IMG/VR virus record: IMGVR_UViG_3300042890_001842 | Location: 32,001 to 96,000 of that record | Reading direction: 5' to 3' (one strand) | From: a virus | DNA: 64,000 bases | Part shown: piece after piece, positions 1-64,000 of the stretch | Layout of the letters: each line of letters starts with the position of its first letter | Numbering within the stretch: the first letter of the stretch is position 1 | Notes under the pieces: model-generated | Told to the model about the DNA's origin: nothing | What the model saw: the letters and a program-made list of their open reading frames with translations, nothing else | Databases searched by the model: none | Translations under genes and position numbers: made by a program

Positions 1-261
1 TTGATCTGCATCTTCTACAGTTTTCCAGGCTTCTTTAATAAGCATCGCATAGTGTTGGTCAGCCCCAGAGATAGCCTCCTTAGCCCTCTCACGAGAGCCA
101 GAATCGTTTCTAACAACCTGCTTCCACTCATCTATGTGTTCAAGTACTTCAGCCCTCTTGAAGCCTGTTAGAGAGGCGATCTGGGTTGGGCTATTTCCTT
201 TAAGTAGTTCTTCAACTACCTTGTTCATGCGATCAAAATGATCAGCTAATTCGATATCCAT
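1..261 (-). CDS. Partial HTH-type DNA-binding protein, possibly terminase small subunit; runs off the window edge
   Basis: Manual translation from ATG at 261: MDIELADHFDRMNKVVEELLKGNSPTQIASLTGFKRAEVLEHIDEWK..., an N-terminal HTH-like pattern; promoter immediately upstream. Confidence 0.6.
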   Translation of the reverse strand, partial: MDIELADHFDRMNKVVEELLKGNSPTQIASLTGFKRAEVLEHIDEWKQVVRNDSGSRERAKEAISGADQHYAMLIKEAWKTVEDADQ

Positions 262-269
262 ATAAATAC

Positions 270-298
270 ATTATAATCTTAGTTGACTAAAAAATCAA
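270..298 (-). promoter_or_regulatory. Sigma70-type promoter
   Basis: Minus strand TTGATT-17 nt-TATAAT, 8 nt before the ATG at 261. Confidence 0.6.
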
Positions 299-630
299 AT
301 GGCTTTTGCTTTTGCAATCTTTAGTAGGACTAAATATCCTATTAAATCGTCAATATCATTATCACCAGGATAATCTGTGCCCTTCATTAATCTATTCAGT
401 TTGTCATCAATACGGACATGAAGCTGCTCTCTTGGTCCCGCCTTTGAAAATATACGCACAGGATCAAGGGCTGAATTCCCATAGGAAATATTCTTTTTTA
501 TTAGCATCTCTGCAATATCTAAACATTCTCTAATTATTGAATTTCCAGAAGGAGCCTCTGTTGCTATTAGTTGCAAGTCTGTTACCCATGTTTGATAGTT
601 ATCTTTATTAGGATAGTCTGTAGCCGCCAT
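295..630 (-). CDS. DUF1599-like (nucleotide-modification-associated) helical protein
   Basis: KKNxxYGNS...VRIDDKLNRL...DDLIGYLVL pattern typical of this family. Confidence 0.65.
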   Translation of the reverse strand: MAATDYPNKDNYQTWVTDLQLIATEAPSGNSIIRECLDIAEMLIKKNISYGNSALDPVRIFSKAGPREQLHVRIDDKLNRLMKGTDYPGDNDIDDLIGYLVLLKIAKAKAI

Positions 631-1286
631 TATTTCATCTCCTTGTACAATAGTTTAAGTCCTTCGAAAGTTCCAATATCCATATATTGTCCTCCAGGTA
701 ATACTGATCTTACATCAAGACCTTTATCTACCCAATCTTGTATTTGTAAGCCTACGTGTGCAAGAGCTGGATCTATATCTTTAGATAAATTTCTTAACAA
801 CATTGTTCCCCACATAAATGGGTAATCACAGTCTGAAACTTTGTCTCTAGACCCAATAACCTTATTTCCGTCTAATTGAATCTGACCTACTCTGCCTTTA
901 ATTTCTTCGTGACAATCCCATGTACCAAGAACAATATCTCCATCAGATTCTATCATTTTCTTATAGATATTACTAGTACATCCAACCATATAAGTATCTG
1001 GAAGACCAATTAATAAAGTATCGCTATCTCCGCCAGCTAAAAGTTTAACTGCATCTGACATCGTTGAAGGCTCTTTAACAATAATCTTCACATCCATATC
1101 CATACTTTGAACCATTGGAACCCATGCTGCTCTTGTGGCAACTCTAACCTCATCACATACTTCAAGCATTTGATTAACATGCCATTTTAAAATTGAGCTA
1201 TCGTTAGATATTGGCAATGCAAATTTTGCTATCCCACCAATTCTTGTAGCTTTACCAGACGCTGGAAGTACTCCTATAATTGACAT
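630..1286 (-). CDS. Sugar-phosphate nucleotidyltransferase (RmlA/GlmU-like NTP transferase)
   Basis: N-terminal GVLPASGKATR...K motif, GLPDTY, C-terminal YMDIGT. Confidence 0.8.
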   Translation of the reverse strand: MSIIGVLPASGKATRIGGIAKFALPISNDSSILKWHVNQMLEVCDEVRVATRAAWVPMVQSMDMDVKIIVKEPSTMSDAVKLLAGGDSDTLLIGLPDTYMVGCTSNIYKKMIESDGDIVLGTWDCHEEIKGRVGQIQLDGNKVIGSRDKVSDCDYPFMWGTMLLRNLSKDIDPALAHVGLQIQDWVDKGLDVRSVLPGGQYMDIGTFEGLKLLYKEMK

Positions 1287-1296
1287 TGTAATTCTC

Positions 1297-2724
1297 CTAC
1301 TGAACTTGTGATTCGTATTGTGTATCTATGGCAAGAGGGTTCTTGACATTCGGAGGCAAAGTATATACATTGAATATACCCTTTTCCCCTTTTCTAAATA
1401 TAAACCAATCTGTTGGGTGGTCCATTCCTATATCTTCAACATACTTGCACAACTTTTTAGCACCTTGTTTCGAAATAACATATCCAAGTGTAGACCAGTC
1501 TTGATAAGCTTTTGAGATATTATCACTTAAAGCATAAGATGCATTGAATCTTGAGTGCTGGTTACTGTCTACATATATGCTAAAGACATCATAATTTTTA
1601 GGTAAACTATTCATAGATATTTGATACTTATTATTAAACGATTCATCTACAATAATATCGTCTTCAAAAACCACAAGCTCATTTAAATCACTTGAGCATA
1701 AGTATTTCCATGCCATGTAGTGGCTTCCAAAATTTCCTATCTCTCCTAATTTAAATCCATCCCAAGCAAATTTAAACTCTGGGTTTTCTTTTTTAAATAG
1801 TTCTATCTCTCCATCTTTTTTTGCATTTAAAGATTTAATAGATACCTTATTGCCACCTACAATTTGATCTAGAACATCCCTATTATTTTTTCTAGAATCA
1901 TCTATGTATATTGTATGATAGTTGACAGGATACGTTTTTTTTAATAGATCAGGGTTAGATTTATAGAAAGACTCTACAGACATACAGTCTTCTAAATGTT
2001 GCATTCTTCCATAAATCTTGCTAGCAATAGATCTTAATTCCTTATCATGCATTTCATATTTTTCAGAAAAATCATAAAAGTGGTCTAATATCAAGGACAA
2101 TTCTTGAGATGCTACTGAATGGTCGTAGCTGCTTCCAGCTGGATGATTTAAAACATACTTTCTATCTCTTAGGATTAACTTATTGCTATTTATAATATCA
2201 GAACACCAGATCATATCCATGCCCCACCCACTAGTTAGCGTACTCATATCAACTTTACTGGAAAGGTATTCAAAGTATTGTTCAAGCAAGTCTACAACAT
2301 TTCTGTTTAGAAATACTGCTATGCCATCAGTTTGAATAGATACATTTAATCCAGTATCAAATTCTGACTCTTTTATCTTACAAGAATTCTCACTCCATGG
2401 CTCATTTGTTAAGTGGGGAGCATAGGCCCAAACATCATACATTGAAGTTACTTGTTGAGCTCTATTTATAAACTTCATCCAATTATCTGATGATACGTCT
2501 CCGCATAGCCAAAACATGTATTCATATGATCTATCAAAATCTTTAACTGCAGCATACAGTTGTCTATAAAATCTAATGTCTCCGACATTCATCCAGTTTT
2601 CACGAGGGTATGATCCAGAATTTATAACCTTATGAGGAATATTATTTGTAGTAAATATATCTTCTATTTGAAGAACATTGTTCTCTACTCTATCCCAACT
2701 TACAATATATGTAAAAAAATTCAT
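1297..2724 (-). CDS. Two-domain glycosyltransferase with a C-terminal GT25-like domain
   Basis: C-terminal GEIGNFGSHY..W, VVFEDD, GYVISKQGAKKL and P.D motifs of GT25; N-terminal half has GT-A-like features (CGD, SGWGMD). Confidence 0.7.
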   Translation of the reverse strand: MNFFTYIVSWDRVENNVLQIEDIFTTNNIPHKVINSGSYPRENWMNVGDIRFYRQLYAAVKDFDRSYEYMFWLCGDVSSDNWMKFINRAQQVTSMYDVWAYAPHLTNEPWSENSCKIKESEFDTGLNVSIQTDGIAVFLNRNVVDLLEQYFEYLSSKVDMSTLTSGWGMDMIWCSDIINSNKLILRDRKYVLNHPAGSSYDHSVASQELSLILDHFYDFSEKYEMHDKELRSIASKIYGRMQHLEDCMSVESFYKSNPDLLKKTYPVNYHTIYIDDSRKNNRDVLDQIVGGNKVSIKSLNAKKDGEIELFKKENPEFKFAWDGFKLGEIGNFGSHYMAWKYLCSSDLNELVVFEDDIIVDESFNNKYQISMNSLPKNYDVFSIYVDSNQHSRFNASYALSDNISKAYQDWSTLGYVISKQGAKKLCKYVEDIGMDHPTDWFIFRKGEKGIFNVYTLPPNVKNPLAIDTQYESQVQ

Positions 2725-2861
2725 TTAATAATACCAACCTCTTTTAGGCATCTATATATAGTCATAACTGAAACACGGCATTCAGTTGCTATCTCTTCCA
2801 TTGTTTTTCTTTGAACAACATATCTACGATAAAGCCAGTCCTTATTCTTATACAGCTTCAT
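2721..2861 (-). CDS. Small HTH DNA-binding protein (46 aa, not in ORF track)
   Basis: Manual translation MKLYKNKDWLYRRYVVQRKTMEEIATECRVSVMTIYRCLKEVGIIK; ATGA overlaps with both neighbours. Confidence 0.75.
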   Translation of the reverse strand: MKLYKNKDWLYRRYVVQRKTMEEIATECRVSVMTIYRCLKEVGIIK

Positions 2862-3424
2862 CGCTCAGTTAAAACCTTATTTGCATAATGAGCAATTCCA
2901 AATGAGTCTGCTACATCAAAATCATTTAAAGACAACTTATATTTATTATTAAAGTAATCCACTGTTCTTTGCTTTCTCATATTTCTAATTTGATTCTTAT
3001 ACCAAGAGTCTGCGTAGCCTGGGTTGGCTAATCTTATTGCAGACTTCTCATCTTTCGTCGGATTTTTGTTGCCAATATACGCCTGCCAAGCGGTAGGGCT
3101 AATTGTAATAACCTTAGCACCAGTAGACATAAGCTCAGCAATAACAACTCCATAGACATATGATAATTTTATCACAGCATCTGGTGATCTGACAAGTACT
3201 GCTCCTTCAACAACAATATAATCTGCTTTTAATTCAGTTAACATTGCATTCATTTTAACCTTAGCGTCATAAATTTTTGCATATATATCAGATCCAACTA
3301 ACTCAACTTTACCCCATTTAATCGGAATATCATTTTCCATAAGGCAAAATGCTACTGAGTTAGTGGATGCGTCTATGCCAAGAACTCTATGTGCCTTGGT
3401 CTTAACAAGCTCAGCTAACTTCAT
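2858..3424 (-). CDS. ruvC: RuvC-like Holliday junction resolvase
   Basis: VLGIDAST, IVVE and DVADSFGIA catalytic RNase H-fold motifs. Confidence 0.8.
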   Translation of the reverse strand: MKLAELVKTKAHRVLGIDASTNSVAFCLMENDIPIKWGKVELVGSDIYAKIYDAKVKMNAMLTELKADYIVVEGAVLVRSPDAVIKLSYVYGVVIAELMSTGAKVITISPTAWQAYIGNKNPTKDEKSAIRLANPGYADSWYKNQIRNMRKQRTVDYFNNKYKLSLNDFDVADSFGIAHYANKVLTER

Positions 3425-3689
3425 CTATCATCCCTAATAATCTATAATTGTTTTCAGAATTTATTTTCTTTGTGCATTGTGAGCATAAGTCAGATTCATT
3501 ATATCTACTCAACTGAGATTTGCATTTCTTACATAGTCGAGCAAGACCATTTCTAATAGCCTTCTTTTCATAATACTTCTGCATAATACGACGATTTGTT
3601 GCAACTCTGCAACATTCATCACAGCAATACTTTTGATTATGAGTCTTTGACTCAAATTCTTTTGCACACTCTGTATTAGCGCATATCAT
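3411..3689 (-). CDS. Cys-rich (zinc-binding) hypothetical protein
   Basis: CANTEC, KYCCDEC, CKKC and CSQC motifs. Confidence 0.65.
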   Translation of the reverse strand: MICANTECAKEFESKTHNQKYCCDECCRVATNRRIMQKYYEKKAIRNGLARLCKKCKSQLSRYNESDLCSQCTKKINSENNYRLLGMIDEVS

Positions 3690-4477
3690 TACTTTGTCAT
3701 CTCATATAACTCAATTTGTACTGTGCCCACTGGAGTGTCTTTGCTGTAGCATTCCTTTTTGATTGGACAGTATGTGCATGGCATTTTAGACTTAGATGCT
3801 CCTGCTGGACGCATTGGTAGATCTCCGTCTTTAAAATTGTCATAAACTTCCTGCATCCACAAAAATGCATCCTCAATAATCTTTTTATTTGTCTCATTCA
3901 TTGAGACTGGAATTATAAGGATCTCCTGTGTGTTCTTGTTCTCATACAAGAAGAATCCTTCTTTAGCATTCTTGAGCTTCATATATGTAAGTAGCTGGAG
4001 CATATGGTTAGTTGAGGATTTCATTTCAGACTGTCTTGTATCCCATACCTCTTGCTTAGCCGTCTTAATTTCTCCAATTACAGTCTCGCCATCATATTCC
4101 ATAATAAGGTCAATGAATCCTCTGATTGGTGGATACTCATTAATAATCTCCTCTTCTTCTGCTCTCCACTCTGGCATAGTTTTAATTAGATTTTGCAATC
4201 TCTCATGAGCTTGAGTTCCCTGTGCCATATTAGCAACAGCAATAGCATCATTATCATCAATAAAAACTGCACCAGAAAAAGCCATGTACCAGTATCTTGG
4301 GCATTTGCCATGACCATAACCAAGTGAGCTTGGGCTAAACGACCTCTTTGTCATTTCTCCGTCTGCACGTTTTGTATTTCTGTATGCCTCATCAAGAAGC
4401 TCAGCAAATTTTTCTGGGTCAAAGAACTTTCCAGTATGCTTTTTAAATTTAAGATTTCTTACTATATCTCTACCCAT
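3689..4477 (-). CDS. Cas4-like PD-(D/E)XK exonuclease
   Basis: CPRYWY, GFID, EIK and QLLTY motifs plus a C-terminal CTYC..C Fe-S staple. Confidence 0.8.
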   Translation of the reverse strand: MGRDIVRNLKFKKHTGKFFDPEKFAELLDEAYRNTKRADGEMTKRSFSPSSLGYGHGKCPRYWYMAFSGAVFIDDNDAIAVANMAQGTQAHERLQNLIKTMPEWRAEEEEIINEYPPIRGFIDLIMEYDGETVIGEIKTAKQEVWDTRQSEMKSSTNHMLQLLTYMKLKNAKEGFFLYENKNTQEILIIPVSMNETNKKIIEDAFLWMQEVYDNFKDGDLPMRPAGASKSKMPCTYCPIKKECYSKDTPVGTVQIELYEMTK

Positions 4478-4815
4478 TATGAATTATACCTAACGACATA
4501 CTTAAGTGCATCTACAAGTTTGTCTATGGACTCTTTTACTGAATAATAAATGTTCTTTTTATTGTTGTTTGCAGTTCCAGCCTTGTCTTTTGCAATAGTT
4601 GAATATACTGATGCAAGTATAGCAAACTTAGTTGACATTGCTTGAAGTTCCATAATAAGCATTGGCGCTTTTGCAGAAGGAACATCTGGGTTCATTAGTA
4701 GCTTAACTACAATCGCCAGAGTTTTATCAAGATGTTCGTCTTTCATAAAATCATGTAAATCATTAAACTCTGTAATGTCGCTTATTAACTCTAGAGTATT
4801 TTTATCTTGTGTCAT
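4477..4815 (-). CDS. Hypothetical protein (likely start MTQDK)
   Basis: ORF in the operon; ATG at 4815 overlaps the stop of the upstream small gene. Confidence 0.6.
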   Translation of the reverse strand: MTQDKNTLELISDITEFNDLHDFMKDEHLDKTLAIVVKLLMNPDVPSAKAPMLIMELQAMSTKFAILASVYSTIAKDKAGTANNNKKNIYYSVKESIDKLVDALKYVVRYNS

Positions 4816-4973
4816 GAAATAATCCTTTGCACTAATCCATATCCCATCCATAATCCAAATATACCCATCAATCCAGCAAATACAGGAGGTGCTGGAACTG
4901 GGAGTCTAAAAATGCTGAATACCGCACCAACTCCCATACCAGTAATAGTTGTTAAAAATACTTCTTTAATCAT
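4812..4973 (-). CDS. XapX/DUF1427-like small membrane protein (53 aa, not in ORF track)
   Basis: Manual translation MIKEVFLTTITGMGVGAVFSIFRLPVPAPPVFAGLMGIFGLWMGYGLVQRIIS; LPVPAPP signature; GAGGAG RBS. Confidence 0.75.
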   Translation of the reverse strand: MIKEVFLTTITGMGVGAVFSIFRLPVPAPPVFAGLMGIFGLWMGYGLVQRIIS

Positions 4974-5274
4974 GATTCTCCTCATAAAACTGGATCAGTT
5001 CTTCTAAAACTGCCCACTCAATAATTCCAAGACGGACCTTAGAATCTTCACCTATAATAATCTTTAAAGCTGGATGCATGTCTCTGCTTACTTTAAAAGT
5101 GTCTGTGCATATTTTTGACCAAACATCTTTGTTTAAAGTAAATGATCTACCAGCTTCTTTGTAATCTACTAAAAACTGTTTCCACTTTGCATCTCCTTTT
5201 TGATAATCTCCACGCCCACTATTTTTTTGAGCCTTGGCATTATCTCTTTTTACTTCTGATCTCTCTGACATCAA
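4966..5274 (-). CDS. Small PD-(D/E)XK-like nuclease / resolvase-like protein
   Basis: NSG..KGD..LVDYK pattern. Confidence 0.5.
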   Translation of the reverse strand: MMSERSEVKRDNAKAQKNSGRGDYQKGDAKWKQFLVDYKEAGRSFTLNKDVWSKICTDTFKVSRDMHPALKIIIGEDSKVRLGIIEWAVLEELIQFYEENHD

Positions 5275-5474
5275 TTTACCTGTACAGAATTATCATGACC
5301 ATTATCACATTTCCAAGTTAATAATAGTCTGTCGGGATCCCACCACCCACCATCCACATCAAGCTCACATTTGCCACAAGGACGAATGCCGTTGAGCTTT
5401 TCCAATGTGGAATGTACTTGCTCAACTACTTCTTCTTTTTTTAAAAACTCATTCAGATCTGGCACGTATCTCAC
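5271..5474 (-). CDS. Zn-ribbon hypothetical protein
   Basis: CGKC...CDNGH; sits within the operon. Confidence 0.55.
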   Translation of the reverse strand: MRYVPDLNEFLKKEEVVEQVHSTLEKLNGIRPCGKCELDVDGGWWDPDRLLLTWKCDNGHDNSVQVN

Positions 5475-6456
5475 CTATCAATTTACCAACTACTTCTTTG
5501 TTAGAACGAAGATAATCTACAGCTTTAGCTCTACCTTGAAATCTTTCTTCACCAATAGTATACCAAGCTCCGCCCTTTTGAACAATTCCCATCATCTCTG
5601 CAACATCAAGTGTTTCTCCAACAGTATCTACACCAAGAGCTTCCCCTTGGTAATAAAAGTCGTACTGTCCTGATAGATTTGGGGGGCCAAGCTTGTTGTA
5701 ATCAATAATCCAGTTAACTGGCCTTCCAACCCTTTGTTCAATAATCTTGTCGCCAACTTTAATACCAGCCTTGATAGCATTAGCCTCAGCTTCAGACGAC
5801 CAAAGTTTAATGACTGTAGAAGAAAAGAACTTGACTGCCATGCCACCTGTTGGTATGTGACTAGCATGCATAGATCCAAATTGATTTCGTTGTTGTGAGA
5901 TGAGTACAAGTAATGTGTTTTTGTTTGCATAGTTTAACATCTTGACTGCGTGGGTCATATCCTTTGCTTCAGCGCCGATCTGCTTGGTATCTTGCAGATC
6001 CTTCATTTCATTTCCATCTTTTTCAAAATATATTCCTGGCAAAAGAGCTGAGATGGAATCTACTACAATAAGGTCTACTCCAGCTTCCATTAGCTTTACG
6101 CCAACGTCAACCATATCGTTTACTGTTTTTGCAGAAGAGTATATTAGCGCCTCTGAATCTACGCCAAGTTCTTCTGCCCACTTCTGATCGTATGATGCTT
6201 CTGCATCAATCCAAGCACATGTCTTTCCTTCTTGTTGTGCCAAAGCAATCATCTGTAGACAGAAAGATGACTTTCCAGCAGACTTATTGCCCCAAACAAG
6301 CACTTGTCTTCCATAACCAAGACCACCCTTTAATGCCATATTTAAGCCAATGCTTGGTGTTGCTTGCTTATCAACTTTTACATCTTGTGCTGATTGAACT
6401 CTTGCTCTTGTTTTAGGATCTAATTTAGCTAATATATCGTCTAATGCTATTGTCAT
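5449..6456 (-). CDS. recA: RecA/UvsX-like recombinase
   Basis: Walker A GNKSAGKS, WIDAE, VVDSI, TGG.AVKF and KGGAWY motifs. Confidence 0.93.
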   Translation of the reverse strand: MTIALDDILAKLDPKTRARVQSAQDVKVDKQATPSIGLNMALKGGLGYGRQVLVWGNKSAGKSSFCLQMIALAQQEGKTCAWIDAEASYDQKWAEELGVDSEALIYSSAKTVNDMVDVGVKLMEAGVDLIVVDSISALLPGIYFEKDGNEMKDLQDTKQIGAEAKDMTHAVKMLNYANKNTLLVLISQQRNQFGSMHASHIPTGGMAVKFFSSTVIKLWSSEAEANAIKAGIKVGDKIIEQRVGRPVNWIIDYNKLGPPNLSGQYDFYYQGEALGVDTVGETLDVAEMMGIVQKGGAWYTIGEERFQGRAKAVDYLRSNKEVVGKLIGEIRARSE

Positions 6457-6478
6457 TTTACTCTTTCTTCTCTATAGT

Positions 6479-6487
6479 ATTATATCA
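6479..6487 (-). promoter_or_regulatory. Extended -10 promoter upstream of recA
   Basis: TGATATAAT in the intergenic gap. Confidence 0.55.
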
Positions 6488-6488
6488 T

Positions 6489-6836
6489 TTAGAATAGGTT
6501 GCCGTGAAGGGCTGGGCGTAACTTATTTTTTTCTATTTTGTTATTTAAAATTTCATCTAAACTATGAGTAACTGTTTCTTCATTTCTCATTGCTGCATAT
6601 ACATCTAGAAGCCTGATAATAACATCTGCCATTTCTTCTACAACTTCTTGAGACCCTTTGTTTTTACGGATAGCTTCCAAAACCTCAGTAACTTCCGAAT
6701 GTACGAGAGCCAATTTATTACCAATCTTGTCATGTGTATATTCGCCATGCCAAAATCCTTTTTCAATAGCAGTCTCATGTAGTACTGCAGATAATGCGTC
6801 TAAACCGTATTCAGTAACAATTTGATTACTATTCAT
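6489..6836 (-). CDS. MazG-like nucleotide pyrophosphohydrolase
   Basis: LVHSEVTEVLEAIRK...EEMADVIIR..KIEKNK motif. Confidence 0.85.
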   Translation of the reverse strand: MNSNQIVTEYGLDALSAVLHETAIEKGFWHGEYTHDKIGNKLALVHSEVTEVLEAIRKNKGSQEVVEEMADVIIRLLDVYAAMRNEETVTHSLDEILNNKIEKNKLRPALHGNLF

Positions 6837-7017
6837 CTTTATTCCTTAAGCTAAACTTAAACGTCAAATTTTGATCGTCATAGTCAACAACTAACTCTTT
6901 ATCTTCATTTTTTGCATTTATAAATTTATCTGTTTTAACTTCAAGTGTTCCATATTCTTCAAGCAATGCAACCAATATCTTATTTAAAGATAAAGATTGG
7001 ATAATTTCTTCTGTCAT
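6829..7017 (-). CDS. Hypothetical protein
   Basis: ORF overlapping both neighbours, with AAGGAG RBS. Confidence 0.6.
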   Translation of the reverse strand: MTEEIIQSLSLNKILVALLEEYGTLEVKTDKFINAKNEDKELVVDYDDQNLTFKFSLRNKDE

Positions 7018-10000
7018 TTTATCTCCTTAATCATAAAAGTCCCGTCATCTAGTTTAGATAAAACTGGGTTACAAACCATTCCATCTCTCATTTTTGCTAG
7101 AGTTATTTTATACATAGTCGGAAATGCAATTGCTCTGACTAAATTCTTATCTTTATCCGTCATTACAATATGAGACATAGTCTTTCCAGCCTTTGTTTGA
7201 TACGGCGTAAAGTTAATAACCATCTTTTCATTTTCATCTATATCGTATTGTTTCCTATATAGAAAATCTACAAATATATCTTTTGAGTCAGGGGTTACAT
7301 CATTTACATCAACGTATCTAGCTATTCTGTTATCTCCAACCAATATAAAGTACATCTTGCCAGACTCAATCTTTGTCTGTTCATGATCGAATAATCCAAT
7401 GCTGCCCGTCTCGTCAACCAACTCGACACGAGCCCAACCCTTTCCACGCTTAATACTCTTAACCATACCAAACATTACAAAGGATCCAATTGGATCAAAT
7501 TGATCAATTGTTAAAGCTTGAGCCTTAATTCTTGGAGGAATATTCTTTAACTCAAAAGAAGGTATACCAAGAAACTCATAATAGTTTTCTTTTTCTTTAC
7601 CCGTTCTTAAGTTATCTTCAAATGCTGCTCCGCCAATTGCATTCAATGAGCTTATTGCTCTGCTGTTAATACCACTACCTTTTTTTGAAGCCTTATCTAC
7701 AAAGTCTTTATATGTCTTGTATGGCCTATTCTCAATAATCTTATTAGCAATGCTATCTGAAATGTATTTGATTTCTGCTAGCCCAAACATTAAAGAGTCT
7801 TTTTGTAAAGAGAAATATACCTCTGACTCATTTATATGTGGAAGCTTAACCTTTAATCCAAGTCTTTTTGCCTCAATCAGATATTCTGTTCTTGTGTCTT
7901 TGTCTCCTTCGTTTTTGAGCGCTGCGAAAATAAACTCCAAAGGATAATGTAACTTAAGCCAAGCGGTATAATAAGAAAGCATAGAGTAAGCAACAGCGTG
8001 AGACCTATTGAACGAGTATCCAGCATGTGCCTCAAAGTCGTGCCAAAGTCTTTCTGCTTGCTTTTTTGAAATATGCTTTGAAGCACCTTCGACAAACTTA
8101 TCTTTGAACTGATCGAATTCTTTTGCATCTTTCTTCTTTCCAATGATCTTTCTAACCTTGTCTGCCTCAGACCAAGTCATTCCACCCAAGTGTACGCATG
8201 CCTGCATAACCTGTTCCTGATAAATAATCACACCATAAGTATTTTTTGTAAATGGCTGCATTATAGGATGAACATACTCTGTAGCCTCTTTGCCATTCTT
8301 TCTATTGATGTATGAAGCACCTACTGTATTCATGGCTCCTGGACGTACTAGGGCATTTGAAACAACAAGGTCTTCAAATTCATTTGCGCCCATCTTTATC
8401 AATAGGTTTGTATATGGCGTTGCTTCGGCTTGAAATACACCTTTAGTATAACCATCGCTCAACATCTTAAATACGTTTGCATCATTAAAGTTTATCTTAG
8501 CAAGTTCTATCTTCTTGCCCGTTCTTTTATTTACGGAAGCAATTGTATCTGAAATTACAGAAAGGCACTTAAGGCCTAGAGCATCAAGCTTGATCAGTCC
8601 AATATCAGCAACAGTGTCCATATCATATGCTATAACTGGGATTCTACCAGAAGCCTTATCTTCACGATCTTCTCTTGTTTCAACAGGGCCATAGTTTCTT
8701 AAGTCATCCTTTGCAACAATTACTCCAGCTGCGTGGATTCCAGTGCTTCTAATCTTTCCACGTAGTCTTTCAGCAAGCCATGTTACTTCTGGATACTTAA
8801 GTCTAAACTCTTTTGTATTTGGTGAAGATACGTATTCCTCAAATGTGTCAACAGATTTTAATGCATGATTAACTTCTCCAAGAGGAATCATAAAGGCACG
8901 AGCAGCATCTCTAATAACTCCCTTATCTTTAAAATAAGTAAAGGTAGAAATAGAGGCAACATATTTAAATTTCTTTTTTAAATATTCCTTTACCTCTTTA
9001 CGACGACGGTCTTCAAAGTCTGTATCGATATCAGGAAAGTCATTTCTATCTGGGTTGATAAATCGGAAAAACAGTAAGTCATACTCAATTGGATCTACAT
9101 CTGTAATTCCTAATGAATAACAAGTTAATGATCCAGCAGCAGAACCACGTCCTGGACCAACCATAATATTATTTTCTTTAGCCCAATTGATCATGTCTGC
9201 TACGATAAGAAAGTAGGAAGCAAAGTTCTTGTCCTTGATTACAGAAAGCTCTTCTTCTAAACGATTGATATATACTTCGTCTAAATCTTTGCCTATCTTC
9301 TTTAGTCCAGCATAAGACAACTCTCTCAACTTGTCATCCGCATCAGTCTTTGGTACTGGAAGTAGGTCTAAGTTTTTATGAAGATCATAATCCTTAATCT
9401 TGTCTGCCACCTCTAAAGTGTTATCAAATATATCTGTTCTATTTATTCCAGAGGTCTTAAAGTCTGCTTCAATTTCTTCACGAGTTTGCATAAACAAATT
9501 CATGCCCTTGAATGTCATTCTACGATCAGGATAAAGATAATCAAATCTATCAGACATATCATTCATTTGTCTAGACATGTCAAAGTCTGCATCCTTGTTC
9601 ATCTTAGGATTAGTAGAGATAATCAACAAAGCCTCTTCTAAAAGCCTATCCTCTTCTTTTGCATAATGCATATCGCTTGTAGCAATTGGCTTTATCTCAA
9701 GCTCGTCTGCTAGTTCTAAAAGAGATGAGTTTATTTCTGGCGGGTTATGAGATTGTACTTCAACATAAAAATCATCTTGAAAGATTTTCTTAAAATCTTT
9801 GAGCATAAGTCGTGCTTCAGACAGATCTCCTTTACTAATAGCCTTGCTAACAAGTCCATTAAGACATCCAGACAATACAATAATGCCTTCTGCATATTCC
9901 TTTAAAACCTCTCTATCAATTCTTGGCTTTGAGTAAAAGCCTTCTGTCCATGCTATCTCTTGCAGCTTATGGATATTGCTTAAACCCTTTTTGTTTTTTG

Positions 10001-10283
10001 CCAACAAAATAATATGGTTGTAAGCCTGAATACTCTTATCTTTAAATGATGACCTATCAAATCTATCAGTTGGAGAAATATATGCCTCTACCCCAAGGAT
10101 TGGCTTAATGCCATGCTCTTTACAAGCAATTTGCATATCACGATGAGATGACAATGTTCCATGATCTGTAATTGCAATTGCTGACATGCCTAGGGCTTTT
10201 GCCTGCTTTGCAATCTCGTCTGGTGAGTTCAAGCCATCCATCATTGAATAATGAGAATGTACGTGTAAATGTATAAAGTTCAT
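7014..10283 (-). CDS. dnaE: DNA polymerase III alpha subunit (family C)
   Basis: PHP domain HLHVHSHYS/TDHG, GPGRGSAAGSL, PDIDTDF, GIHAAG, KLDALGL and YSFNRSHAVAY. Confidence 0.96.
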   Translation of the reverse strand: MNFIHLHVHSHYSMMDGLNSPDEIAKQAKALGMSAIAITDHGTLSSHRDMQIACKEHGIKPILGVEAYISPTDRFDRSSFKDKSIQAYNHIILLAKNKKGLSNIHKLQEIAWTEGFYSKPRIDREVLKEYAEGIIVLSGCLNGLVSKAISKGDLSEARLMLKDFKKIFQDDFYVEVQSHNPPEINSSLLELADELEIKPIATSDMHYAKEEDRLLEEALLIISTNPKMNKDADFDMSRQMNDMSDRFDYLYPDRRMTFKGMNLFMQTREEIEADFKTSGINRTDIFDNTLEVADKIKDYDLHKNLDLLPVPKTDADDKLRELSYAGLKKIGKDLDEVYINRLEEELSVIKDKNFASYFLIVADMINWAKENNIMVGPGRGSAAGSLTCYSLGITDVDPIEYDLLFFRFINPDRNDFPDIDTDFEDRRRKEVKEYLKKKFKYVASISTFTYFKDKGVIRDAARAFMIPLGEVNHALKSVDTFEEYVSSPNTKEFRLKYPEVTWLAERLRGKIRSTGIHAAGVIVAKDDLRNYGPVETREDREDKASGRIPVIAYDMDTVADIGLIKLDALGLKCLSVISDTIASVNKRTGKKIELAKINFNDANVFKMLSDGYTKGVFQAEATPYTNLLIKMGANEFEDLVVSNALVRPGAMNTVGASYINRKNGKEATEYVHPIMQPFTKNTYGVIIYQEQVMQACVHLGGMTWSEADKVRKIIGKKKDAKEFDQFKDKFVEGASKHISKKQAERLWHDFEAHAGYSFNRSHAVAYSMLSYYTAWLKLHYPLEFIFAALKNEGDKDTRTEYLIEAKRLGLKVKLPHINESEVYFSLQKDSLMFGLAEIKYISDSIANKIIENRPYKTYKDFVDKASKKGSGINSRAISSLNAIGGAAFEDNLRTGKEKENYYEFLGIPSFELKNIPPRIKAQALTIDQFDPIGSFVMFGMVKSIKRGKGWARVELVDETGSIGLFDHEQTKIESGKMYFILVGDNRIARYVDVNDVTPDSKDIFVDFLYRKQYDIDENEKMVINFTPYQTKAGKTMSHIVMTDKDKNLVRAIAFPTMYKITLAKMRDGMVCNPVLSKLDDGTFMIKEIK

Positions 10284-10296
10284 AACCGCCTTTGAA

Positions 10297-10318
10297 ATGG
10301 GGGCCCGTAGGCCCCCAT
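10297..10318 (-). terminator. GC-rich hairpin between SSB and dnaE (terminator or attenuator)
   Basis: ATGGGGGCC-CGTA-GGCCCCCAT, a perfect 9-bp stem with a short U tract. Confidence 0.55.
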
Positions 10319-10322
10319 CATA

Positions 10323-10994
10323 TTACCAATCTAAGCTGCTACTTGAAGCAGAAGACTCTTCTGTGTTGCTAGTTTCTCCAGTATAAAAAGCTTCTTGCTC
10401 TGCATACGGTACGTGACGAACTGCTGTCTTTTCTAAATCAAATAGTTCTAGACCAGAAAAATCAAATGGTGTTTCATCCTTTGCTAACGGAATAATTGTG
10501 TAACTGGTATCAGTCTTAGATCCGTTTCGCTTGATTCTCCACATAAGATTAGTAATGCTTCCAATCTCACCAGCATATTCAATTAGTGTAGGTGTAATTG
10601 TTTTACCGCTTGTTCCTTGAGAAAGAATTGCTACATATGGCTCTTCTTTTCCGTCATCAACAAGAACATTAATGTAAAGGCGTGTACGTGCCTTCCATCC
10701 TGCCTTTGGGTCCTTGCGATGCTGTTCATTAGCCCAGTCACGACCTTCTGTTTCCATAGTGTCTAGAGCCTTACGACGATAGTCTGCAGGATTAGTATGT
10801 TCCAATGCGATAAATCCACAGCCAAGCTTATCGTTATAATTTGGTGAATCTGGGTCTAGTTCTTGGAGGAATCGAATCTTTACGCTCTCTCCATCTTCAA
10901 CCTTTAGCCAACGTGCTTTGTTTTCATCCCCACCGCTGTAGGTAGGCTTATCTAGTGCTTTGTTTAAGTCTTTTAGACCTTTTACTATACTCAT
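10323..10994 (-). CDS. ssDNA-binding protein (T4 gp32-like)
   Basis: DGESVKIRFL, RLYINVL, IKRNG..TDTSY and an acidic/Ser C-terminal tail ending LDW; between primase and polymerase. Confidence 0.75.
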   Translation of the reverse strand: MSIVKGLKDLNKALDKPTYSGGDENKARWLKVEDGESVKIRFLQELDPDSPNYNDKLGCGFIALEHTNPADYRRKALDTMETEGRDWANEQHRKDPKAGWKARTRLYINVLVDDGKEEPYVAILSQGTSGKTITPTLIEYAGEIGSITNLMWRIKRNGSKTDTSYTIIPLAKDETPFDFSGLELFDLEKTAVRHVPYAEQEAFYTGETSNTEESSASSSSLDW

Positions 10995-11039
10995 ATTATC
11001 TCCTTATATATTTGACGGTATAAATCCGTCTGTTCTTTT

Positions 11040-11048
11040 ATTATATCA
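11040..11048 (-). promoter_or_regulatory. Extended -10 promoter upstream of the SSB gene
   Basis: TGATATAAT. Confidence 0.55.
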
Positions 11049-12044
11049 CGAGTTCCAAGATCTGTATTCTATATCAGATACAGAGTTTTTGATACAGGCT
11101 TTAATCTCTTCATCAGTCATATCGCCTACATCTTTTGCATCATGTGGGTATATCTTACCATATTCGTAAGAAGCCCACAAGATGTCCTTATTTTTTAGTC
11201 TAGAAGCAATGCTTAATCCAAGCTCTCTTCCAGCTAAATCTGAGTCTGTCATTATAGTAATCCTATTAAAATATCTATTTAACAGGAATATGTTTTCTTT
11301 AGACAGGTGTCCTCCAAGTGTAGCAACTACATTTGGAAATCCCGCCTGATGTACACGTATCGCATCAAAGCTAGACTCAACAATGATTACATGTTCACCA
11401 ATTCTTTTAGCCCTATGTATATTGAACATAGTCTTATTCTTTGGCAAGTTTGTGCTATTCTTAAATACTTTTTCTTTTATTGATCTCCCAACAAGACCTA
11501 CTGGCATTCCATCTGGACTATGTACTGGAACAATGACCATGCCCATTTTGTTTGAATATCCCAACTTAAAATGTTTCATAGATTCTTCATTGATTCCACG
11601 AGATACAAAATAATCTTTAGCTTCTTGAGATCCACCAAGCTCAACGTATAGGTTGTCTAAAGTTTGCTGTGGAAACTCTTGAAAGTCTGGCTTTTCTTCA
11701 AGTACTGAGTTTAGGGTATCTTCAAACATGTCATCTGCACTTGGTTTTTTTGAAAGTATAAACCTTAAAGTTTCAAACTCATTTTTACCTAATATCTTCT
11801 TTACTAATTCTTTTATGCCACCAGCTTCTCCACATGAAGGGTTAAAGCATATCCATGCTCCAGTTTCTTCACTAATATAAAAGCATGCAGTATGTGTATT
11901 ATTGTGAAATGGGCAGTACAAGATGATGTTGTTATTAGACTCACCAACAATATTAAGGCCTAAGCCTTTTACTACTGCCTTGATTTGTCTAGGGGGATAG
12001 AGCGAGGTATCAGCTTGTTTTGAGATATTCCCTCTGTCTGCCAT
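11046..12044 (-). CDS. dnaG: DNA primase (zinc finger + TOPRIM)
   Basis: CPFH...CFNPSC zinc finger; IIVESSFD, ATLG and DSDLAG TOPRIM motifs; start MADRG inferred. Confidence 0.88.
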   Translation of the reverse strand: MADRGNISKQADTSLYPPRQIKAVVKGLGLNIVGESNNNIILYCPFHNNTHTACFYISEETGAWICFNPSCGEAGGIKELVKKILGKNEFETLRFILSKKPSADDMFEDTLNSVLEEKPDFQEFPQQTLDNLYVELGGSQEAKDYFVSRGINEESMKHFKLGYSNKMGMVIVPVHSPDGMPVGLVGRSIKEKVFKNSTNLPKNKTMFNIHRAKRIGEHVIIVESSFDAIRVHQAGFPNVVATLGGHLSKENIFLLNRYFNRITIMTDSDLAGRELGLSIASRLKNKDILWASYEYGKIYPHDAKDVGDMTDEEIKACIKNSVSDIEYRSWNS

Positions 12045-12271
12045 GACTTCTTCTTTCCTACATATACACCATGGATAGTCATTATGAATTTCCATGTCTC
12101 GCCTGTGAATTCTACCGAAAAGGCTGGGTCTATGTCAAGTACTCTGACATATCCCTTCCCTCTCATATCTTGAACTAGCAAATTCTCATACTGTGGTCTT
12201 AAACTAATTAACTGTGCATTGTCATAAAACTTTACATCAATTTGGAATCTTTTAATTTTTCGATGAGTCAC
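11972..12271 (-). CDS. Hypothetical protein
   Basis: ORF between helicase and primase. Confidence 0.6.
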   Translation of the reverse strand: MTHRKIKRFQIDVKFYDNAQLISLRPQYENLLVQDMRGKGYVRVLDIDPAFSVEFTGETWKFIMTIHGVYVGKKKSWQTEGISQNKLIPRSIPLDKSRQ

Positions 12272-13502
12272 TGTTTAGCTCTGGCAAATTCTCATATATT
12301 GGAGTGATAACTCCACGATTAATATCCCAATCAAGATAAAAATCAAACTCTGAGCCGTGACGATTCTTTCTGCTAACTACCTCAATCATATTTGTATTGG
12401 TATACTTATGAATCGCAATAGCCATATCAGCATCATACTCAATTGCTTTAGACCAAGCAACTTGAGACAACATTGGAGGAGCATCTTGATCTGAGATATC
12501 ATCCATTGTTGCAGCAGTAATATCAATAACTGGAATACCATTTGTCATTGCAAGCATTTTAAACTCACGAGAGATATTCATATTACGTTCAGTTGCACCT
12601 TGGCTTCTCTTTGTATCTGAAAACAGCTGGTGGTAATCTAGAATAACTAAATCTGGCTTATGCTGATCAATCTTTGCCTGAACAGTATTAGCACTCACCT
12701 CACCCATACCCTCATTTGAAACTAAAATGAATCCGTTTTTATTCTCAAATTTTTTATTACCCCAAGATCTTAAGCTGTCAATATTTACATCTCCCTTTGC
12801 AAAATCACTTGCTTTGAATAAGCCAGAGCCCATCATTGTATAAATACGGTTACGCATATCTTCAGGTGACATTTCAAGCGATATAATCATTGGCTTGAAG
12901 CCTTGTTCCCATGCCTTACATGCAAGGTAAGATGTAAACCACGTCTTACCACGACCTGGCCAACCAATAGCAACAATTAAATGTCCTGGAGCCATACCTG
13001 TAGGATATGCTTTATCAATAGCATCAAACCCAGTTAGAATTCCTGGGCTTCCGCCCATTACTGCAGATCTTTCTTTAACTGACTTAAAGTGTTGTTCTGC
13101 TAAATCAATATCTGTAACATCAACATCTCTTACAGCATTTGTAAACTTTGAAAGACTAACTAGCTTACCTTGCAAATCTACAAGAACTCTTGCAGCAGCA
13201 TCTTCTTTTAACGCTGATCCAGATTGAATTAATATACTCTTTAGTTTATTTGAGATATATTCATTCTTCAAGGTATCTAAATAATATCCAGTCTCTGCAC
13301 TTGTCTTAGCTGGCTCAAAGTCCTTGAATCTTTCCATAAGAATTCCTACATCTGGAACTGCTTTAAACTTATAATAGTAAGACTTTAGTCCATCCCATAC
13401 GTCTCTATGGGAAACAAATAGCTCATCTACATTCTCTGCCAACAAAGTACTGATGTCTTTGTTGTGACATACTGCTGAGATTAATGTTGCTTCTGTATTC
13501 AT
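12252..13502 (-). CDS. dnaB: DnaB-like replicative helicase
   Basis: GWPGRGKT, SLEM, ILDY, IEYDAD and KNRHG motifs. Confidence 0.92.
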   Translation of the reverse strand: MNTEATLISAVCHNKDISTLLAENVDELFVSHRDVWDGLKSYYYKFKAVPDVGILMERFKDFEPAKTSAETGYYLDTLKNEYISNKLKSILIQSGSALKEDAAARVLVDLQGKLVSLSKFTNAVRDVDVTDIDLAEQHFKSVKERSAVMGGSPGILTGFDAIDKAYPTGMAPGHLIVAIGWPGRGKTWFTSYLACKAWEQGFKPMIISLEMSPEDMRNRIYTMMGSGLFKASDFAKGDVNIDSLRSWGNKKFENKNGFILVSNEGMGEVSANTVQAKIDQHKPDLVILDYHQLFSDTKRSQGATERNMNISREFKMLAMTNGIPVIDITAATMDDISDQDAPPMLSQVAWSKAIEYDADMAIAIHKYTNTNMIEVVSRKNRHGSEFDFYLDWDINRGVITPIYENLPELNSDSSKN

Positions 13503-13822
13503 TATTCTCCGCTCTCAACTAATTTCTTAGTAGCTTCTCGCAATTTGCGCCGCCTTTCTTCATCTTTAGCCTGTGCTTCCATCATTCCAGCCATTCTATC
13601 AAAGTTGTTAAAGAAGAAGTTAAGTGGGTGTCCAGCTTTAGATACTCCAAAATAATAATGTAACAGCTTAGAGGCTTCTTCAAATCCTACGCTATCAATA
13701 ACATCTTGCATGGCCCACTTCTCACGAAACTTATTTATTGTCACAGCCTTGTTGTATTTCTCTTTGTATAAGTTCTGATACAGAGTAAGCAGCACATATG
13801 GGTCTTTATTTTTTACGGCCAT
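13502..13822 (-). CDS. Hypothetical protein (possible helicase accessory factor)
   Basis: Translationally coupled to dnaB. Confidence 0.6.
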   Translation of the reverse strand: MAVKNKDPYVLLTLYQNLYKEKYNKAVTINKFREKWAMQDVIDSVGFEEASKLLHYYFGVSKAGHPLNFFFNNFDRMAGMMEAQAKDEERRRKLREATKKLVESGE

Positions 13823-14054
13823 TGAGCTCTTCTTCTACTTCACGAGTTTTTTGAATTAGCTTATCTTCAACAAACTTATATACACGTTCTGTAGCAGATT
13901 CAACATTCTCACCATTCCTGATAGAGTCTTCTACGCCAATCCCTATTTTAATACTTTCATAGTTACCTAAATTTCGTGTAAAAGATAAATCCACTTTAAC
14001 ACGAGTAGGTTCATTGGTTACAACATATGATTCTGACATCATTCCGCCTTCCAT
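13806..14054 (-). CDS. Hypothetical protein
   Basis: FTRNLGNYESIKI motif seen in phage replication regions. Confidence 0.6.
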   Translation of the reverse strand: MEGGMMSESYVVTNEPTRVKVDLSFTRNLGNYESIKIGIGVEDSIRNGENVESATERVYKFVEDKLIQKTREVEEELNGRKK

Positions 14055-14521
14055 ACTGGTATAAACTTGCCTTCAGAACTCTTAGTATACAATATAACAT
14101 TATTTTTGAGAAGAGCCTTGAGTTCATTTCTTGAAGGCAATTCTTTTGAGTATCCTGAATCTAATATAAATTCATGCAAATCTAATATATCAGATTCACT
14201 AAACATAAATTTAGACCATGTGCTTTCTGGATTTCCGATTGGGTATACTCTTTGAGGAACTTTTATCTTTCCATCTAAAATATAATCCTCTAAAGTAACC
14301 TTATGCCTATCAAGAATTTTTGCTACCTCTGAAGTTGAGTATGCGTTCTCCATATTCTTCTTTACTTGAGAATATGGGTACAGCACTCTTTTTCTATCTG
14401 GGTAACACCAAGCTATCAATTCATCTTTTGATCTGTTGCTTCTTAGTACTTTATGGATTTTACCATTTAAGAAGAAATAGACAAACTTTTTTGATATTGG
14501 TTTTCTCTGTTTTCTAGCCAT
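14039..14521 (-). CDS. HTH (MerR/excisionase-like) DNA-binding protein
   Basis: YSTSEVAKILDRHKVTLEDYILDGKI. Confidence 0.65.
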   Translation of the reverse strand: MARKQRKPISKKFVYFFLNGKIHKVLRSNRSKDELIAWCYPDRKRVLYPYSQVKKNMENAYSTSEVAKILDRHKVTLEDYILDGKIKVPQRVYPIGNPESTWSKFMFSESDILDLHEFILDSGYSKELPSRNELKALLKNNVILYTKSSEGKFIPVWKAE

Positions 14522-14655
14522 TTACCCAACCTATTCGTATCTTTATTTAACATCCACCTTTTGCCACATAGTATACAAAAAAGCTCAATATGAAGTTTTT
14601 GAGAAAAAACTCTATCTACAAACACTCTTCCATTACATCTCTTACATGTCATCAT
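14467..14655 (-). CDS. Zn-ribbon protein
   Basis: CKRC...CILCG; ATGA overlap at 14652-14655. Confidence 0.6.
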   Translation of the reverse strand: MMTCKRCNGRVFVDRVFSQKLHIELFCILCGKRWMLNKDTNRLGKWLENRENQYQKSLSISS

Positions 14656-15452
14656 ACTTGAAAAAACTTTCCATCCACGACGCATGAGTAGTCTGAAGAC
14701 ACATGAATCATTTGAATATGTGGGTAATCATTTACAATATGGGCAATAGCAAATCCCTTTTGCCAGTCATGGTGCTGAGTATACTTCATTCCTGGACCCT
14801 TCTCATCGCACATGTGACCAATCTCATATCCACGAAGAGTTTCACCTTCACCACCGTTCCTAAGCTCATATGTAACCATGTGTGAAGCAATTCTATGTGA
14901 GTGTCCTCTAATTAAAGATACCTGCAAGTCTTCCATGTCTTTGCGTACAGAGCCTGTTGCTGAAATTGAAATTCCATGATGTACGTGAACATCTCCAAAT
15001 CTTTGCTTAGGCAGTGAATCGTAGTATATGTATTCATATCCCAATGAGTCTAGGCTCCATAATGATTCTGGAGTAACCTCTTTTAAATAATCTGGAAGCT
15101 TGGCGTCCATGTAATTAAATATTCTAACATCATGATTTCCTAGCGCTGAAAACAATTGTGCATCTGGAAGCATGTCACGAGTCTTTGTATAAAATTCTCT
15201 TGCTCCTTTAGCCTCGTGTCTCATCATAGGAACAATTAAATCTTTGCTGTCTGTCTTGTGTAAATTTAGAAACTCTGCAGACCGACCCTCTGTATACTTG
15301 CTGTAGCAAGCTTGGTCGTCGGTATCGCCAAGATAGTCTACTACATCTGGCTTAAACCATTTCATTACTTTAAACCAAAGCTCAATCATTTTATCGTCTT
15401 GATACGGGAACTGCTGATCAGATGACAGCATCCATTTTAAATCGTTGCTCAT
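14652..15452 (-). CDS. Calcineurin-like metallophosphoesterase
   Basis: SD, LGDTDD, GNHD, HHG and GHSHR motifs. Confidence 0.85.
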   Translation of the reverse strand: MSNDLKWMLSSDQQFPYQDDKMIELWFKVMKWFKPDVVDYLGDTDDQACYSKYTEGRSAEFLNLHKTDSKDLIVPMMRHEAKGAREFYTKTRDMLPDAQLFSALGNHDVRIFNYMDAKLPDYLKEVTPESLWSLDSLGYEYIYYDSLPKQRFGDVHVHHGISISATGSVRKDMEDLQVSLIRGHSHRIASHMVTYELRNGGEGETLRGYEIGHMCDEKGPGMKYTQHHDWQKGFAIAHIVNDYPHIQMIHVSSDYSCVVDGKFFQV

Positions 15453-15467
15453 TTAATTCCTTATGAT

Positions 15468-15492
15468 AAAAAAGTCACGGATACGTGACTTT
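15468..15492 (-). terminator. Intrinsic terminator-like hairpin
   Basis: AAAGTCACG-GATA-CGTGACTTT, running into a U tract on the minus strand. Confidence 0.6.
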
Positions 15493-15504
15493 GATGTTAC
15501 AGTA

Positions 15505-15532
15505 ATTGTAACATATAATTATTGGTTGTCAA
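15505..15532 (-). promoter_or_regulatory. Strong sigma70-type promoter at the head of the replication block, overlapped by a palindrome
   Basis: TTGACA-16 nt-(TGT)TACAAT; inverted repeat ATGTTACA-N5-TGTAACAT at 15494-15514. Confidence 0.65.
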
Positions 15533-15534
15533 TA

Positions 15535-15987
15535 CTACGCTATTGTTGGTTTTGCTACTGCAAAGTAGTGAACTTGTACGTTAAATGATCTTGATGTTGT
15601 GTATGCTGCACCGTCTGCTTTATTTACGCCAGCTACTCTGTTTACCATTAACTTAAAGCCTTGTCGATTTGCACTTTGAATATAATGAACTAAGTCCATG
15701 TCTTCGCTTCCACACTGAAGGGTAACAATTACAGAATATGGATCATTAGACAAAGGCTTATCAAATGAAACATCAATTGGCACCGCTTTTCCAGAAAATG
15801 TAATTGGAAATGATTTCGATACCCCAGTAGTCATAACTGAAGCAACTACATCTCCAGCAATATCTGCTCCACTTGGCAACTTTAATGCTTTTGCATTTAC
15901 CTCATTAATAAATGTAACCAGCTTCTGTAACTTTGTTGCATCTATTGGCTCCCCCTCATTAAATTGAAGGCTATACTCTTGTGTCAT
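15535..15987 (-). CDS. Putative virion/tail-tip protein
   Basis: End of the tail operon; beta-rich C-terminus. Confidence 0.5.
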   Translation of the reverse strand: MTQEYSLQFNEGEPIDATKLQKLVTFINEVNAKALKLPSGADIAGDVVASVMTTGVSKSFPITFSGKAVPIDVSFDKPLSNDPYSVIVTLQCGSEDMDLVHYIQSANRQGFKLMVNRVAGVNKADGAAYTTSRSFNVQVHYFAVAKPTIA

Positions 15988-16397
15988 AAATTTTCTCCTA
16001 ATAAATGCATTTCTGATTCTTCACTACCTACTTCAATAACCTTAGATCTGTCTAGACCATAATTATCAAATACGTCTGGGCTGGTAATGTGACGTCTTTT
16101 ATTCTGTGATATTAAATATATTTTACCATCTGATATATCCTTTATCAAAGTGCCATCACGAAACCCAAGCTTGCCAACAACTTTATACTTTGACAATGCT
16201 GATTCTGCAGCATCAACTGTTGTAAAAGACCATGAGCTTGCAGCCCTATTTGAAATAAGCCTGTAAAGCTTTCCATCTTTAACCCAGTAAGTATTCTTAT
16301 CTGTTTTTACAGCAATTCCAGAAGGAAAGCTAGTTGATTTTACTATTAAGCTCTTCTTTGTATTCTTGAATAGCTTGTTCACGCTGTCCCTTTTCAT
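15984..16397 (-). CDS. Hypothetical protein
   Basis: Internal two-fold pattern (DGKLYRLIS / DGKIYLISQNKRRHI); true start may be downstream. Confidence 0.6.
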   Translation of the reverse strand: MKRDSVNKLFKNTKKSLIVKSTSFPSGIAVKTDKNTYWVKDGKLYRLISNRAASSWSFTTVDAAESALSKYKVVGKLGFRDGTLIKDISDGKIYLISQNKRRHITSPDVFDNYGLDRSKVIEVGSEESEMHLLGENL

Positions 16398-16512
16398 TTA
16401 TTAGCTCTGTAACCTCTGCACGAAGTACTGCTATCTGTGTCTCATAATTTGAAACAAGTTCACCAATTCTTTGTTGGAGTGCTGTTACAATAAGTTCAAT
16501 CTTTTCTGTCAC
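16330..16512 (-). CDS. Small coiled-coil protein
   Basis: Heptad pattern; overlaps the stop of the upstream gene. Confidence 0.6.
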   Translation of the reverse strand: MTEKIELIVTALQQRIGELVSNYETQIAVLRAEVTELINEKGQREQAIQEYKEELNSKIN

Positions 16513-16727
16513 TCAGGTAGCCCTTCTATTTCATTCATCAAAGCATCTATTTGAGCTTGACGAGTTGCAACTTCAGCATTTATTTCTGAAATTTTTGTTG
16601 CATTAGGAACAGCTACAGCATTTTCAACAATTAGCTGAACTTCTGACGAATACTTATTATAAGTTAGTTGACGAATCTGTCCTCTTATAATATCTATCTT
16701 TTCTGCTCTTGTTAGGTCATATATCAT
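16509..16727 (-). CDS. Small helical-hairpin protein (YDLT..EK..II family)
   Basis: AAGGAGG RBS; paralogous to 16783-16998. Confidence 0.7.
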   Translation of the reverse strand: MIYDLTRAEKIDIIRGQIRQLTYNKYSSEVQLIVENAVAVPNATKISEINAEVATRQAQIDALMNEIEGLPE

Positions 16728-16744
16728 TTTATTCCTCCTTTCAT

Positions 16745-16753
16745 ATTATAGCA
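16745..16753 (-). promoter_or_regulatory. Extended -10 promoter
   Basis: TGCTATAAT. Confidence 0.5.
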
Positions 16754-16782
16754 TAAACATTAAAAATTTTGTATACCCTATT

Positions 16783-16998
16783 TTAATCAATTTCATTTAA
16801 TTTTATCGACAACGCCTCTATTCTTAGGCTACAGTCATTTATTTGATTTTGAAGATCCGTAATTATTGATTCTTTTGGATTAGAAACAGAAGATTCTTCA
16901 ATCATTAAAAGCTCAATATTGAATTTATGATTAGATAGACGCTTTAGGCTGCTACCTATAATTTCCTTTTTTTCATCATTTGTTAGATCATATGTCAT
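16783..16998 (-). CDS. Small helical-hairpin protein (YDLT..EK..II family)
   Basis: AAGGAG RBS; paralogous to 16509-16727. Confidence 0.7.
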   Translation of the reverse strand: MTYDLTNDEKKEIIGSSLKRLSNHKFNIELLMIEESSVSNPKESIITDLQNQINDCSLRIEALSIKLNEID

Positions 16999-17015
16999 TT
17001 TTTACTCCTTTCATT

Positions 17016-20000
17016 TTATGTATAGGATGTCTCACTTGGAACCCATGCTGAATAAGCTGAGGATAGTCCACCAGTATTAGCTCTTACTCTTACTCTAGCA
17101 TAGTTATTAGGAGATGCATATGGAGTAGTAAGCTGGTAAGAACCGTTAACAGTGGTAGACTGTGTATACGGTCCAGCCACAGTGGAAACTCCATTAGTAA
17201 AGCCAGTAGCACTTTGTGCAGTATAGAATTCTATTGTAAATGTACTAGCTCCAGGATGAGACCATCCTACAGCTCCAATTCCACTAAATGTAACATTTGT
17301 TGGAGTAGCTGGCGCAGTTCCACCAAAGGTTGGGAAGTAAGGGAAGTAAGGTGGGAAGAATGGGAAGAACGGTGGGAAGAATGGGAAGAATGGATTAACA
17401 GCTGGACTTCCAGTATTTGCAGTAATAATTGTTGTTTGTCCAATATCATAATCTACTACACCAGTTGATGTTCTTATTGGATTTGGAGCAAGAAACATGT
17501 TTGCAGTAGCTCTTGGTGTATATCCTCCAGGAAGGCTAGTTGGGCCAGTTGTATTAAAATTGACACGGTATCTGCTATTATTAGATAGTGTAATTGGATA
17601 ACTAGTTACAGCAGATCCACCACTAAGATAGGCAAAATTATTAGCTGCAGTAACAGCCATATTTATAATAAAAATATCAGCATACTGTTGTCCTGGATAA
17701 AACTTTGCTTCATATTCCATTACATTTGTTGTAATTCCATACTGATGTCCTCTCCATCTTACAACATATGAAGATGAATCTCCAAAATAATGAAGTGAGG
17801 TTTGCTGCAGATCTCTTGGCATTACGGCAAGGACTAATCCAGTTGTATTAGTTACTGAATCACTATCATTTCCAGTTACTTCAGTAGATGTTCCCAAACT
17901 TATATAACCATTGGTAGATACGCTTATTCTATTACCAAGTGCAAATGTGTATGATGGGGTTGTCCATATAGCAGCAAAATTTGTATTTTGAGTAGGGGTA
18001 TAAGTTTGACCAGGTTGTCTTGTAGCAACTAATTCTCCAACTGCAGGAGTTCTCCAAAAAGAAAATTGAAAACCTGCTCTGGTTCCAGGATCTGGTGCTG
18101 TATGAGCTGTTCCTGAAACAAATGGACCTGTTGTTTGAATCCCATTAGTTCCTCCAGCAGCATCCCAAGTTATACTATAAGATAAAAGTGTTGTTATTTC
18201 ATTAGTAATAACAACTTGATTTGGTAATACTCCGTTTGACCATGTAACTTCTGCACGTATTTTATAACCAATATCTGCAGCTTGAACTGTATATGTTGTG
18301 CCATTTGTTTGAACTATTGTACCACCAGCAAAAGTACCACCACTAGTGCCTCCGTCGTTTCTTCTCCAAACCCAAGTAGCTGTCGTAGCAGGGTTTCCAG
18401 TAGCATCTGTCTTTGAAAGAGTAAGATTAGATGATTGTGCACCTGTTCCAGAAATTGAGGCTGAACCTCCAGAAGGTGCTGTAGCAGTATAAGTAACAAA
18501 TGTGCTAGACCAATTTGTAAATGTATTTAATGTGGCATTTCCATTTAAAGTTGTATTTCCTAAATTTTGATTTGAAGACCTAAGCCAAAAATTCCAAGAT
18601 CCTGGTGAAGTGACAGGCAAAGATTCAAAAATGCTTCCAAGACTTGTTGATGCTGCATCGTAATACGTAGTATTTGCTGGAGCAAATCCTGATTGATTCC
18701 AGTATAACTGATAATACGGACCTGTGCCAGTGGCAGAAAATGTAACATTAAAAATTTGTGTTCCTGAATTATATGTAACTCCAGATGGAGTTGGTATTGA
18801 GCCAAGAAGTGGATTTACGGTAACAGTTGTTGTTGACTGTACATTTCCAGGTTGAGCTGTTATAGTAATAGTTTTTGATCCAGTTGTAGCATAAGTATGT
18901 GCTCTACTTTGAGAAATAGTATTACCTGAAAATGAAGAATATGTTTCCGCGCTTGTGCCATCTCCCCAGTTTATTGTATATTGAGTAGGGTATCCAGATA
19001 TTGAAAAATTGTAGGTTTTAGAAACGGTGGCCTGAACAAGAGGTGGAGAAACTCCATCAACACTAATAGCTCCTATTGAAACTGCAGGATCAACATTTGT
19101 ATTAAGGTCTCCCCAGGTTGCAAATGCTTCTACTCCTGGGTCTGTTCCATTTTTTGCAGTTACTCTACATCTTACTTTAGTGGCATAAGTTGATGATGTA
19201 GGAATAACAAATATATTTGAAGTGTTCCCAGACTCCGTCATGTTCCTATACCCGCTAAGAACTCCAGCGTCCTCATAATATTGCCATTGATATGAATATA
19301 CAGTACTAGCATTTACATTTGTCCAAGTTCCAGTGCTACATGTAAGCTGTACTCCTCTTGGCGCATATCCTCTACTGTTTAATGGTGTAACTGTAGGAGC
19401 AATTGTATTGACTGGTAATACTCCTGTTGTTTGAAATGTTACGTTCCTTACTTGAAGTGTTGGGTTCGTAGATGTTTTCCAACCATCATTTGCTACCACT
19501 TCAATTCTTCCGTAATAAGTAGTATTTGTAGATAGGCCAGGACTGTCAGTTACTGTATAAACTCTAGTATTTACTGAGGGTATTGTTATTGGAGAAATTA
19601 CATCAGGGCCAGTTGTGCTACCAGACCTTATTTTTAAAGTTTGACTATGTATATAAGTAGAATCAGTTATTCCTCCAACGGACCAAGTAAAAGTAACATC
19701 GTTATCCGTTACGTTTGAAGTTGTTAATGAATCAACTGTATGTGATACTTTAGATAATCTAGCTGCGCTTACTATTGGAAAATTATAAATAGGAGAGTTT
19801 ATATCTGAGGGGTCGGTATCTACTCTTATTCTTCCTCCAATATAATATCCTCCTTTTGCATCATCGTCAGTAACTGTGTAGGTAATTCCTGTAGATGCGT
19901 TTGAAGTATTGCCATAAAAAATAGTTGGTCCAGAAACTATTTCCCAATTTGCAATGCTGGTTTCAAGATTAATACTTCTAACTATCTGCATAGTATATTT

Positions 20001-20345
20001 TGTATTAGCATCTCCAGTTGTATTTGTGTAACTTCCTCTAGTAAGAGTAACTACATTTCCGCCTTTAAATAAAGACGCTTCAATTGCAGAATCAGGTTCT
20101 GTATTTGTTGCATTTCTTAAAGTTGGGAGAGTGCTAACTTCTGGACGAGGGATTGCACTATGTACTTTTCTCCACTCTGGAATTCCATCATTGCTGTATC
20201 CATTGGCATCATATCGCCAAATTGATTTTACTGTTTGCCATTTAGCCGCTATAGAATTATTAAATCTGTAAAAATTTCTTACAGCTCTCCATTCTGGAGT
20301 TCCATCATTTGCATATCCGTTGCTATCGTATCTATAGATTGGCAT
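17016..20345 (-). CDS. Large Ig/Fn3/PKD-domain virion (tail-associated) protein with a short Pro-Phe/Tyr repeat
   Basis: PKD motif INWGDG...HTYATTG, Ig-like GTW...YSYQW, C-terminal Fn3-like domain, and PFFPFFPPFFPFFPPYFPYFPTF linker. Confidence 0.75.
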   Translation of the reverse strand: MPIYRYDSNGYANDGTPEWRAVRNFYRFNNSIAAKWQTVKSIWRYDANGYSNDGIPEWRKVHSAIPRPEVSTLPTLRNATNTEPDSAIEASLFKGGNVVTLTRGSYTNTTGDANTKYTMQIVRSINLETSIANWEIVSGPTIFYGNTSNASTGITYTVTDDDAKGGYYIGGRIRVDTDPSDINSPIYNFPIVSAARLSKVSHTVDSLTTSNVTDNDVTFTWSVGGITDSTYIHSQTLKIRSGSTTGPDVISPITIPSVNTRVYTVTDSPGLSTNTTYYGRIEVVANDGWKTSTNPTLQVRNVTFQTTGVLPVNTIAPTVTPLNSRGYAPRGVQLTCSTGTWTNVNASTVYSYQWQYYEDAGVLSGYRNMTESGNTSNIFVIPTSSTYATKVRCRVTAKNGTDPGVEAFATWGDLNTNVDPAVSIGAISVDGVSPPLVQATVSKTYNFSISGYPTQYTINWGDGTSAETYSSFSGNTISQSRAHTYATTGSKTITITAQPGNVQSTTTVTVNPLLGSIPTPSGVTYNSGTQIFNVTFSATGTGPYYQLYWNQSGFAPANTTYYDAASTSLGSIFESLPVTSPGSWNFWLRSSNQNLGNTTLNGNATLNTFTNWSSTFVTYTATAPSGGSASISGTGAQSSNLTLSKTDATGNPATTATWVWRRNDGGTSGGTFAGGTIVQTNGTTYTVQAADIGYKIRAEVTWSNGVLPNQVVITNEITTLLSYSITWDAAGGTNGIQTTGPFVSGTAHTAPDPGTRAGFQFSFWRTPAVGELVATRQPGQTYTPTQNTNFAAIWTTPSYTFALGNRISVSTNGYISLGTSTEVTGNDSDSVTNTTGLVLAVMPRDLQQTSLHYFGDSSSYVVRWRGHQYGITTNVMEYEAKFYPGQQYADIFIINMAVTAANNFAYLSGGSAVTSYPITLSNNSRYRVNFNTTGPTSLPGGYTPRATANMFLAPNPIRTSTGVVDYDIGQTTIITANTGSPAVNPFFPFFPPFFPFFPPYFPYFPTFGGTAPATPTNVTFSGIGAVGWSHPGASTFTIEFYTAQSATGFTNGVSTVAGPYTQSTTVNGSYQLTTPYASPNNYARVRVRANTGGLSSAYSAWVPSETSYT
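17325..17393 (-). repeat. Short 9/12-bp tandem repeat encoding 23 aa of P(P)[F/Y]F
   Basis: Plus-strand GGGAAGAAY/GGGAAGTAA units, the same as the large array at 55078-55800. Confidence 0.9.
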
Positions 20346-20355
20346 AGTTATCTAA

Positions 20356-23300
20356 TTATACTAAACTCATGTATAAATCACCAGTAGAAAAATTCCCTGG
20401 ATTTGTAGATGTATATCTTGGAACACCACCAACAAAACCTTGTGTTGATCCTGGGTTAGCGGCATTAAATGCATATCTTGAAGTAATTGTTGAGTTTGGA
20501 GTAGTGCTGCCTCCGTACCAAATTGCTCTACCTGTAACTATTTTTCCATCTGGAATACCGCCAACAACTGCTGGATTAATAATTCTAGTAACTGTTGGGT
20601 CTCCAGCAGTACCATCATCTCCTCCAGTTGTGTCTGCAAGAACAAGATTTGTTCCAGATATAGTTGTCGTACCTCCAGTTGGATTTGAAATGCTTAAATT
20701 TGTGCCATTATATAATAATGCTCCTTTTCCAAATTTAAAGTTTCCAGTGTCATAAATATAATCTGTTGTTGATCCAATATATAATCCATTTAGACCTGTG
20801 CCGCCTGCTGCCTGTCCGAAGGACATGGTTCCTCCGCCTGTAACTGTAATCTTTCCAACAATGTTAGCATTAGTTGCAGTTAAAGCTCCGTCTGCAGTAA
20901 CTCTAAATGCTGCTGAGCTTCTTGTAGCAAATGCTTGTTGTCCAGACCACAAAACAACATCGCTTGCAGAAGTTGGAACTGTCATTCCAGTGCTGTACGC
21001 CAATGAAGATATTGTAGTAGAAATAGCAATATAGTTAGATGATGAGTTTAAATCTATTACAGATCCGCTAGTGCTTTTATTTAGACCAGTTGATGAAATT
21101 GTCCATCCGCCAATAAATCCAGTTTTAAACATTGCAACACCATTTCTAGTTAATGCAAAGTTTGCTGTACCAAAAGCAGCTTGAGTAGCCTCTGTTCCAG
21201 TAAGTCCAGAAGTTGCTGCATCAGAATTTGGATATGCGCCAATTCCTCCAGCATTGAAAATCATTCTATCGCCAGATAATACTGTTGGAATTGCAGCATT
21301 TGATATGTACAAAGATGCTGAATCTATATTTATGTTACCAATTTTGCCACTACTTGCAGTAATCTTACCAGTTATATCAGCACTTGTAGCAGTTAATTTT
21401 CCATCTTGTGTTACCTTAAATAATCCACTGCCTGCGTTTATGAAATCTGCCGTTGTTCCAGAACCAACAAGAGATATATTGCTTGCTCTTACGGATCCAT
21501 CTGGTTTTACCCAGAATGGAGCAACATCTGCTCCTCCACTTGTTGTACTGCCTGCCCAAAATGTATGGTTTCCAGTTGAAGATATTCCAGCATACAGATT
21601 GCCTGTTGCTCCAGTTCCTCTTTGTAATTTTGAAGAATCAACTGTCCATCCGCCAATGCTTGCAGATATTGTTGTAATTCTTCCAGTTGCAGCATCAATT
21701 ATAGTATTGTTTCCAAATGTTAAACCTTTAGTATTTAATATATATCCAGCGGAAACGTTTAATAGAGCACCTGATTGTGCAGTTTGTTGTGCTTGAACTG
21801 GAATTGTATTAGTTGATGTTTGTGGATTTGCAACAATAGTAGATGCTGTTGTTCCAGTCTGTGTAATGAATGTTCCGTTAAATGCTGAAGAGTTAGCTCC
21901 AGTTAAACCAGATACAGTTATTACAACTCCAGTTCCTAATCCATGTGCTGCTGATGTGGTGTATGTAGCCTGACCTGATGCACCACTATATGCGGTAACT
22001 GTAGGAGTAATTTCTGTTCCGCTATATACAGAGCCATCAGTTACTTTAACGTTGCCTTGAAAATTACCACTTCGTGCATTTATTGCACCCGTTACAGTTA
22101 ATGCATTTCCGTTCCAAGTTACAGTATTATTTGCAGCACCTACAGAAAATAATCCATTTGAAAACCAATAATTATTTGTACCTATATATATACCATCTAA
22201 AGATCCTGCTGTTGTTGGATTTACAGGAACATTAACAGGATTTACGCCTTTACCTATTAACATTGTTCCGCTATTTACTTTTACTGCTCCCTTAAAATCT
22301 CCATCAAAAGCATTTATAGTTCCATTAACTGTCAAAGTTGATCCGTCAAAGTATAGTCTATCTCTTAAAGAAAATTTTCCATTAGTATCTAGATAAAAAG
22401 GAGTTCCTGGATTTGTTCCAGCATCTGCATATGTACCAACTCCACTATAGAATTTAAATGGGTTGGCAGAAAGACCTGTTCCAGTAGCATCAATTTTAAT
22501 AGCAGTATTTGAAGTTGATGTAGCTGATCCTGCCACTGGTGCTGTCGCTGATGTGTTGGCTGTAAGTCCAGTACCAGAAGCAAGAACTGTAAATGTATTT
22601 GAAGTTACAGATTGTATTGACCTATCAGTTATATTAAATCCTAATGGAGTTAAGAATCTAGCAGTTACTAATGTCCCTGCAGCAAAACCATGATTTCCAG
22701 AAGTTGTATAAGTAATATTTGTTGCTGTTCCGTCAACAACTGCATTTATTACTACTGCAGATCTTGCTCCTACTGTAATAACATTATTTGAAAGAAGTCC
22801 ACCAGCATTTATCTGATCTCCTGTTATTTCTCCTCCCCTAATTACGTTTGCACGAACTGCGCCTGGGGCGATATCTCCATTATCTACTTTTAATGTTACT
22901 GCAGATCCTTCTGTTCCTAATGTAGCCGCTTCTCCGTCTGCATCTGTAGCTCTTATTCTTACGTAATATGTTGTGCCATATGTTAAAGGAGTTTGTGTTC
23001 CTGGCAATGTATCTATAATTGCAAAAGTTCCTGTAACTCTTAAGGCTAAGTTAGCTGGAACTACAGATGTTATAGGGCTTGTTGACAGATAAACTTCATA
23101 ATTTACTGGATCTGCGTTTGAAATTGCTGTCCATTTAACTTCTAGGGCACCATACAAAGGATTTACAATTGCTGCTGGTGATGAGGCTGGAGGATTTCCG
23201 TCAGATGTGCCAACACCAGTAACAGAAACTGTCGATGAAGTTCTTGCTGTGCTAGATACACCATTAGAATCTTCAGCATAAACGTTTACATAATATGAAC

Positions 23301-25320
23301 CAGCAGCAAGTCCGCCAAACGACATATTTGTACTAAATGAATATTCTGTAGAAACTAAAACATTTGGAGTTCCAGTTCTATATAATTCAACCTTGTATCT
23401 AGATATCGGTGCTCTTATTACAGATGGTGCTGTCCATGAAGCAACGGCTCCTGCTGTAGAAGCAGTTAGGGTAGCGGTTGCTGGAGGGTCTACTGCTAAT
23501 GATCCAGTAGTAAAATTAACATCAGTAGAGTATGCGCTAGTATTATTTGCTGCATCTACTGATGCAACTGAAATATTGTATGTGGTTGAAGGGTTTAAGT
23601 CAAAGATTGTATGCGTTGTACTTGTTGATACATATTTAACCAATTCTGTTGTGTATACAGATGATGCGCTTGGTTTATATCTTAAACGATATTCTTTTGT
23701 GTCACTTCCAGCTGACTGTGTTATGGTAGCCACTGCTTGATACTTTGATCCAGAAAGTGTTGGAGTTGCAACAGTCACTGTTGGTACTGGCGGTGGGGTT
23801 GTATCTAGGGTTACTGGATTTTGAGCTATCGTGGTTAATTCATTTGAATACAGTGATAAATCTCCGCAATCATTTGAAAATGCTAATCTAACATATATAG
23901 TTGTATATGTTGTATCTGCAACGTATACAGGAGTTACTCCAGATCCGCCAATCTCTGCAGCTGTTGGAGTTGTTGTTGGTTGTCCACTTGGATTTCCCCA
24001 GCTAGTTGCCCTCTTGTAAACTTTTGCATGTGTTGCTCCTGTTGGCAAAGTAAATTTAATGCTGAATCCGTCAGCCAATGCAGTTATATCAGATGCGCTT
24101 ATCGTTGGTGTGACTCCAGATAGTGCACTAGTTCTTGTTGGTGTTGAAAAAGCTGTACCAGTATTGATATTGTCAGCTTTATCTGCTGATTTCCAAGTTC
24201 CAGTAAATGATGTGTAAGCACATGAGCCAAATCTATTATATATATCAAGTGCAGATAATGTTAGTTTGCCTGCTACTAAATCACTTCTCCATACAAAGAA
24301 TGTTCTTGTTGTAGTTACAGAATTTAGGACTCCAGTTAAATCAATTAAAAATCTTACGCTGTCATCACCAGTTGCAAATGTTGGAGTTAGTTCTAATGAT
24401 GCACCATTCCATGCTGAAGCAACTGAAACTACATTTGGCGGAGGAGTGACATCTATAGCATCAAAAATAGGATCAATTGGAGTAACTGAAACTGCATTAC
24501 TGTAACCTGTTTGTTGACCATTTGTGCTAACAAAATAAGCTCTCACCCATCTTTTTTGAGCAGTTGCTGGAACTAATACTGGATTATCTGTAGACTTTTT
24601 AACAAAAGCCCAGCCAGTTGTCGGAGCAGTCAAACTGTTACTTACCACTTCTTCTATATATATTGCTTCGCAAAGCGTCATATCTTGAGCATTCCAAGAC
24701 ACTAAGTATGAAAAGTCATCTCCTACTACAGTTATAACTGGCGGATCAAGTGGGTTTGGTGCAACATCTGAAGTTATTGTAACTGGGTCGCTCTCAGTTT
24801 TATTTAAAGTATCTATTGCAATTACTGTAACTGTAAATTGGCTCCTAAAAAATCCACCAAACTTCGCTTTATTATCTGCGCTTGTAAGTGTCCAAACTTG
24901 TGAACTTCCAGTTTTATTTATTCCAGTATGATAGAAATCTATTGGATTTGCACCATTTGTTATTGGTGTAAGTCTTATTAAATACTTATCTACGCCAGTA
25001 TTGTTATTAGTTCCGTTATTTAATGTTGTATCATGATTAAATCTTACATGCAGTGTACCAGTTTTTTTACCAGTATCGTCAAGCCAAGTTCCAGTCAAAT
25101 TTGTTACTGGTGAAGGCTTGGCTGCAGACTTTGACAAATACTCATATGTTGCAGACCAATTGTCTCCAACCAAATCATTTAACTTTTGATCTTCAAAAAT
25201 CCATTGAAATTGAAATTTATATGGTGTTCCAACTTTTAACGGGCTAATATCAATAAAAATATATTCATTATTTTTATCTGGCTCACTTGGATTAAACTTT
25301 AAATCTTGTGGTCCTGCCAT
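20356..25320 (-). CDS. Large minor tail / central fibre protein with Fn3 repeats
   Basis: Several Fn3-like modules (DTTPPP, YNISVASVD, YYVRIRATD) and repeated IGGWTI / ATSADITG fibre motifs. Confidence 0.75.
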   Translation of the reverse strand: MAGPQDLKFNPSEPDKNNEYIFIDISPLKVGTPYKFQFQWIFEDQKLNDLVGDNWSATYEYLSKSAAKPSPVTNLTGTWLDDTGKKTGTLHVRFNHDTTLNNGTNNNTGVDKYLIRLTPITNGANPIDFYHTGINKTGSSQVWTLTSADNKAKFGGFFRSQFTVTVIAIDTLNKTESDPVTITSDVAPNPLDPPVITVVGDDFSYLVSWNAQDMTLCEAIYIEEVVSNSLTAPTTGWAFVKKSTDNPVLVPATAQKRWVRAYFVSTNGQQTGYSNAVSVTPIDPIFDAIDVTPPPNVVSVASAWNGASLELTPTFATGDDSVRFLIDLTGVLNSVTTTRTFFVWRSDLVAGKLTLSALDIYNRFGSCAYTSFTGTWKSADKADNINTGTAFSTPTRTSALSGVTPTISASDITALADGFSIKFTLPTGATHAKVYKRATSWGNPSGQPTTTPTAAEIGGSGVTPVYVADTTYTTIYVRLAFSNDCGDLSLYSNELTTIAQNPVTLDTTPPPVPTVTVATPTLSGSKYQAVATITQSAGSDTKEYRLRYKPSASSVYTTELVKYVSTSTTHTIFDLNPSTTYNISVASVDAANNTSAYSTDVNFTTGSLAVDPPATATLTASTAGAVASWTAPSVIRAPISRYKVELYRTGTPNVLVSTEYSFSTNMSFGGLAAGSYYVNVYAEDSNGVSSTARTSSTVSVTGVGTSDGNPPASSPAAIVNPLYGALEVKWTAISNADPVNYEVYLSTSPITSVVPANLALRVTGTFAIIDTLPGTQTPLTYGTTYYVRIRATDADGEAATLGTEGSAVTLKVDNGDIAPGAVRANVIRGGEITGDQINAGGLLSNNVITVGARSAVVINAVVDGTATNITYTTSGNHGFAAGTLVTARFLTPLGFNITDRSIQSVTSNTFTVLASGTGLTANTSATAPVAGSATSTSNTAIKIDATGTGLSANPFKFYSGVGTYADAGTNPGTPFYLDTNGKFSLRDRLYFDGSTLTVNGTINAFDGDFKGAVKVNSGTMLIGKGVNPVNVPVNPTTAGSLDGIYIGTNNYWFSNGLFSVGAANNTVTWNGNALTVTGAINARSGNFQGNVKVTDGSVYSGTEITPTVTAYSGASGQATYTTSAAHGLGTGVVITVSGLTGANSSAFNGTFITQTGTTASTIVANPQTSTNTIPVQAQQTAQSGALLNVSAGYILNTKGLTFGNNTIIDAATGRITTISASIGGWTVDSSKLQRGTGATGNLYAGISSTGNHTFWAGSTTSGGADVAPFWVKPDGSVRASNISLVGSGTTADFINAGSGLFKVTQDGKLTATSADITGKITASSGKIGNINIDSASLYISNAAIPTVLSGDRMIFNAGGIGAYPNSDAATSGLTGTEATQAAFGTANFALTRNGVAMFKTGFIGGWTISSTGLNKSTSGSVIDLNSSSNYIAISTTISSLAYSTGMTVPTSASDVVLWSGQQAFATRSSAAFRVTADGALTATNANIVGKITVTGGGTMSFGQAAGGTGLNGLYIGSTTDYIYDTGNFKFGKGALLYNGTNLSISNPTGGTTTISGTNLVLADTTGGDDGTAGDPTVTRIINPAVVGGIPDGKIVTGRAIWYGGSTTPNSTITSRYAFNAANPGSTQGFVGGVPRYTSTNPGNFSTGDLYMSLV

Positions 25321-26195
25321 CAGAAGTTAATACCCAACTTGTATTCTATATCTAATGGCCTTCCAGATAGCTTTACTATCTCAGATACAGTTGATCTTGC
25401 AATAATTCCAAATGTTGGATCAAAACTATCTTCATCATTAATTCTAATTCCATCAAAGTAAACTGTTGTTGCTCCGCCTGCCTTTGCAGCAACAAATACA
25501 GAAACTTTTGAAATCAGTTGTCCAGGACTATTTACTGAAGTCATAGTTGATAAATTTCTAACTAAAATTTTATTTCCTGTGCCAGAATCAATATCTGCGC
25601 CGTCAAATGAAACTTGATAGTATGAAGTATCTGAAGAATAGAATCTGACATTGATATAGTCTAGATTCAGGTCAGCTTGATTTATTGCAAGCGTTAGACT
25701 GTCATTTCCACTGTATCCAGAAATATCTATAAAAGGAATTGACGATTTAAATTCTTTTGTTGTATTGGCTGTACATGTTACCTGTACCATAGATACTCCA
25801 ATTCTTGGAGTTGGGGTTGATACTAATGCAGGATTTGCGCTTGATGAATCTGTCCATAACAAATTATCTTCAAAGTCTGCTATAAATTGGCTATCGTAAT
25901 TATTTACAGATGTTCTAGAACTTGGGTACAATCCAATCTCTCTAATCACGCCAGCGACATCTTGAGGAATTGTAGTTTTATAAACAACAGAATATGTAGT
26001 GTTCCCGCCAACTGTTTGAATATCGATTCCGCCAAATGAAACTGGTAGGCGGTAGAATTCAAATCCTAACCTTGTATCATTTCCACTTACGTTTGGAGTT
26101 GTAGAGTCAATGCCTATTGCAATACTCTGCTTATTAAATGAGTTCATTCCAGCAATACAGGAAGTTAAAAACCTTTTACCAAATTTAGTTATCAT
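25320..26195 (-). CDS. Minor tail (tail-tip) protein
   Basis: MITKFGKRFL, RLGFEFYR, IREIGLY; position in the tail operon. Confidence 0.65.
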   Translation of the reverse strand: MITKFGKRFLTSCIAGMNSFNKQSIAIGIDSTTPNVSGNDTRLGFEFYRLPVSFGGIDIQTVGGNTTYSVVYKTTIPQDVAGVIREIGLYPSSRTSVNNYDSQFIADFEDNLLWTDSSSANPALVSTPTPRIGVSMVQVTCTANTTKEFKSSIPFIDISGYSGNDSLTLAINQADLNLDYINVRFYSSDTSYYQVSFDGADIDSGTGNKILVRNLSTMTSVNSPGQLISKVSVFVAAKAGGATTVYFDGIRINDEDSFDPTFGIIARSTVSEIVKLSGRPLDIEYKLGINF

Positions 26196-26548
26196 TGTGG
26201 GATTCTACCTCTTATTCCTTTTATTACTGAATCAGTTCTATCAATAATCTTTAATTTTAACTTAATTGTAGCAGGAACTGTGGAGTAGTCAAATTCTTCT
26301 GATACTATTGATATATCTGAAAGCTGTGGTAGATACTTAGAAATTGATGGATCTTCTTCTCCACCATCATCTCCACCGTCAGATCCTCCAGGCAATCCAT
26401 TAAACGAAAATGCCGCTCTTCCAAGGCTGTTGCTGTACCTTAATTCGGTTGGATCTATTGTTGATGTTCTTGGATCTCCATAGGTAGCAAAAAGAGGAGG
26501 GTTCTTGTCTACCTCATTTTTAGATATTTTTTTCTTATCCGTTGCCAT
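26192..26548 (-). CDS. Hypothetical tail-region protein
   Basis: Leaderless start 6 nt after TGGTATAAT. Confidence 0.6.
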   Translation of the reverse strand: MATDKKKISKNEVDKNPPLFATYGDPRTSTIDPTELRYSNSLGRAAFSFNGLPGGSDGGDDGGEEDPSISKYLPQLSDISIVSEEFDYSTVPATIKLKLKIIDRTDSVIKGIRGRIPQ

Positions 26549-26554
26549 TTTTTT

Positions 26555-26563
26555 ATTATACCA
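26555..26563 (-). promoter_or_regulatory. Extended -10 promoter, leaderless
   Basis: TGGTATAAT-N6-ATG. Confidence 0.6.
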
Positions 26564-26564
26564 T

Positions 26565-27797
26565 TTAAGCCACTATAGATCTAGCGGTTATGGTAGTCTC
26601 CAATCCATCATTCCATGAATGACTGATACTAGTAATAACAAATTTTTGATTTGGGTCTATTTCATTAAAAGAGTGGCTTACAGTTATAATATCATAAATA
26701 GAAAGTAGCGGGTTCCCAAAAACTTCTATTTCAAGAACAGTATTATTTTTGCTCCATTGAGATTTAATAAAGTTGGAAAGCTCTATGGCATCACTTTGGT
26801 CTTGTAGCCATTCTGAAGTAAATGTTATGGGCTCTTGAGAAGCATATTTATTTATTTGATCATCTTGATATACTATGCCAGCCGTTTTAATTAAATTATT
26901 GCCGATTACATTTATCTGTGTTCCCAGTGAAGAGTCAACAAGCGTAGACATTCCAGAATTATTAATTAGATACAACTCAGTTTCAAATGGCATTAAGTTA
27001 GCATATAATACCTTTACGCTTGAATTTAAATTTTCGTATGTAAATTTAGGAATTGATGGTGCGGTGTCATATCGCTTTTTGACATATCTAATTTCTCTTG
27101 CGATAGACCCAAATTCTTCAATGTACTTTTCTTTAGTTGCAGCAGCCACTCTCTCAATGCCATTTGCAAAAAATTCACCATAAGCCAAACTTATAATGCT
27201 TTTTGAAAATTGAGATTCATAAATATCTGTTAAAGATGGGGAATTAAATTCTTTTGCTGTAATTTTGAGTGCGTATGCATAATCAAAATATGCAGATCCA
27301 AGATTTGCAAACAATGACATTCTTGAGCTCTTGGCTATAACTGAACTGCTATCTATTGCTTGAATTAAAAATCCATTTACGTATGCATTTATAGTTACTA
27401 CACTGCCAGTATGTCTTGCAAATATATCGATCTTGTAAGACTTTCCCTCTTGTATTCCAATAGTATCTTTTTGTAAATTTATATTGTCATTAAAAACTTT
27501 TACTACTGCTCCATTAACAACTTTTATAATTCTAAATTCATCTCCATACAAGCCAGCAGTTTGTGATGTTTTTGCTCTAACAAAATATCCAGTATTTGAT
27601 GTAGCGTTTGTAAAAATGCCCACTCCACCTGACTGTCTTGTTGTTGATGCTTTTGGCTGAAAGTACATTGTTGTTCCAAATGAAAAGTACTGGCCAGTTA
27701 TATCTATACCAGTATCCTTAACAGCCCCAGAAAAACTATTTGGACTTGTTGAGTTTGATGTTGTAACTAAAAATGATTTAGAAAGATTAGATGGCAT
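26565..27797 (-). CDS. Minor tail protein (likely start MPSNL)
   Basis: GGGAGG RBS before ATG at 27797; C-terminal GNPLLSIYDIITV pattern of tail hub proteins. Confidence 0.65.
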   Translation of the reverse strand: MPSNLSKSFLVTTSNSTSPNSFSGAVKDTGIDITGQYFSFGTTMYFQPKASTTRQSGGVGIFTNATSNTGYFVRAKTSQTAGLYGDEFRIIKVVNGAVVKVFNDNINLQKDTIGIQEGKSYKIDIFARHTGSVVTINAYVNGFLIQAIDSSSVIAKSSRMSLFANLGSAYFDYAYALKITAKEFNSPSLTDIYESQFSKSIISLAYGEFFANGIERVAAATKEKYIEEFGSIAREIRYVKKRYDTAPSIPKFTYENLNSSVKVLYANLMPFETELYLINNSGMSTLVDSSLGTQINVIGNNLIKTAGIVYQDDQINKYASQEPITFTSEWLQDQSDAIELSNFIKSQWSKNNTVLEIEVFGNPLLSIYDIITVSHSFNEIDPNQKFVITSISHSWNDGLETTITARSIVA

Positions 27798-29820
27798 AGA
27801 GTCCCTCCCGATAATCATTTCCTCCAAAAGATCCAGATCCTGAATTAGTAGAGACTACATTGCTTGTATTTAATATTCCATCAGTAAAAGGTATCCATCC
27901 ATTTGGAACTCCAGTTTGTACATAATGTGTTGCTAGCTCTGTACCAAATTTTGCTCTAGCTTTAATTCTATATTTTTCAGTTGGGATGAACCCAACTAGT
28001 GATCCTAATACAGCTGCTGATCCTCTATACTTAGCAAAATCTGCTGGTCCAGTGATATCTACCTGAACTCTTGATCCACCAGTTATAGGCTGATATTCAT
28101 ACTGAATGGCGTCATACTCTATAACTTCTTCATCAATCAGCAGGTATCCAGAAAAACTTTGCAATGCTTCAATTGTTCTATCTTCTGCAGGCTTTATAGA
28201 AATTACTGCAAGGCTAACATATCCACCTGCTCCAGTTGAGCTAAGTAATGTTTCTTTTAAAGCTGCTGATGAGAAGGAAGTTTTATCTACATCTACTATA
28301 GACTTATTACTTTGCTCATAACCAGCAACATAAGCACTATTATAAAATACTTTAATATTATTTGAAGATGCTATATTGTCTGCTCTTAAAGAAATTATAT
28401 TTGGCAAGCTACTTCCACTAGCAGTATTTCTAAATGTCCAGTCTTTAGTCAATGAGGCTTTTTTGGTAAATATAAAATCTCTACTGTAAAATTGCAATAC
28501 ATTGTTTTCATCAAATAATGCTGACATCTGAGTATCTGAACATAACTCTTGTATAGCTGACCATACTGTTTTTGTACCGTCGCTCCACCACCATCTAAAA
28601 GATATTACAGATTTGTCTGCATCTGCCAGATTAAAATTATATGTTGTAAATCCTATTGAATCCAATATTCTTCTTATTACTGCAGTAGCTGAATAGTCGT
28701 CACAAAGAATATCTGGGCATATGGTTTCTTGTAAAAACTTAGCTGCATCTAATGCAAAAAATTCAAGCTCTCCATTCTCGCCTATCTTCCAGTTGTCTAA
28801 ATAATAAGATCCTTGAAGTACTTTAAAATATGTTCCATTTGAATCAGAAAGATTACCAGCAGCATCATATATTTTATAAAAAGGTTTAACCTCTGCCTTT
28901 TTAGACATATAAATATATGCATTATTTATTGCAATGCTTTCTTGAAAATTATAATTTCTAAACAATATGTTTGCATTTCCGTATGAATTAAGCTCCATGT
29001 CTAATGAATTTGCTGTTGCTAATCCAATTGGAAGGATATCGTTTGTTTCTGAGGATGCTTCTTTTTGTATTCCAAAAGATACAATTCTGTCAGTTAAATC
29101 TTTTATCCAGTGTGGAGCAACTTCAATCAATCCGATATACTTATCTCCGCCTGGATTTGTAGCAGTTACCCTTAAGTTATTTACTGTTACTTGAGAATTA
29201 TAGTTAATGCTTGACTCAGTAGTTGTCCAAGTAGTGCCGTTATAATAAATAGCAACAATACCATTCGAGTCTATTGTTTTTGTCATACCAGATGTTACAT
29301 CTGTACCATTAATAAATATAGACCAAGAGCTTGGTGTGCAATGTGATAATTCAAATTTTAAAACAATTTTATTTGCTGGCACGGCCTTGTTCTCGTATGA
29401 GATTGGCGATGTGCCATCATAATATCTAATAGATACATCAAGGTTTGTATTCTTCTGTGTAACATAATATTTATAATTTGTATTTTTTGATGGAGAGTAA
29501 GTCCTATATGTTACTGGAGTCTGTGTTGTGTATGTAGTGTTTCTTGGATTATTATAAGTACCAGTCAGTAGGTCTCCAATTATTCCATACTTAATTCCAA
29601 ATTTTTCTGGTCTGAATGGCTTTACAACTGAATCCAGCGGAAACAATAATTTAAATGGCTGAGCTCCGTCTGGAGATGTATAGTAATTAGCTCCAGTAAA
29701 ATCATTTTCAGAAAATGATACTAACGTGTTACAATTTATATCAAGAGTTGCGCCAAGTCCAATATTAATACTTGTGCTTTGATCAAACTTATTAGTAACT
29801 TGTGAAGGTGCCTGTATCAT
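27787..29820 (-). CDS. Minor tail (hub) protein (likely start MIQAP)
   Basis: TAATG coupling with the upstream gene; follows the tape measure and Dit-like genes. Confidence 0.65.
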   Translation of the reverse strand: MIQAPSQVTNKFDQSTSINIGLGATLDINCNTLVSFSENDFTGANYYTSPDGAQPFKLLFPLDSVVKPFRPEKFGIKYGIIGDLLTGTYNNPRNTTYTTQTPVTYRTYSPSKNTNYKYYVTQKNTNLDVSIRYYDGTSPISYENKAVPANKIVLKFELSHCTPSSWSIFINGTDVTSGMTKTIDSNGIVAIYYNGTTWTTTESSINYNSQVTVNNLRVTATNPGGDKYIGLIEVAPHWIKDLTDRIVSFGIQKEASSETNDILPIGLATANSLDMELNSYGNANILFRNYNFQESIAINNAYIYMSKKAEVKPFYKIYDAAGNLSDSNGTYFKVLQGSYYLDNWKIGENGELEFFALDAAKFLQETICPDILCDDYSATAVIRRILDSIGFTTYNFNLADADKSVISFRWWWSDGTKTVWSAIQELCSDTQMSALFDENNVLQFYSRDFIFTKKASLTKDWTFRNTASGSSLPNIISLRADNIASSNNIKVFYNSAYVAGYEQSNKSIVDVDKTSFSSAALKETLLSSTGAGGYVSLAVISIKPAEDRTIEALQSFSGYLLIDEEVIEYDAIQYEYQPITGGSRVQVDITGPADFAKYRGSAAVLGSLVGFIPTEKYRIKARAKFGTELATHYVQTGVPNGWIPFTDGILNTSNVVSTNSGSGSFGGNDYREGLYAI

Positions 29821-30266
29821 TATACCTCTTCCAAAGTTATAGATACATTCCACAATTCTTGAGGCGTATCCCCAGTGTTCATTTTAGCATTTCTTCTTAT
29901 AATTTCAAAACTACATGATGTAAAAATCATAGTCAAATTTTCAGCATTAGCTGTATTGCCATATTTTACAGTAACTGGAAATGACGCCTTTCCAGTTGCA
30001 CCTTCATAAAAATCTTTAATGTCTCTAGCTCCATAGAATCCATCTACAGTATATGTTGCTCTTGAAGGAAGTGCATCCCAAGATACACTAATTTCTTTCT
30101 TGTCTGCAATAAAAAACTTTCTCATTGTTCCGTTAGACATTCTTTGTGTCTTTTCAATTCTATTAATAGATATAGAAACTGGTGAACGGTTATGCTCTGA
30201 TAGGCTAAATCCGCCAACTGTTATAAGGGCTCCTACTGGCAATGTTATTGGGTATGATGTTGGCAT
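29820..30266 (-). CDS. Distal-tail-like protein
   Basis: Directly after the tape measure; RMSNGTMRK...WNVSITLEEV. Confidence 0.6.
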   Translation of the reverse strand: MPTSYPITLPVGALITVGGFSLSEHNRSPVSISINRIEKTQRMSNGTMRKFFIADKKEISVSWDALPSRATYTVDGFYGARDIKDFYEGATGKASFPVTVKYGNTANAENLTMIFTSCSFEIIRRNAKMNTGDTPQELWNVSITLEEV

Positions 30267-33200
30267 TATTTACTCCTATTGTATCCGATTCTCTTTAATT
30301 CTTTTACTTCAAGGTCAACAATGTATCTTCCGATTTCTTCCTTTGTAAGACTTTGAGGTATGTTATATGTATTCTGCATAACAACATTGCTTCCAAATAT
30401 TGGAGCCTGTCCTCCGCTAGCCATAGATACTCTATTTGATGTTCTGCTTGGAACAGAGTACTTTGTTGCTAATCCTCCCATTGCCATTCCATTAATTTTA
30501 TCAAGCAATGGTACTCCAACATTTTGAACTGATTGAGCTCTTATTACATACTCTCCACTTGAAAGCATTGCTGGTATGGAATCAGAAGTTCCGCTTCCTG
30601 GACCTCTTATAATACCACCCATGGCTTTACCCTGCGCTCTTGTCTCCCATGAGTTTGGATCCATATTTCCTTGTGGACCGTAGATCTTATACTTAACTCC
30701 CTTGTATTCAAGAAAGTCTCCAGGTTTTAATCCTTTATCTTGAATTAATTGCTTTCCGCCCTTTGTGCTTAGGGTACCTCTTTCGTTTAATTCGTAAGAT
30801 CTAAATCCAGCACCACTATTAACTTTAAGAGGATTATTAGCTCCGTATTGAGGTGCACCTTCTTTACTCATGTCCAACTTCTTGCCATTTATATAAATGT
30901 CGCCAGTTGTACTAATTCCTTCTTTAGACAAAGCCTCTGAAAGACCCTTGTCCAGTCCACTCAAAAGATTCATTGCAGTTGTAGCGATATCTTCTGGTCC
31001 CAATTTTCCGTTAACAACATCTGGAAGTCTGGCAGTTCCTACTGGCAATCCAGCCTTTTGAACCGCATTAATAAAATCAGCAGCAAGACCCTTAAACTCA
31101 GCAGTTGTTTTAAACTTTGCTAAATCATCTTTATTGGCAAGTAGTGCAAGCTTAAGTCTAGACATTGCACCATTTACGCCATCAATTTCTGTTTTTTGTT
31201 TTGCAATTTTTGAAGTTAGTGCGTCTAAGCTTTCTCCAGCAAGTGCTGCTTTGTCAGCTAACTTTTCATTTTTATTTTGAATAGCTTCTCTTTGTGCTTC
31301 TAAAGGCTTGACCTGTTTATCTCTGTCAGCATCGATCTTATTCATTGCAAGAGTAGTTTGTCTACCAGATACAAGCTCACGCATTCTTAATTGTGCTTGT
31401 GCGGCAGCTTGCATATCTCCAGTTGCTATATTTTGCTGATATTCTAATTGAGCTTTTTGTAACTCAAGTTGATAATTTTCTCCTGCTGCTTGATCTTGCA
31501 ACGCTTTCTTTCTTGCATCAGCCTCTTCATTAATTTTTTTAATCTTTTTATCAATTGCTCTTATTGCATCACGATCTTTAATCTGTTCAGCTACCGTCTG
31601 TCCCTTGGTAGCCTTAAGCAATTCTTTTTGTCTTGCTGTAAGTTTATCTAGGTTTTCATACTGCTTTTTTAATAGCCCCGTTTTATTTGTTTCAACTACA
31701 GCTTTTTGAACTGCAACTGATAGCTTGTATAATTGATCTACTTGATCAGTATTTAACTGTGTTAAATCTCCAGCAAATCCAGCAGCTTGAATTCTTAACT
31801 TTTGCCAAATGCTTAATATGGTATCTGAAGATGTAGCAAACTTCTTAACTTCTGGGTTTTGCTTAATTAGGTTTTGTAAAACAGCATCTCCAATTGGTTT
31901 CTGTTCTTTAACCTTAGCATTAATCATAGAGATCTGCTTATTCTCTGCTTCGTATAAACTTAACTTTTGAGTCTTTCCAGTCTTATCTTTTTTAGCAGCT
32001 TCTTCGCTGGTCTTCATTATATTTTCTACACCTGCGTCAATTGCAGTTAAAGCAGTATTTAATTGAGCTGCCTGATCTCTTGTATTCTGGAAATCCTTAG
32101 CCAAGTTAAATGTTCCAACTGCACTAACTGCTGCTGTTTCTTGATTACGAATTTCTCCAAAACCCTTTGAACCAATTGCAGATACTGCTGACATTGGCTT
32201 ATTTGAAAGCTTAAACAATACGTATATCTTCTTAGTAGCCTCTTCAGCAGACATGCCAGCTGCAACAAATTGCTCCTTCAACTGAATTGCAACTTGATTT
32301 ATATCTTTAGACTTTGTAGCGCTAATTAGATCTATTTGATCCTTCATTGTTGTTTTTACTTCTTTTTGAAGTTTCTTATATTCTTCAATAGTAAGCTTAA
32401 AAGGAGTTCCAGCAGACTGCAGGCTTTCGTAAATAAGTTTATTCTTATCCAATAATAACTTTACTGAATCTATTGAATCTTTTATTTTTGAAGTATAGCT
32501 TGTATATTTTAGTCCAGCCTTTTCTGCAGATTCAGCAGTTAATCCAAATGCTGCAGCTGATAATCTTTGTGTTTCGTTATAGTTTTGCCAAGCCTTATAT
32601 GCTCCAGCTACTATTGTAGTTCCAGCTGCCAAAGCAAGATTTGTTCTTGTAATTCCAAGTAAAACTTTTCCTGATATCTTTGCAAATGTGTTGGAAGATG
32701 TTGCTATTTTTTCAACACCTCCAGCATATTTTCCAAGTACTGGTGTTCCTTGTGCGAATATAGACTGTCTTCCTTTTGAGATCTGCTCAATAGGAGTATT
32801 GAATGCTAGCGGAACTCCCTCTTGCATAGGTTTTCCAAAAGCGGCTAAGTTGGGAGTTAATGTTGAAGTTCTTCCAAGTCTTTGTTGAGGGGTTATACCA
32901 GATCCTCTAGAACCAAACATTCCAGGCAAAAGGATTGATCCAAGGATACCACCAATCATAGATCCACCACTTCCGCCAAATTTAGAACCTAATGCTTGTC
33001 CTGCTGAGCCTCCCAAAATTGATGCTAACAATTGAACAATCATTCCACCTTTATTGTATCCCTTAACCATACCTCCCATGGCATATCCTGGAATTATTCC
33101 ACCAGAGTTTTTAGGAACAAATACTTCTGGTCCATCTTCTCCGACTAGATATGGTCTTCCGCCACTTACTGGTCCGCCATTTTTACGTGCACCATCAACT

Positions 33201-36200
33201 ACTGTTTCTACTTGTAGTTTGCCTTTATCAAATCCTACTACTCTAAACTTTCCGCCAAATATTGCTTCTTGTTCTGATCTATATTGACCTCCGAACTTGC
33301 TACCAGCACTCCAATCTTGTCCATATGGAGCTAAGAATTTTTTATCTGGGAACATGTCTCCAGCTGGTAAGATGTTTCTATTTTTTATAGCCGCTTCGAT
33401 TACAACATTATTTGGATCTACTCCAGAACCTGGTGCAAAGAAGTTGGCGATCTGTGGACTCTTGCTCCATGAAGATCGGCGCATAATAAATTCTTTGCCA
33501 ATTAGTCCAGATAAATCACCAGTAGATCTTGCAATACCTATAGCTTCTATTAAATCTTGAGGAAGTCCCTTAAAAGTTTTATCAAGTCTTATTCCTCTAA
33601 ATAACTTACCAGTAAATTTTCTTTGAAGAGTTTTCATTGCAGCTATTGGACCCAAAGGATGATTTCCAAGTCTCTGCATCTGACTCATTATGTCTAAGTT
33701 GCCTGACATATACTGTGCTGTGGCATACTTGCCACGCTCTTCCATATTTCCAGTTAAAAATTGTGGAAGCATTGCTTGTCTTGCAAATCTGTCATCCTTA
33801 TAAAGAACTTCTTTTAGAAAATCAGGATCATTTTGGAAATTTTTTGGAGTCATAGATCTACCAATTTGAAGTGGACCATGTAATGGATCTTGGTTTCCTA
33901 ATGTATATTGATATCCTGGCATTCTAAACTGCTGTTGAGGTTTCCATCTTGCAGTTATTTTATCAACTATTGTTTTTGATAATGGCTTTACAATTCTTCC
34001 AGCAATATTACTTCCAAAGTATTGAACTCCTGGAACCATGCCGCCCTTGTTAAATGAAATATCTGAATTATCTTTATTATATACCGCTGGGCCTGAGCCA
34101 GAAATTTGAGAACCACGAAGATTTCCCAATTGTCTCATTTCATCAAAATAATTGCTGCTAGATCCTTGAATTTTAAGTTTTGCTAAATGTCTTCTAAGAA
34201 TTTTTTCCATAAATTCTTCAAATGTATTTGTATCTTTACCAAAAGGAATTCTTCTTGATGTCAACTGACTTTGTGCATCTTCCCATGCATCTGCAAAAAC
34301 TTTATTTATTTTTTTAGAAGGATATCCAAGCATTCTTGCAGATGACATCATTGTTGAGAATGGATGCATCAATCCGCCTCTTAAAGCTTCAAGAATTAAT
34401 TTTGGATTACCACCTGTAATTAATGAAAGGTTCCCTCCCTCACCAAATCTAGTTTGTGGTCCAAACAGTGCTGGCATAATATACTGTCCAGTATCTGTTT
34501 TATGTACAGGAGTAGAGAAATGACTCCTATCTATTCCAGACCATAAATTATTAACTTCATTGTCATTTAAATTTTGTAACTGATCCTTTGTATAATAGGC
34601 TCCTGTTTTTGGATCTTTTATCTTCCATCCAGCATCATGACTTTGAATTAAATCAATTCTTCTAGAGCCAGAATGTGCACCAGTTCCTGTTGAAAAGTAA
34701 TGTCTATGTAACGGCTTTCCTCTTACATTTAAAGTTCTTCTTGGAACTGCTCTGCTCCATGGAGAATTGGAGAGCATTGAACTAATCATTGATAGTGTTG
34801 GTCTTGGTCCGTATCCTCCTCTATTTGAAGATACAATTCCTCCGCCTAATATTGATCCACCTAAATTTCTTCCCTGTAGAGGAACAACCATTGCTCTTCC
34901 TTCATTAAGAGCTCTCATTCCATCTGGATCTTGTTGTGCAATACCTCTACGAATTACAAACTCTCCTGGAGTAAGCATTGCTGGAACAACATCTGCATCT
35001 ACATTCGGGCCAGGAACTTGGTCTCCATTATTGTAGAATACATTTCCTCCAGAATTTAATCCTTGTGGCCTTGTTGTTTCAATACTATAAGGACCACCCA
35101 TTGTTCTTGTTCTTGTTGCTTTTCCAACAGCAGCCATGACATCTGCAAATATTCCTTGACGGAACATTCCACGAGTATTTGGTTTACCCTTAGCATCAAC
35201 AACTGGTTGATCTATAAGTGGTGCTTTTGTTAAATCTATTGTTCTTCCACGAGATGCGGCATATGCTGATACTTCGATACCCATCATTCTTTCAAGCTCA
35301 GCATTTGAGGCAATAATTGCTGCACGAGCCTGCTGAATATTTATCTTTCCAGCTTTAAGCTCTCCAACAATTTGAGCAGATTGTGCAGCAGCATTTGCTG
35401 TAAGTCTTTGTGTAATTGGCAGAATGTCATCAAATGTATCAATAAACTCTTTTGAAACTTGTCCGCCCATTCCAATAAGCTTTTTCAAATTATCTATTTC
35501 TGCTTTGCTTTGTACGCCCAATGCTCCCATTAATGCTGTATATCTTGCATGCTGTGAGGCAACTACTCCAGTAGAAACTCCATTTATAGTTGTAAGTCCT
35601 GAAACATCTGGAAGTCTTTCATTCATTAATATTTGAGGATTAGCGCCAATATTTCTGTTTACTGGGACTGGTTGTAATGTTAATCCAAATATTGAAGTTG
35701 GATTATCTGGGTCTCTTGGATTTAAATGTGCTGCTGCTCTTGAAGTTCCGCCAAGCAATGGATGATCTTTGTCTACAACTCTTTGTCCTGAAGCACCAAA
35801 ATTCATTACTGGTGTGCCAGCTGCAGTTGTCATTACGCTGCCTAGGGTAGCAGTTGATGCTGTCGCCTTTCTTGCATTTGCTTCCAATAAAACTAAGTCT
35901 TCGCTTAGTTTTTTAATAGCTAGGCTTAAGGTTGCTGCTGCCTTTGAATCACTATAAAATTCATTTCCAAGTTTCTTGCTTGCATCTTGTGCAGCCATTA
36001 TTTCTGGTGTTAATAATTTAAATCCTTCTGCGCCTTTAAATAAAGCTTTAAAGTGTCCAAGTCCTTTAATAATATATCCAAAGAAGTTTGCCAAAACACC
36101 AGTAAGCATAATTACTGGTCCTAGAATTGCTGTAAATGCACCGCCAAATGTCATAAGCTTTTTAATTGGATCTGGTAACTTCTGTGCAAAATCTATAATG

Positions 36201-37768
36201 CCACCTAGTACGTTCAAAAGCTTTGTGCCTATATCTAAGAAGTCTTCTCCAACTCCAGCAAGATCAGCCTTTAATCCTTCTATGGCTCTCTTATATCTAC
36301 CTGCTGCAGAGTCAGTTACTGCTGCTAATTCTCTAGTAGCAACTGCTTCAAGATCGCTAGTACTTGCCTTCATTAAATCTAAAACCTTTAATGTCTGGCT
36401 TCCTTCACGACCAAGGTTTTCAAATAAAGCATTTAGTCTTGAAAACTGGAACTTTCCAAAAAGCTGTTCAATTGCTTGTTGCTTTTGCAGTGGATCTAAT
36501 CTATCTAGAGAAGCCTGTAACGCCATTAATGTTTCTGTTACGTTACCAGCGTTATTATTTACAATACCTAGAAGATCAATTCCAAATGATTTAAATTTGT
36601 CTACCGCTACACCAGTTGGATTAATTAAAGAAGCAAGTGCTGACTTTAATGCATTTGCGCCTTCTGACGCATTAATTCCACCTTCACGCATAGCTGTCAT
36701 ATACAAAGCTAAATCTTGAACATCTCCTCCAAGACCCTTAATTACTGGACCAGCCTTTGGAATTGCTTCAACCAAGTCTTGCAGTGTTGTTGAAGTTTGG
36801 TTTTCAACTGCGTTTAAGAAGTTAATTGATTGAGCTAATTCTTCTGTATTAGACTTGAAAGCAGATTGTATTGCTAAGGTTGCCTTCATTGCTTCTTGAC
36901 GATCTACTTCACCAAGTACTGCCAATCTTGTAGTTTCTGAAACAGATGATAGAAGTTCATTTCCTGTTTTTCCAGTTGCTGCAATATCAGCAGCCAAACT
37001 AATTGTTTCTGCAAAATTTACACCCATTGCTGAAGAAAGTTCTTTTGCTGTAGCAGATACTTCTTTTCTTACCTTGGAGAGTTCTTCTGCTGATGTACCA
37101 GCAACTTCTCCATATACCTTTGTTAATCTTGTTAATTCTTGATCTGCTACTTTAAATGCATCTGCAGCAGCTTTTCCAAATGCTGCAAGTGGTAGAGTTA
37201 AACCAACAGTTAACTGACGACCAGCCCATTGAGTATTCTTACCCCAGTTGATAAGCTGAACTCCACCATCTTGAATAACCTTATTCATTATTTGCAGCTC
37301 TTGCTTAAGTAAGGACGCCTTATTCTTTGTTAAATCTAATCCTCTTGGAATATGAACATTGTACTGCATTAACCCCTGTGAATTTCTTCCAAGTGGTTGC
37401 AGTACTGAGTTTTGTAATTGAGTCTGTTGTTTTGCTAAATCTCTTATCAGACCGCCAGTGGTTCTTGTGTGATCTTGATATACCCTAAAGTAGTCTTTAA
37501 GTTTTAGTCTTCCGCTATCTAGGTTTCTACCAAACTTTTCAACATCTGATGTAAGGCTAACAAAGTGTGTAGAGAATTGCCCAGTCTTGAGCATTGTCTC
37601 TTTAAACATTGCATTAGTTGCACCTATTTGACCAGCTAATGCTCTGTTAGATCCAGCAAATTGTTGCTGTAGTTTTGAAAGGCTGTTTGTAACTCTTTGC
37701 ACATCTGCGATGAGATTTGAGAAATCAGATTTAGCAACGATATTCGTTACTATTTGTTGATCAGCCAT
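30266..37768 (-). CDS. Tape measure protein (2500 aa) with inserted globular domains
   Basis: TP901-type helical N-terminal region, GKNTQWAGRQL, repeated xxGG and D.VPAML..GEFV motifs; follows the tail chaperone genes. Confidence 0.9.
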   Translation of the reverse strand: MADQQIVTNIVAKSDFSNLIADVQRVTNSLSKLQQQFAGSNRALAGQIGATNAMFKETMLKTGQFSTHFVSLTSDVEKFGRNLDSGRLKLKDYFRVYQDHTRTTGGLIRDLAKQQTQLQNSVLQPLGRNSQGLMQYNVHIPRGLDLTKNKASLLKQELQIMNKVIQDGGVQLINWGKNTQWAGRQLTVGLTLPLAAFGKAAADAFKVADQELTRLTKVYGEVAGTSAEELSKVRKEVSATAKELSSAMGVNFAETISLAADIAATGKTGNELLSSVSETTRLAVLGEVDRQEAMKATLAIQSAFKSNTEELAQSINFLNAVENQTSTTLQDLVEAIPKAGPVIKGLGGDVQDLALYMTAMREGGINASEGANALKSALASLINPTGVAVDKFKSFGIDLLGIVNNNAGNVTETLMALQASLDRLDPLQKQQAIEQLFGKFQFSRLNALFENLGREGSQTLKVLDLMKASTSDLEAVATRELAAVTDSAAGRYKRAIEGLKADLAGVGEDFLDIGTKLLNVLGGIIDFAQKLPDPIKKLMTFGGAFTAILGPVIMLTGVLANFFGYIIKGLGHFKALFKGAEGFKLLTPEIMAAQDASKKLGNEFYSDSKAAATLSLAIKKLSEDLVLLEANARKATASTATLGSVMTTAAGTPVMNFGASGQRVVDKDHPLLGGTSRAAAHLNPRDPDNPTSIFGLTLQPVPVNRNIGANPQILMNERLPDVSGLTTINGVSTGVVASQHARYTALMGALGVQSKAEIDNLKKLIGMGGQVSKEFIDTFDDILPITQRLTANAAAQSAQIVGELKAGKINIQQARAAIIASNAELERMMGIEVSAYAASRGRTIDLTKAPLIDQPVVDAKGKPNTRGMFRQGIFADVMAAVGKATRTRTMGGPYSIETTRPQGLNSGGNVFYNNGDQVPGPNVDADVVPAMLTPGEFVIRRGIAQQDPDGMRALNEGRAMVVPLQGRNLGGSILGGGIVSSNRGGYGPRPTLSMISSMLSNSPWSRAVPRRTLNVRGKPLHRHYFSTGTGAHSGSRRIDLIQSHDAGWKIKDPKTGAYYTKDQLQNLNDNEVNNLWSGIDRSHFSTPVHKTDTGQYIMPALFGPQTRFGEGGNLSLITGGNPKLILEALRGGLMHPFSTMMSSARMLGYPSKKINKVFADAWEDAQSQLTSRRIPFGKDTNTFEEFMEKILRRHLAKLKIQGSSSNYFDEMRQLGNLRGSQISGSGPAVYNKDNSDISFNKGGMVPGVQYFGSNIAGRIVKPLSKTIVDKITARWKPQQQFRMPGYQYTLGNQDPLHGPLQIGRSMTPKNFQNDPDFLKEVLYKDDRFARQAMLPQFLTGNMEERGKYATAQYMSGNLDIMSQMQRLGNHPLGPIAAMKTLQRKFTGKLFRGIRLDKTFKGLPQDLIEAIGIARSTGDLSGLIGKEFIMRRSSWSKSPQIANFFAPGSGVDPNNVVIEAAIKNRNILPAGDMFPDKKFLAPYGQDWSAGSKFGGQYRSEQEAIFGGKFRVVGFDKGKLQVETVVDGARKNGGPVSGGRPYLVGEDGPEVFVPKNSGGIIPGYAMGGMVKGYNKGGMIVQLLASILGGSAGQALGSKFGGSGGSMIGGILGSILLPGMFGSRGSGITPQQRLGRTSTLTPNLAAFGKPMQEGVPLAFNTPIEQISKGRQSIFAQGTPVLGKYAGGVEKIATSSNTFAKISGKVLLGITRTNLALAAGTTIVAGAYKAWQNYNETQRLSAAAFGLTAESAEKAGLKYTSYTSKIKDSIDSVKLLLDKNKLIYESLQSAGTPFKLTIEEYKKLQKEVKTTMKDQIDLISATKSKDINQVAIQLKEQFVAAGMSAEEATKKIYVLFKLSNKPMSAVSAIGSKGFGEIRNQETAAVSAVGTFNLAKDFQNTRDQAAQLNTALTAIDAGVENIMKTSEEAAKKDKTGKTQKLSLYEAENKQISMINAKVKEQKPIGDAVLQNLIKQNPEVKKFATSSDTILSIWQKLRIQAAGFAGDLTQLNTDQVDQLYKLSVAVQKAVVETNKTGLLKKQYENLDKLTARQKELLKATKGQTVAEQIKDRDAIRAIDKKIKKINEEADARKKALQDQAAGENYQLELQKAQLEYQQNIATGDMQAAAQAQLRMRELVSGRQTTLAMNKIDADRDKQVKPLEAQREAIQNKNEKLADKAALAGESLDALTSKIAKQKTEIDGVNGAMSRLKLALLANKDDLAKFKTTAEFKGLAADFINAVQKAGLPVGTARLPDVVNGKLGPEDIATTAMNLLSGLDKGLSEALSKEGISTTGDIYINGKKLDMSKEGAPQYGANNPLKVNSGAGFRSYELNERGTLSTKGGKQLIQDKGLKPGDFLEYKGVKYKIYGPQGNMDPNSWETRAQGKAMGGIIRGPGSGTSDSIPAMLSSGEYVIRAQSVQNVGVPLLDKINGMAMGGLATKYSVPSRTSNRVSMASGGQAPIFGSNVVMQNTYNIPQSLTKEEIGRYIVDLEVKELKRIGYNRSK

Positions 37769-37778
37769 ATACTATATG

Positions 37779-38434
37779 TTACTCCCTAGAATAGCCCAAT
37801 CCCATTCCGACTCCGAATCCAGCTTCTTGAGCAAATGCTCCTTGTAATGAAACTATGTCATCACCACTAGCATTTATTCCCATTGCTCTTCTTCTTACAT
37901 CTTCAAAGGTAGGACCTTTGTTTTCTTCGCTTCTTTCTAAAGTTTTATCTTGTAGTGAAGCTAAGAATATTCTTTTTTCCTCTTCCACCTTTTGCATTGC
38001 TGAAAAGGTTTCAAGTAGTTCTGGTAAAGATAAATTTTCCTCTAAATCTTGGTAACTTTTCCAACTACCAATAAGAAAAACTTGTCCCTCTAAAGCAGCT
38101 AAGTCTAGTTCTGACCAGCCAGAACCGCCGCCATTAGGTTTGGGTCGTCAAGCTTGATCCCGCCGCATACTTCAAGAATCCTATTGATTGTTGGAATATC
38201 TAGCGCTTCTTCTAGCAAGTCTTTATCTTTAACTAGTTCTGGAAGTTGTGTTTCTAGAGCAATTCCGCATGCTTCAATTAGAACTCCCAATGACTCATCT
38301 TCTGTTGTAGCTTCTTGAGCTTTATTAATAACAGCCATGAACTTACGAAGCTGTTTGATTGATAGCGGCTTTAACTGAACTGTGTTGCCGTCTTGTAGTT
38401 TAATTTCTTCTACATCGTATACCGTAGTGGCCAA
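37779..38434 (-). CDS. Tail assembly chaperone, long form (gpGT-like) made by -1 frameshift
   Basis: The -1 frame after C CCA AAC is open as PNGGGSGWSELDLAALEGQVFLIGSWKSY... and joins the 37779-37997 ORF. Confidence 0.8.
38105..38434 (-). CDS. Tail assembly chaperone, short form (gpG-like)
   Basis: Between the major tail and tape measure genes; GGAGG RBS with GTG start. Confidence 0.8.
   Translation of the reverse strand: MATTVYDVEEIKLQDGNTVQLKPLSIKQLRKFMAVINKAQEATTEDESLGVLIEACGIALETQLPELVKDKDLLEEALDIPTINRILEVCGGIKLDDPNLMAAVLAGQN
38138..38144 (-). other. -1 programmed ribosomal frameshift slippery heptamer CCCAAAC
   Basis: X XXY YYZ pattern in frame (GAC CCA AAC) near the end of the chaperone ORF. 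Confidence 0.8.
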
Positions 38435-38460
38435 TTTATCCTCCTTTAGGATTATAAATC

Positions 38461-38469
38461 ATTATAACA
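38461..38469 (-). promoter_or_regulatory. Extended -10 promoter
   Basis: TGTTATAAT upstream of the tail chaperone gene. Confidence 0.5.
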
Positions 38470-38490
38470 AAAGAAATATATTAATACAAG

Positions 38491-38519
38491 CAGAAAGCCC
38501 TCATTTCTGAGGGCTTCTG
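38491..38519 (-). terminator. Terminator hairpin after the major tail gene
   Basis: AAGCCCTCA-TTTC-TGAGGGCTT. Confidence 0.7.
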
Positions 38520-38540
38520 TTAATAATTAAATAAATTTAA

Positions 38541-39296
38541 TTATGCGTAAACACGGTCAATAATCTTACCGTATTCTTGACCAGCATATGTCGCATTTCC
38601 TGATGGAAGGAGACGGAATGTTACTGGGAATGTTGTTGGGGTATTACGTGCAAGTGAGAACTGTGACTGTTGTACAGATAGAACACGACGTGCGTAGTAT
38701 ACTCTCTCCTGCTTTGTGAAGCTTGTGACGTTGTACTCTGGTGCTGGACCGACAGCAACTAGCTGACGCTCAACTGGAGCAGAAAGCAAAGCTCCTGCTG
38801 CCAAACCAAGAACCTGTGGTGTGCCTGAATCTCCTGGGCCTGTTGGCTCTGCTGTTGTTAGAGTATCATCTCCGTCAAAAGCTCCTGCTCCTGATCCTGC
38901 CTCAGTAATTCCTGTTGCTCCTCCTGGCTGACCAAATACAACTAGAAGATTCTCTAGAGTACCTTCTGTCATTTCTGTTGCTAGCATAACTTCCATTGAC
39001 TCCTTGAAAAGCTTTGCTGTATCAAGAAGCTGATCTACAGTTACTGAACCGTATGTTGGGTTGTATGTAATCTGAAGACCGTTGTTTGTGTAACCTACGT
39101 TACGGAACTTTGCTGTTGATGGTGAAGCTGTGTAAGCTGCATTTAGTGTGTCTGTGTATGAACCAGTACCAAATGCTACCTTACCTGCACCCTTTGTTGG
39201 ATCCAAATCCACTGCGTCTCCAGCTTTTGTGCTGATGAATAGTGGTGATGCACCCACGATAATATTTTTGGCTGAGTTGTATAATTCTTTTGCCAT
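38541..39296 (-). CDS. Major tail (tube) protein
   Basis: NIIVGA, VGYTNNGLQI, VDQLLD and FPVTFRLLP; position and downstream terminator. Confidence 0.8.
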   Translation of the reverse strand: MAKELYNSAKNIIVGASPLFISTKAGDAVDLDPTKGAGKVAFGTGSYTDTLNAAYTASPSTAKFRNVGYTNNGLQITYNPTYGSVTVDQLLDTAKLFKESMEVMLATEMTEGTLENLLVVFGQPGGATGITEAGSGAGAFDGDDTLTTAEPTGPGDSGTPQVLGLAAGALLSAPVERQLVAVGPAPEYNVTSFTKQERVYYARRVLSVQQSQFSLARNTPTTFPVTFRLLPSGNATYAGQEYGKIIDRVYA

Positions 39297-39385
39297 TTTT
39301 TGACCTCCATGTTAAAAATAATATTTGCTGGCTAGGCTCTTTTCCTCTATGTCCAATTTTAGATTAAAATAGGTTATAAAGCAAC

Positions 39386-39925
39386 CTATAGGAAACGGCC
39401 CTGTATATTCGAATGTCTTGAGTATTTAAGCTCTAATACTATCTCTTCTGATAGGAATCCCTGAATTTCTTGAGATGGTTGAGTAGGGGATATATCTGCA
39501 ATATGGATACTGTGGAATTTAAATTCGCTTGACTTATCTGGCCATGCATTTACTTCTTTGGCTGAATCGTCCATTCTTCTAAATAGATCCATCATAAAGT
39601 TTCTCATAATTGTTATCTTGTTGTAATCTATTGCATATACTGTAAATACAACTTGCTCACAGCATATGGCCCAGTTCTCTTCATATGATATTCCTATTTT
39701 ATCGTATACGATATGAGTTTTATTATCTTCATTTGCTGTAGTTGGTCCAAGGAAGAAGGTTGTCATTTCTGGAACTTGTTGTACTGGGATGATAGGAACT
39801 ATTGTATTTCCATTCCCGTCCAAATAATCATTTGAAGATAAAACACCTTCTTGCTTTAGCTTATACCAAAGATAATTTCTTATCTCTACAACTGCATCTT
39901 TTGAGTAATTGACCATGTTATCCAC
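39386..39925 (-). CDS. Putative tail terminator / neck protein
   Basis: Position immediately upstream of the major tail gene. Confidence 0.55.
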   Translation of the reverse strand: MDNMVNYSKDAVVEIRNYLWYKLKQEGVLSSNDYLDGNGNTIVPIIPVQQVPEMTTFFLGPTTANEDNKTHIVYDKIGISYEENWAICCEQVVFTVYAIDYNKITIMRNFMMDLFRRMDDSAKEVNAWPDKSSEFKFHSIHIADISPTQPSQEIQGFLSEEIVLELKYSRHSNIQGRFL

Positions 39926-40688
39926 TAAACGCTGCTGACACAGCGGCCTTTGCTTGTGATCTTATAGCGTTAGGGCTAAAGCTATATTTAACAGTTCTAA
40001 TATTGTTTGGCAAATCTAAAGCTTTTGATAATGATGAATTAAATAAATTTTGAAACCCTGACCTTTTGATTGATTCATTTACTAAATTACCTTTAAAGAA
40101 ATGCGAATATGCCATTTGAAACGAGTTCTTTACTCCAGGTCCTCCTGGCCTTCTAACGGTCACAGAGGCTCCTTTAGGCATGTATACAGTATAACCATTA
40201 ACTTCGAATACTAAGCGCTGAGAATGGCGTGGGGCTATTTTAAGAGGCATCCCAGCTTCCATCACAGAAGCTTTATTTGTAAATACATGTCTTCTCTTTG
40301 AAGAAGATTTTGCAAATGACTTAGATGGCAAAAAATCATATAAAACTTTAAATGATAATTGATCTGTATTTAATCTATTTAACTTAAATAATCTTGCAGA
40401 TTTTTCTCCAACCCTATTCCATTCATAAACATGATGAAGTGATCTAGGATTAGTTCTTGCTTTTGCATCAATATAGTTTCCAAAATCTTTTTCTATCTGA
40501 GTATAAATCATAGAATTGAATTTATTCTTAAATCCTGGATCGTCCATGACATTTGCCATTACTTGTGAATTGTAATAAACAAAAGCGGAAATTTGTGAGA
40601 CTACGCTATTTTTAATAATTCCAGCAGATGGCTCAACCATTAAAGGCTGTAGTTTGCTTGATGCTTGTACTAGTACGTTAGAGTCCAA
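39918..40688 (-). CDS. Putative neck / tail completion protein
   Basis: Position in the head-tail joining block; LHHVYEW motif. Confidence 0.5.
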   Translation of the reverse strand: MDSNVLVQASSKLQPLMVEPSAGIIKNSVVSQISAFVYYNSQVMANVMDDPGFKNKFNSMIYTQIEKDFGNYIDAKARTNPRSLHHVYEWNRVGEKSARLFKLNRLNTDQLSFKVLYDFLPSKSFAKSSSKRRHVFTNKASVMEAGMPLKIAPRHSQRLVFEVNGYTVYMPKGASVTVRRPGGPGVKNSFQMAYSHFFKGNLVNESIKRSGFQNLFNSSLSKALDLPNNIRTVKYSFSPNAIRSQAKAAVSAAFSG

Positions 40689-41106
40689 TTCCCTGATTCT
40701 CCGATCTCTTTAAAGAAGAGTTATATCCTAATGTGCGTCCAAATGGATCTGTTAATGGGGTTGTTCCAACTACTTCAAATACTGTTGGAGTTTCTTCTGG
40801 GAAGTTTAATTCTGTCCAAATTTGAACACCGTCTGCATTTCTAATATTAGTAACTTTTTCTTTTGCAGTAATTTTTTCAACTGTTCTAACCTGAATCATT
40901 TGATCATTAATATATCTGTTATCAAAAATCTGCTTATCGCTACTTCTTGTTGTTGCTGAGTTACTAATAACTCCTTTAGCATGGCAGTCTATTGTCTTGT
41001 AGTACATCCATTGACGCTTGATAGCACCAGTGTAGCTATCTTGATCTTCTTTTTGTCTGTAGACATCCATTTTCATGGAAAGGATAGAGTCGATAAGATC
41101 ATTCAT
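40678..41106 (-). CDS. Putative head-to-tail stopper
   Basis: Size, position and beta-rich pattern. Confidence 0.55.
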   Translation of the reverse strand: MNDLIDSILSMKMDVYRQKEDQDSYTGAIKRQWMYYKTIDCHAKGVISNSATTRSSDKQIFDNRYINDQMIQVRTVEKITAKEKVTNIRNADGVQIWTELNFPEETPTVFEVVGTTPLTDPFGRTLGYNSSLKRSENQGIGL

Positions 41107-42092
41107 TATACTACGACCATATTAGTAATTACATATGGAGATAGTAGTTGATCGGCATAAAGATTTCCCGTTCCGCTTGTGGCTCCATCAGAGTACTCAA
41201 ACTGCCAGTCAAATGTTTGAATATTCTTTATATACTTGTTTTTCCAAATCTTATCTTTTGCAAAGTAATCCTTCATCAATTCAATGCATGCTAGCTCAAC
41301 ATTGTCTGGGACTTTATCCCAACCAAATCTTCCATGAACTTTATATGTTGCGTTATTCTTAAACACTCCATGCGAGTAATCTGTTGCTGAAGGTGGAACC
41401 ATTCCGTTTGCAGTATAGACTGTATTGTCTAGCATGCTAGCCTTGTTTACTCTGATTCCAAATCCGCTTTCAGATATCTGAGTATCGTAATTCCAGTTGT
41501 TAACATTGTTTAGGTTATCTATAAGTAGATAATCATTTACATATAGTTCATGTAAATCATTTATTCTATATGGGAGTGGAAGTACATCTGATCCAGAGCC
41601 ATAAACAATAAATGTATCATCATAAAGGAAAAAATCCTGTCCAGTATAATCTTCAATTATTTTTCTGGCATATTTTTCAGCAGCTTTTAAATCTTTATAC
41701 GAAACATAATTAGGGTCAGTGTTATCTATGCTTAACCCTAATTCTTCTGATGACTGAGTTAGGTCTGTATAAGGTGTAACAACAAATACGTTGTGTGATT
41801 TTGTTACTGTAACCCCGCCTACAACATACTCCCATTCCAACTTTAAAGTCTTATTTCTATTTGTTAAAGAATAGGGAATATTTATATAATACAAGCCAAC
41901 GTTTGTTTCATCTTTTACTGATGTTAGTGTTGCTAAGATTGTAGAAGGATTAACGGCTGGGACAACTAGGGGGTCCGCCGTAATATCATAAATTCTAACT
42001 GAAGGGAGTGTTGAATCTACGTCAGATGCAACTCCCTGCCAAAATATTTGATGAGTTATTGGTGAACTTGAATTAGTGTATACCTCTGCCAT
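41106..42092 (-). CDS. Head-to-tail adaptor
   Basis: IIEDYTGQDF, GWDKVPDNVELACIEL and ADQLLSPY motifs. Confidence 0.7.
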   Translation of the reverse strand: MAEVYTNSSSPITHQIFWQGVASDVDSTLPSVRIYDITADPLVVPAVNPSTILATLTSVKDETNVGLYYINIPYSLTNRNKTLKLEWEYVVGGVTVTKSHNVFVVTPYTDLTQSSEELGLSIDNTDPNYVSYKDLKAAEKYARKIIEDYTGQDFFLYDDTFIVYGSGSDVLPLPYRINDLHELYVNDYLLIDNLNNVNNWNYDTQISESGFGIRVNKASMLDNTVYTANGMVPPSATDYSHGVFKNNATYKVHGRFGWDKVPDNVELACIELMKDYFAKDKIWKNKYIKNIQTFDWQFEYSDGATSGTGNLYADQLLSPYVITNMVVV

Positions 42093-42102
42093 TTAATAGG
42101 CT

Positions 42103-42501
42103 TTAGTTGTAAAACTCCTGAACTTCTTTAGGAGTTGCCAATCTAAAACCTTCCTCCTTATCAAAAATTGCCTGAGCGTTTTCATCGCTCATAGCCACAA
42201 ACGGATGCTCTTTTGTAAACGTATGTCCCATAATATCATATCTAAAATTATCTCTAGTCATTCTAACCAGAACATTATCTTTTGCTAATTGCTTTTTTGC
42301 ATCAAATCTTGGTAGGACTTCTTGCGACATATCGTCTTCTTCCTCATTCTTTTCTAAGGTCTTGCTATAAATAGACCATGTAACGCCTTCCTCTGACAAG
42401 GCGGCAATAATACTTGCTTTGTTTTTTAGACCATCTGTATCAACGGCAAAATCTTCCGCTATTTTCTTTAACTCAGATACCTTAAGTGTCTCAAATGACA
42501 T
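42103..42501 (-). CDS. Hypothetical protein with an N-terminal Rho-N/HeH-like motif
   Basis: LKVSELKKIAEDFAV...KASIIAAL. Confidence 0.6.
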   Translation of the reverse strand: MSFETLKVSELKKIAEDFAVDTDGLKNKASIIAALSEEGVTWSIYSKTLEKNEEEDDMSQEVLPRFDAKKQLAKDNVLVRMTRDNFRYDIMGHTFTKEHPFVAMSDENAQAIFDKEEGFRLATPKEVQEFYN

Positions 42502-42526
42502 TTTATCTCCTTAACTAGGTAATGCA

Positions 42527-42535
42527 ATTATATCA
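42527..42535 (-). promoter_or_regulatory. Extended -10 promoter
   Basis: TGATATAAT. Confidence 0.5.
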
Positions 42536-42550
42536 CTAAGAAATTTAAAT

Positions 42551-42582
42551 GAAAAGCCCCTAAATTTAATTAGGGGCCTTTC
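42551..42582 (-). terminator. Terminator hairpin after the major capsid gene
   Basis: GCCCCTAA-ATTTAA-TTAGGGGC with a TTTT tract on the minus strand. Confidence 0.7.
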
Positions 42583-42607
42583 TTGCAAGTCTTCTTAATA
42601 AATTAAA

Positions 42608-43660
42608 TTATGAAGCGACCTTAACGTTCTTAACAACTACCCAAGCATCTGCTTGCTCAATCTGGACACCAACACGAGTATACATTGTGTACTCAATTGC
42701 GTCCTTCTTTGGCCAGAAGAAGCGGTAAACAGTTACATCACGCTTGATACCAATAACTACGTTATTTGGGAATGTCAAGTGGATATCTCCGTGATTACCA
42801 GTCTCTCCTGAGTAATCGCCATCCTGTGCTTCAGGAAGTAGTGGAACTTCAACGATTGGAATACCAAATGCGAATGGAGCTACATAACCTGCTGGACCAC
42901 CTAGTGGCTGTACACCTTGTCCACGGATTACGCTTGAAGCGATATCCTGTGGGATAGTGTTGTTTGTTCCAATGCTGTTAGCATATAGGAAATCTTGGAT
43001 TAGGTTTGAACCTGCCAAGAAGCGAAGATCTGAACGGCGCTGCTTGTACTTACGTGGAAGTGCCTTCAATGCAGAATTAAATACTGCACGAGAAACAGCT
43101 GCTCCACCAGCATCAACAACGTGACCGTTTGCCTTAGCCTTCTTAACTACACCATCAAATGCCTTGTAAAGATTGTCTCCTGTTAGTGAAACGTTTCCGT
43201 TTAGAAGAACATCTTCAATATCGTTACCTGCCTGTGTTGCCATCATGCGGGCGATATGGTCTTCAAGATCAGCACCTTCAATATTGTCTTCTAGAGACTC
43301 TGTTGAAAGCTCCCAATCTAGACGAAGCTTCTTTGTTGTTAGCGAGATCTTTGAGAAAGATACCGCTGAGTTTGAACCTGTATTGTCTGCTTCAGTTGCG
43401 AGAACCATAAGCTTCTCACCTACTGACATGCGATCAATTTCGGTTGTATCAGATCTCATTCTGACTGTACGGGCGACCTTACCAATTACGGTTGCGTCGA
43501 ACATATAATCTAGAAAGCGGGCTGATTGTTCTGCATTGAGAAGTCCACCTTCTCCTTCAGAACCAACGTGAATACCAGTTGTAGCTACTGCTGCACCTGT
43601 CATGTTAGCTGTAACGTGTGTGTTAGCCGCTACTGCTTTTTCTAATGTTTCATTGCTCAT
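42608..43660 (-). CDS. Major capsid protein (HK97 fold)
   Basis: GGLLNAEQSARF, ELSTESLEDNIEG; follows the protease/scaffold gene. Confidence 0.88.
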   Translation of the reverse strand: MSNETLEKAVAANTHVTANMTGAAVATTGIHVGSEGEGGLLNAEQSARFLDYMFDATVIGKVARTVRMRSDTTEIDRMSVGEKLMVLATEADNTGSNSAVSFSKISLTTKKLRLDWELSTESLEDNIEGADLEDHIARMMATQAGNDIEDVLLNGNVSLTGDNLYKAFDGVVKKAKANGHVVDAGGAAVSRAVFNSALKALPRKYKQRRSDLRFLAGSNLIQDFLYANSIGTNNTIPQDIASSVIRGQGVQPLGGPAGYVAPFAFGIPIVEVPLLPEAQDGDYSGETGNHGDIHLTFPNNVVIGIKRDVTVYRFFWPKKDAIEYTMYTRVGVQIEQADAWVVVKNVKVAS

Positions 43661-43679
43661 TATATTTTCACCTACCTTT

Positions 43680-44999
43680 TTATTTTAAAAGTTCATTTAC
43701 GGAACCGAGGAAAGAACCGTTCCATTTTGATTTCTTGATTGTTACTTCCTGAGACCCGCCAAGGTCTGAGGACTTCTTAATTGCAGTCTCTGATTCTACT
43801 GCGTCGACACGCTTTTCAACATTATCAATCGTGTTCTTGATATTCTCTACAGCCTTTGATAGTGCTGCATGCTGTTCTGCCAATTCTGAAATCTTAACAT
43901 CTACGCTCTTGCTAAAAGTCTCAACGGTATCTTTAATACCTGTAACTTGTAAAGCATTTGCCTCAGACGCCTTATTCAGAGTCTCAGAGAAAAAGCCCTT
44001 TAGATCGCCAAGCATCTTTGCAAAATCAGGTTCATCAACCTCAACTTCGGATACGTCGGCTGCTTTTTCCAGAGTTTCGGCAGGAGCGTCTGCTACTGCG
44101 TCTGCAGGAGCTTCAGCTGGTGCTTCTTCAGCAACAACTGATGTTTCTTCTACGGCTGCTTCTGACACTACTGCATCTTCTGCAACTACGTTTTCTGTAT
44201 TTTCTGACACTTCATTACCTCCTTCTGCGTTTGCCTGTTTTGCAATTGTTTGTGTATCAGGCAACGTCAATCTTGATTGCTTGTGTGAATCAAGAATTTT
44301 ATTTATTTCTTTTGACTTGTTAATGTCGTTAGACTCTACCCAGCCAATTAAAGATGCTGGCTTTCCAGAAACTGGAGAGGTGTATTCTTTTTCTGTTGAC
44401 ATGAATACGGTGTCGCTTTCTTCACAATAAAAAATATTTTCCATTTTTGTTTCTGCTGCAATACCCTTGAACATTAGCTGTCCGTTCATCTTTTGGATAG
44501 AAAGAATGTTGCATAATTCATTTGCAGGTGAATCAACTACTGAAAGCTCCATCAAAGAATACTCCTTGATAAATCTTACTGGCTTTCCTGTTGACTTGTT
44601 AACTTCATTTTCTGAATCAATAATCTTTCCGCCGATTGAAAATCCTTGAAGAGTTCCGTCTAAAATTTTTTCCCATGTATCTTGTGCGCCTTTTGAAATG
44701 TAAGCATCTACATAAACGCCATTGAAGAACTCGCCAGTCTTTGCATCGAAGTAAGTTTCTGGCTTAAATGAAACCATCTTACCTACAGATATAGAACCAT
44801 GCATCTCACGAATGTTTCCACGGAAATTTTCAAATGCTTTCATGCTAGCTTCTGACGTTACTACGTCACCAGTCTGATCAAGATTGTCTAGTGTTGCAAA
44901 TCCTGAGACTGTACGCTTTTCACGGTTGACCTTTGTAAATGGGACAGATAAATTAATATTATCGCCATTTGATGACCATAGTGATTTTTCAATATTCAT
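43680..44999 (-). CDS. Prohead protease fused to an acidic/coiled-coil scaffold
   Basis: REMH, GFSIGG, ELSVVDSPAN; E/A-rich then coiled-coil C-terminus. Confidence 0.85.
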   Translation of the reverse strand: MNIEKSLWSSNGDNINLSVPFTKVNREKRTVSGFATLDNLDQTGDVVTSEASMKAFENFRGNIREMHGSISVGKMVSFKPETYFDAKTGEFFNGVYVDAYISKGAQDTWEKILDGTLQGFSIGGKIIDSENEVNKSTGKPVRFIKEYSLMELSVVDSPANELCNILSIQKMNGQLMFKGIAAETKMENIFYCEESDTVFMSTEKEYTSPVSGKPASLIGWVESNDINKSKEINKILDSHKQSRLTLPDTQTIAKQANAEGGNEVSENTENVVAEDAVVSEAAVEETSVVAEEAPAEAPADAVADAPAETLEKAADVSEVEVDEPDFAKMLGDLKGFFSETLNKASEANALQVTGIKDTVETFSKSVDVKISELAEQHAALSKAVENIKNTIDNVEKRVDAVESETAIKKSSDLGGSQEVTIKKSKWNGSFLGSVNELLK

Positions 45000-45006
45000 A
45001 TGCTTT

Positions 45007-45035
45007 ATTATATTTATTTATGTATAAAAAGGCAA
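45007..45035 (-). promoter_or_regulatory. Sigma70-type promoter, leaderless
   Basis: TTGCCT-17 nt-TATAAT-N7-ATG. Confidence 0.55.
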
Positions 45036-45053
45036 ATAAACAGTTGAGTAGTA

Positions 45054-46646
45054 TTAGTCAACTTGTCTGCCTTCTCCTTGAGGATTTCTAGATTCTCCAG
45101 AAGTGTCTGGTGAATTGTTGCTTCTTTCTTGACCCCTAGCCCTAGTATTACCAGCCTGTGATCTAATTTCTGCTTGGGCTTCTGGCTTCAAAACAACAAC
45201 TTCATCTCCTCCATCGAGTGGCACCATGCCTCTTCTAATACGTACTTCATTAGGAGTTATTACCTGCATTCTCAAATATCTTTCATCAATCTTAGACTGA
45301 GTATCCTCATCTGTCAGGCTTAGCTCATTGAATTTTAATTGCAGGGCATCTGTCATTTCCTGAATTATTTTATTTAGCTTCTTTTCTAATATATCCTGAA
45401 TTGGCTTACATACTTGCTCTTTAAATGTCTTATCTGCATCACGAGCATTTGCAAGAGATATTCCCTGTGGACTACCAATTTTAGAAATTGGTACACGATG
45501 AGCCATCAAGATTTCATCTCTATTTGACTGTCTGTAAACATTAAATGATGATTCCTGAGTCCCAGCCTCAATTGGCTCCATTTTAAATTCAACCTTTGAG
45601 TCTGGTGAGTCTGCTGGAAGCGGGATATAAAGTGAGCGGTGATTTTTTCCTTTAAGACCGACTTGGAAAAATTCCAAAAGTTTACGCTCTGAATCTGGGG
45701 AAAGCTTTGCTCCTTTTACTGTAATAATATAACGTGGAACAGCCTTGTTCTCAAAGTAATCAAGATTATACTTACCAGCGAATTCATTTCCAGTCATAGC
45801 GTTTTGTGCAGCAATAATGTCTGGGATTCCGTAGTAGTTATTCTTGGGAGTGTACTTCTTAAAGTGAATAATTTCATTTGGTCTATCTAGGCCACCAGCA
45901 ATTGGATTTACCGTCTCTTGATCTCCAAGGTTGCGGAAGAATACTGCCTTGCCATAAAGCAATTGAATAAAGCCATCACGCAGACGACGAACACGCATTG
46001 TCTTAGCTGGGATATGACCAATGTATCCAATCTTTCCAGAAGTAGTTCTACCTATTTCAAGATAACCATTTCCTGTTGCTTCAACATCTGTATAGAATTT
46101 AATAAGTGTTTCTTTGAATGTCTCTTCATCGTTACATTCTTCTAGCCACTGATGTAGGTCTTGTCTTAGTCTATCAAGCTTTCTACGAGCCCTCTGAAGT
46201 TGTGCATCATTGCTTATCTCATCTATAGCGTCTAAAGTTTTTCTTGTCTCAATAAAATCAAATCCAAGTCCCACAATATTAGAAACTTTTGCGTTAATTG
46301 CAGAATAGTTGTATGGAGAAATTTCGTAAATTGTAGATAAATATTCTAGGTTGTAAGGTGGCTCAACAAGATCAAACATCGCATATCCAGTAACAGCCTG
46401 CTGCAATAAGTTTTGTTGTGTTGCTGTGCCATCTATTCCTGTGAATCGTTTCTGCAAGTCTCTATTCATCTTACGACGAAATGTTGAGCTTAAGCCAGAG
46501 ACTTTAGATAGGTCATCTCCTTCAATTTTAAATGGGTCATTACTAACAACATTTTCAGGAGCACTGAATCTCATCCAGTCGTCTAAATTTGAAACCTGAA
46601 GGCTTTCTGTATTTGACTCTTCTTCGTGTATCATATTATTTTCCAC
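45054..46646 (-). CDS. Portal protein
   Basis: TGNGYLE, EIIHFK, YYGIP, AHRVP and ITPNEVR motifs. Confidence 0.9.
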   Translation of the reverse strand: MENNMIHEEESNTESLQVSNLDDWMRFSAPENVVSNDPFKIEGDDLSKVSGLSSTFRRKMNRDLQKRFTGIDGTATQQNLLQQAVTGYAMFDLVEPPYNLEYLSTIYEISPYNYSAINAKVSNIVGLGFDFIETRKTLDAIDEISNDAQLQRARRKLDRLRQDLHQWLEECNDEETFKETLIKFYTDVEATGNGYLEIGRTTSGKIGYIGHIPAKTMRVRRLRDGFIQLLYGKAVFFRNLGDQETVNPIAGGLDRPNEIIHFKKYTPKNNYYGIPDIIAAQNAMTGNEFAGKYNLDYFENKAVPRYIITVKGAKLSPDSERKLLEFFQVGLKGKNHRSLYIPLPADSPDSKVEFKMEPIEAGTQESSFNVYRQSNRDEILMAHRVPISKIGSPQGISLANARDADKTFKEQVCKPIQDILEKKLNKIIQEMTDALQLKFNELSLTDEDTQSKIDERYLRMQVITPNEVRIRRGMVPLDGGDEVVVLKPEAQAEIRSQAGNTRARGQERSNNSPDTSGESRNPQGEGRQVD

Positions 46647-46977
46647 CTCTTAGTTTTTTCATTTCGTCTTTATGGTTTCCAATATCTAATGGATCTGGTA
46701 TTAGGCCCCACTCAAGTCTTTTTGACTGATGCTCAAATTCTTCATCATCTATCTTCCTACGACCAGCTAAAAATTTTGGCTTTCCGTCATAAATTCCATA
46801 AGAGCGAACCTCTCTAGCCAAAGCATCTACTTTAGAGCGATTTCCTTTTGTAGAGGTTACTGATAAAAAGTTGCCATCGTCGTCACCAATCCAGCGTCCG
46901 TCTGGCATTTCCCAGACATATATTCCAAGTCTGGTAACATCTTCTACAACTTGAGAGTTTATCTTATTGATATCCAT
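46636..46977 (-). CDS. Hypothetical protein preceding the portal
   Basis: ORF overlaps the portal start; upstream TGGACT-17 nt-TAAAAT promoter. Confidence 0.65.
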   Translation of the reverse strand: MDINKINSQVVEDVTRLGIYVWEMPDGRWIGDDDGNFLSVTSTKGNRSKVDALAREVRSYGIYDGKPKFLAGRRKIDDEEFEHQSKRLEWGLIPDPLDIGNHKDEMKKLRGGK

Positions 46978-47039
46978 AGGTTATCCATTTTACCATTCTT
47001 TACAGCCAAAGTCCATATTTTGTCAGTCAGATTGACAAA

Positions 47040-48773
47040 CTATCTTGTTGAAATAACTATCCATTCACTATTTGCATAATTTATGCCATTATCTGTCATC
47101 GTCATGACAGAATCTGATGACGCCAGAACTGGTCTAGCTGTGTACTCAGAGTAGTGACGTTGGGCCTCTGTAATAGTTAAAGCCTTCTGATATATAGCAA
47201 TATTATTAAAACCGTTTGATGGCCCACCAGAAGTATTATAATTAAATTTGATATCCCCAGTTATTGCAGAGGTAAATCTAATAACAACATGATGAATTTG
47301 ACCAGAGCTAAATATTGATGACACTGAGGTGGATGAAGATCTGTCGACTCCATTTACATAGATCGCCGCAATATTTGTTTTAGATATTACACCTGATCCA
47401 TTCCATGAGAAATTGGCAGAAGTATTGTTAATAAGAGTGCTTGCTGTCAATGCGGAAGGATTATAGAAAAACTCTAAAGTATTTATATTTGAATCACAGT
47501 TTATTTTAAATCCTCCTGAAGATGAAGTCTGTATGCCGTCCCTATCCATTCTAATAAGTGTTGGATAATTAAAAGATGCTATATCATATTCACTGGAAGA
47601 GGTTATGAAATATTTACTGTTATCGCTATATATATCTTTTGTATCATAAAATTTTACTCTAAGATTTAAAAATTTAGGAAAATATTTTGAGGCATCTAAA
47701 GTTGTAAAAGTTACCTTTAAATAGATAATTCTATTTCCAAGAGTTTCTGATTTATTATACAAAGGCAAAGATGAGTTATTTGTTAAAGTATAAGGATATG
47801 TGGTCCCATCTGTTCCCATTTGTACTACTATGTTTTTATCAGCCTGCCATTCTATTTTTGAAGAAACAACACTTAAAGTAGAAGGTAACATTATCGTATC
47901 AAAAAGTATTAAAGACTTTTCTCCAGTGGACTTATTAAATCCTATATATTTTCTATTGTTCTCATAGTATGTGTCAGTAGTCATTCCAAGCTCAATTTGT
48001 TCTGGGCTAAATTCATGAACATAAGAAGGCTTTAAATTTTCTTCGTGTGTTGAAAAGAAAAATCCATTGTCCTGATTTACAATTTGAAATGCGTTTACAT
48101 GATAAATGCCATATGAATAATGAGACTCAACTTTTTTATCTGAAAGAGCGTATCTATAAACAGCTGGTGACTCTACTAAAAAAGAATCTGCTACATTGAG
48201 TGTTGGGCCAATCTTAAAAGGGCCTGTAGTAGAGTTTGTAAATTTAAAATTAGAAATTGATTTTGATGAGGCTAAAAGACCATCGACAAAAATTTGCATT
48301 GAACTTGTAGAATATGTTGCAACTACGTGAAATACTTTATTTCTACTATTCAAATTATAATAGAGCTCTTCGCTATTCAATCTAAAAAGGATATTACTAT
48401 TTTCATAATATATTCCAATTCCATTTGTTTCATCAGCAAATATCGTTGTCCTATTAGATGTTGTTATATTTGGGCGAAACCATACTTCTAAGGAAAAATC
48501 ATTATCTGAAGTTTTTATATTTCCAAATCCGCCACCTGAAACCGCCGTTCCATAAAAGTTTTTTGTTATTGGAAGAGATATTGATCCAAGATTATTTATG
48601 TTTACAGAGTAGGTTCCACCCATAACTAATGGAACAAGGTTTTGTAAAGTTACGCTAGTATATGTACCGTCGTTACCACAGCCAGATGAATCAACTGCAG
48701 TGGTTCCAGAAGATTCATCTAGTGGCCAAAATCCTATTGGATTATCCTTTAAAACTTTTACTCTATAAGACAT
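47040..48773 (-). CDS. LamG/concanavalin-A-like lectin-domain virion protein
   Basis: GFWPLDESSG..A.D.SG, FSLEVWF, HVVATY, IFVDG, and a second LamG-like domain at the C-terminus. Confidence 0.8.
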   Translation of the reverse strand: MSYRVKVLKDNPIGFWPLDESSGTTAVDSSGCGNDGTYTSVTLQNLVPLVMGGTYSVNINNLGSISLPITKNFYGTAVSGGGFGNIKTSDNDFSLEVWFRPNITTSNRTTIFADETNGIGIYYENSNILFRLNSEELYYNLNSRNKVFHVVATYSTSSMQIFVDGLLASSKSISNFKFTNSTTGPFKIGPTLNVADSFLVESPAVYRYALSDKKVESHYSYGIYHVNAFQIVNQDNGFFFSTHEENLKPSYVHEFSPEQIELGMTTDTYYENNRKYIGFNKSTGEKSLILFDTIMLPSTLSVVSSKIEWQADKNIVVQMGTDGTTYPYTLTNNSSLPLYNKSETLGNRIIYLKVTFTTLDASKYFPKFLNLRVKFYDTKDIYSDNSKYFITSSSEYDIASFNYPTLIRMDRDGIQTSSSGGFKINCDSNINTLEFFYNPSALTASTLINNTSANFSWNGSGVISKTNIAAIYVNGVDRSSSTSVSSIFSSGQIHHVVIRFTSAITGDIKFNYNTSGGPSNGFNNIAIYQKALTITEAQRHYSEYTARPVLASSDSVMTMTDNGINYANSEWIVISTR

Positions 48774-48793
48774 AAATAGATTATATCAGAATA

Positions 48794-49024
48794 TTAACCT
48801 TCTGATGGAAGTGAATCTAGCTCTGCCTTGTATACTGTTATGGCAGCTTCTAGAATTTGCAATGACTTCTCTGAATTTTCTGCACCTTGAAGATCTTCTA
48901 GTCCTTCAGAAGTCTTCTTGTTAAGAGAATGCTGGTACGCCTCTGCAGCAAACTGTGAGATTCTCTGCTCTAGAATAGCTTTCTTTTGTTCTACTGTAAG
49001 TAGTGCTGTATAGTCAATTGACAT
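48794..49024 (-). CDS. Small helical-hairpin protein
   Basis: LTVEQKKAIL, similar to 16509-16727 and 16783-16998. Confidence 0.65.
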   Translation of the reverse strand: MSIDYTALLTVEQKKAILEQRISQFAAEAYQHSLNKKTSEGLEDLQGAENSEKSLQILEAAITVYKAELDSLPSEG

Positions 49025-49184
49025 TTTTATTCTTTCTCATAATAAACGCTATAAGTTTTTTATAACGCTGTTCTATCTTTTCTTCTAAACCTAGATGACT
49101 CTCTTTGTAATTTTCTGTTTGAAAATACGGAGAGTACATTTGATTACAAAAATGCTTTCCTGGTTTTCTTTGATATGGAGCCAT
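49014..49184 (-). CDS. Small basic hypothetical protein (56 aa, not in ORF track)
   Basis: MAPYQRKPGKHFCNQMYSPYFQTENYKESHLGLEEKIEQRYKKLIAFIMRKNKNVN; TGATATAAT-N6-ATG leaderless promoter. Confidence 0.55.
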   Translation of the reverse strand: MAPYQRKPGKHFCNQMYSPYFQTENYKESHLGLEEKIEQRYKKLIAFIMRKNKNVN

Positions 49185-49228
49185 AATATAATTATATCAA
49201 AGTTATATTATAGAGCTTTTTGCAAACC

Positions 49229-49918
49229 TTATGCATCTATATTTTTAAACATCCAGTGGCTTGGAACCATATACTTAAACCCACTTTTAACTAGATGTGC
49301 TGTATGGTGATATGGTGGAGATGATGGGAAGATAACAATACTGCCAGCCTTTGGCTTAATTGAAACAGTAAGCGCTTCTTTATTTTCTTTAGCGGCAACA
49401 TCAAAATCTTCAGAAGGCTTGCCTTCAATAATGGGAGCATCTGGAGATTTGATTGTGAATGAAAGCTCTCCACCCTCATAATCGTCATTCAAATACATTA
49501 CCATAGAATACTTTAATCTTTTATCGCCCTCTTGCTGGTCATAATGTGCTCCCATAAACGTCCCAGCTTTATACTTTTTGATTGGAAAAACTGGGTAGAA
49601 ATTTGGTTCTTCTTGATCTCCTTGTGCCAAGGCGTAGTCTTTGCATGCTTCATAGAATGCATTATTTATAGCATGAAAAATATAACTTACATCATTAGAA
49701 TCTGCTGGCTGAGATTTCTCATCTTCATTAGCATAAATAATTTTTTCTGTTCCGTAGTTATACATTTGACCACTACATGAGTCCCAGCTAGACCATTTTG
49801 ATATAGAGCTACCAAAGTCTTTAAACTCAGTTGACTCAATAACCTCTAATAGCTTTTTTGGATCCTCAAAAACATCTGTATAGTAATAAATCTTTTCTTC
49901 TAACACTTCTCTATTCAT
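49229..49918 (-). CDS. 2OG-Fe(II) oxygenase, prolyl-4-hydroxylase-like (#5)
   Basis: HYD, YLNDDYEGGEL, distal H, and K in GFKY; AAGGAG RBS before MNREV. Confidence 0.88.
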   Translation of the reverse strand: MNREVLEEKIYYYTDVFEDPKKLLEVIESTEFKDFGSSISKWSSWDSCSGQMYNYGTEKIIYANEDEKSQPADSNDVSYIFHAINNAFYEACKDYALAQGDQEEPNFYPVFPIKKYKAGTFMGAHYDQQEGDKRLKYSMVMYLNDDYEGGELSFTIKSPDAPIIEGKPSEDFDVAAKENKEALTVSIKPKAGSIVIFPSSPPYHHTAHLVKSGFKYMVPSHWMFKNIDA

Positions 49919-50657
49919 TATCGTCTCCTTTAAATTTATACTTTTGTCCATCTAAATCAAGCTTGTATCCTTCTTTTAATAGCTCTTGCCATTCTGATCT
50001 TTCAACTTCTTGAGCCTCTCTAATCTTCTTCATTTCTTCAGCCCAAGCATCTCTAACTTCTTGAGGATAATCTGATTCTGCTCTATCATCCCAGAAAGAT
50101 CCAATCGTATACCTTGTTCCTTTTGTAATTATAGTAACCTCATGCATATTTTCAAAACCTCCGTCAAATGCCGCAAGCATCCCTACCTTTGGTTTAATTG
50201 TTAAATTCTGAGAAGGAAAGCTTAGTAGTCCGCCTTCAAAATCATCATTAAGATATAAAAATGCTGCGTATCTACTTCTAGCAAAAGGACCTGTATTTCC
50301 CTTTTCATCAGTATTGTCTGAGTGTATTCTGGCATATGCGCCTGGCTCCCATTTTTGAGTATGAAAACCTATTTCGAAAATACTAGACACGTCCTTATTT
50401 CCAACCTCTGCAATTGACTCTATAAATTTATTCTTTAAATTAGAAAAAAAGTTAGAAGGCAGCCCAAATTCCTCTAACTCTGAGTCTTTATCTTGTGGCG
50501 TAACTGAAGAGTATGACTCGTAAAAAGAAATTGGCATCCAAGAAATCTTTCCATTAGACGCTTGCTTATCCAATACTTTTATTACAGCAGAACATTCTTC
50601 TGGCGAAAGAAAATCTTCATAAACAAAAATATTATTAGTATGTTTAATTAAATTCAT
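49911..50657 (-). CDS. 2OG-Fe(II) oxygenase, prolyl-4-hydroxylase-like (#4)
   Basis: HSD, YLNDDFEGG and HEV...GTRY. Confidence 0.88.
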   Translation of the reverse strand: MNLIKHTNNIFVYEDFLSPEECSAVIKVLDKQASNGKISWMPISFYESYSSVTPQDKDSELEEFGLPSNFFSNLKNKFIESIAEVGNKDVSSIFEIGFHTQKWEPGAYARIHSDNTDEKGNTGPFARSRYAAFLYLNDDFEGGLLSFPSQNLTIKPKVGMLAAFDGGFENMHEVTIITKGTRYTIGSFWDDRAESDYPQEVRDAWAEEMKKIREAQEVERSEWQELLKEGYKLDLDGQKYKFKGDDNE

Positions 50658-51325
50658 GGCTTGTTGTCTCCAGTGTGCTCTATAATTGTCCAAAAAAATG
50701 GACATGTGTATCTAATACCACTTTTAATTTCAGTTACTCCATGGATAAAATTCTTATCTCCTGGGAAGAAGTAGGCTGCTCCACGCTTTGGCTTAAACTG
50801 AATTCCTTGTAATGGAAAATATAACTCTCCGCCTTCGTAGTCATCATTTAAGTAAAATAAACTTGCTATGTCATAGTAAGGAAAATCATTTGGCAATCCA
50901 GCATCAGGTCCATCATGAAGTTCTTTATCTGCATGCGGATTTTGCAACTGTCCTGGCAGCCATCTAACTATTGTTTGTCCTGTTGGAACTGCCACTACAT
51001 TATAAAAATTTTCAATTACTGGCTTAAGCTTTTTAAATAATCCTTCTATTACTGGGCCTATCTCTGGGTCATTCTTATCTAACGAAGGTCTGCTAGCCAC
51101 TCTATCTTTCCAATAATCTGCATCATAGATAACTGTTCCATTTTCATTCGTATGACTTTCAGTAACATCCCAAATTTTAATATTTCTAGCAGAGTTTTCT
51201 AAAAAGTTAATCTCATCCTCAGTCATGAAGTTTTCTAGCTCGACTATCATATCTTTACTATTTCCAAAAAATCCAGACGGGGTGATTGACTTTCTTTCTT
51301 CGTGGCTCATATTCATTATATCCAT
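50654..51325 (-). CDS. 2OG-Fe(II) oxygenase, prolyl-4-hydroxylase-like (#3)
   Basis: HAD, YLNDDYEGGEL and HGV...GIRY; leaderless TGGTATAAT-N6-ATG promoter. Confidence 0.88.
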   Translation of the reverse strand: MDIMNMSHEERKSITPSGFFGNSKDMIVELENFMTEDEINFLENSARNIKIWDVTESHTNENGTVIYDADYWKDRVASRPSLDKNDPEIGPVIEGLFKKLKPVIENFYNVVAVPTGQTIVRWLPGQLQNPHADKELHDGPDAGLPNDFPYYDIASLFYLNDDYEGGELYFPLQGIQFKPKRGAAYFFPGDKNFIHGVTEIKSGIRYTCPFFWTIIEHTGDNKP

Positions 51326-51327
51326 AA

Positions 51328-52053
51328 TTACATTATACCATTTCTCTTTTTGGTATTGTCTAGCACTGAAAGTCTTATTACTTTTGTTTCATGAGAACCA
51401 AGGCTTTCACCCTTTTCATTGACAGCATCTCTATACCAATCTGTCCATTTTCCCTGTTGATTTATTTCTTGAGCTGCATTTCCATAGGATCTATGTGCGT
51501 TTTCTCTTTTTCTATCAGGATCAGAATAATCAAAAACATTAATTTCTGTGTCATTCATAGAAGTTAATGATATGGGAATAATTGTTGCTAACGGAGTACC
51601 AGACTTTATAACTATATTTTTATTTGCTGACCTGGCCTTGATTGCCAACGGTAAAGATACATCAAGCCAAGATGTACTTATCAATGAAGACATTGTTTCA
51701 AAGTCTTCATTAAAATAATTAACTGGGTTTATAGTCATAAGGCTAATATTCTTATCTGTTCTAAAAGTTAATCCAGTATTAAAACTTACAGTAGACTGCC
51801 CTCTTCCAGAATAAGTAAATTCTATCCCTTTTGTAATCTGGACATTGTCTGAACTTGTGTCGTTAATTCCATTCCAAGTAAACTCAACATCTTTTTCTGA
51901 ATATAAATACCATCCAACCATATTTGCCTGTGTTACTGGAAAGCATCTATAAGCATGCTTTTCTGGTGTATCGTCCATCCAATCTCTTTTGATTGACATT
52001 GGTGCTATAGATATAACAGAGTCCATAGACTTTTCAACAGATATATTAAGCAT
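51328..52053 (-). CDS. DUF6065-like protein
   Basis: RDWMD...HAYRCFP..AN..GW and GTPLATIIPI. Confidence 0.6.
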   Translation of the reverse strand: MLNISVEKSMDSVISIAPMSIKRDWMDDTPEKHAYRCFPVTQANMVGWYLYSEKDVEFTWNGINDTSSDNVQITKGIEFTYSGRGQSTVSFNTGLTFRTDKNISLMTINPVNYFNEDFETMSSLISTSWLDVSLPLAIKARSANKNIVIKSGTPLATIIPISLTSMNDTEINVFDYSDPDRKRENAHRSYGNAAQEINQQGKWTDWYRDAVNEKGESLGSHETKVIRLSVLDNTKKRNGIM

Positions 52054-52709
52054 TAGTCCTCGTCTGGTCGATACATCTCAGGGGTATGAAACTTTTTATT
52101 GTAGTCAAGCATTGTTACAATTGAATACTTTGTACCGCTATGGACTGGCATCGCTCTGTGTGGGTACATGAAATTTGATGGGAATATATATAGATCTCCA
52201 GCTTTTGGTTTAATGCTTAAATCTTGAAGTCTAAAGTAAAGTTCTCCACCTTCGTAATCATCATTAGGATAAGCAACTAAAGAAACAGTACAGTTGTAAG
52301 AAAAACCATGATCATGGTGCTCTTGAAAGTGTTGTCCTGGACCATACTTAATAAAATTAAATGCTTCCCAGTATTTTAACTCCATAATATTATAGTCTCG
52401 TCTATAATCATCAACTGCAGCAGATTGAGCATCATATACATCCTGCCACAAATTTTGTAGTTGTAAAGAAGTCTCACTTTTATCAAACTGTAAGTCAGTC
52501 TTTTTAAATTTAAAATCTGTGCAGTCTCTATAGTCTGGCATCAATTCTTTATACCCAACATATGCTGGCTGCCAAGCATATCTATTTGTTGTTCCAACTG
52601 GTGCTAACAAATTATTTAAACGATTTATTACATCAAACTCTGGCTTGATGACATTTGAATAGCGAACAATACCATTTCCAAGATTTTCTTTATCTGTCCA
52701 TGTTTTCAT
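52053..52709 (-). CDS. 2OG-Fe(II) oxygenase, prolyl-4-hydroxylase-like (#2)
   Basis: HHD, YPNDDYEGGEL, FPSNFMYPH and GTKY. Confidence 0.88.
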   Translation of the reverse strand: MKTWTDKENLGNGIVRYSNVIKPEFDVINRLNNLLAPVGTTNRYAWQPAYVGYKELMPDYRDCTDFKFKKTDLQFDKSETSLQLQNLWQDVYDAQSAAVDDYRRDYNIMELKYWEAFNFIKYGPGQHFQEHHDHGFSYNCTVSLVAYPNDDYEGGELYFRLQDLSIKPKAGDLYIFPSNFMYPHRAMPVHSGTKYSIVTMLDYNKKFHTPEMYRPDED

Positions 52710-52713
52710 AACA

Positions 52714-53496
52714 TTACCTATATTCTCTTCTAGACCAAACTTTGTCCTTATAGACTCCACCATCTGGAACCCTATATTTTTTAGCGTTATTAAAAAATTC
52801 TAATTGTATTTCTCTTTCAGACAACAACTGTTTCTCATGATACCAGTTTTCTCTTTTAAATGGAAGTACTTGCATATATGGGGTTCCTGCTGGTATTGTT
52901 CCTTCCCAATCTTTTATAACAAAAAATGGAAATGATCCAGAAAGATTAACCTTATCATTATCAACAACGCCAGTTGTATTTAAAAATGGCAAGTCAAATC
53001 TATTCATTGGAGTCATGTATAAACAACTATATCCTTCTGGAACAACTAAACCCCAGTCTGGAAACCATGAGAAGTGGTCTTCATAATATCCTGTTGGATG
53101 CTTAAATTGTGGCATTGGAGGACGTTTAGTGCAAAAAGATTTATATCTTTCGTCTTCAACTTTTACATCTATCTTTCCATAGTCATTTTTAAAAAATGTA
53201 ATATCGCAAGGAGTTTTTAAAACATACCCAGTCATAAATGCATCTAGAATAGCTGGACATGCTTTCCAGGTTGGAATCATGCCATAGTCATTAGTTGTAC
53301 CTTCTTTTGGAAATGGACAGACTGCTTGCGGAGCTTTATAATATTCTCCATTTGGCATCTTTGCAAATCTATCTGCCTCTTTATACCAATCTGGAATCTC
53401 TGATTGTGTTGGAGATGGTACTGATGGACTATTTTCTGTCAACGAAGGATTAGTCCCTCTAAATAAAATTAAATGGCTTGAATCTTCATTTTGCAT
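52714..53496 (-). CDS. Conserved phage protein, DUF6065-related
   Basis: PDWYK, K.CPAILD...GY, TGVVD.D and GTPYMQVLPFKRE; same layout as 51328-52053. Confidence 0.55.
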   Translation of the reverse strand: MQNEDSSHLILFRGTNPSLTENSPSVPSPTQSEIPDWYKEADRFAKMPNGEYYKAPQAVCPFPKEGTTNDYGMIPTWKACPAILDAFMTGYVLKTPCDITFFKNDYGKIDVKVEDERYKSFCTKRPPMPQFKHPTGYYEDHFSWFPDWGLVVPEGYSCLYMTPMNRFDLPFLNTTGVVDNDKVNLSGSFPFFVIKDWEGTIPAGTPYMQVLPFKRENWYHEKQLLSEREIQLEFFNNAKKYRVPDGGVYKDKVWSRREYR

Positions 53497-54203
53497 TAAT
53501 GAGACCTACTGCTTAAATCAGTCATAACGACTACACAGTATTTAGTACCACTCTTCATTGGTAAAGAGGCATGTTCATAAATATAGTTTGAAGGAAATAC
53601 TGCTATGTCGCCAGACTTTGGAGTATAAACCAAATTATCTAGTCGTGGAAACTGAAGCTCTCCTCCTTCATAGTCATCATTTATATATATAACAGCTGAA
53701 ACTGTGCAGTTGTAAGCTGGACCATGGTCTGCGTGTATTCTGAAATGCTTTCCTTCTCCTTCATACTTTACAAAGTTAAAAGCTTCGTAATACGTGATAT
53801 TAATTCCCCAGTATCTACAGTAGTCGTCTATACACAACTTAAGCTTTTCATAAATCTCTTGATGCAAATCAATTAGCTCTGCATTGTTATCATTCCTTGG
53901 ACCAAGGTTTTCTTGCTTATATCTAAAATCAACACAGTCTCTGGCTTTTTTAATTGGAGTTGTTGAGTTTGTTACTTGAGCCTCAGACCATGTATAAAAT
54001 TTTCCGTCTGTCAAATTTGACTCAAGAGTAGAAATATATCTTGTTGCATCTTCTGTTGAAAAAACATTATGATAAATATTTAGACCTAGACCAGGGTTTG
54101 TTGTTGTTATTGAACTGTTAACCTGTCTTTCAGTCATTCTGTTTGCAGCTGTTTCTGATCTATCTTTGTTGAACCAATGATCTTGTTGGTCTGGGTATTC
54201 CAT
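53496..54203 (-). CDS. 2OG-Fe(II) oxygenase, prolyl-4-hydroxylase-like (#1)
   Basis: HAD, YINDDYEGGEL, FPSNYIYEH and GTKY; close paralog of 52053-52709. Confidence 0.88.
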   Translation of the reverse strand: MEYPDQQDHWFNKDRSETAANRMTERQVNSSITTTNPGLGLNIYHNVFSTEDATRYISTLESNLTDGKFYTWSEAQVTNSTTPIKKARDCVDFRYKQENLGPRNDNNAELIDLHQEIYEKLKLCIDDYCRYWGINITYYEAFNFVKYEGEGKHFRIHADHGPAYNCTVSAVIYINDDYEGGELQFPRLDNLVYTPKSGDIAVFPSNYIYEHASLPMKSGTKYCVVVMTDLSSRSH

Positions 54204-54253
54204 TAAATTATTCCTGTCTCTATAAGTAAATTATACAATATTTTGTTAATTTT

Positions 54254-54496
54254 TTAAAGTGGTTCTTTTTTCCATTTTTTAATTGGACATTCAGCATCTG
54301 CAAGCATTGTTTTTGCAGGCATGAAACAACCACACAATTTACACTGTTTTGTTATTTGAATAAAATTTTCACAAGACATACACGTGTCAAGTCTACTTTT
54401 AATAATAGACTGATCTTCTATACGCTTCCCTGAATCTAATATGTGCCATGGTCTTGAGTCACCAAGAGATTTTTTCCACTCTTCCCATTTTGACAT
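54254..54496 (-). CDS. Small Cys-rich metal-binding protein (DUF6171-like)
   Basis: RL..CxxC...QCxxCGCFM..K......CP..KW. Confidence 0.7.
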   Translation of the reverse strand: MSKWEEWKKSLGDSRPWHILDSGKRIEDQSIIKSRLDTCMSCENFIQITKQCKLCGCFMPAKTMLADAECPIKKWKKEPL

Positions 54497-54498
54497 AC

Positions 54499-54936
54499 TT
54501 ATTCTGGTCCTCTGAAGCTAGAACCGTTCCAAATATCTCCTTTTGATACAAACTGATCATCTTGTATCTTTAAGAAAACAATATCCTGTGCAAATGCTGC
54601 CTCAAACATATCGTCATTTAAAGTTTCTTTTGTTTGAAAAAATGTCAAAAATATTTTATTATCACATAAAATAGAGTAAGTTCTTGTAAAATCCCAATTT
54701 AAATTCATTGGTTCAAAAGAATCTCCTCCTGAAAAAGAATTACCATCCCAAACTGCATTAGTACACGCAGCATTTTGAAATGGAGAAGTGTTCATTCCAG
54801 TAATAGGGAGACCACTATTAATTGCATTTTCGCATCTTTCTATAAATGGTGCTGGTGGGTTTGAGTGATCTGTTTGAACCTTAAATATTTCATATTCAGT
54901 TTCATTTATTTTAGTACCAATAGCATATCTATACAT
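54499..54936 (-). CDS. Hypothetical protein with duplicated W[DN]G.SF motif
   Basis: AVWDGNSF and DIWNGSSF; AGAGGA RBS. Confidence 0.65.
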   Translation of the reverse strand: MYRYAIGTKINETEYEIFKVQTDHSNPPAPFIERCENAINSGLPITGMNTSPFQNAACTNAVWDGNSFSGGDSFEPMNLNWDFTRTYSILCDNKIFLTFFQTKETLNDDMFEAAFAQDIVFLKIQDDQFVSKGDIWNGSSFRGPE

Positions 54937-54999
54937 ATATCCTCTTTTCTAAACTAATAATATCATATAAAAATAAACATTTCAATAGCAAATAACTAT

Positions 55000-55881
55000 T
55001 TAAACTGCACAGTCACAATTACAACCAGGTCCAAAACTTCCAGGATAACATCCACCACAGTTTGCTCCACAGCTTGCAAAGGTTGGGAAGTAAGGGAAGA
55101 ACGGGAAGTACGGGAAGTACGGTGGGAAGAACGGGAAGAACGGTGGGAAGAACGGGAAGAACGGGAAGAACGGGAAGAACGGGAAGTACGGGAAGTACGG
55201 TGGGAAGAACGGGAAGAACGGTGGGAAGAACGGGAAGAACGGGAAGAATGGGAAGTACGGGAAGTACGGGAAGTACGGTGGGAAGAACGGGAAGAACGGT
55301 GGGAAGAACGGGAAGAATGGGAAGAACGGGAAGTACGGGAAGTAAGGGAAGAATGGTGGGAAGAATGGGAAGAACGGTGGGAAGAACGGGAAGAACGGTG
55401 GGAAGAACGGGAAGAACGGGAAGAATGGGAAGTACGGGAAGTAAGGGAAGAATGGTGGGAAGAATGGGAAGAACGGTGGGAAGAACGGGAAGAACGGTGG
55501 GAAGAACGGGAAGAACGGGAAGAATGGGAAGTACGGGAAGTAAGGGAAGAATGGTGGGAAGAATGGGAAGTACGGTGGGAAGAATGGGAAGTAAGGTGGG
55601 AAGAACGGGAAGAATGGGAAGTACGGGAAGTAAGGGAAGTACGGGAAGAAAGGTGGGAAGAATGGGAAGTACGGTGGGAAGAACGGGAAGAACGGTGGGA
55701 AGAACGGGAAAAATGGGAAGTAAGGTGGGAAGAAAGGAAAATAAGGAGGAAAGAACGGAAAGAAGGGAGGAAAGAACGGAAAGTAAGGTGGGAAGAACGG
55801 TGCAGAAACAATAGTAGCCATAGTAACTCCTGTGGCTTTTTTATTTTTTTTGTCTTTGCTATCGTTTCCTCTTGATGCCAT
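55000..55881 (-). CDS. Pro/Phe/Tyr-repeat protein (293 aa): 27-aa basic leader, 241-aa P(P)[F/Y]F array, 25-aa six-Cys tail
   Basis: TAATG coupling to the upstream fibre gene; variation in the array is synonymous or F/Y only in this frame. Confidence 0.8.
   Translation of the reverse strand: MASRGNDSKDKKNKKATGVTMATIVSAPFFPPYFPFFPPFFPFFPPYFPFFPPYFPFFPFFPPFFPFFPPYFPFFPPFFPYFPYFPYFPFFPFFPPYFPFFPPYFPFFPPFFPYFPYFPFFPFFPFFPPFFPFFPPFFPFFPPFFPYFPYFPFFPFFPFFPPFFPFFPPFFPFFPPFFPYFPYFPFFPFFPFFPPFFPFFPPYFPYFPYFPFFPFFPFFPPFFPFFPPYFPYFPFFPFFPFFPFFPPFFPFFPPYFPYFPFFPYFPTFASCGANCGGCYPGSFGPGCNCDCAV
55078..55800. repeat. 723-bp purine-rich tandem array of 9-bp (GGGAAGWAH) and 12-bp (GGTGGGAAGAAY) units with a 99-bp higher-order period
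   Basis: Directly visible in the sequence. Confidence 0.97.
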
Positions 55882-56573
55882 TATGAGATTCCATTTCCTC
55901 CGATAAGCCACTCAGTAGTATTTATTTTTACGAGTGTACACATTCCATTTGAGGCAAGTGTTCTTCCAGATCCAGTGGTTGCAGTATTTGCTAATCTTAA
56001 TGTATCAGTAGTTATATTTATAGTTGTAGAAATACCATTACCATTAATAATAACAATCGATGTACCAATTGGAAATGCTGTAGCACTATTTGCTGGAATT
56101 GTTATTGTTTGTCCAGATGTTGTGGTCATATAAATATGCTTGCCAGCATCTGAGGCAGCTAATGTTCTTCCGCCAGATGTTACTGCAACTTGTGGCATAC
56201 CCATATATCCTGCACTAGCTGCAGCTGTGGAAGTAGTACCATCTGCAGGAAATGCAGTAGTTTTAATTGTAGAAGATCCAAGAGTAATACCAGTAACAGT
56301 TGATGTAAATATACTTGCTGCAGATGCGTTATTTGATCCAATTGTAGGGGATGCGTAGTTAAGGTTTACTGCACCAGTAAAAGATGCTCCAGATAGTGCC
56401 GCATAAGTAGAAGAAGCTGTTCCAGTTGTTAAGTAGGTTGAAGAGTCTACAGATCCATTAGCTTTAAGAAATTGAGAGGCGGTGCCTCCAGTAATAGCAA
56501 GAGAGGTGCCAGTAATAGTACCACCTGCATCAATACCGTTCTTTACTCTAAAGTTTTTATCTTGTGTTGCCAC
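55881..56573 (-). CDS. Fibre-like virion protein
   Basis: MATQDKNFRVKNG start; QFLKANGS; C-terminal TL..SDAGK...TITIP...FPIGT...W.I.G domain. Confidence 0.65.
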   Translation of the reverse strand: MATQDKNFRVKNGIDAGGTITGTSLAITGGTASQFLKANGSVDSSTYLTTGTASSTYAALSGASFTGAVNLNYASPTIGSNNASAASIFTSTVTGITLGSSTIKTTAFPADGTTSTAAASAGYMGMPQVAVTSGGRTLAASDAGKHIYMTTTSGQTITIPANSATAFPIGTSIVIINGNGISTTINITTDTLRLANTATTGSGRTLASNGMCTLVKINTTEWLIGGNGIS

Positions 56574-56610
56574 AGAAGTTCACCTATCCCTTCTTAATAT
56601 ATAGTATGTA

Positions 56611-58809
56611 CTATGCTGCTATTAAAGTTCTCATTGCTTTTGCTACTAGCCCACCATTTCCTGTAGTTGGAGTAACTGTAATAGTTACCGTTCCAGCTGT
56701 GAGAGTTGCAGTAATTGTGAATAAATCTGTAGATGTCATAACGTTACCATATTCTGAAATATGAACATCTGCAGCATTAACGGTAACTAGTAGTTCTGTT
56801 AATTCACGCTCATTTCCGCTTTTTCCTTGAATCAGATACTTTCCAGAAGTAAATGATGCTACTGCAAATGTATCCAAGGTATAACCAGTTCCAGCAGTCG
56901 CACATGTGACTGTTACAGAAGAGTCTTGTGAGTTTGCATATGCTACAGATGTTGCTGTAGCTGCTCCTATAGTTGGAGTTGTTAGTGTTGGGGAGTTTGC
57001 GAATACTAGACCACCAGATGATCCTTGCTCATCAGTTATGGCTGCTGCTAGGTTTGCTGAAGATGGAGTTGTCAAGAATGTTGCAATTCCTGATCCCATT
57101 TGAGTAACGCTTAGAGTACCGTCTCCACCAGATGTAGTTACAAGACCATTTGTTGTTAATGAGCCTAGCTTCTTATTGGTTAAGCTTTCTGTTCCAGCCA
57201 AAGTAGCAAGTGTTCCAGTAGTTGGAAGAGTTACGCTTGTATTTCCAGTTGCTGTAAATGTTTGTGTAAATGAACCAGAGTGTGTAACGTTTCCTGCCAA
57301 AGTAATTGTATTTGAACCATTATTTACTCCAGTACCACCGTATGTTGAACCAATTACTGATCCTTGCCAAGTGCCTGTTCCAATTGTTCCAAGTGTTGTA
57401 ATTGATGTTTGTCCAACATATGTTGATGCAATATCAATGCTATCTGAATTTACGGTAATTCTATTTGAAGTTCCGCCTACATCATATGCATTTCCATTTT
57501 TTACAAGACCAGCTCCAGCTGTTGCTGTAGATGCTCCTGAGAACTGTGTCCATGTTACTGCGTCTGTTCCAATTGTTGTAACTTTTGCAGTTTGAACCCA
57601 TAAAGTTGTTCCGTTCGTTGTACCTGATGCTACATAAACAAGATCTCCTGATCCCATTTCTGGTGTAGTGTTTTGATCTTCAGCACGTGTAAGTACCCAA
57701 GCTACTGCTCCTGTACCAAGAGTTGTAATAGTATAAATACCATTTTGCAATGCTGTTGTTTGGTTCTTAACAAGCACTCTGTCATTTAGTACTGGTGTCT
57801 GACCATCGATTGTAAATGCTGCCAGTGTTCCAGAGTTTGTAAGTGTTGCTCCAACTCCAGATGTTCCATTGCTATATGTTGCAGTTAAGTTAGCAGTTGT
57901 TGATGCTACTACTGCTGCGTGAGCATTTAATCCTGCTGCTGCATTATCAACATATTGCTTTGTTGCTGCTTGTAGTGCAGATGAAGGATCTTGAGCTAAT
58001 GTTACTGTTCCAGTAAATGTTGGATTATTCAGAGGAGCTCTAGATGTATCAGTTGGGTGAACGTGATCTTGTCTTGCTACTGTTGTTGAAGTTCCAACTG
58101 CAGCCGTTCCATTCATTGGTGAAGTTGCGCTTGCAAGTGCTGTTATGCTATTAAAAGATGTACCAGTTGCAACGCCAATATTTGGAGTTGTAAGAGTTGG
58201 AGATGTTGCAAATACTAATGCGCCAGATCCAGTTTCATCTGAAATAATTCCAGCCAACTGTGAAGATGTAGTTGATGAAAATGCGCTTAGGTTATTTGAT
58301 GTATATGCTACTGTTCCGCCTGCGCCAAATGCTACAGAAGAAGCATCAGTTCCTGTAAATGTTAATGTATTGCTTGCTGTAAGAGTTTTTCCGTCTGCAA
58401 TTGTTAATGTTGACCCTGTAGCAGGAGCAGTAAATGCAACTTTGTTGATAGATGTTGCTGTAGCTATGCCTAGAGTTGGAGTTATAAGAGTTGGGCTTGA
58501 TGCAAATACGAGAGATCCGCTACCAGTCTCATCAGAAATTATTCCAGCTAATTGTGAAGAAGTTGTTGATGAAAAGAATCCAAGATTGTTAGAGCTGAGT
58601 GCTAGCGTTCCAGCAGCATCTTGAATAGTAATTGCTCTTGATGCAGTAAGCGTAGTTGGGCTAATTGTAGCAGCATATGTTCCGCTTCCACCTGCCCTAC
58701 CAGTAATGATGACCGCATCTTGTGTATCCGCTGGTCTTACAATAATTCCAGAGGAGCCCTCTACTACCGCTCCACTTTTTACTCTAAAAGACTTATCTAT
58801 TGTTGCCAT
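56611..58809 (-). CDS. Long fibre-like virion protein with three internal SDETGSG.LVF..SPTL.TP repeats
   Basis: T/S/G-rich; AATKQYVD, DRVLVKNQT...NGIY fibre motifs. Confidence 0.7.
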   Translation of the reverse strand: MATIDKSFRVKSGAVVEGSSGIIVRPADTQDAVIITGRAGGSGTYAATISPTTLTASRAITIQDAAGTLALSSNNLGFFSSTTSSQLAGIISDETGSGSLVFASSPTLITPTLGIATATSINKVAFTAPATGSTLTIADGKTLTASNTLTFTGTDASSVAFGAGGTVAYTSNNLSAFSSTTSSQLAGIISDETGSGALVFATSPTLTTPNIGVATGTSFNSITALASATSPMNGTAAVGTSTTVARQDHVHPTDTSRAPLNNPTFTGTVTLAQDPSSALQAATKQYVDNAAAGLNAHAAVVASTTANLTATYSNGTSGVGATLTNSGTLAAFTIDGQTPVLNDRVLVKNQTTALQNGIYTITTLGTGAVAWVLTRAEDQNTTPEMGSGDLVYVASGTTNGTTLWVQTAKVTTIGTDAVTWTQFSGASTATAGAGLVKNGNAYDVGGTSNRITVNSDSIDIASTYVGQTSITTLGTIGTGTWQGSVIGSTYGGTGVNNGSNTITLAGNVTHSGSFTQTFTATGNTSVTLPTTGTLATLAGTESLTNKKLGSLTTNGLVTTSGGDGTLSVTQMGSGIATFLTTPSSANLAAAITDEQGSSGGLVFANSPTLTTPTIGAATATSVAYANSQDSSVTVTCATAGTGYTLDTFAVASFTSGKYLIQGKSGNERELTELLVTVNAADVHISEYGNVMTSTDLFTITATLTAGTVTITVTPTTGNGGLVAKAMRTLIAA

Positions 58810-58821
58810 ATTCTATCTCCC

Positions 58822-59640
58822 TTAAAACTTTATTCCAGTTCTAAAAAATCTTACCGTTATAGGGGATTTTCCAGATACTGGCGTAATCTTTAAACTAATT
58901 ATACCACTTGTTTTTTCTGCTGATACCGTGGCTAGCTCAGTACTTGAGTATACATCTCCATACTGAGAAATCAATAAATTTGAGCCATCATTGGCTACAA
59001 TTACCTCTGTAACATGAACTTCATTAGAATATACAAATTGAAGCAAATACTTTAAAGTTCGCCATTCTGTGTCTGAGGTGGTATCTACCGTTGTCTGATT
59101 TTCTATACCAGACACTATAGATTCTAAATTATTTGTCTTTATACCTACATTAGATATACTATTAGTAACATCTGAGGTTAAAGCAACTGTTCCAGTATTA
59201 TCTGGCAGTGTTATTGTTCTGTCCGCCGTAGGATCTAAAAGTGTTAGTATGGTCTCAAATTCATTTGCTGTTAGCCCCTCGAAAATAATATTGTCACTGA
59301 TTATAGGACTAGTTAGGGTTTTATTTGTTAAAGTTTGCGTTCCAGAATTTGTTGTTACCGTAGAATCTATATCTAAAGTTATAGTATTGGTACCATCATC
59401 GTATGTTTTGTCAAGACCAGTTCCAGCCACTAGAGCATTATTTACTGCATCTTGAGACAATTCGTCTAAATCAGAAGGTAGAATTGATGCATAAGAAAGA
59501 GATGTCCAATTTGATGAACCATTTCCTATTTTAAACTTTCCAGTATTAGTCTCAAAACCAATTTCGCCTGCTGATAAAACTGTATTACTGGAAGTCCAGT
59601 TTGATGATGTATCTCTTCTTACTTGAATCTTCGTTGCCAT
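58822..59640 (-). CDS. Fibre protein with an Mtd_N / hyaluronidase-type N-terminal domain
   Basis: IQVRRDT..NW...N.VL..GEIGFETNTGKFKIGNG..W..L.Y. Confidence 0.75.
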   Translation of the reverse strand: MATKIQVRRDTSSNWTSSNTVLSAGEIGFETNTGKFKIGNGSSNWTSLSYASILPSDLDELSQDAVNNALVAGTGLDKTYDDGTNTITLDIDSTVTTNSGTQTLTNKTLTSPIISDNIIFEGLTANEFETILTLLDPTADRTITLPDNTGTVALTSDVTNSISNVGIKTNNLESIVSGIENQTTVDTTSDTEWRTLKYLLQFVYSNEVHVTEVIVANDGSNLLISQYGDVYSSTELATVSAEKTSGIISLKITPVSGKSPITVRFFRTGIKF

Positions 59641-59659
59641 TTTACCTCCCTATTAATTA

Positions 59660-60064
59660 TCATACATTATAATATGCATTGATAAAGGTTCCTTCTGTTG
59701 AATAGCCGCCATCCAAAACTAAATCAAAACTCATTGTTGAAGCTCCACCGCCATCTATTGGACTTTGAGCTTCAGATCTATAAGCTATTTCGTTCCATAT
59801 ATTATTATAAGCAATAGCAAAACTATTTGTAACTGTGTTAAATGCTATTGTACCATTAACTGGTGACGATGCATATTCATTTACAATCTGAACAGAATTT
59901 GCTGTTGCTGCCGATGTTGTCGATGCAAGAGCAATCCATGTCGATCCGTTATAAAGCTTTAAAAGATTTAAAGAAGTATTAAAATAAATAGCACCAACTG
60001 TTCCACCCGCTGGATCTGAATCTAAAGAGGGCGGAACAATAGGCGTTAAATATTTTCTTGCCAC
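59660..60064 (-). CDS. Small fibre-associated protein
   Basis: Two G.I.FNT repeats and C-terminal DGG motifs. Confidence 0.6.
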   Translation of the reverse strand: MARKYLTPIVPPSLDSDPAGGTVGAIYFNTSLNLLKLYNGSTWIALASTTSAATANSVQIVNEYASSPVNGTIAFNTVTNSFAIAYNNIWNEIAYRSEAQSPIDGGGASTMSFDLVLDGGYSTEGTFINAYYNV

Positions 60065-60066
60065 TT

Positions 60067-61575
60067 TTAACCAACTACTACTACTCTATATTGATTTGCA
60101 GATGGTGCTGTTGCAAATTTAATTGTAACTGTATTTACTCCTGTATGTTCAACATCTGGAAAGACCTCAGCATATGGTGAGTTATTATCATAAACAGCAA
60201 CGGTAACATCTCTTGTATTAAAATTGTGAGTTACTGTGTGTGAAGTTGCTGATGAAATATCTTCTGAGTGCTTACGAACTCCATAACCTGAAGCAAATCC
60301 AAGTACTCCAGTTGAAAATTGCAATCCAGTTCCAGCATTTATTCCTAGACCATTTATGTCTACAGATAAGCCACGAGATGTATCAGTCTTTACTTCAATT
60401 GCACCACCAGTATTTGTAAGAGATGCATTTCCGCTGCTTGGAGTTACATCTGCACTAAATACTGTGCCAGTTAAAGTTAGTCCTGATCCAGCTGTATAAG
60501 TTCCAGCTCCTGAAAATTGAGTAAAGCTAATTGCATCTGTACCTATTGTTGCTGGCTTTAAAGTTTGAACCCAGCCAGTAGAAGCATAAGTGGTACCTTC
60601 TGATACATATATAAAGTCTCCAGATGCTACTTCTAATGCTGTATCAAAATCTGTTGCACGAACTGCTGATCCAGAAGATTGAACAACATAAATACCATTT
60701 TGTGATCCTGTAGTTTGTGCATTAACAAGTACTCTATCTCCTGCGACAAGAGTTACTCCATCAATTATATCTCCAGCTTCAAGTGCTGTAGACAAATCAA
60801 TATTTGATGCTACATAAACTCTGGCTGCAGCATGGATATGAAGTCCTTCTGAAACTGCATCCACATAGCCCTTTGTTGCTGCATCAGCTGAATTAACAGG
60901 TGTTGCAAGATTTGTAATTGTTTGGCTATTCATTGAGAATGAAGAGCTTGGGGCTGTTAAATCTGTTACCTTATTTGTTGTTAAAATTACAGTTCCAGAT
61001 AAATCAGGAAGTGAAATTGTTCTATCATCTGTTGGATCTATAACTTGCAAATTAGTTTCAAAATTATTTGCTGTCGAACCCTCAAACACTATAGTGGAAT
61101 CACTTAAAGATAGTCCGCTAACTATTGGGGAGCCAATCGTTTTGTTTGTAAGTGTTTCTGCTCCAGATAATGTTGCAAAGTCCCCATCAGTCAGTGCTGT
61201 ATTAAACTCTGCTATGGTTCCAGAAACTGTATTTGAGCCAAGTGCAATAGTCTTATTTGTAAGAGTTTGCGTTCCGCTATTTGTTGTTACTGCCGAATCG
61301 ATCTGTAAAGTTAAAGTTCCATTATTATCATCGTATAGTTTATTAAGACCAGTTCCATTTATAATCATTGTAGAAACTACGTCTTGAATTACTTCTGCAG
61401 CACCTGATGCTGGAATCCATGCGGTTCCGTTGTAAAAGTATAAAATATTATCAGTAGTATCAAAATAAATTTGACCAGCTACTGGACTTGATGGTGCTGT
61501 ACTTAAATTTTGAACTCTAGCATTCTGAAGCTCGTTCTTATTCAGATTTATGCTGGTTACAAATAATCTTGCCAT
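60067..61575 (-). CDS. Fibre-like virion protein
   Basis: GQIYFDT, QTLTNKT repeats, AATKGYVD, DRVLV..Q...NGIY, C-terminal VTHNFNT.DV.V domain. Confidence 0.7.
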   Translation of the reverse strand: MARLFVTSINLNKNELQNARVQNLSTAPSSPVAGQIYFDTTDNILYFYNGTAWIPASGAAEVIQDVVSTMIINGTGLNKLYDDNNGTLTLQIDSAVTTNSGTQTLTNKTIALGSNTVSGTIAEFNTALTDGDFATLSGAETLTNKTIGSPIVSGLSLSDSTIVFEGSTANNFETNLQVIDPTDDRTISLPDLSGTVILTTNKVTDLTAPSSSFSMNSQTITNLATPVNSADAATKGYVDAVSEGLHIHAAARVYVASNIDLSTALEAGDIIDGVTLVAGDRVLVNAQTTGSQNGIYVVQSSGSAVRATDFDTALEVASGDFIYVSEGTTYASTGWVQTLKPATIGTDAISFTQFSGAGTYTAGSGLTLTGTVFSADVTPSSGNASLTNTGGAIEVKTDTSRGLSVDINGLGINAGTGLQFSTGVLGFASGYGVRKHSEDISSATSHTVTHNFNTRDVTVAVYDNNSPYAEVFPDVEHTGVNTVTIKFATAPSANQYRVVVVG

Positions 61576-61587
61576 TTTCTTTGCTCC

Positions 61588-62034
61588 TTAAGACAGGTAC
61601 GCTGTCCCTGCGAATGGTTGAGCCATTGTCAGTGTTAATATATAGTCATTATTATAGTATATTCCCGTTTCTAATACATCTTCAGCACTATTAATTACTG
61701 TTACGTTTGGCTTGAAGCCAAGGTTATGAATAATTAACACTGAAAATATACCATTAAACGGTCCATCTACTTGAGAAACTTCCCAGGACATTTCGTATGA
61801 AATTACGCCAGCATTTAAAAGAAAGCTGTTTGCTCCAACCCATGATAAGTCCGATAGCTTTGGACCATAAAACCTTGTAGTCTGGGTATCGTAAAAAAAA
61901 TCACCAGATACTCCAAGATTTGCAGCTGGGGCTCCAACTCCATTTAATATCGTTCTTCCAGCAGGACCTTGAACTCCTGATGACGAGACGATTACATCAT
62001 TGACTGTTTCATTTATTACTATGGTTTCTGTCAT
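61588..62034 (-). CDS. Fibre-associated protein
   Basis: G.GAP...LG..GDFFYD...YGPK and C-terminal HNLGFKPNVTV domain. Confidence 0.6.
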   Translation of the reverse strand: MTETIVINETVNDVIVSSSGVQGPAGRTILNGVGAPAANLGVSGDFFYDTQTTRFYGPKLSDLSWVGANSFLLNAGVISYEMSWEVSQVDGPFNGIFSVLIIHNLGFKPNVTVINSAEDVLETGIYYNNDYILTLTMAQPFAGTAYLS

Positions 62035-62387
62035 TATATTGTCACCGATCTGCTTAAAGTAATAAATCCTTCAATTAGCTTTGTCTTAACAGTATTTGAA
62101 TCTGTTATCATTAGGTCATAAGAGGACTTTGGATAGAACAATTTATTTGTTTGAGTCGGAGTCATTCTAACAGTTAGCTTACCAAGTAGAGGATCTATTG
62201 TTATTCCACTAGCTGGTGACGTAAGGGTAAATGCCAACTTGCTTCCACCCTTTGTATCACGAACTTGCAATTTAGCTGATGCACCAGTTAAATTTATAGG
62301 TGTACCAGTTGGATCTTTATATTCGATTACAAAGGTAAAAGTAGTATTTTGATCTATTTCAAAATTCTTTTGTGTTGCCATTTTCAA
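62034..62387 (-). CDS. Ig-like virion (baseplate-upper-like) protein
   Basis: IDQNTTF, PINLTGA.AKLQVR and YDL...EG pattern. Confidence 0.6.
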   Translation of the reverse strand: MKMATQKNFEIDQNTTFTFVIEYKDPTGTPINLTGASAKLQVRDTKGGSKLAFTLTSPASGITIDPLLGKLTVRMTPTQTNKLFYPKSSYDLMITDSNTVKTKLIEGFITLSRSVTI

Positions 62388-62405
62388 AATCTCCTAAATA
62401 GGAAA

Positions 62406-62433
62406 ACTCCTATGCTTATTTTAGCATAGGAGT
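62406..62433 (-). terminator. Terminator hairpin that also contains an extended -10 element
   Basis: ACTCCTATGCT-N6-AGCATAGGAGT perfect 11-bp stem followed by TTT on the minus strand; TGCTAAAAT at 62418-62426. Confidence 0.6.
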
Positions 62434-62453
62434 CGTCCTAACTACTTATTTAA

Positions 62454-62681
62454 TTATGACTTCTTTGTAAATCCAAAAGCTGGCTCATTAGTATTGAGAG
62501 CCTTTAGAATCACTGGAAGTACCGCTGCGATTCCGCCCTTAACTAAATCTCCTGGATCAGTATTTCCTGTCATGTATAGAGCTATCGATGCACCTAAAAA
62601 GTGACGTCCATAGCTTGCTAACGCTGCTAGAATCTTTTCCTGCATTGTTACTTTCCCGTCTTTGTTTAGATCTTTATTCAT
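62454..62681 (-). CDS. Holin-like small membrane protein
   Basis: Two hydrophobic segments, basic C-terminus, AGGAGG RBS. Confidence 0.5.
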   Translation of the reverse strand: MNKDLNKDGKVTMQEKILAALASYGRHFLGASIALYMTGNTDPGDLVKGGIAAVLPVILKALNTNEPAFGFTKKS

Positions 62682-62741
62682 TAGATCCTCCTATTTCTGA
62701 GCGGTGTGCCCAGGAATTTTGGGTTTTACCCCAATCCTATT

Positions 62742-62750
62742 ATTGTACCA
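62742..62750 (-). promoter_or_regulatory. Extended -10 promoter
   Basis: TGGTACAAT. Confidence 0.5.
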
Positions 62751-64000
62751 CTATGCTGAAATATCTACAATTTCACAATTGCCGTCAGAAGTACAGGCTA
62801 GAGTTTGTGTGCCAGAAGTTCCATCTTCTGTTTCATAAAAAGACAAATCCTCCCAACGAATATTTTTTGGCATTTTTGCAACAAGTGCTTCGTATTCTTC
62901 TCTTGTTACTTCTTGGTATGGAGCTTGCTTATATGAATGGTCTGAGTGAGGCAAAAATGAAATACCTGATACCTCATCAAAGTGCTTATAGACCCATGCT
63001 CCAACTTCCATCCATTCGTCTTCTTTTACAGAAACTGTAATTGAAGGCTTATGTTCACACCATGCACGTTGGTAAACTAACCAAGTATTTAAATGTTCTA
63101 TTGCTGTTAAATCATTTCTAGTAATTGCACCTTCTGGAGCTTTTACTGGGAATGAGAATACGTGAGTATCATTTGGCTTCATCACATCGTCTTCAACTGG
63201 AATTCCAACTTCCTTTAGAAATGTTGATAGCGGATCTTTCTTGTCGCCACGAACTGTACGAATATAATAATCTGAATGCCAAGCATGCATTCCTGAAGAA
63301 ACGCCAACCAGCTGAGAAACTGTTCCAGAAGGTTTTACACATGTAATAGCTGCAGACTCAGGGATACCAATCTTTCCAGCAATGTCTGAATTAACCTCTC
63401 TTGCTTTTTCTCTTAGTGTCATTAGAAATGCTTCTAGAGAAACAAGGTCTTCTTTACCTGACATAAACTTATGCCCAAATTGTCCAGTCAAAGAAACTCC
63501 TAGTAGTCTTTCTTCTTCTGTGTTGTCCTTCCAAATTTTACGAAGGTACTTAAAGTCTGTTAGCGTTGACTGCCACGTTCCAAGAATAGTTGCAAGTTCA
63601 ACTTTCCTTTCAATATCTTTCTTTGTATCACTTTCACGTAATACGACTTCTGAAAGATTACAAAACTGATAAGGACGTAGAATAATTTCGGAACATGGGT
63701 TTGTTCCATAATGTACTTCTGGATCTCTGCGTCCAAACTTTGCCGCTTGCTTTTGCGCTGCTGCAACATTATAAATTCCACGTTCGCCTGACTTTGAGTC
63801 ATATAATGATTTCCATTCTGCAATAAATTGTTCCATCTCTGGTTTTCTAGAATAAGCAACAGAGTTGTTTGAAAGTGCACGTTGTGAGTTATTCTCCCAC
63901 CAGTTACCTGATTTAGCTTGAGCCATCTCGATGTCATTGATGTTTGAAAGAGAAATCATTGCAGAGCGGCGAACTCCTCCGACAACAACAACTTCACCAA
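62751..64000 (-). CDS. nrdJ: Class II (adenosylcobalamin-dependent, RTPR-like) ribonucleotide reductase, 5' end outside the window
   Basis: GGVRRSAMISL, GTNPCSEI, FCNLSE, CVKPSGTVSQL, HKPSITV and a C-terminal C-x4-C pair. Confidence 0.9.
   Translation of the reverse strand, partial: GEVVVVGGVRRSAMISLSNINDIEMAQAKSGNWWENNSQRALSNNSVAYSRKPEMEQFIAEWKSLYDSKSGERGIYNVAAAQKQAAKFGRRDPEVHYGTNPCSEIILRPYQFCNLSEVVLRESDTKKDIERKVELATILGTWQSTLTDFKYLRKIWKDNTEEERLLGVSLTGQFGHKFMSGKEDLVSLEAFLMTLREKAREVNSDIAGKIGIPESAAITCVKPSGTVSQLVGVSSGMHAWHSDYYIRTVRGDKKDPLSTFLKEVGIPVEDDVMKPNDTHVFSFPVKAPEGAITRNDLTAIEHLNTWLVYQRAWCEHKPSITVSVKEDEWMEVGAWVYKHFDEVSGISFLPHSDHSYKQAPYQEVTREEYEALVAKMPKNIRWEDLSFYETEDGTSGTQTLACTSDGNCEIVDISA

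Follow-up and report, generated by a model that had tools for sequence, protein, structure and literature searches.

In aquatic phages, P4H-type 2OG-Fe(II) oxygenases rank with the most frequent 'auxiliary' genes. Tandem arrays of them have been known since 2010, and we know of none with an identified substrate. For mimivirus L230, animal LH3 and the B. anthracis P4H, the target of hydroxylation is a long structural protein built of repeats and made by the same organism. In L230 and LH3 (collagen lysyl hydroxylase/glycosyltransferase), hydroxylation is followed by glycosylation; the B. anthracis P4H goes with collagen-like exosporium proteins. The chlorovirus PBCV-1 has repeats of the Pro-Ala-Pro-Lys type. 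In the account given in PMC7019647, its own Pro-rich repeats were proposed as substrates of its prolyl 4-hydroxylase (Eriksson et al. 1999); no hydroxyproline was found in its virions (PMC7019647). In the Synechococcus phage Syn9, the tandem dioxygenase array gp41-gp54 includes a 'dUTPase-fold protein with a conserved cysteine' (Iyer et al. 2010, PMC2938197), and Iyer, Abhiman, de Souza & Aravind proposed metabolite tailoring for the cyanophage arrays (PMC2938197).

The window analyzed here (64,000 nucleotides) comes from an uncultured lake phage with a complete genome of 112 kb, a terminal repeat of 3,269 bp, and capsid and portal proteins 56-62% identical to those of Streptomyces BE-cluster phages. 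This bears out the phage context assumed in an earlier, sequence-only reading of the window. GT4, GT61 and sulfotransferase genes are also found in the genome. All genes listed by that reading lie on the minus strand where it had placed them (Table 1): a gene for a run of Pro, Phe and Tyr (the PFF gene), a W-x-G-repeat protein, a Cys-rich protein, five P4H-type oxygenases and two DUF6065-like proteins, here called the cassette. As in Syn9, several diverged classical 2OG-Fe(II) oxygenases stand in tandem directly behind tail-fibre genes, with a DUF6065 homologue among them (for Syn9 gp43, the match to the DUF6065 profile has an E-value of 5e-17 and an hhalign probability of 96%). In Syn9 the order is fibre genes, gp43, tandem dioxygenases. 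Syn9 differs from the window phage, being a T4-like cyanobacterial myovirus with halogenases and a JmjC-type member in its array, and it has neither a PFF array nor a Pro-rich neighbour, so the ancestral cassette would have had another substrate. The window cassette, in contrast, comes with a candidate protein substrate attached. As in PBCV-1, one virus encodes both an enzyme of the P4H type and the proline-rich repeats proposed as its substrate. PBCV-1, however, is a giant virus of eukaryotes that has just one enzyme, and its repeats are not Pro/aromatic; the phage system has 5-13 paralogues, and its polymer is purely P/F/Y.

Table 1. Features of the cassette and of related tail genes (window coordinates)
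Feature	Position	Strand	Evidence
2OG-Fe(II) oxygenase 'A', 27-residue insert in beta-helix core	49229..49951	-	PF13640; motif alignment
2OG-Fe(II) oxygenase 'B'	49911..50705	-	PF13640; motif alignment
2OG-Fe(II) oxygenase 'C'	50654..51325	-	PF13640; motif alignment
DUF6065 protein 'a'	51328..52053	-	Pfam PF19541, 6.2e-32
2OG-Fe(II) oxygenase 'D'	52053..52763	-	PF13640, 9.3e-15
DUF6065-like protein 'b', predicted dUTPase-like fold	52714..53496	-	phrog_7084, 9e-31
2OG-Fe(II) oxygenase 'E'	53496..54203	-	PF13640, 1.5e-11; HxD..H..K present
80-aa six-Cys protein (CxxC...CxxCGC...CP), DUF6171-like / phrog_13558	54254..54496	-	
145-aa protein, two W-[DN]-G-x-S-F motifs	54499..54936	-	
Putative PFF-stalk protein, 293 aa	55000..55881	-	silent variation in PFF frame only; relatives' in-frame FN3 fusions
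Six-Cys tail, followed by stop	55003-55083 (tail)	-	
Pure P/F/Y array, 239 residues	55084-55800	-	
Lys-rich N-terminal peptide, 27 aa	55801-55881	-	
Four large fibre-like genes and small 134-aa ORF (59660-60064)	55881..61575	-	PHROG tail-fibre/structural matches
Distal tail protein, 1109 aa, internal 21-residue PFF linker (17331-17393) between domains	17016..20345	-	

The most likely start of the PFF gene is the ATG at 55881, which shares bases with the stop codon of the gene before it (TAATG). Its Lys-rich start, P/F/Y run and Cys tail are as first described, except that the run counts 239 residues and not 241. These consecutive residues are P (95), F (121) and Y (23), with nothing else, in 72 units of the form P{1,2}[FY]F (PFF 36, PYF 14, PPFF 13, PPYF 9). 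The sole amino-acid change within units is F to Y or the reverse, at the first aromatic position. To our knowledge, a pure three-amino-acid polymer with so strict a grammar has no described counterpart. The tail that follows is TFASCGANCGGCYPGSFGPGCNCDCAV. Tandem Repeats Finder returned array periods of 9, 78 and 99 bp. The composition of the array by itself keeps three frames free of stops, so the openness of a frame proves nothing. Nucleotide variation is silent in the PFF frame only: Pro codons are CCA (35), CCG (46), CCT (13) and CCC (1), and TTC alternates with TTT and TAC with TAT. In the antisense frame, which runs as GRT triplets with a V interruption every 2-4 triplets, the same variation alters the amino acid. 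This pattern, together with the in-frame continuation from FN3 domains in over 100 IMG/VR relatives, indicates that the array is translated. A collagen-like protein was considered and rejected, as the coding frame has no Gly, and so was membership of the extensins/HRGPs, as the units are only P{1,2}[FY]F, with no Ser and no Y-x-Y.

The window protein belongs to a family with 115 distinct complete members, most of them multidomain proteins of 280-440 aa in which FN3-type domains take up about 200 aa ahead of the array. FN3-type domains or more precede the array in 112 of the 115, the array continuing in frame from FN3, and array length varies strongly among close relatives. The hosts of these freshwater phages are probably actinobacteria. 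A second PFF stretch lies within the 1109-aa distal tail protein, whose gene directly follows those for a J-like central fibre and the tape measure, and which has domains in common with a 960-aa PFF-bearing protein of L083. Since this second stretch is a linker inside a tail protein, the array appears to be a structural stalk or linker and not a RiPP core. The sequence-only reading had noted a RiPP-like layout of leader, repeated core and tailoring enzymes, and had preferred a virion appendage over released peptides. The preference agrees with the FN3 domains and the tail-protein linker; the layout does not hold up. A precursor of leader and core that is first tailored and then cleaved to small PFF/PPFF peptides would fit the 26-27-aa N-terminus of the window phage and two close relatives and the tailoring-type enzymes next to it, but that short N-terminus is confined to these 3 of 115 members, the array of P, F and Y only has no cleavage motifs, and Pfam and PHROG searches of the cassette found no protease, cyclase or exporter. 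We consider this origin highly improbable.

The five cassette oxygenases score 31.6-55.8 bits against PF13640 (2OG-FeII_Oxy_3), above its curated cut-off of 27, and the whole genome has seven PF13640 genes. H136, D138 and H216 (the Fe(II) triad) and a K/R-Y, the basic residue expected to bind the C5 carboxylate of 2OG, are invariant in six aligned paralogues, the window's five and one outside it, so the catalytic residues reported earlier are intact. By sequence, the nearest solved relatives of oxygenase 'D' are the B. anthracis P4H, LH3 and mimivirus L230, and those of 'B' are prolyl 3-hydroxylase 1 (P3H1) and the B. anthracis P4H. All of these are peptidyl Pro/Lys hydroxylases acting on repetitive structural proteins, and the cassette oxygenases are predicted, as had been proposed, to be of this type. 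The substrates of L230, LH3 and the B. anthracis P4H differ in being Gly-X-Y collagens, whereas the PFF array has no Gly. The pairing of hydroxylation with glycosylation in L230 and LH3 has a likeness in the window genome, where one oxygenase gene overlaps the GT61 gene; GT61 was found in one of nine other cassette-bearing genomes and is thus not a constant companion.

The DUF6065 proteins were identified as such in the sequence-only reading, and profile searches agree. Protein 'a' scores 111 bits against PF19541 (cut-off 26.6). Protein 'b' has no Pfam match, shares its PHROG with 'a' and can be aligned to it, with four invariant residues (W, C, G, D). The AF2 model of 'b' (pLDDT 86) has 22 top structural matches in VIA-align, all of them dUTPases or dCTP deaminases (Z 9.1-5.4; best match rmsd 3.4 over 120 aligned), after which Z falls to 5.0 and 3.8; the Foldseek E-value is about 3e-4. 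The best PDB sequence match, which is not significant, is to WSSV dUTPase across motifs III-IV. In the model the C-terminus, where the P-loop-like motif V of dUTPases would be expected, is helical. These comparisons of a model point to a beta-barrel dUTPase / dCTP deaminase fold for DUF6065, an assignment that is new here. It invites a nucleotide or DNA modification system, in which the dUTPase-fold protein would bind nucleotides, the oxygenases would oxidize bases and the transferases would decorate them. The motif III/IV-like strands kept in 'b' (G-x-[VI]-D-x-D and G-T-P-x-A-Q), a weak Tet_JBP match of one oxygenase (17.7 bits, cut-off 34.9) and the GT4, GT61 and sulfotransferase genes speak for such a system. 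We nevertheless regard it as very unlikely: every oxygenase is best described as PF13640/P4H-type and none reaches the Pfam thresholds for Tet/JBP or AlkB, no counterpart of the phosphate-binding motifs II and V is evident by eye in the DUF6065 alignment, 'a' lacks the motif III aspartates, GT61 is rarely present elsewhere, and the neighbours of the cassette are genes for fibres and heads, not for replication.

The case for a link between polymer and enzymes comes from co-occurrence, co-loss and co-transfer, and is circumstantial but good. The sequence-only reading had suggested testing whether (P[FY]F)n genes adjoin P4H-type and DUF6065 genes in phage metagenomes. Of 82 pattern-seeded PFF genes, 69 are followed on their own strand, at a distance of no more than 3 kb, by a gene for an oxygenase or a DUF6065 protein. 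Conversely, a PFF array was present in 71/71 DUF6065b-seeded loci that extended upstream, and the PFF gene was the immediate upstream neighbour at every checkable locus. All ten PFF contigs reached via the PFF pattern or the capsid, and not via the enzymes (G001, G002, G005, G014, G022, G028-G031 and G033), carry 6-13 PF13640 genes, though these counts are not fully independent, as PFF-bearing contigs all come from one broad phage group. Among capsid relatives (at least 84% identity) that lack PFF, three have no oxygenase (G019 and G020, both complete, and G013, 84% complete) and one has two (G018, complete). The portal and protease of G019 are 86% and 91% identical to those of the window, yet the cassette is absent. 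In G005, by contrast, the capsid, portal and protease are only 36%, 48% and 39% identical, whereas the cassette enzymes are 63-79% identical and have a PFF gene in front. In related phages the polymer and the enzymes are thus acquired, lost and transferred as a set, making the polymer a testable candidate substrate for the phage oxygenases. The literature library searched contained no paper on a PFF polymer/oxygenase system.

Oxygenase clusters with no Pro-rich repeat gene, which would weaken this link, do occur in Syn9 and in the complete close relative G018. Three capsid relatives have neither. In G018, two oxygenases, DUF6065 and DUF6171 adjoin fibre genes; cyanophages S-SCSM1 and ACG-2014f carry related oxygenases without PFF, three of them after the short-tail-fibre gene in S-SCSM1. 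These loci fit a cassette that modifies other targets (fibre, other virion or host proteins), with PFF a fellow traveller in an accessory fibre block. Indeed, the fibre block lies directly upstream of the PFF gene, and in a comparison set of G019, G018, G005 and Streptomyces phage Muntaha it occurs together with the cassette and is missing from the cassette-free relative examined. Co-loss cannot separate PFF from the fibres, because the fibre block, PFF gene and enzymes are all missing together from G019 and Muntaha. On the other side, the large batteries of 6-13 enzymes were seen with PFF arrays only, the PFF gene is the nearest upstream neighbour at all checkable loci, the fibre proteins are not Pro-rich, and they are 30-45% conserved between backbones, far below the 63-79% of the enzymes. 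We judge the other-target explanation unlikely, though the likeliest of the rivals.

Less probable still is a role in making or tailoring a small molecule or free peptide, with a historical origin for the PFF adjacency. Two tryptophan halogenases accompany the Syn9 array, which its authors took to tailor secondary metabolites (PMC2938197), and its DUF6065 partner recurs in the window cassette. DUF6065 is also a very large family (4012 clusters at 50% identity), and HF2 haloviruses carry it without any oxygenase. Such a role sits poorly with the position of the cassette within late structural genes, with characterized relatives that act on proteins, and with the joint gain and loss of PFF and the battery. 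No gene for a scaffold-forming enzyme (NRPS, PKS, ATP-grasp, halogenase) was found among the annotated genes, which cover the cassette, its fibre/head/tail neighbours and the second island.

Our preferred explanation, to which we give about an even chance, is a structural virion stalk protein encoded with one mobile cassette whose oxygenases hydroxylate the array prolines. The PFF product would be a virion protein whose body is an extended Pro/aromatic stalk, probably polyproline-II-like, preceded by a short, basic N-terminus and capped at the far end by a Cys-rich knob. It would represent the most reduced form within a large family of uncultured freshwater phages, whose other members have the array after 1-3 FN3 domains or as a link between tail-protein domains. 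The PFF gene and the genes downstream of it would form a single mobile unit, and the diverged oxygenases would act on the array, and possibly on other Pro-rich fibre segments, with paralogues dividing the sequence contexts F-P-F, F-P-P, P-P-F and P-Y. In G014 a PFF/PYF protein stands on one side of the cassette and a (PPV/PPI)n protein on the other, proline being what the two have in common. We infer proline as the modified residue; its hydroxylation may stiffen and solubilize an extremely hydrophobic rod. Two further points count against PFF as substrate: in the known P4H substrates (X-Pro-Gly, PAPK, SPPPP) we know of no prolines between two aromatics, and PBCV-1 virions showed no hydroxyproline (PMC7019647).

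It is tempting to speculate further that in phages of abundant freshwater bacteria the hydroxyproline-rich PFF rod is a hitherto unknown protein material, functionally a phage 'extensin', made by a horizontally mobile, dedicated set of 5-13 specialized prolyl (perhaps aromatic) hydroxylases, and that cell-wall glycans would be bound by its ladders of aromatic side chains, spaced at about 9 Å if the rod is a polyproline-II helix; this is a tentative idea that we hold with less than even confidence. The likeness to extensins, hydroxyproline-rich glycoproteins of plants and algae, lies in the idea of a rigid Pro-rich rod stabilized by Hyp, in the presence of Tyr and in a multigene set of hydroxylases. 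The array differs in having no Ser-Pro(3-5) and no Y-x-Y, Y always standing before F, and arabinosyltransferase families were not found. If true, the phage 'extensin' would give phage 2OG-Fe(II) oxygenases, widespread as they are, a natural substrate and a role for the first time. The polymer itself might prove useful as a biomaterial or reveal a new principle of adhesion. The conserved mobile pairing with a Pro/aromatic polymer makes the oxygenase-substrate question directly testable, and the presence or absence of the cassette among phages with near-identical capsids offers natural controls for adsorption and host range.

Finally, the two small genes behind the PFF gene correspond to the W-x-G-repeat and Cys-rich proteins recognized earlier. 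The 145-aa protein matched no Pfam or PHROG family, and its AF2 model (pLDDT 92) had no clear fold relative. The six-Cys protein clearly matches phrog_13558 (2e-16), scores 24.0 bits against DUF6171 (PF19668), below the cut-off of 27, and keeps its cysteine pattern in 39 homologues. Both may serve the Cys-rich knob, in folding, in metal or disulfide supply, or as a tip partner. Both genes co-vary with the Cys-rich tail of PFF proteins, an association first described here.

All genes of the modification system proposed by the sequence-only reading are present on the minus strand, where that reading had placed them. The protein of the PFF gene begins with a Lys-rich N-terminus of 27 residues, continues as an array of 239 residues composed solely of P (95), F (121) and Y (23), and ends in a 27-residue tail that includes six Cys. 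The whole array resolves into 72 P{1,2}[FY]F units in which the second aromatic is always F. Because of this composition the array is open in three reading frames, so openness is no evidence of coding. Unit-to-unit nucleotide variation is silent solely in the PFF frame (Pro CCA/CCG/CCT/CCC, Phe TTC/TTT), and the same variation produces amino-acid changes in the two other frames. Combined with the in-frame continuation of the array from folded domains in relatives, these silent differences identify the PFF frame as the translated one. An antisense collagen-like (GRT)n frame and an S/H/R frame were rejected, as the variation alters the amino acid in each. A tblastn search with the repeat protein returned no match and is uninformative, since the BLAST low-complexity filter masked the query. 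The ESM Atlas model of the protein has a pLDDT of 0.39, which makes its structural neighbours meaningless.

Scanning IMG/VR with a degenerate DNA pattern of four units gave at least 120 stretches. The same pattern matched 4 times in 185,579 prokaryotic species genomes, always on MAG contigs, at least one of them from a lake; these are most likely mis-binned phage DNA. The many IMG/VR relatives also appear to be lake-derived, judged by sample series rather than sample metadata. The family comprises 115 distinct complete ORFs. A short N-terminus occurs in only 3 of these, the window's phage and two close kin. Most members start with MAxGKKxGKKSQASNDFLEP, followed by about 200 residues of FN3-type domains (Pfam fn3 match 1e-11 in L068) and then the array, which in most is 25 to about 180 residues long; the number of domains before it varies, with one, three or more in some members. 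The segment after the array is modular and can be missing; where present, it consists of a Cys-rich knob, with or without a preceding (VG)n spacer, or of a Hint/intein-like domain. The spacer, a (VG)6-8 dipeptide run between array and Cys-rich tail, marks one subgroup (loci L017, L020, L061 and L063). The Hint/intein-like domain has Cys as its first residue and HN at its end, with sub-threshold matches to Pfam Hint_2 and Intein_splicing. Self-cleavage by such a domain would leave the array ending in a reactive thioester.

A second array in the window is a PFF linker of 21 residues between domains of a 1109-residue protein. The gene for this protein comes after the tape-measure gene and a J-like central fibre gene, and a relative encodes a PFF-bearing protein of 960 residues that has domains in common with it. 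The FN3-led family members and this linker indicate that proteins of the tail and the fibre region use the PFF array as a building block, as a stalk or linker; the window's PFF protein is the minimal, extreme form of this block. A structural building block removes the RiPP reading, in which a leader, a repeated core and tailoring enzymes would release peptides. The recurrence of the array in fibre-region and tail proteins instead argues for the virion appendage that the sequence-only reading had preferred. The array is 239 residues long in the window versus about 140 and about 65 in two relatives (L001 and L002) whose DUF6065b proteins are 95% and 92% identical to that of the window. Such differences between near-identical phages indicate that the array expands and contracts quickly.

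Coordinates of the features discussed (window positions unless another record is named)
Feature	Coordinates	Strand	Remarks
PFF gene	55000-55881	-	start ATG 55881; TAATG overlap with stop of upstream gene; 293 residues
145-residue protein gene	54499-54936	-	
Six-Cys DUF6171-like gene	54254-54496	-	
DUF6065b gene	52714-53496	-	
Gene of 1109-residue protein	17016-20345		
PFF linker in that protein	17331-17393		
Sixth oxygenase / GT61 / sulfotransferase / GT4 island	L204:3873-9080 (genome 99873-105080) and L204:777-1814		beyond window end
Direct terminal repeat	genome 1-3269 and 108743-112011		outside window
whiB	genome 19702-19875		outside window
681-residue protein gene	genome 22658-24700		outside window
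Loci of relatives with shorter arrays	L001:7871-8494; L002:6466-6843		
Loci where a Hint/intein-like domain follows the array	L068:7852-9171; L069:2603-3907; L073:3068-4387; L138:3560-6478		
(PPV/PPI)n protein gene	L292:98-847		from contig G014
Locus with reduced cassette	L290 (G018:33001-53000)		
DUF6065 homologue of Halorubrum phage HF2	L199, HF2 48119-49003		

The genome that holds the window is complete at 112,011 bp (IMG/VR class direct terminal repeats; CheckV completeness 100%), with an exact direct terminal repeat of 3,269 bp. Its major capsid protein, portal and protease share 56-62% identity with those of Streptomyces BE-cluster phages (family Stanwilliamsviridae). These proteins, a whiB gene and a GC content of 36.7% point to an uncultured phage whose host is probably actinobacterial. 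No cultured phage matched the region in a megablast search. The genome also encodes a 681-residue protein with a (PEPT/PEPS)-rich linker.

The pairing of the PFF array with the oxygenase and DUF6065 genes of the downstream cassette is real and beyond chance. The expected adjacency to P4H-type and DUF6065 genes was found from both directions. Downstream sequence sufficed for 82 PFF genes found by pattern, and in 69 of them the enzymes lie no more than 3 kb downstream on the same strand; the exceptions are short fragments or second PFF genes of phages that carry the battery elsewhere. Among 80 loci seeded on DUF6065b, the array lies upstream in all 71 that extend in that direction. Ten PFF-bearing contigs reached via the PFF pattern or the capsid, and so not selected on enzymes, each hold 6-13 PF13640 genes. 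Four PFF-less capsid relatives (at least 84% identity; three complete, one 84% complete) hold 0, 0, 0 and 2. In relative G019, with portal and protease 86% and 91% identical to those of the window, the PFF gene is missing together with the enzymes and the whole fibre block. In Streptomyces phage Muntaha, the closest cultured relative, the RNR gene is followed almost directly by the portal gene, with no oxygenase. Relative G005 is only 36%, 48% and 39% identical to the window in capsid, portal and protease, yet its cassette enzymes are 63-79% identical and a PFF gene stands in front of them. On contig G014 a PFF/PYF protein flanks the cassette on one side and a (PPV/PPI)n-repeat protein on the other, proline being common to both. 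The latter protein, 250 residues long with a PASTA-like N-terminus, is encoded at the cassette's far end, and the PFF protein of this contig terminates in the same PPVTPPIFPSGPAKP motif.

Several arrangements lack the array. In Synechococcus phage Syn9 the order is fibres, a DUF6065 homologue and dioxygenases, with no PFF and no Pro-rich neighbour, and PFF was not found in cyanophages with related oxygenases. In G018, a complete genome whose capsid protein is 93% identical, the fibre genes are followed by just two oxygenase genes, a single DUF6171 gene and a single DUF6065 gene on the opposite strand, and a PFF array is absent; it is a natural reduced variant of the cassette. The cassette type therefore predates the array, and some of its members must have other targets. 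One such target could be the fibre set: because fibres, PFF gene and enzymes are lost together, their co-loss fits action on the PFF array or on the fibre set. The proposal that the oxygenases modify the array gains from adjacency, co-occurrence and mosaicism and loses from the PFF-less oxygenase/DUF6065 arrays of Syn9 and G018. We consider the array a plausible candidate substrate, with the case for and against evenly balanced. The putative enzyme-substrate link is directly testable.

Five cassette genes score over the PF13640 cut-off, out of seven PF13640 genes genome-wide. Pairwise identity among the five is just 23-29%, and H-x-D, the distal H and K/R-Y are intact in all. Their nearest solved sequence relatives are weak matches (E 1e-5 to 1e-3) to Bacillus anthracis P4H, LH3, mimivirus L230 and prolyl 3-hydroxylase 1, all of them hydroxylases of repetitive structural proteins. 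Two DUF6065-type genes interleave with the oxygenases. The 22 best structural matches of the DUF6065b AlphaFold model (pLDDT 86) are all dUTPases or dCTP deaminases (Z 9.1-5.4; Foldseek E ~3e-4), and the best, non-significant PDB sequence match of the protein covers motifs III-IV of a viral dUTPase. This fold agrees with Iyer et al. on phage dioxygenase arrays (PMC2938197). Syn9 gp43 matches a DUF6065 profile built from this lineage (5e-17, hhalign probability 96%); the Pfam DUF6065 profile detected no homologue in Syn9, S-SCSM1 or ACG-2014f. The association of oxygenases with DUF6065 is therefore already known, tandem phage dioxygenases with a dUTPase-fold protein having been described in 2010. 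The literature searched yielded no paper on PFF-type arrays or DUF6065. A distant DUF6065 homologue (26-29% identity) adjoins RNR and baseplate genes in haloarchaeal HF1/HF2-type viruses, with no PF13640 oxygenase in the HF1/HF2-type genome.

The Cys-rich tail and the two small genes downstream form one module, which is a new finding. The 145-residue and/or six-Cys DUF6171-like gene lies downstream of 53 of the 56 non-redundant PFF genes with at least four tail Cys, and of only 2 of the 77 that lack one. A tree of the adjacent DUF6065b protein implies at least 17 changes in tail type and at least 19 in partner-gene presence, and the seven independent contrasts with support all point the same way (sign test p ~0.016). 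This covariation indicates that the two genes serve the knob rather than the array. Both lie directly behind a fibre gene, generally the position of tip-specific assembly factors in phages. The model of the 145-residue protein (pLDDT 92) has no convincing relative in the fold search, where the best match is a cyanophage fibre (56 residues, Z 4.9) and cyclophilin-like proteins score no higher than Z ~3. Complex prediction of this protein with the Cys-rich tail scored 0.25 (mark 0.32).

With Pro at every third or fourth residue and bulky neighbours, the array could form an extended, polyproline-II-like rod, roughly 70 nm long for 239 residues. Proline 4-hydroxylation stabilises polyproline-II-like helices, and hydroxylation might also improve the solubility of an extremely hydrophobic rod. 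Several diverged oxygenase paralogues could cover distinct proline contexts. Aromatic side chains on such a helix would form ladders about 9 A apart, a spacing apt for stacking on glycan chains, so the rod itself may be adhesive. Chlorella virus PBCV-1 offers a precedent, as it encodes both a P4H and Pro-rich repeats. Its P4H is the one studied viral example, and hydroxyproline was not found in PBCV-1 virions (PMC7019647), which counts against the array as substrate.

Finally, the genome encodes a sixth oxygenase of the P4H type, whose gene overlaps one for GT61 and is followed by a sulfotransferase and a second GT61, with a GT4 upstream. GT61 occurs in one of nine other cassette-bearing genomes, and it recurs beside an oxygenase in G026. 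Its absence from the other eight led us to reject it as an obligatory second step and places it outside the conserved system. The island resembles hydroxylate-then-glycosylate and hydroxylate-then-sulfate systems, including the bacterial operons in Iyer et al. (PMC2938197).
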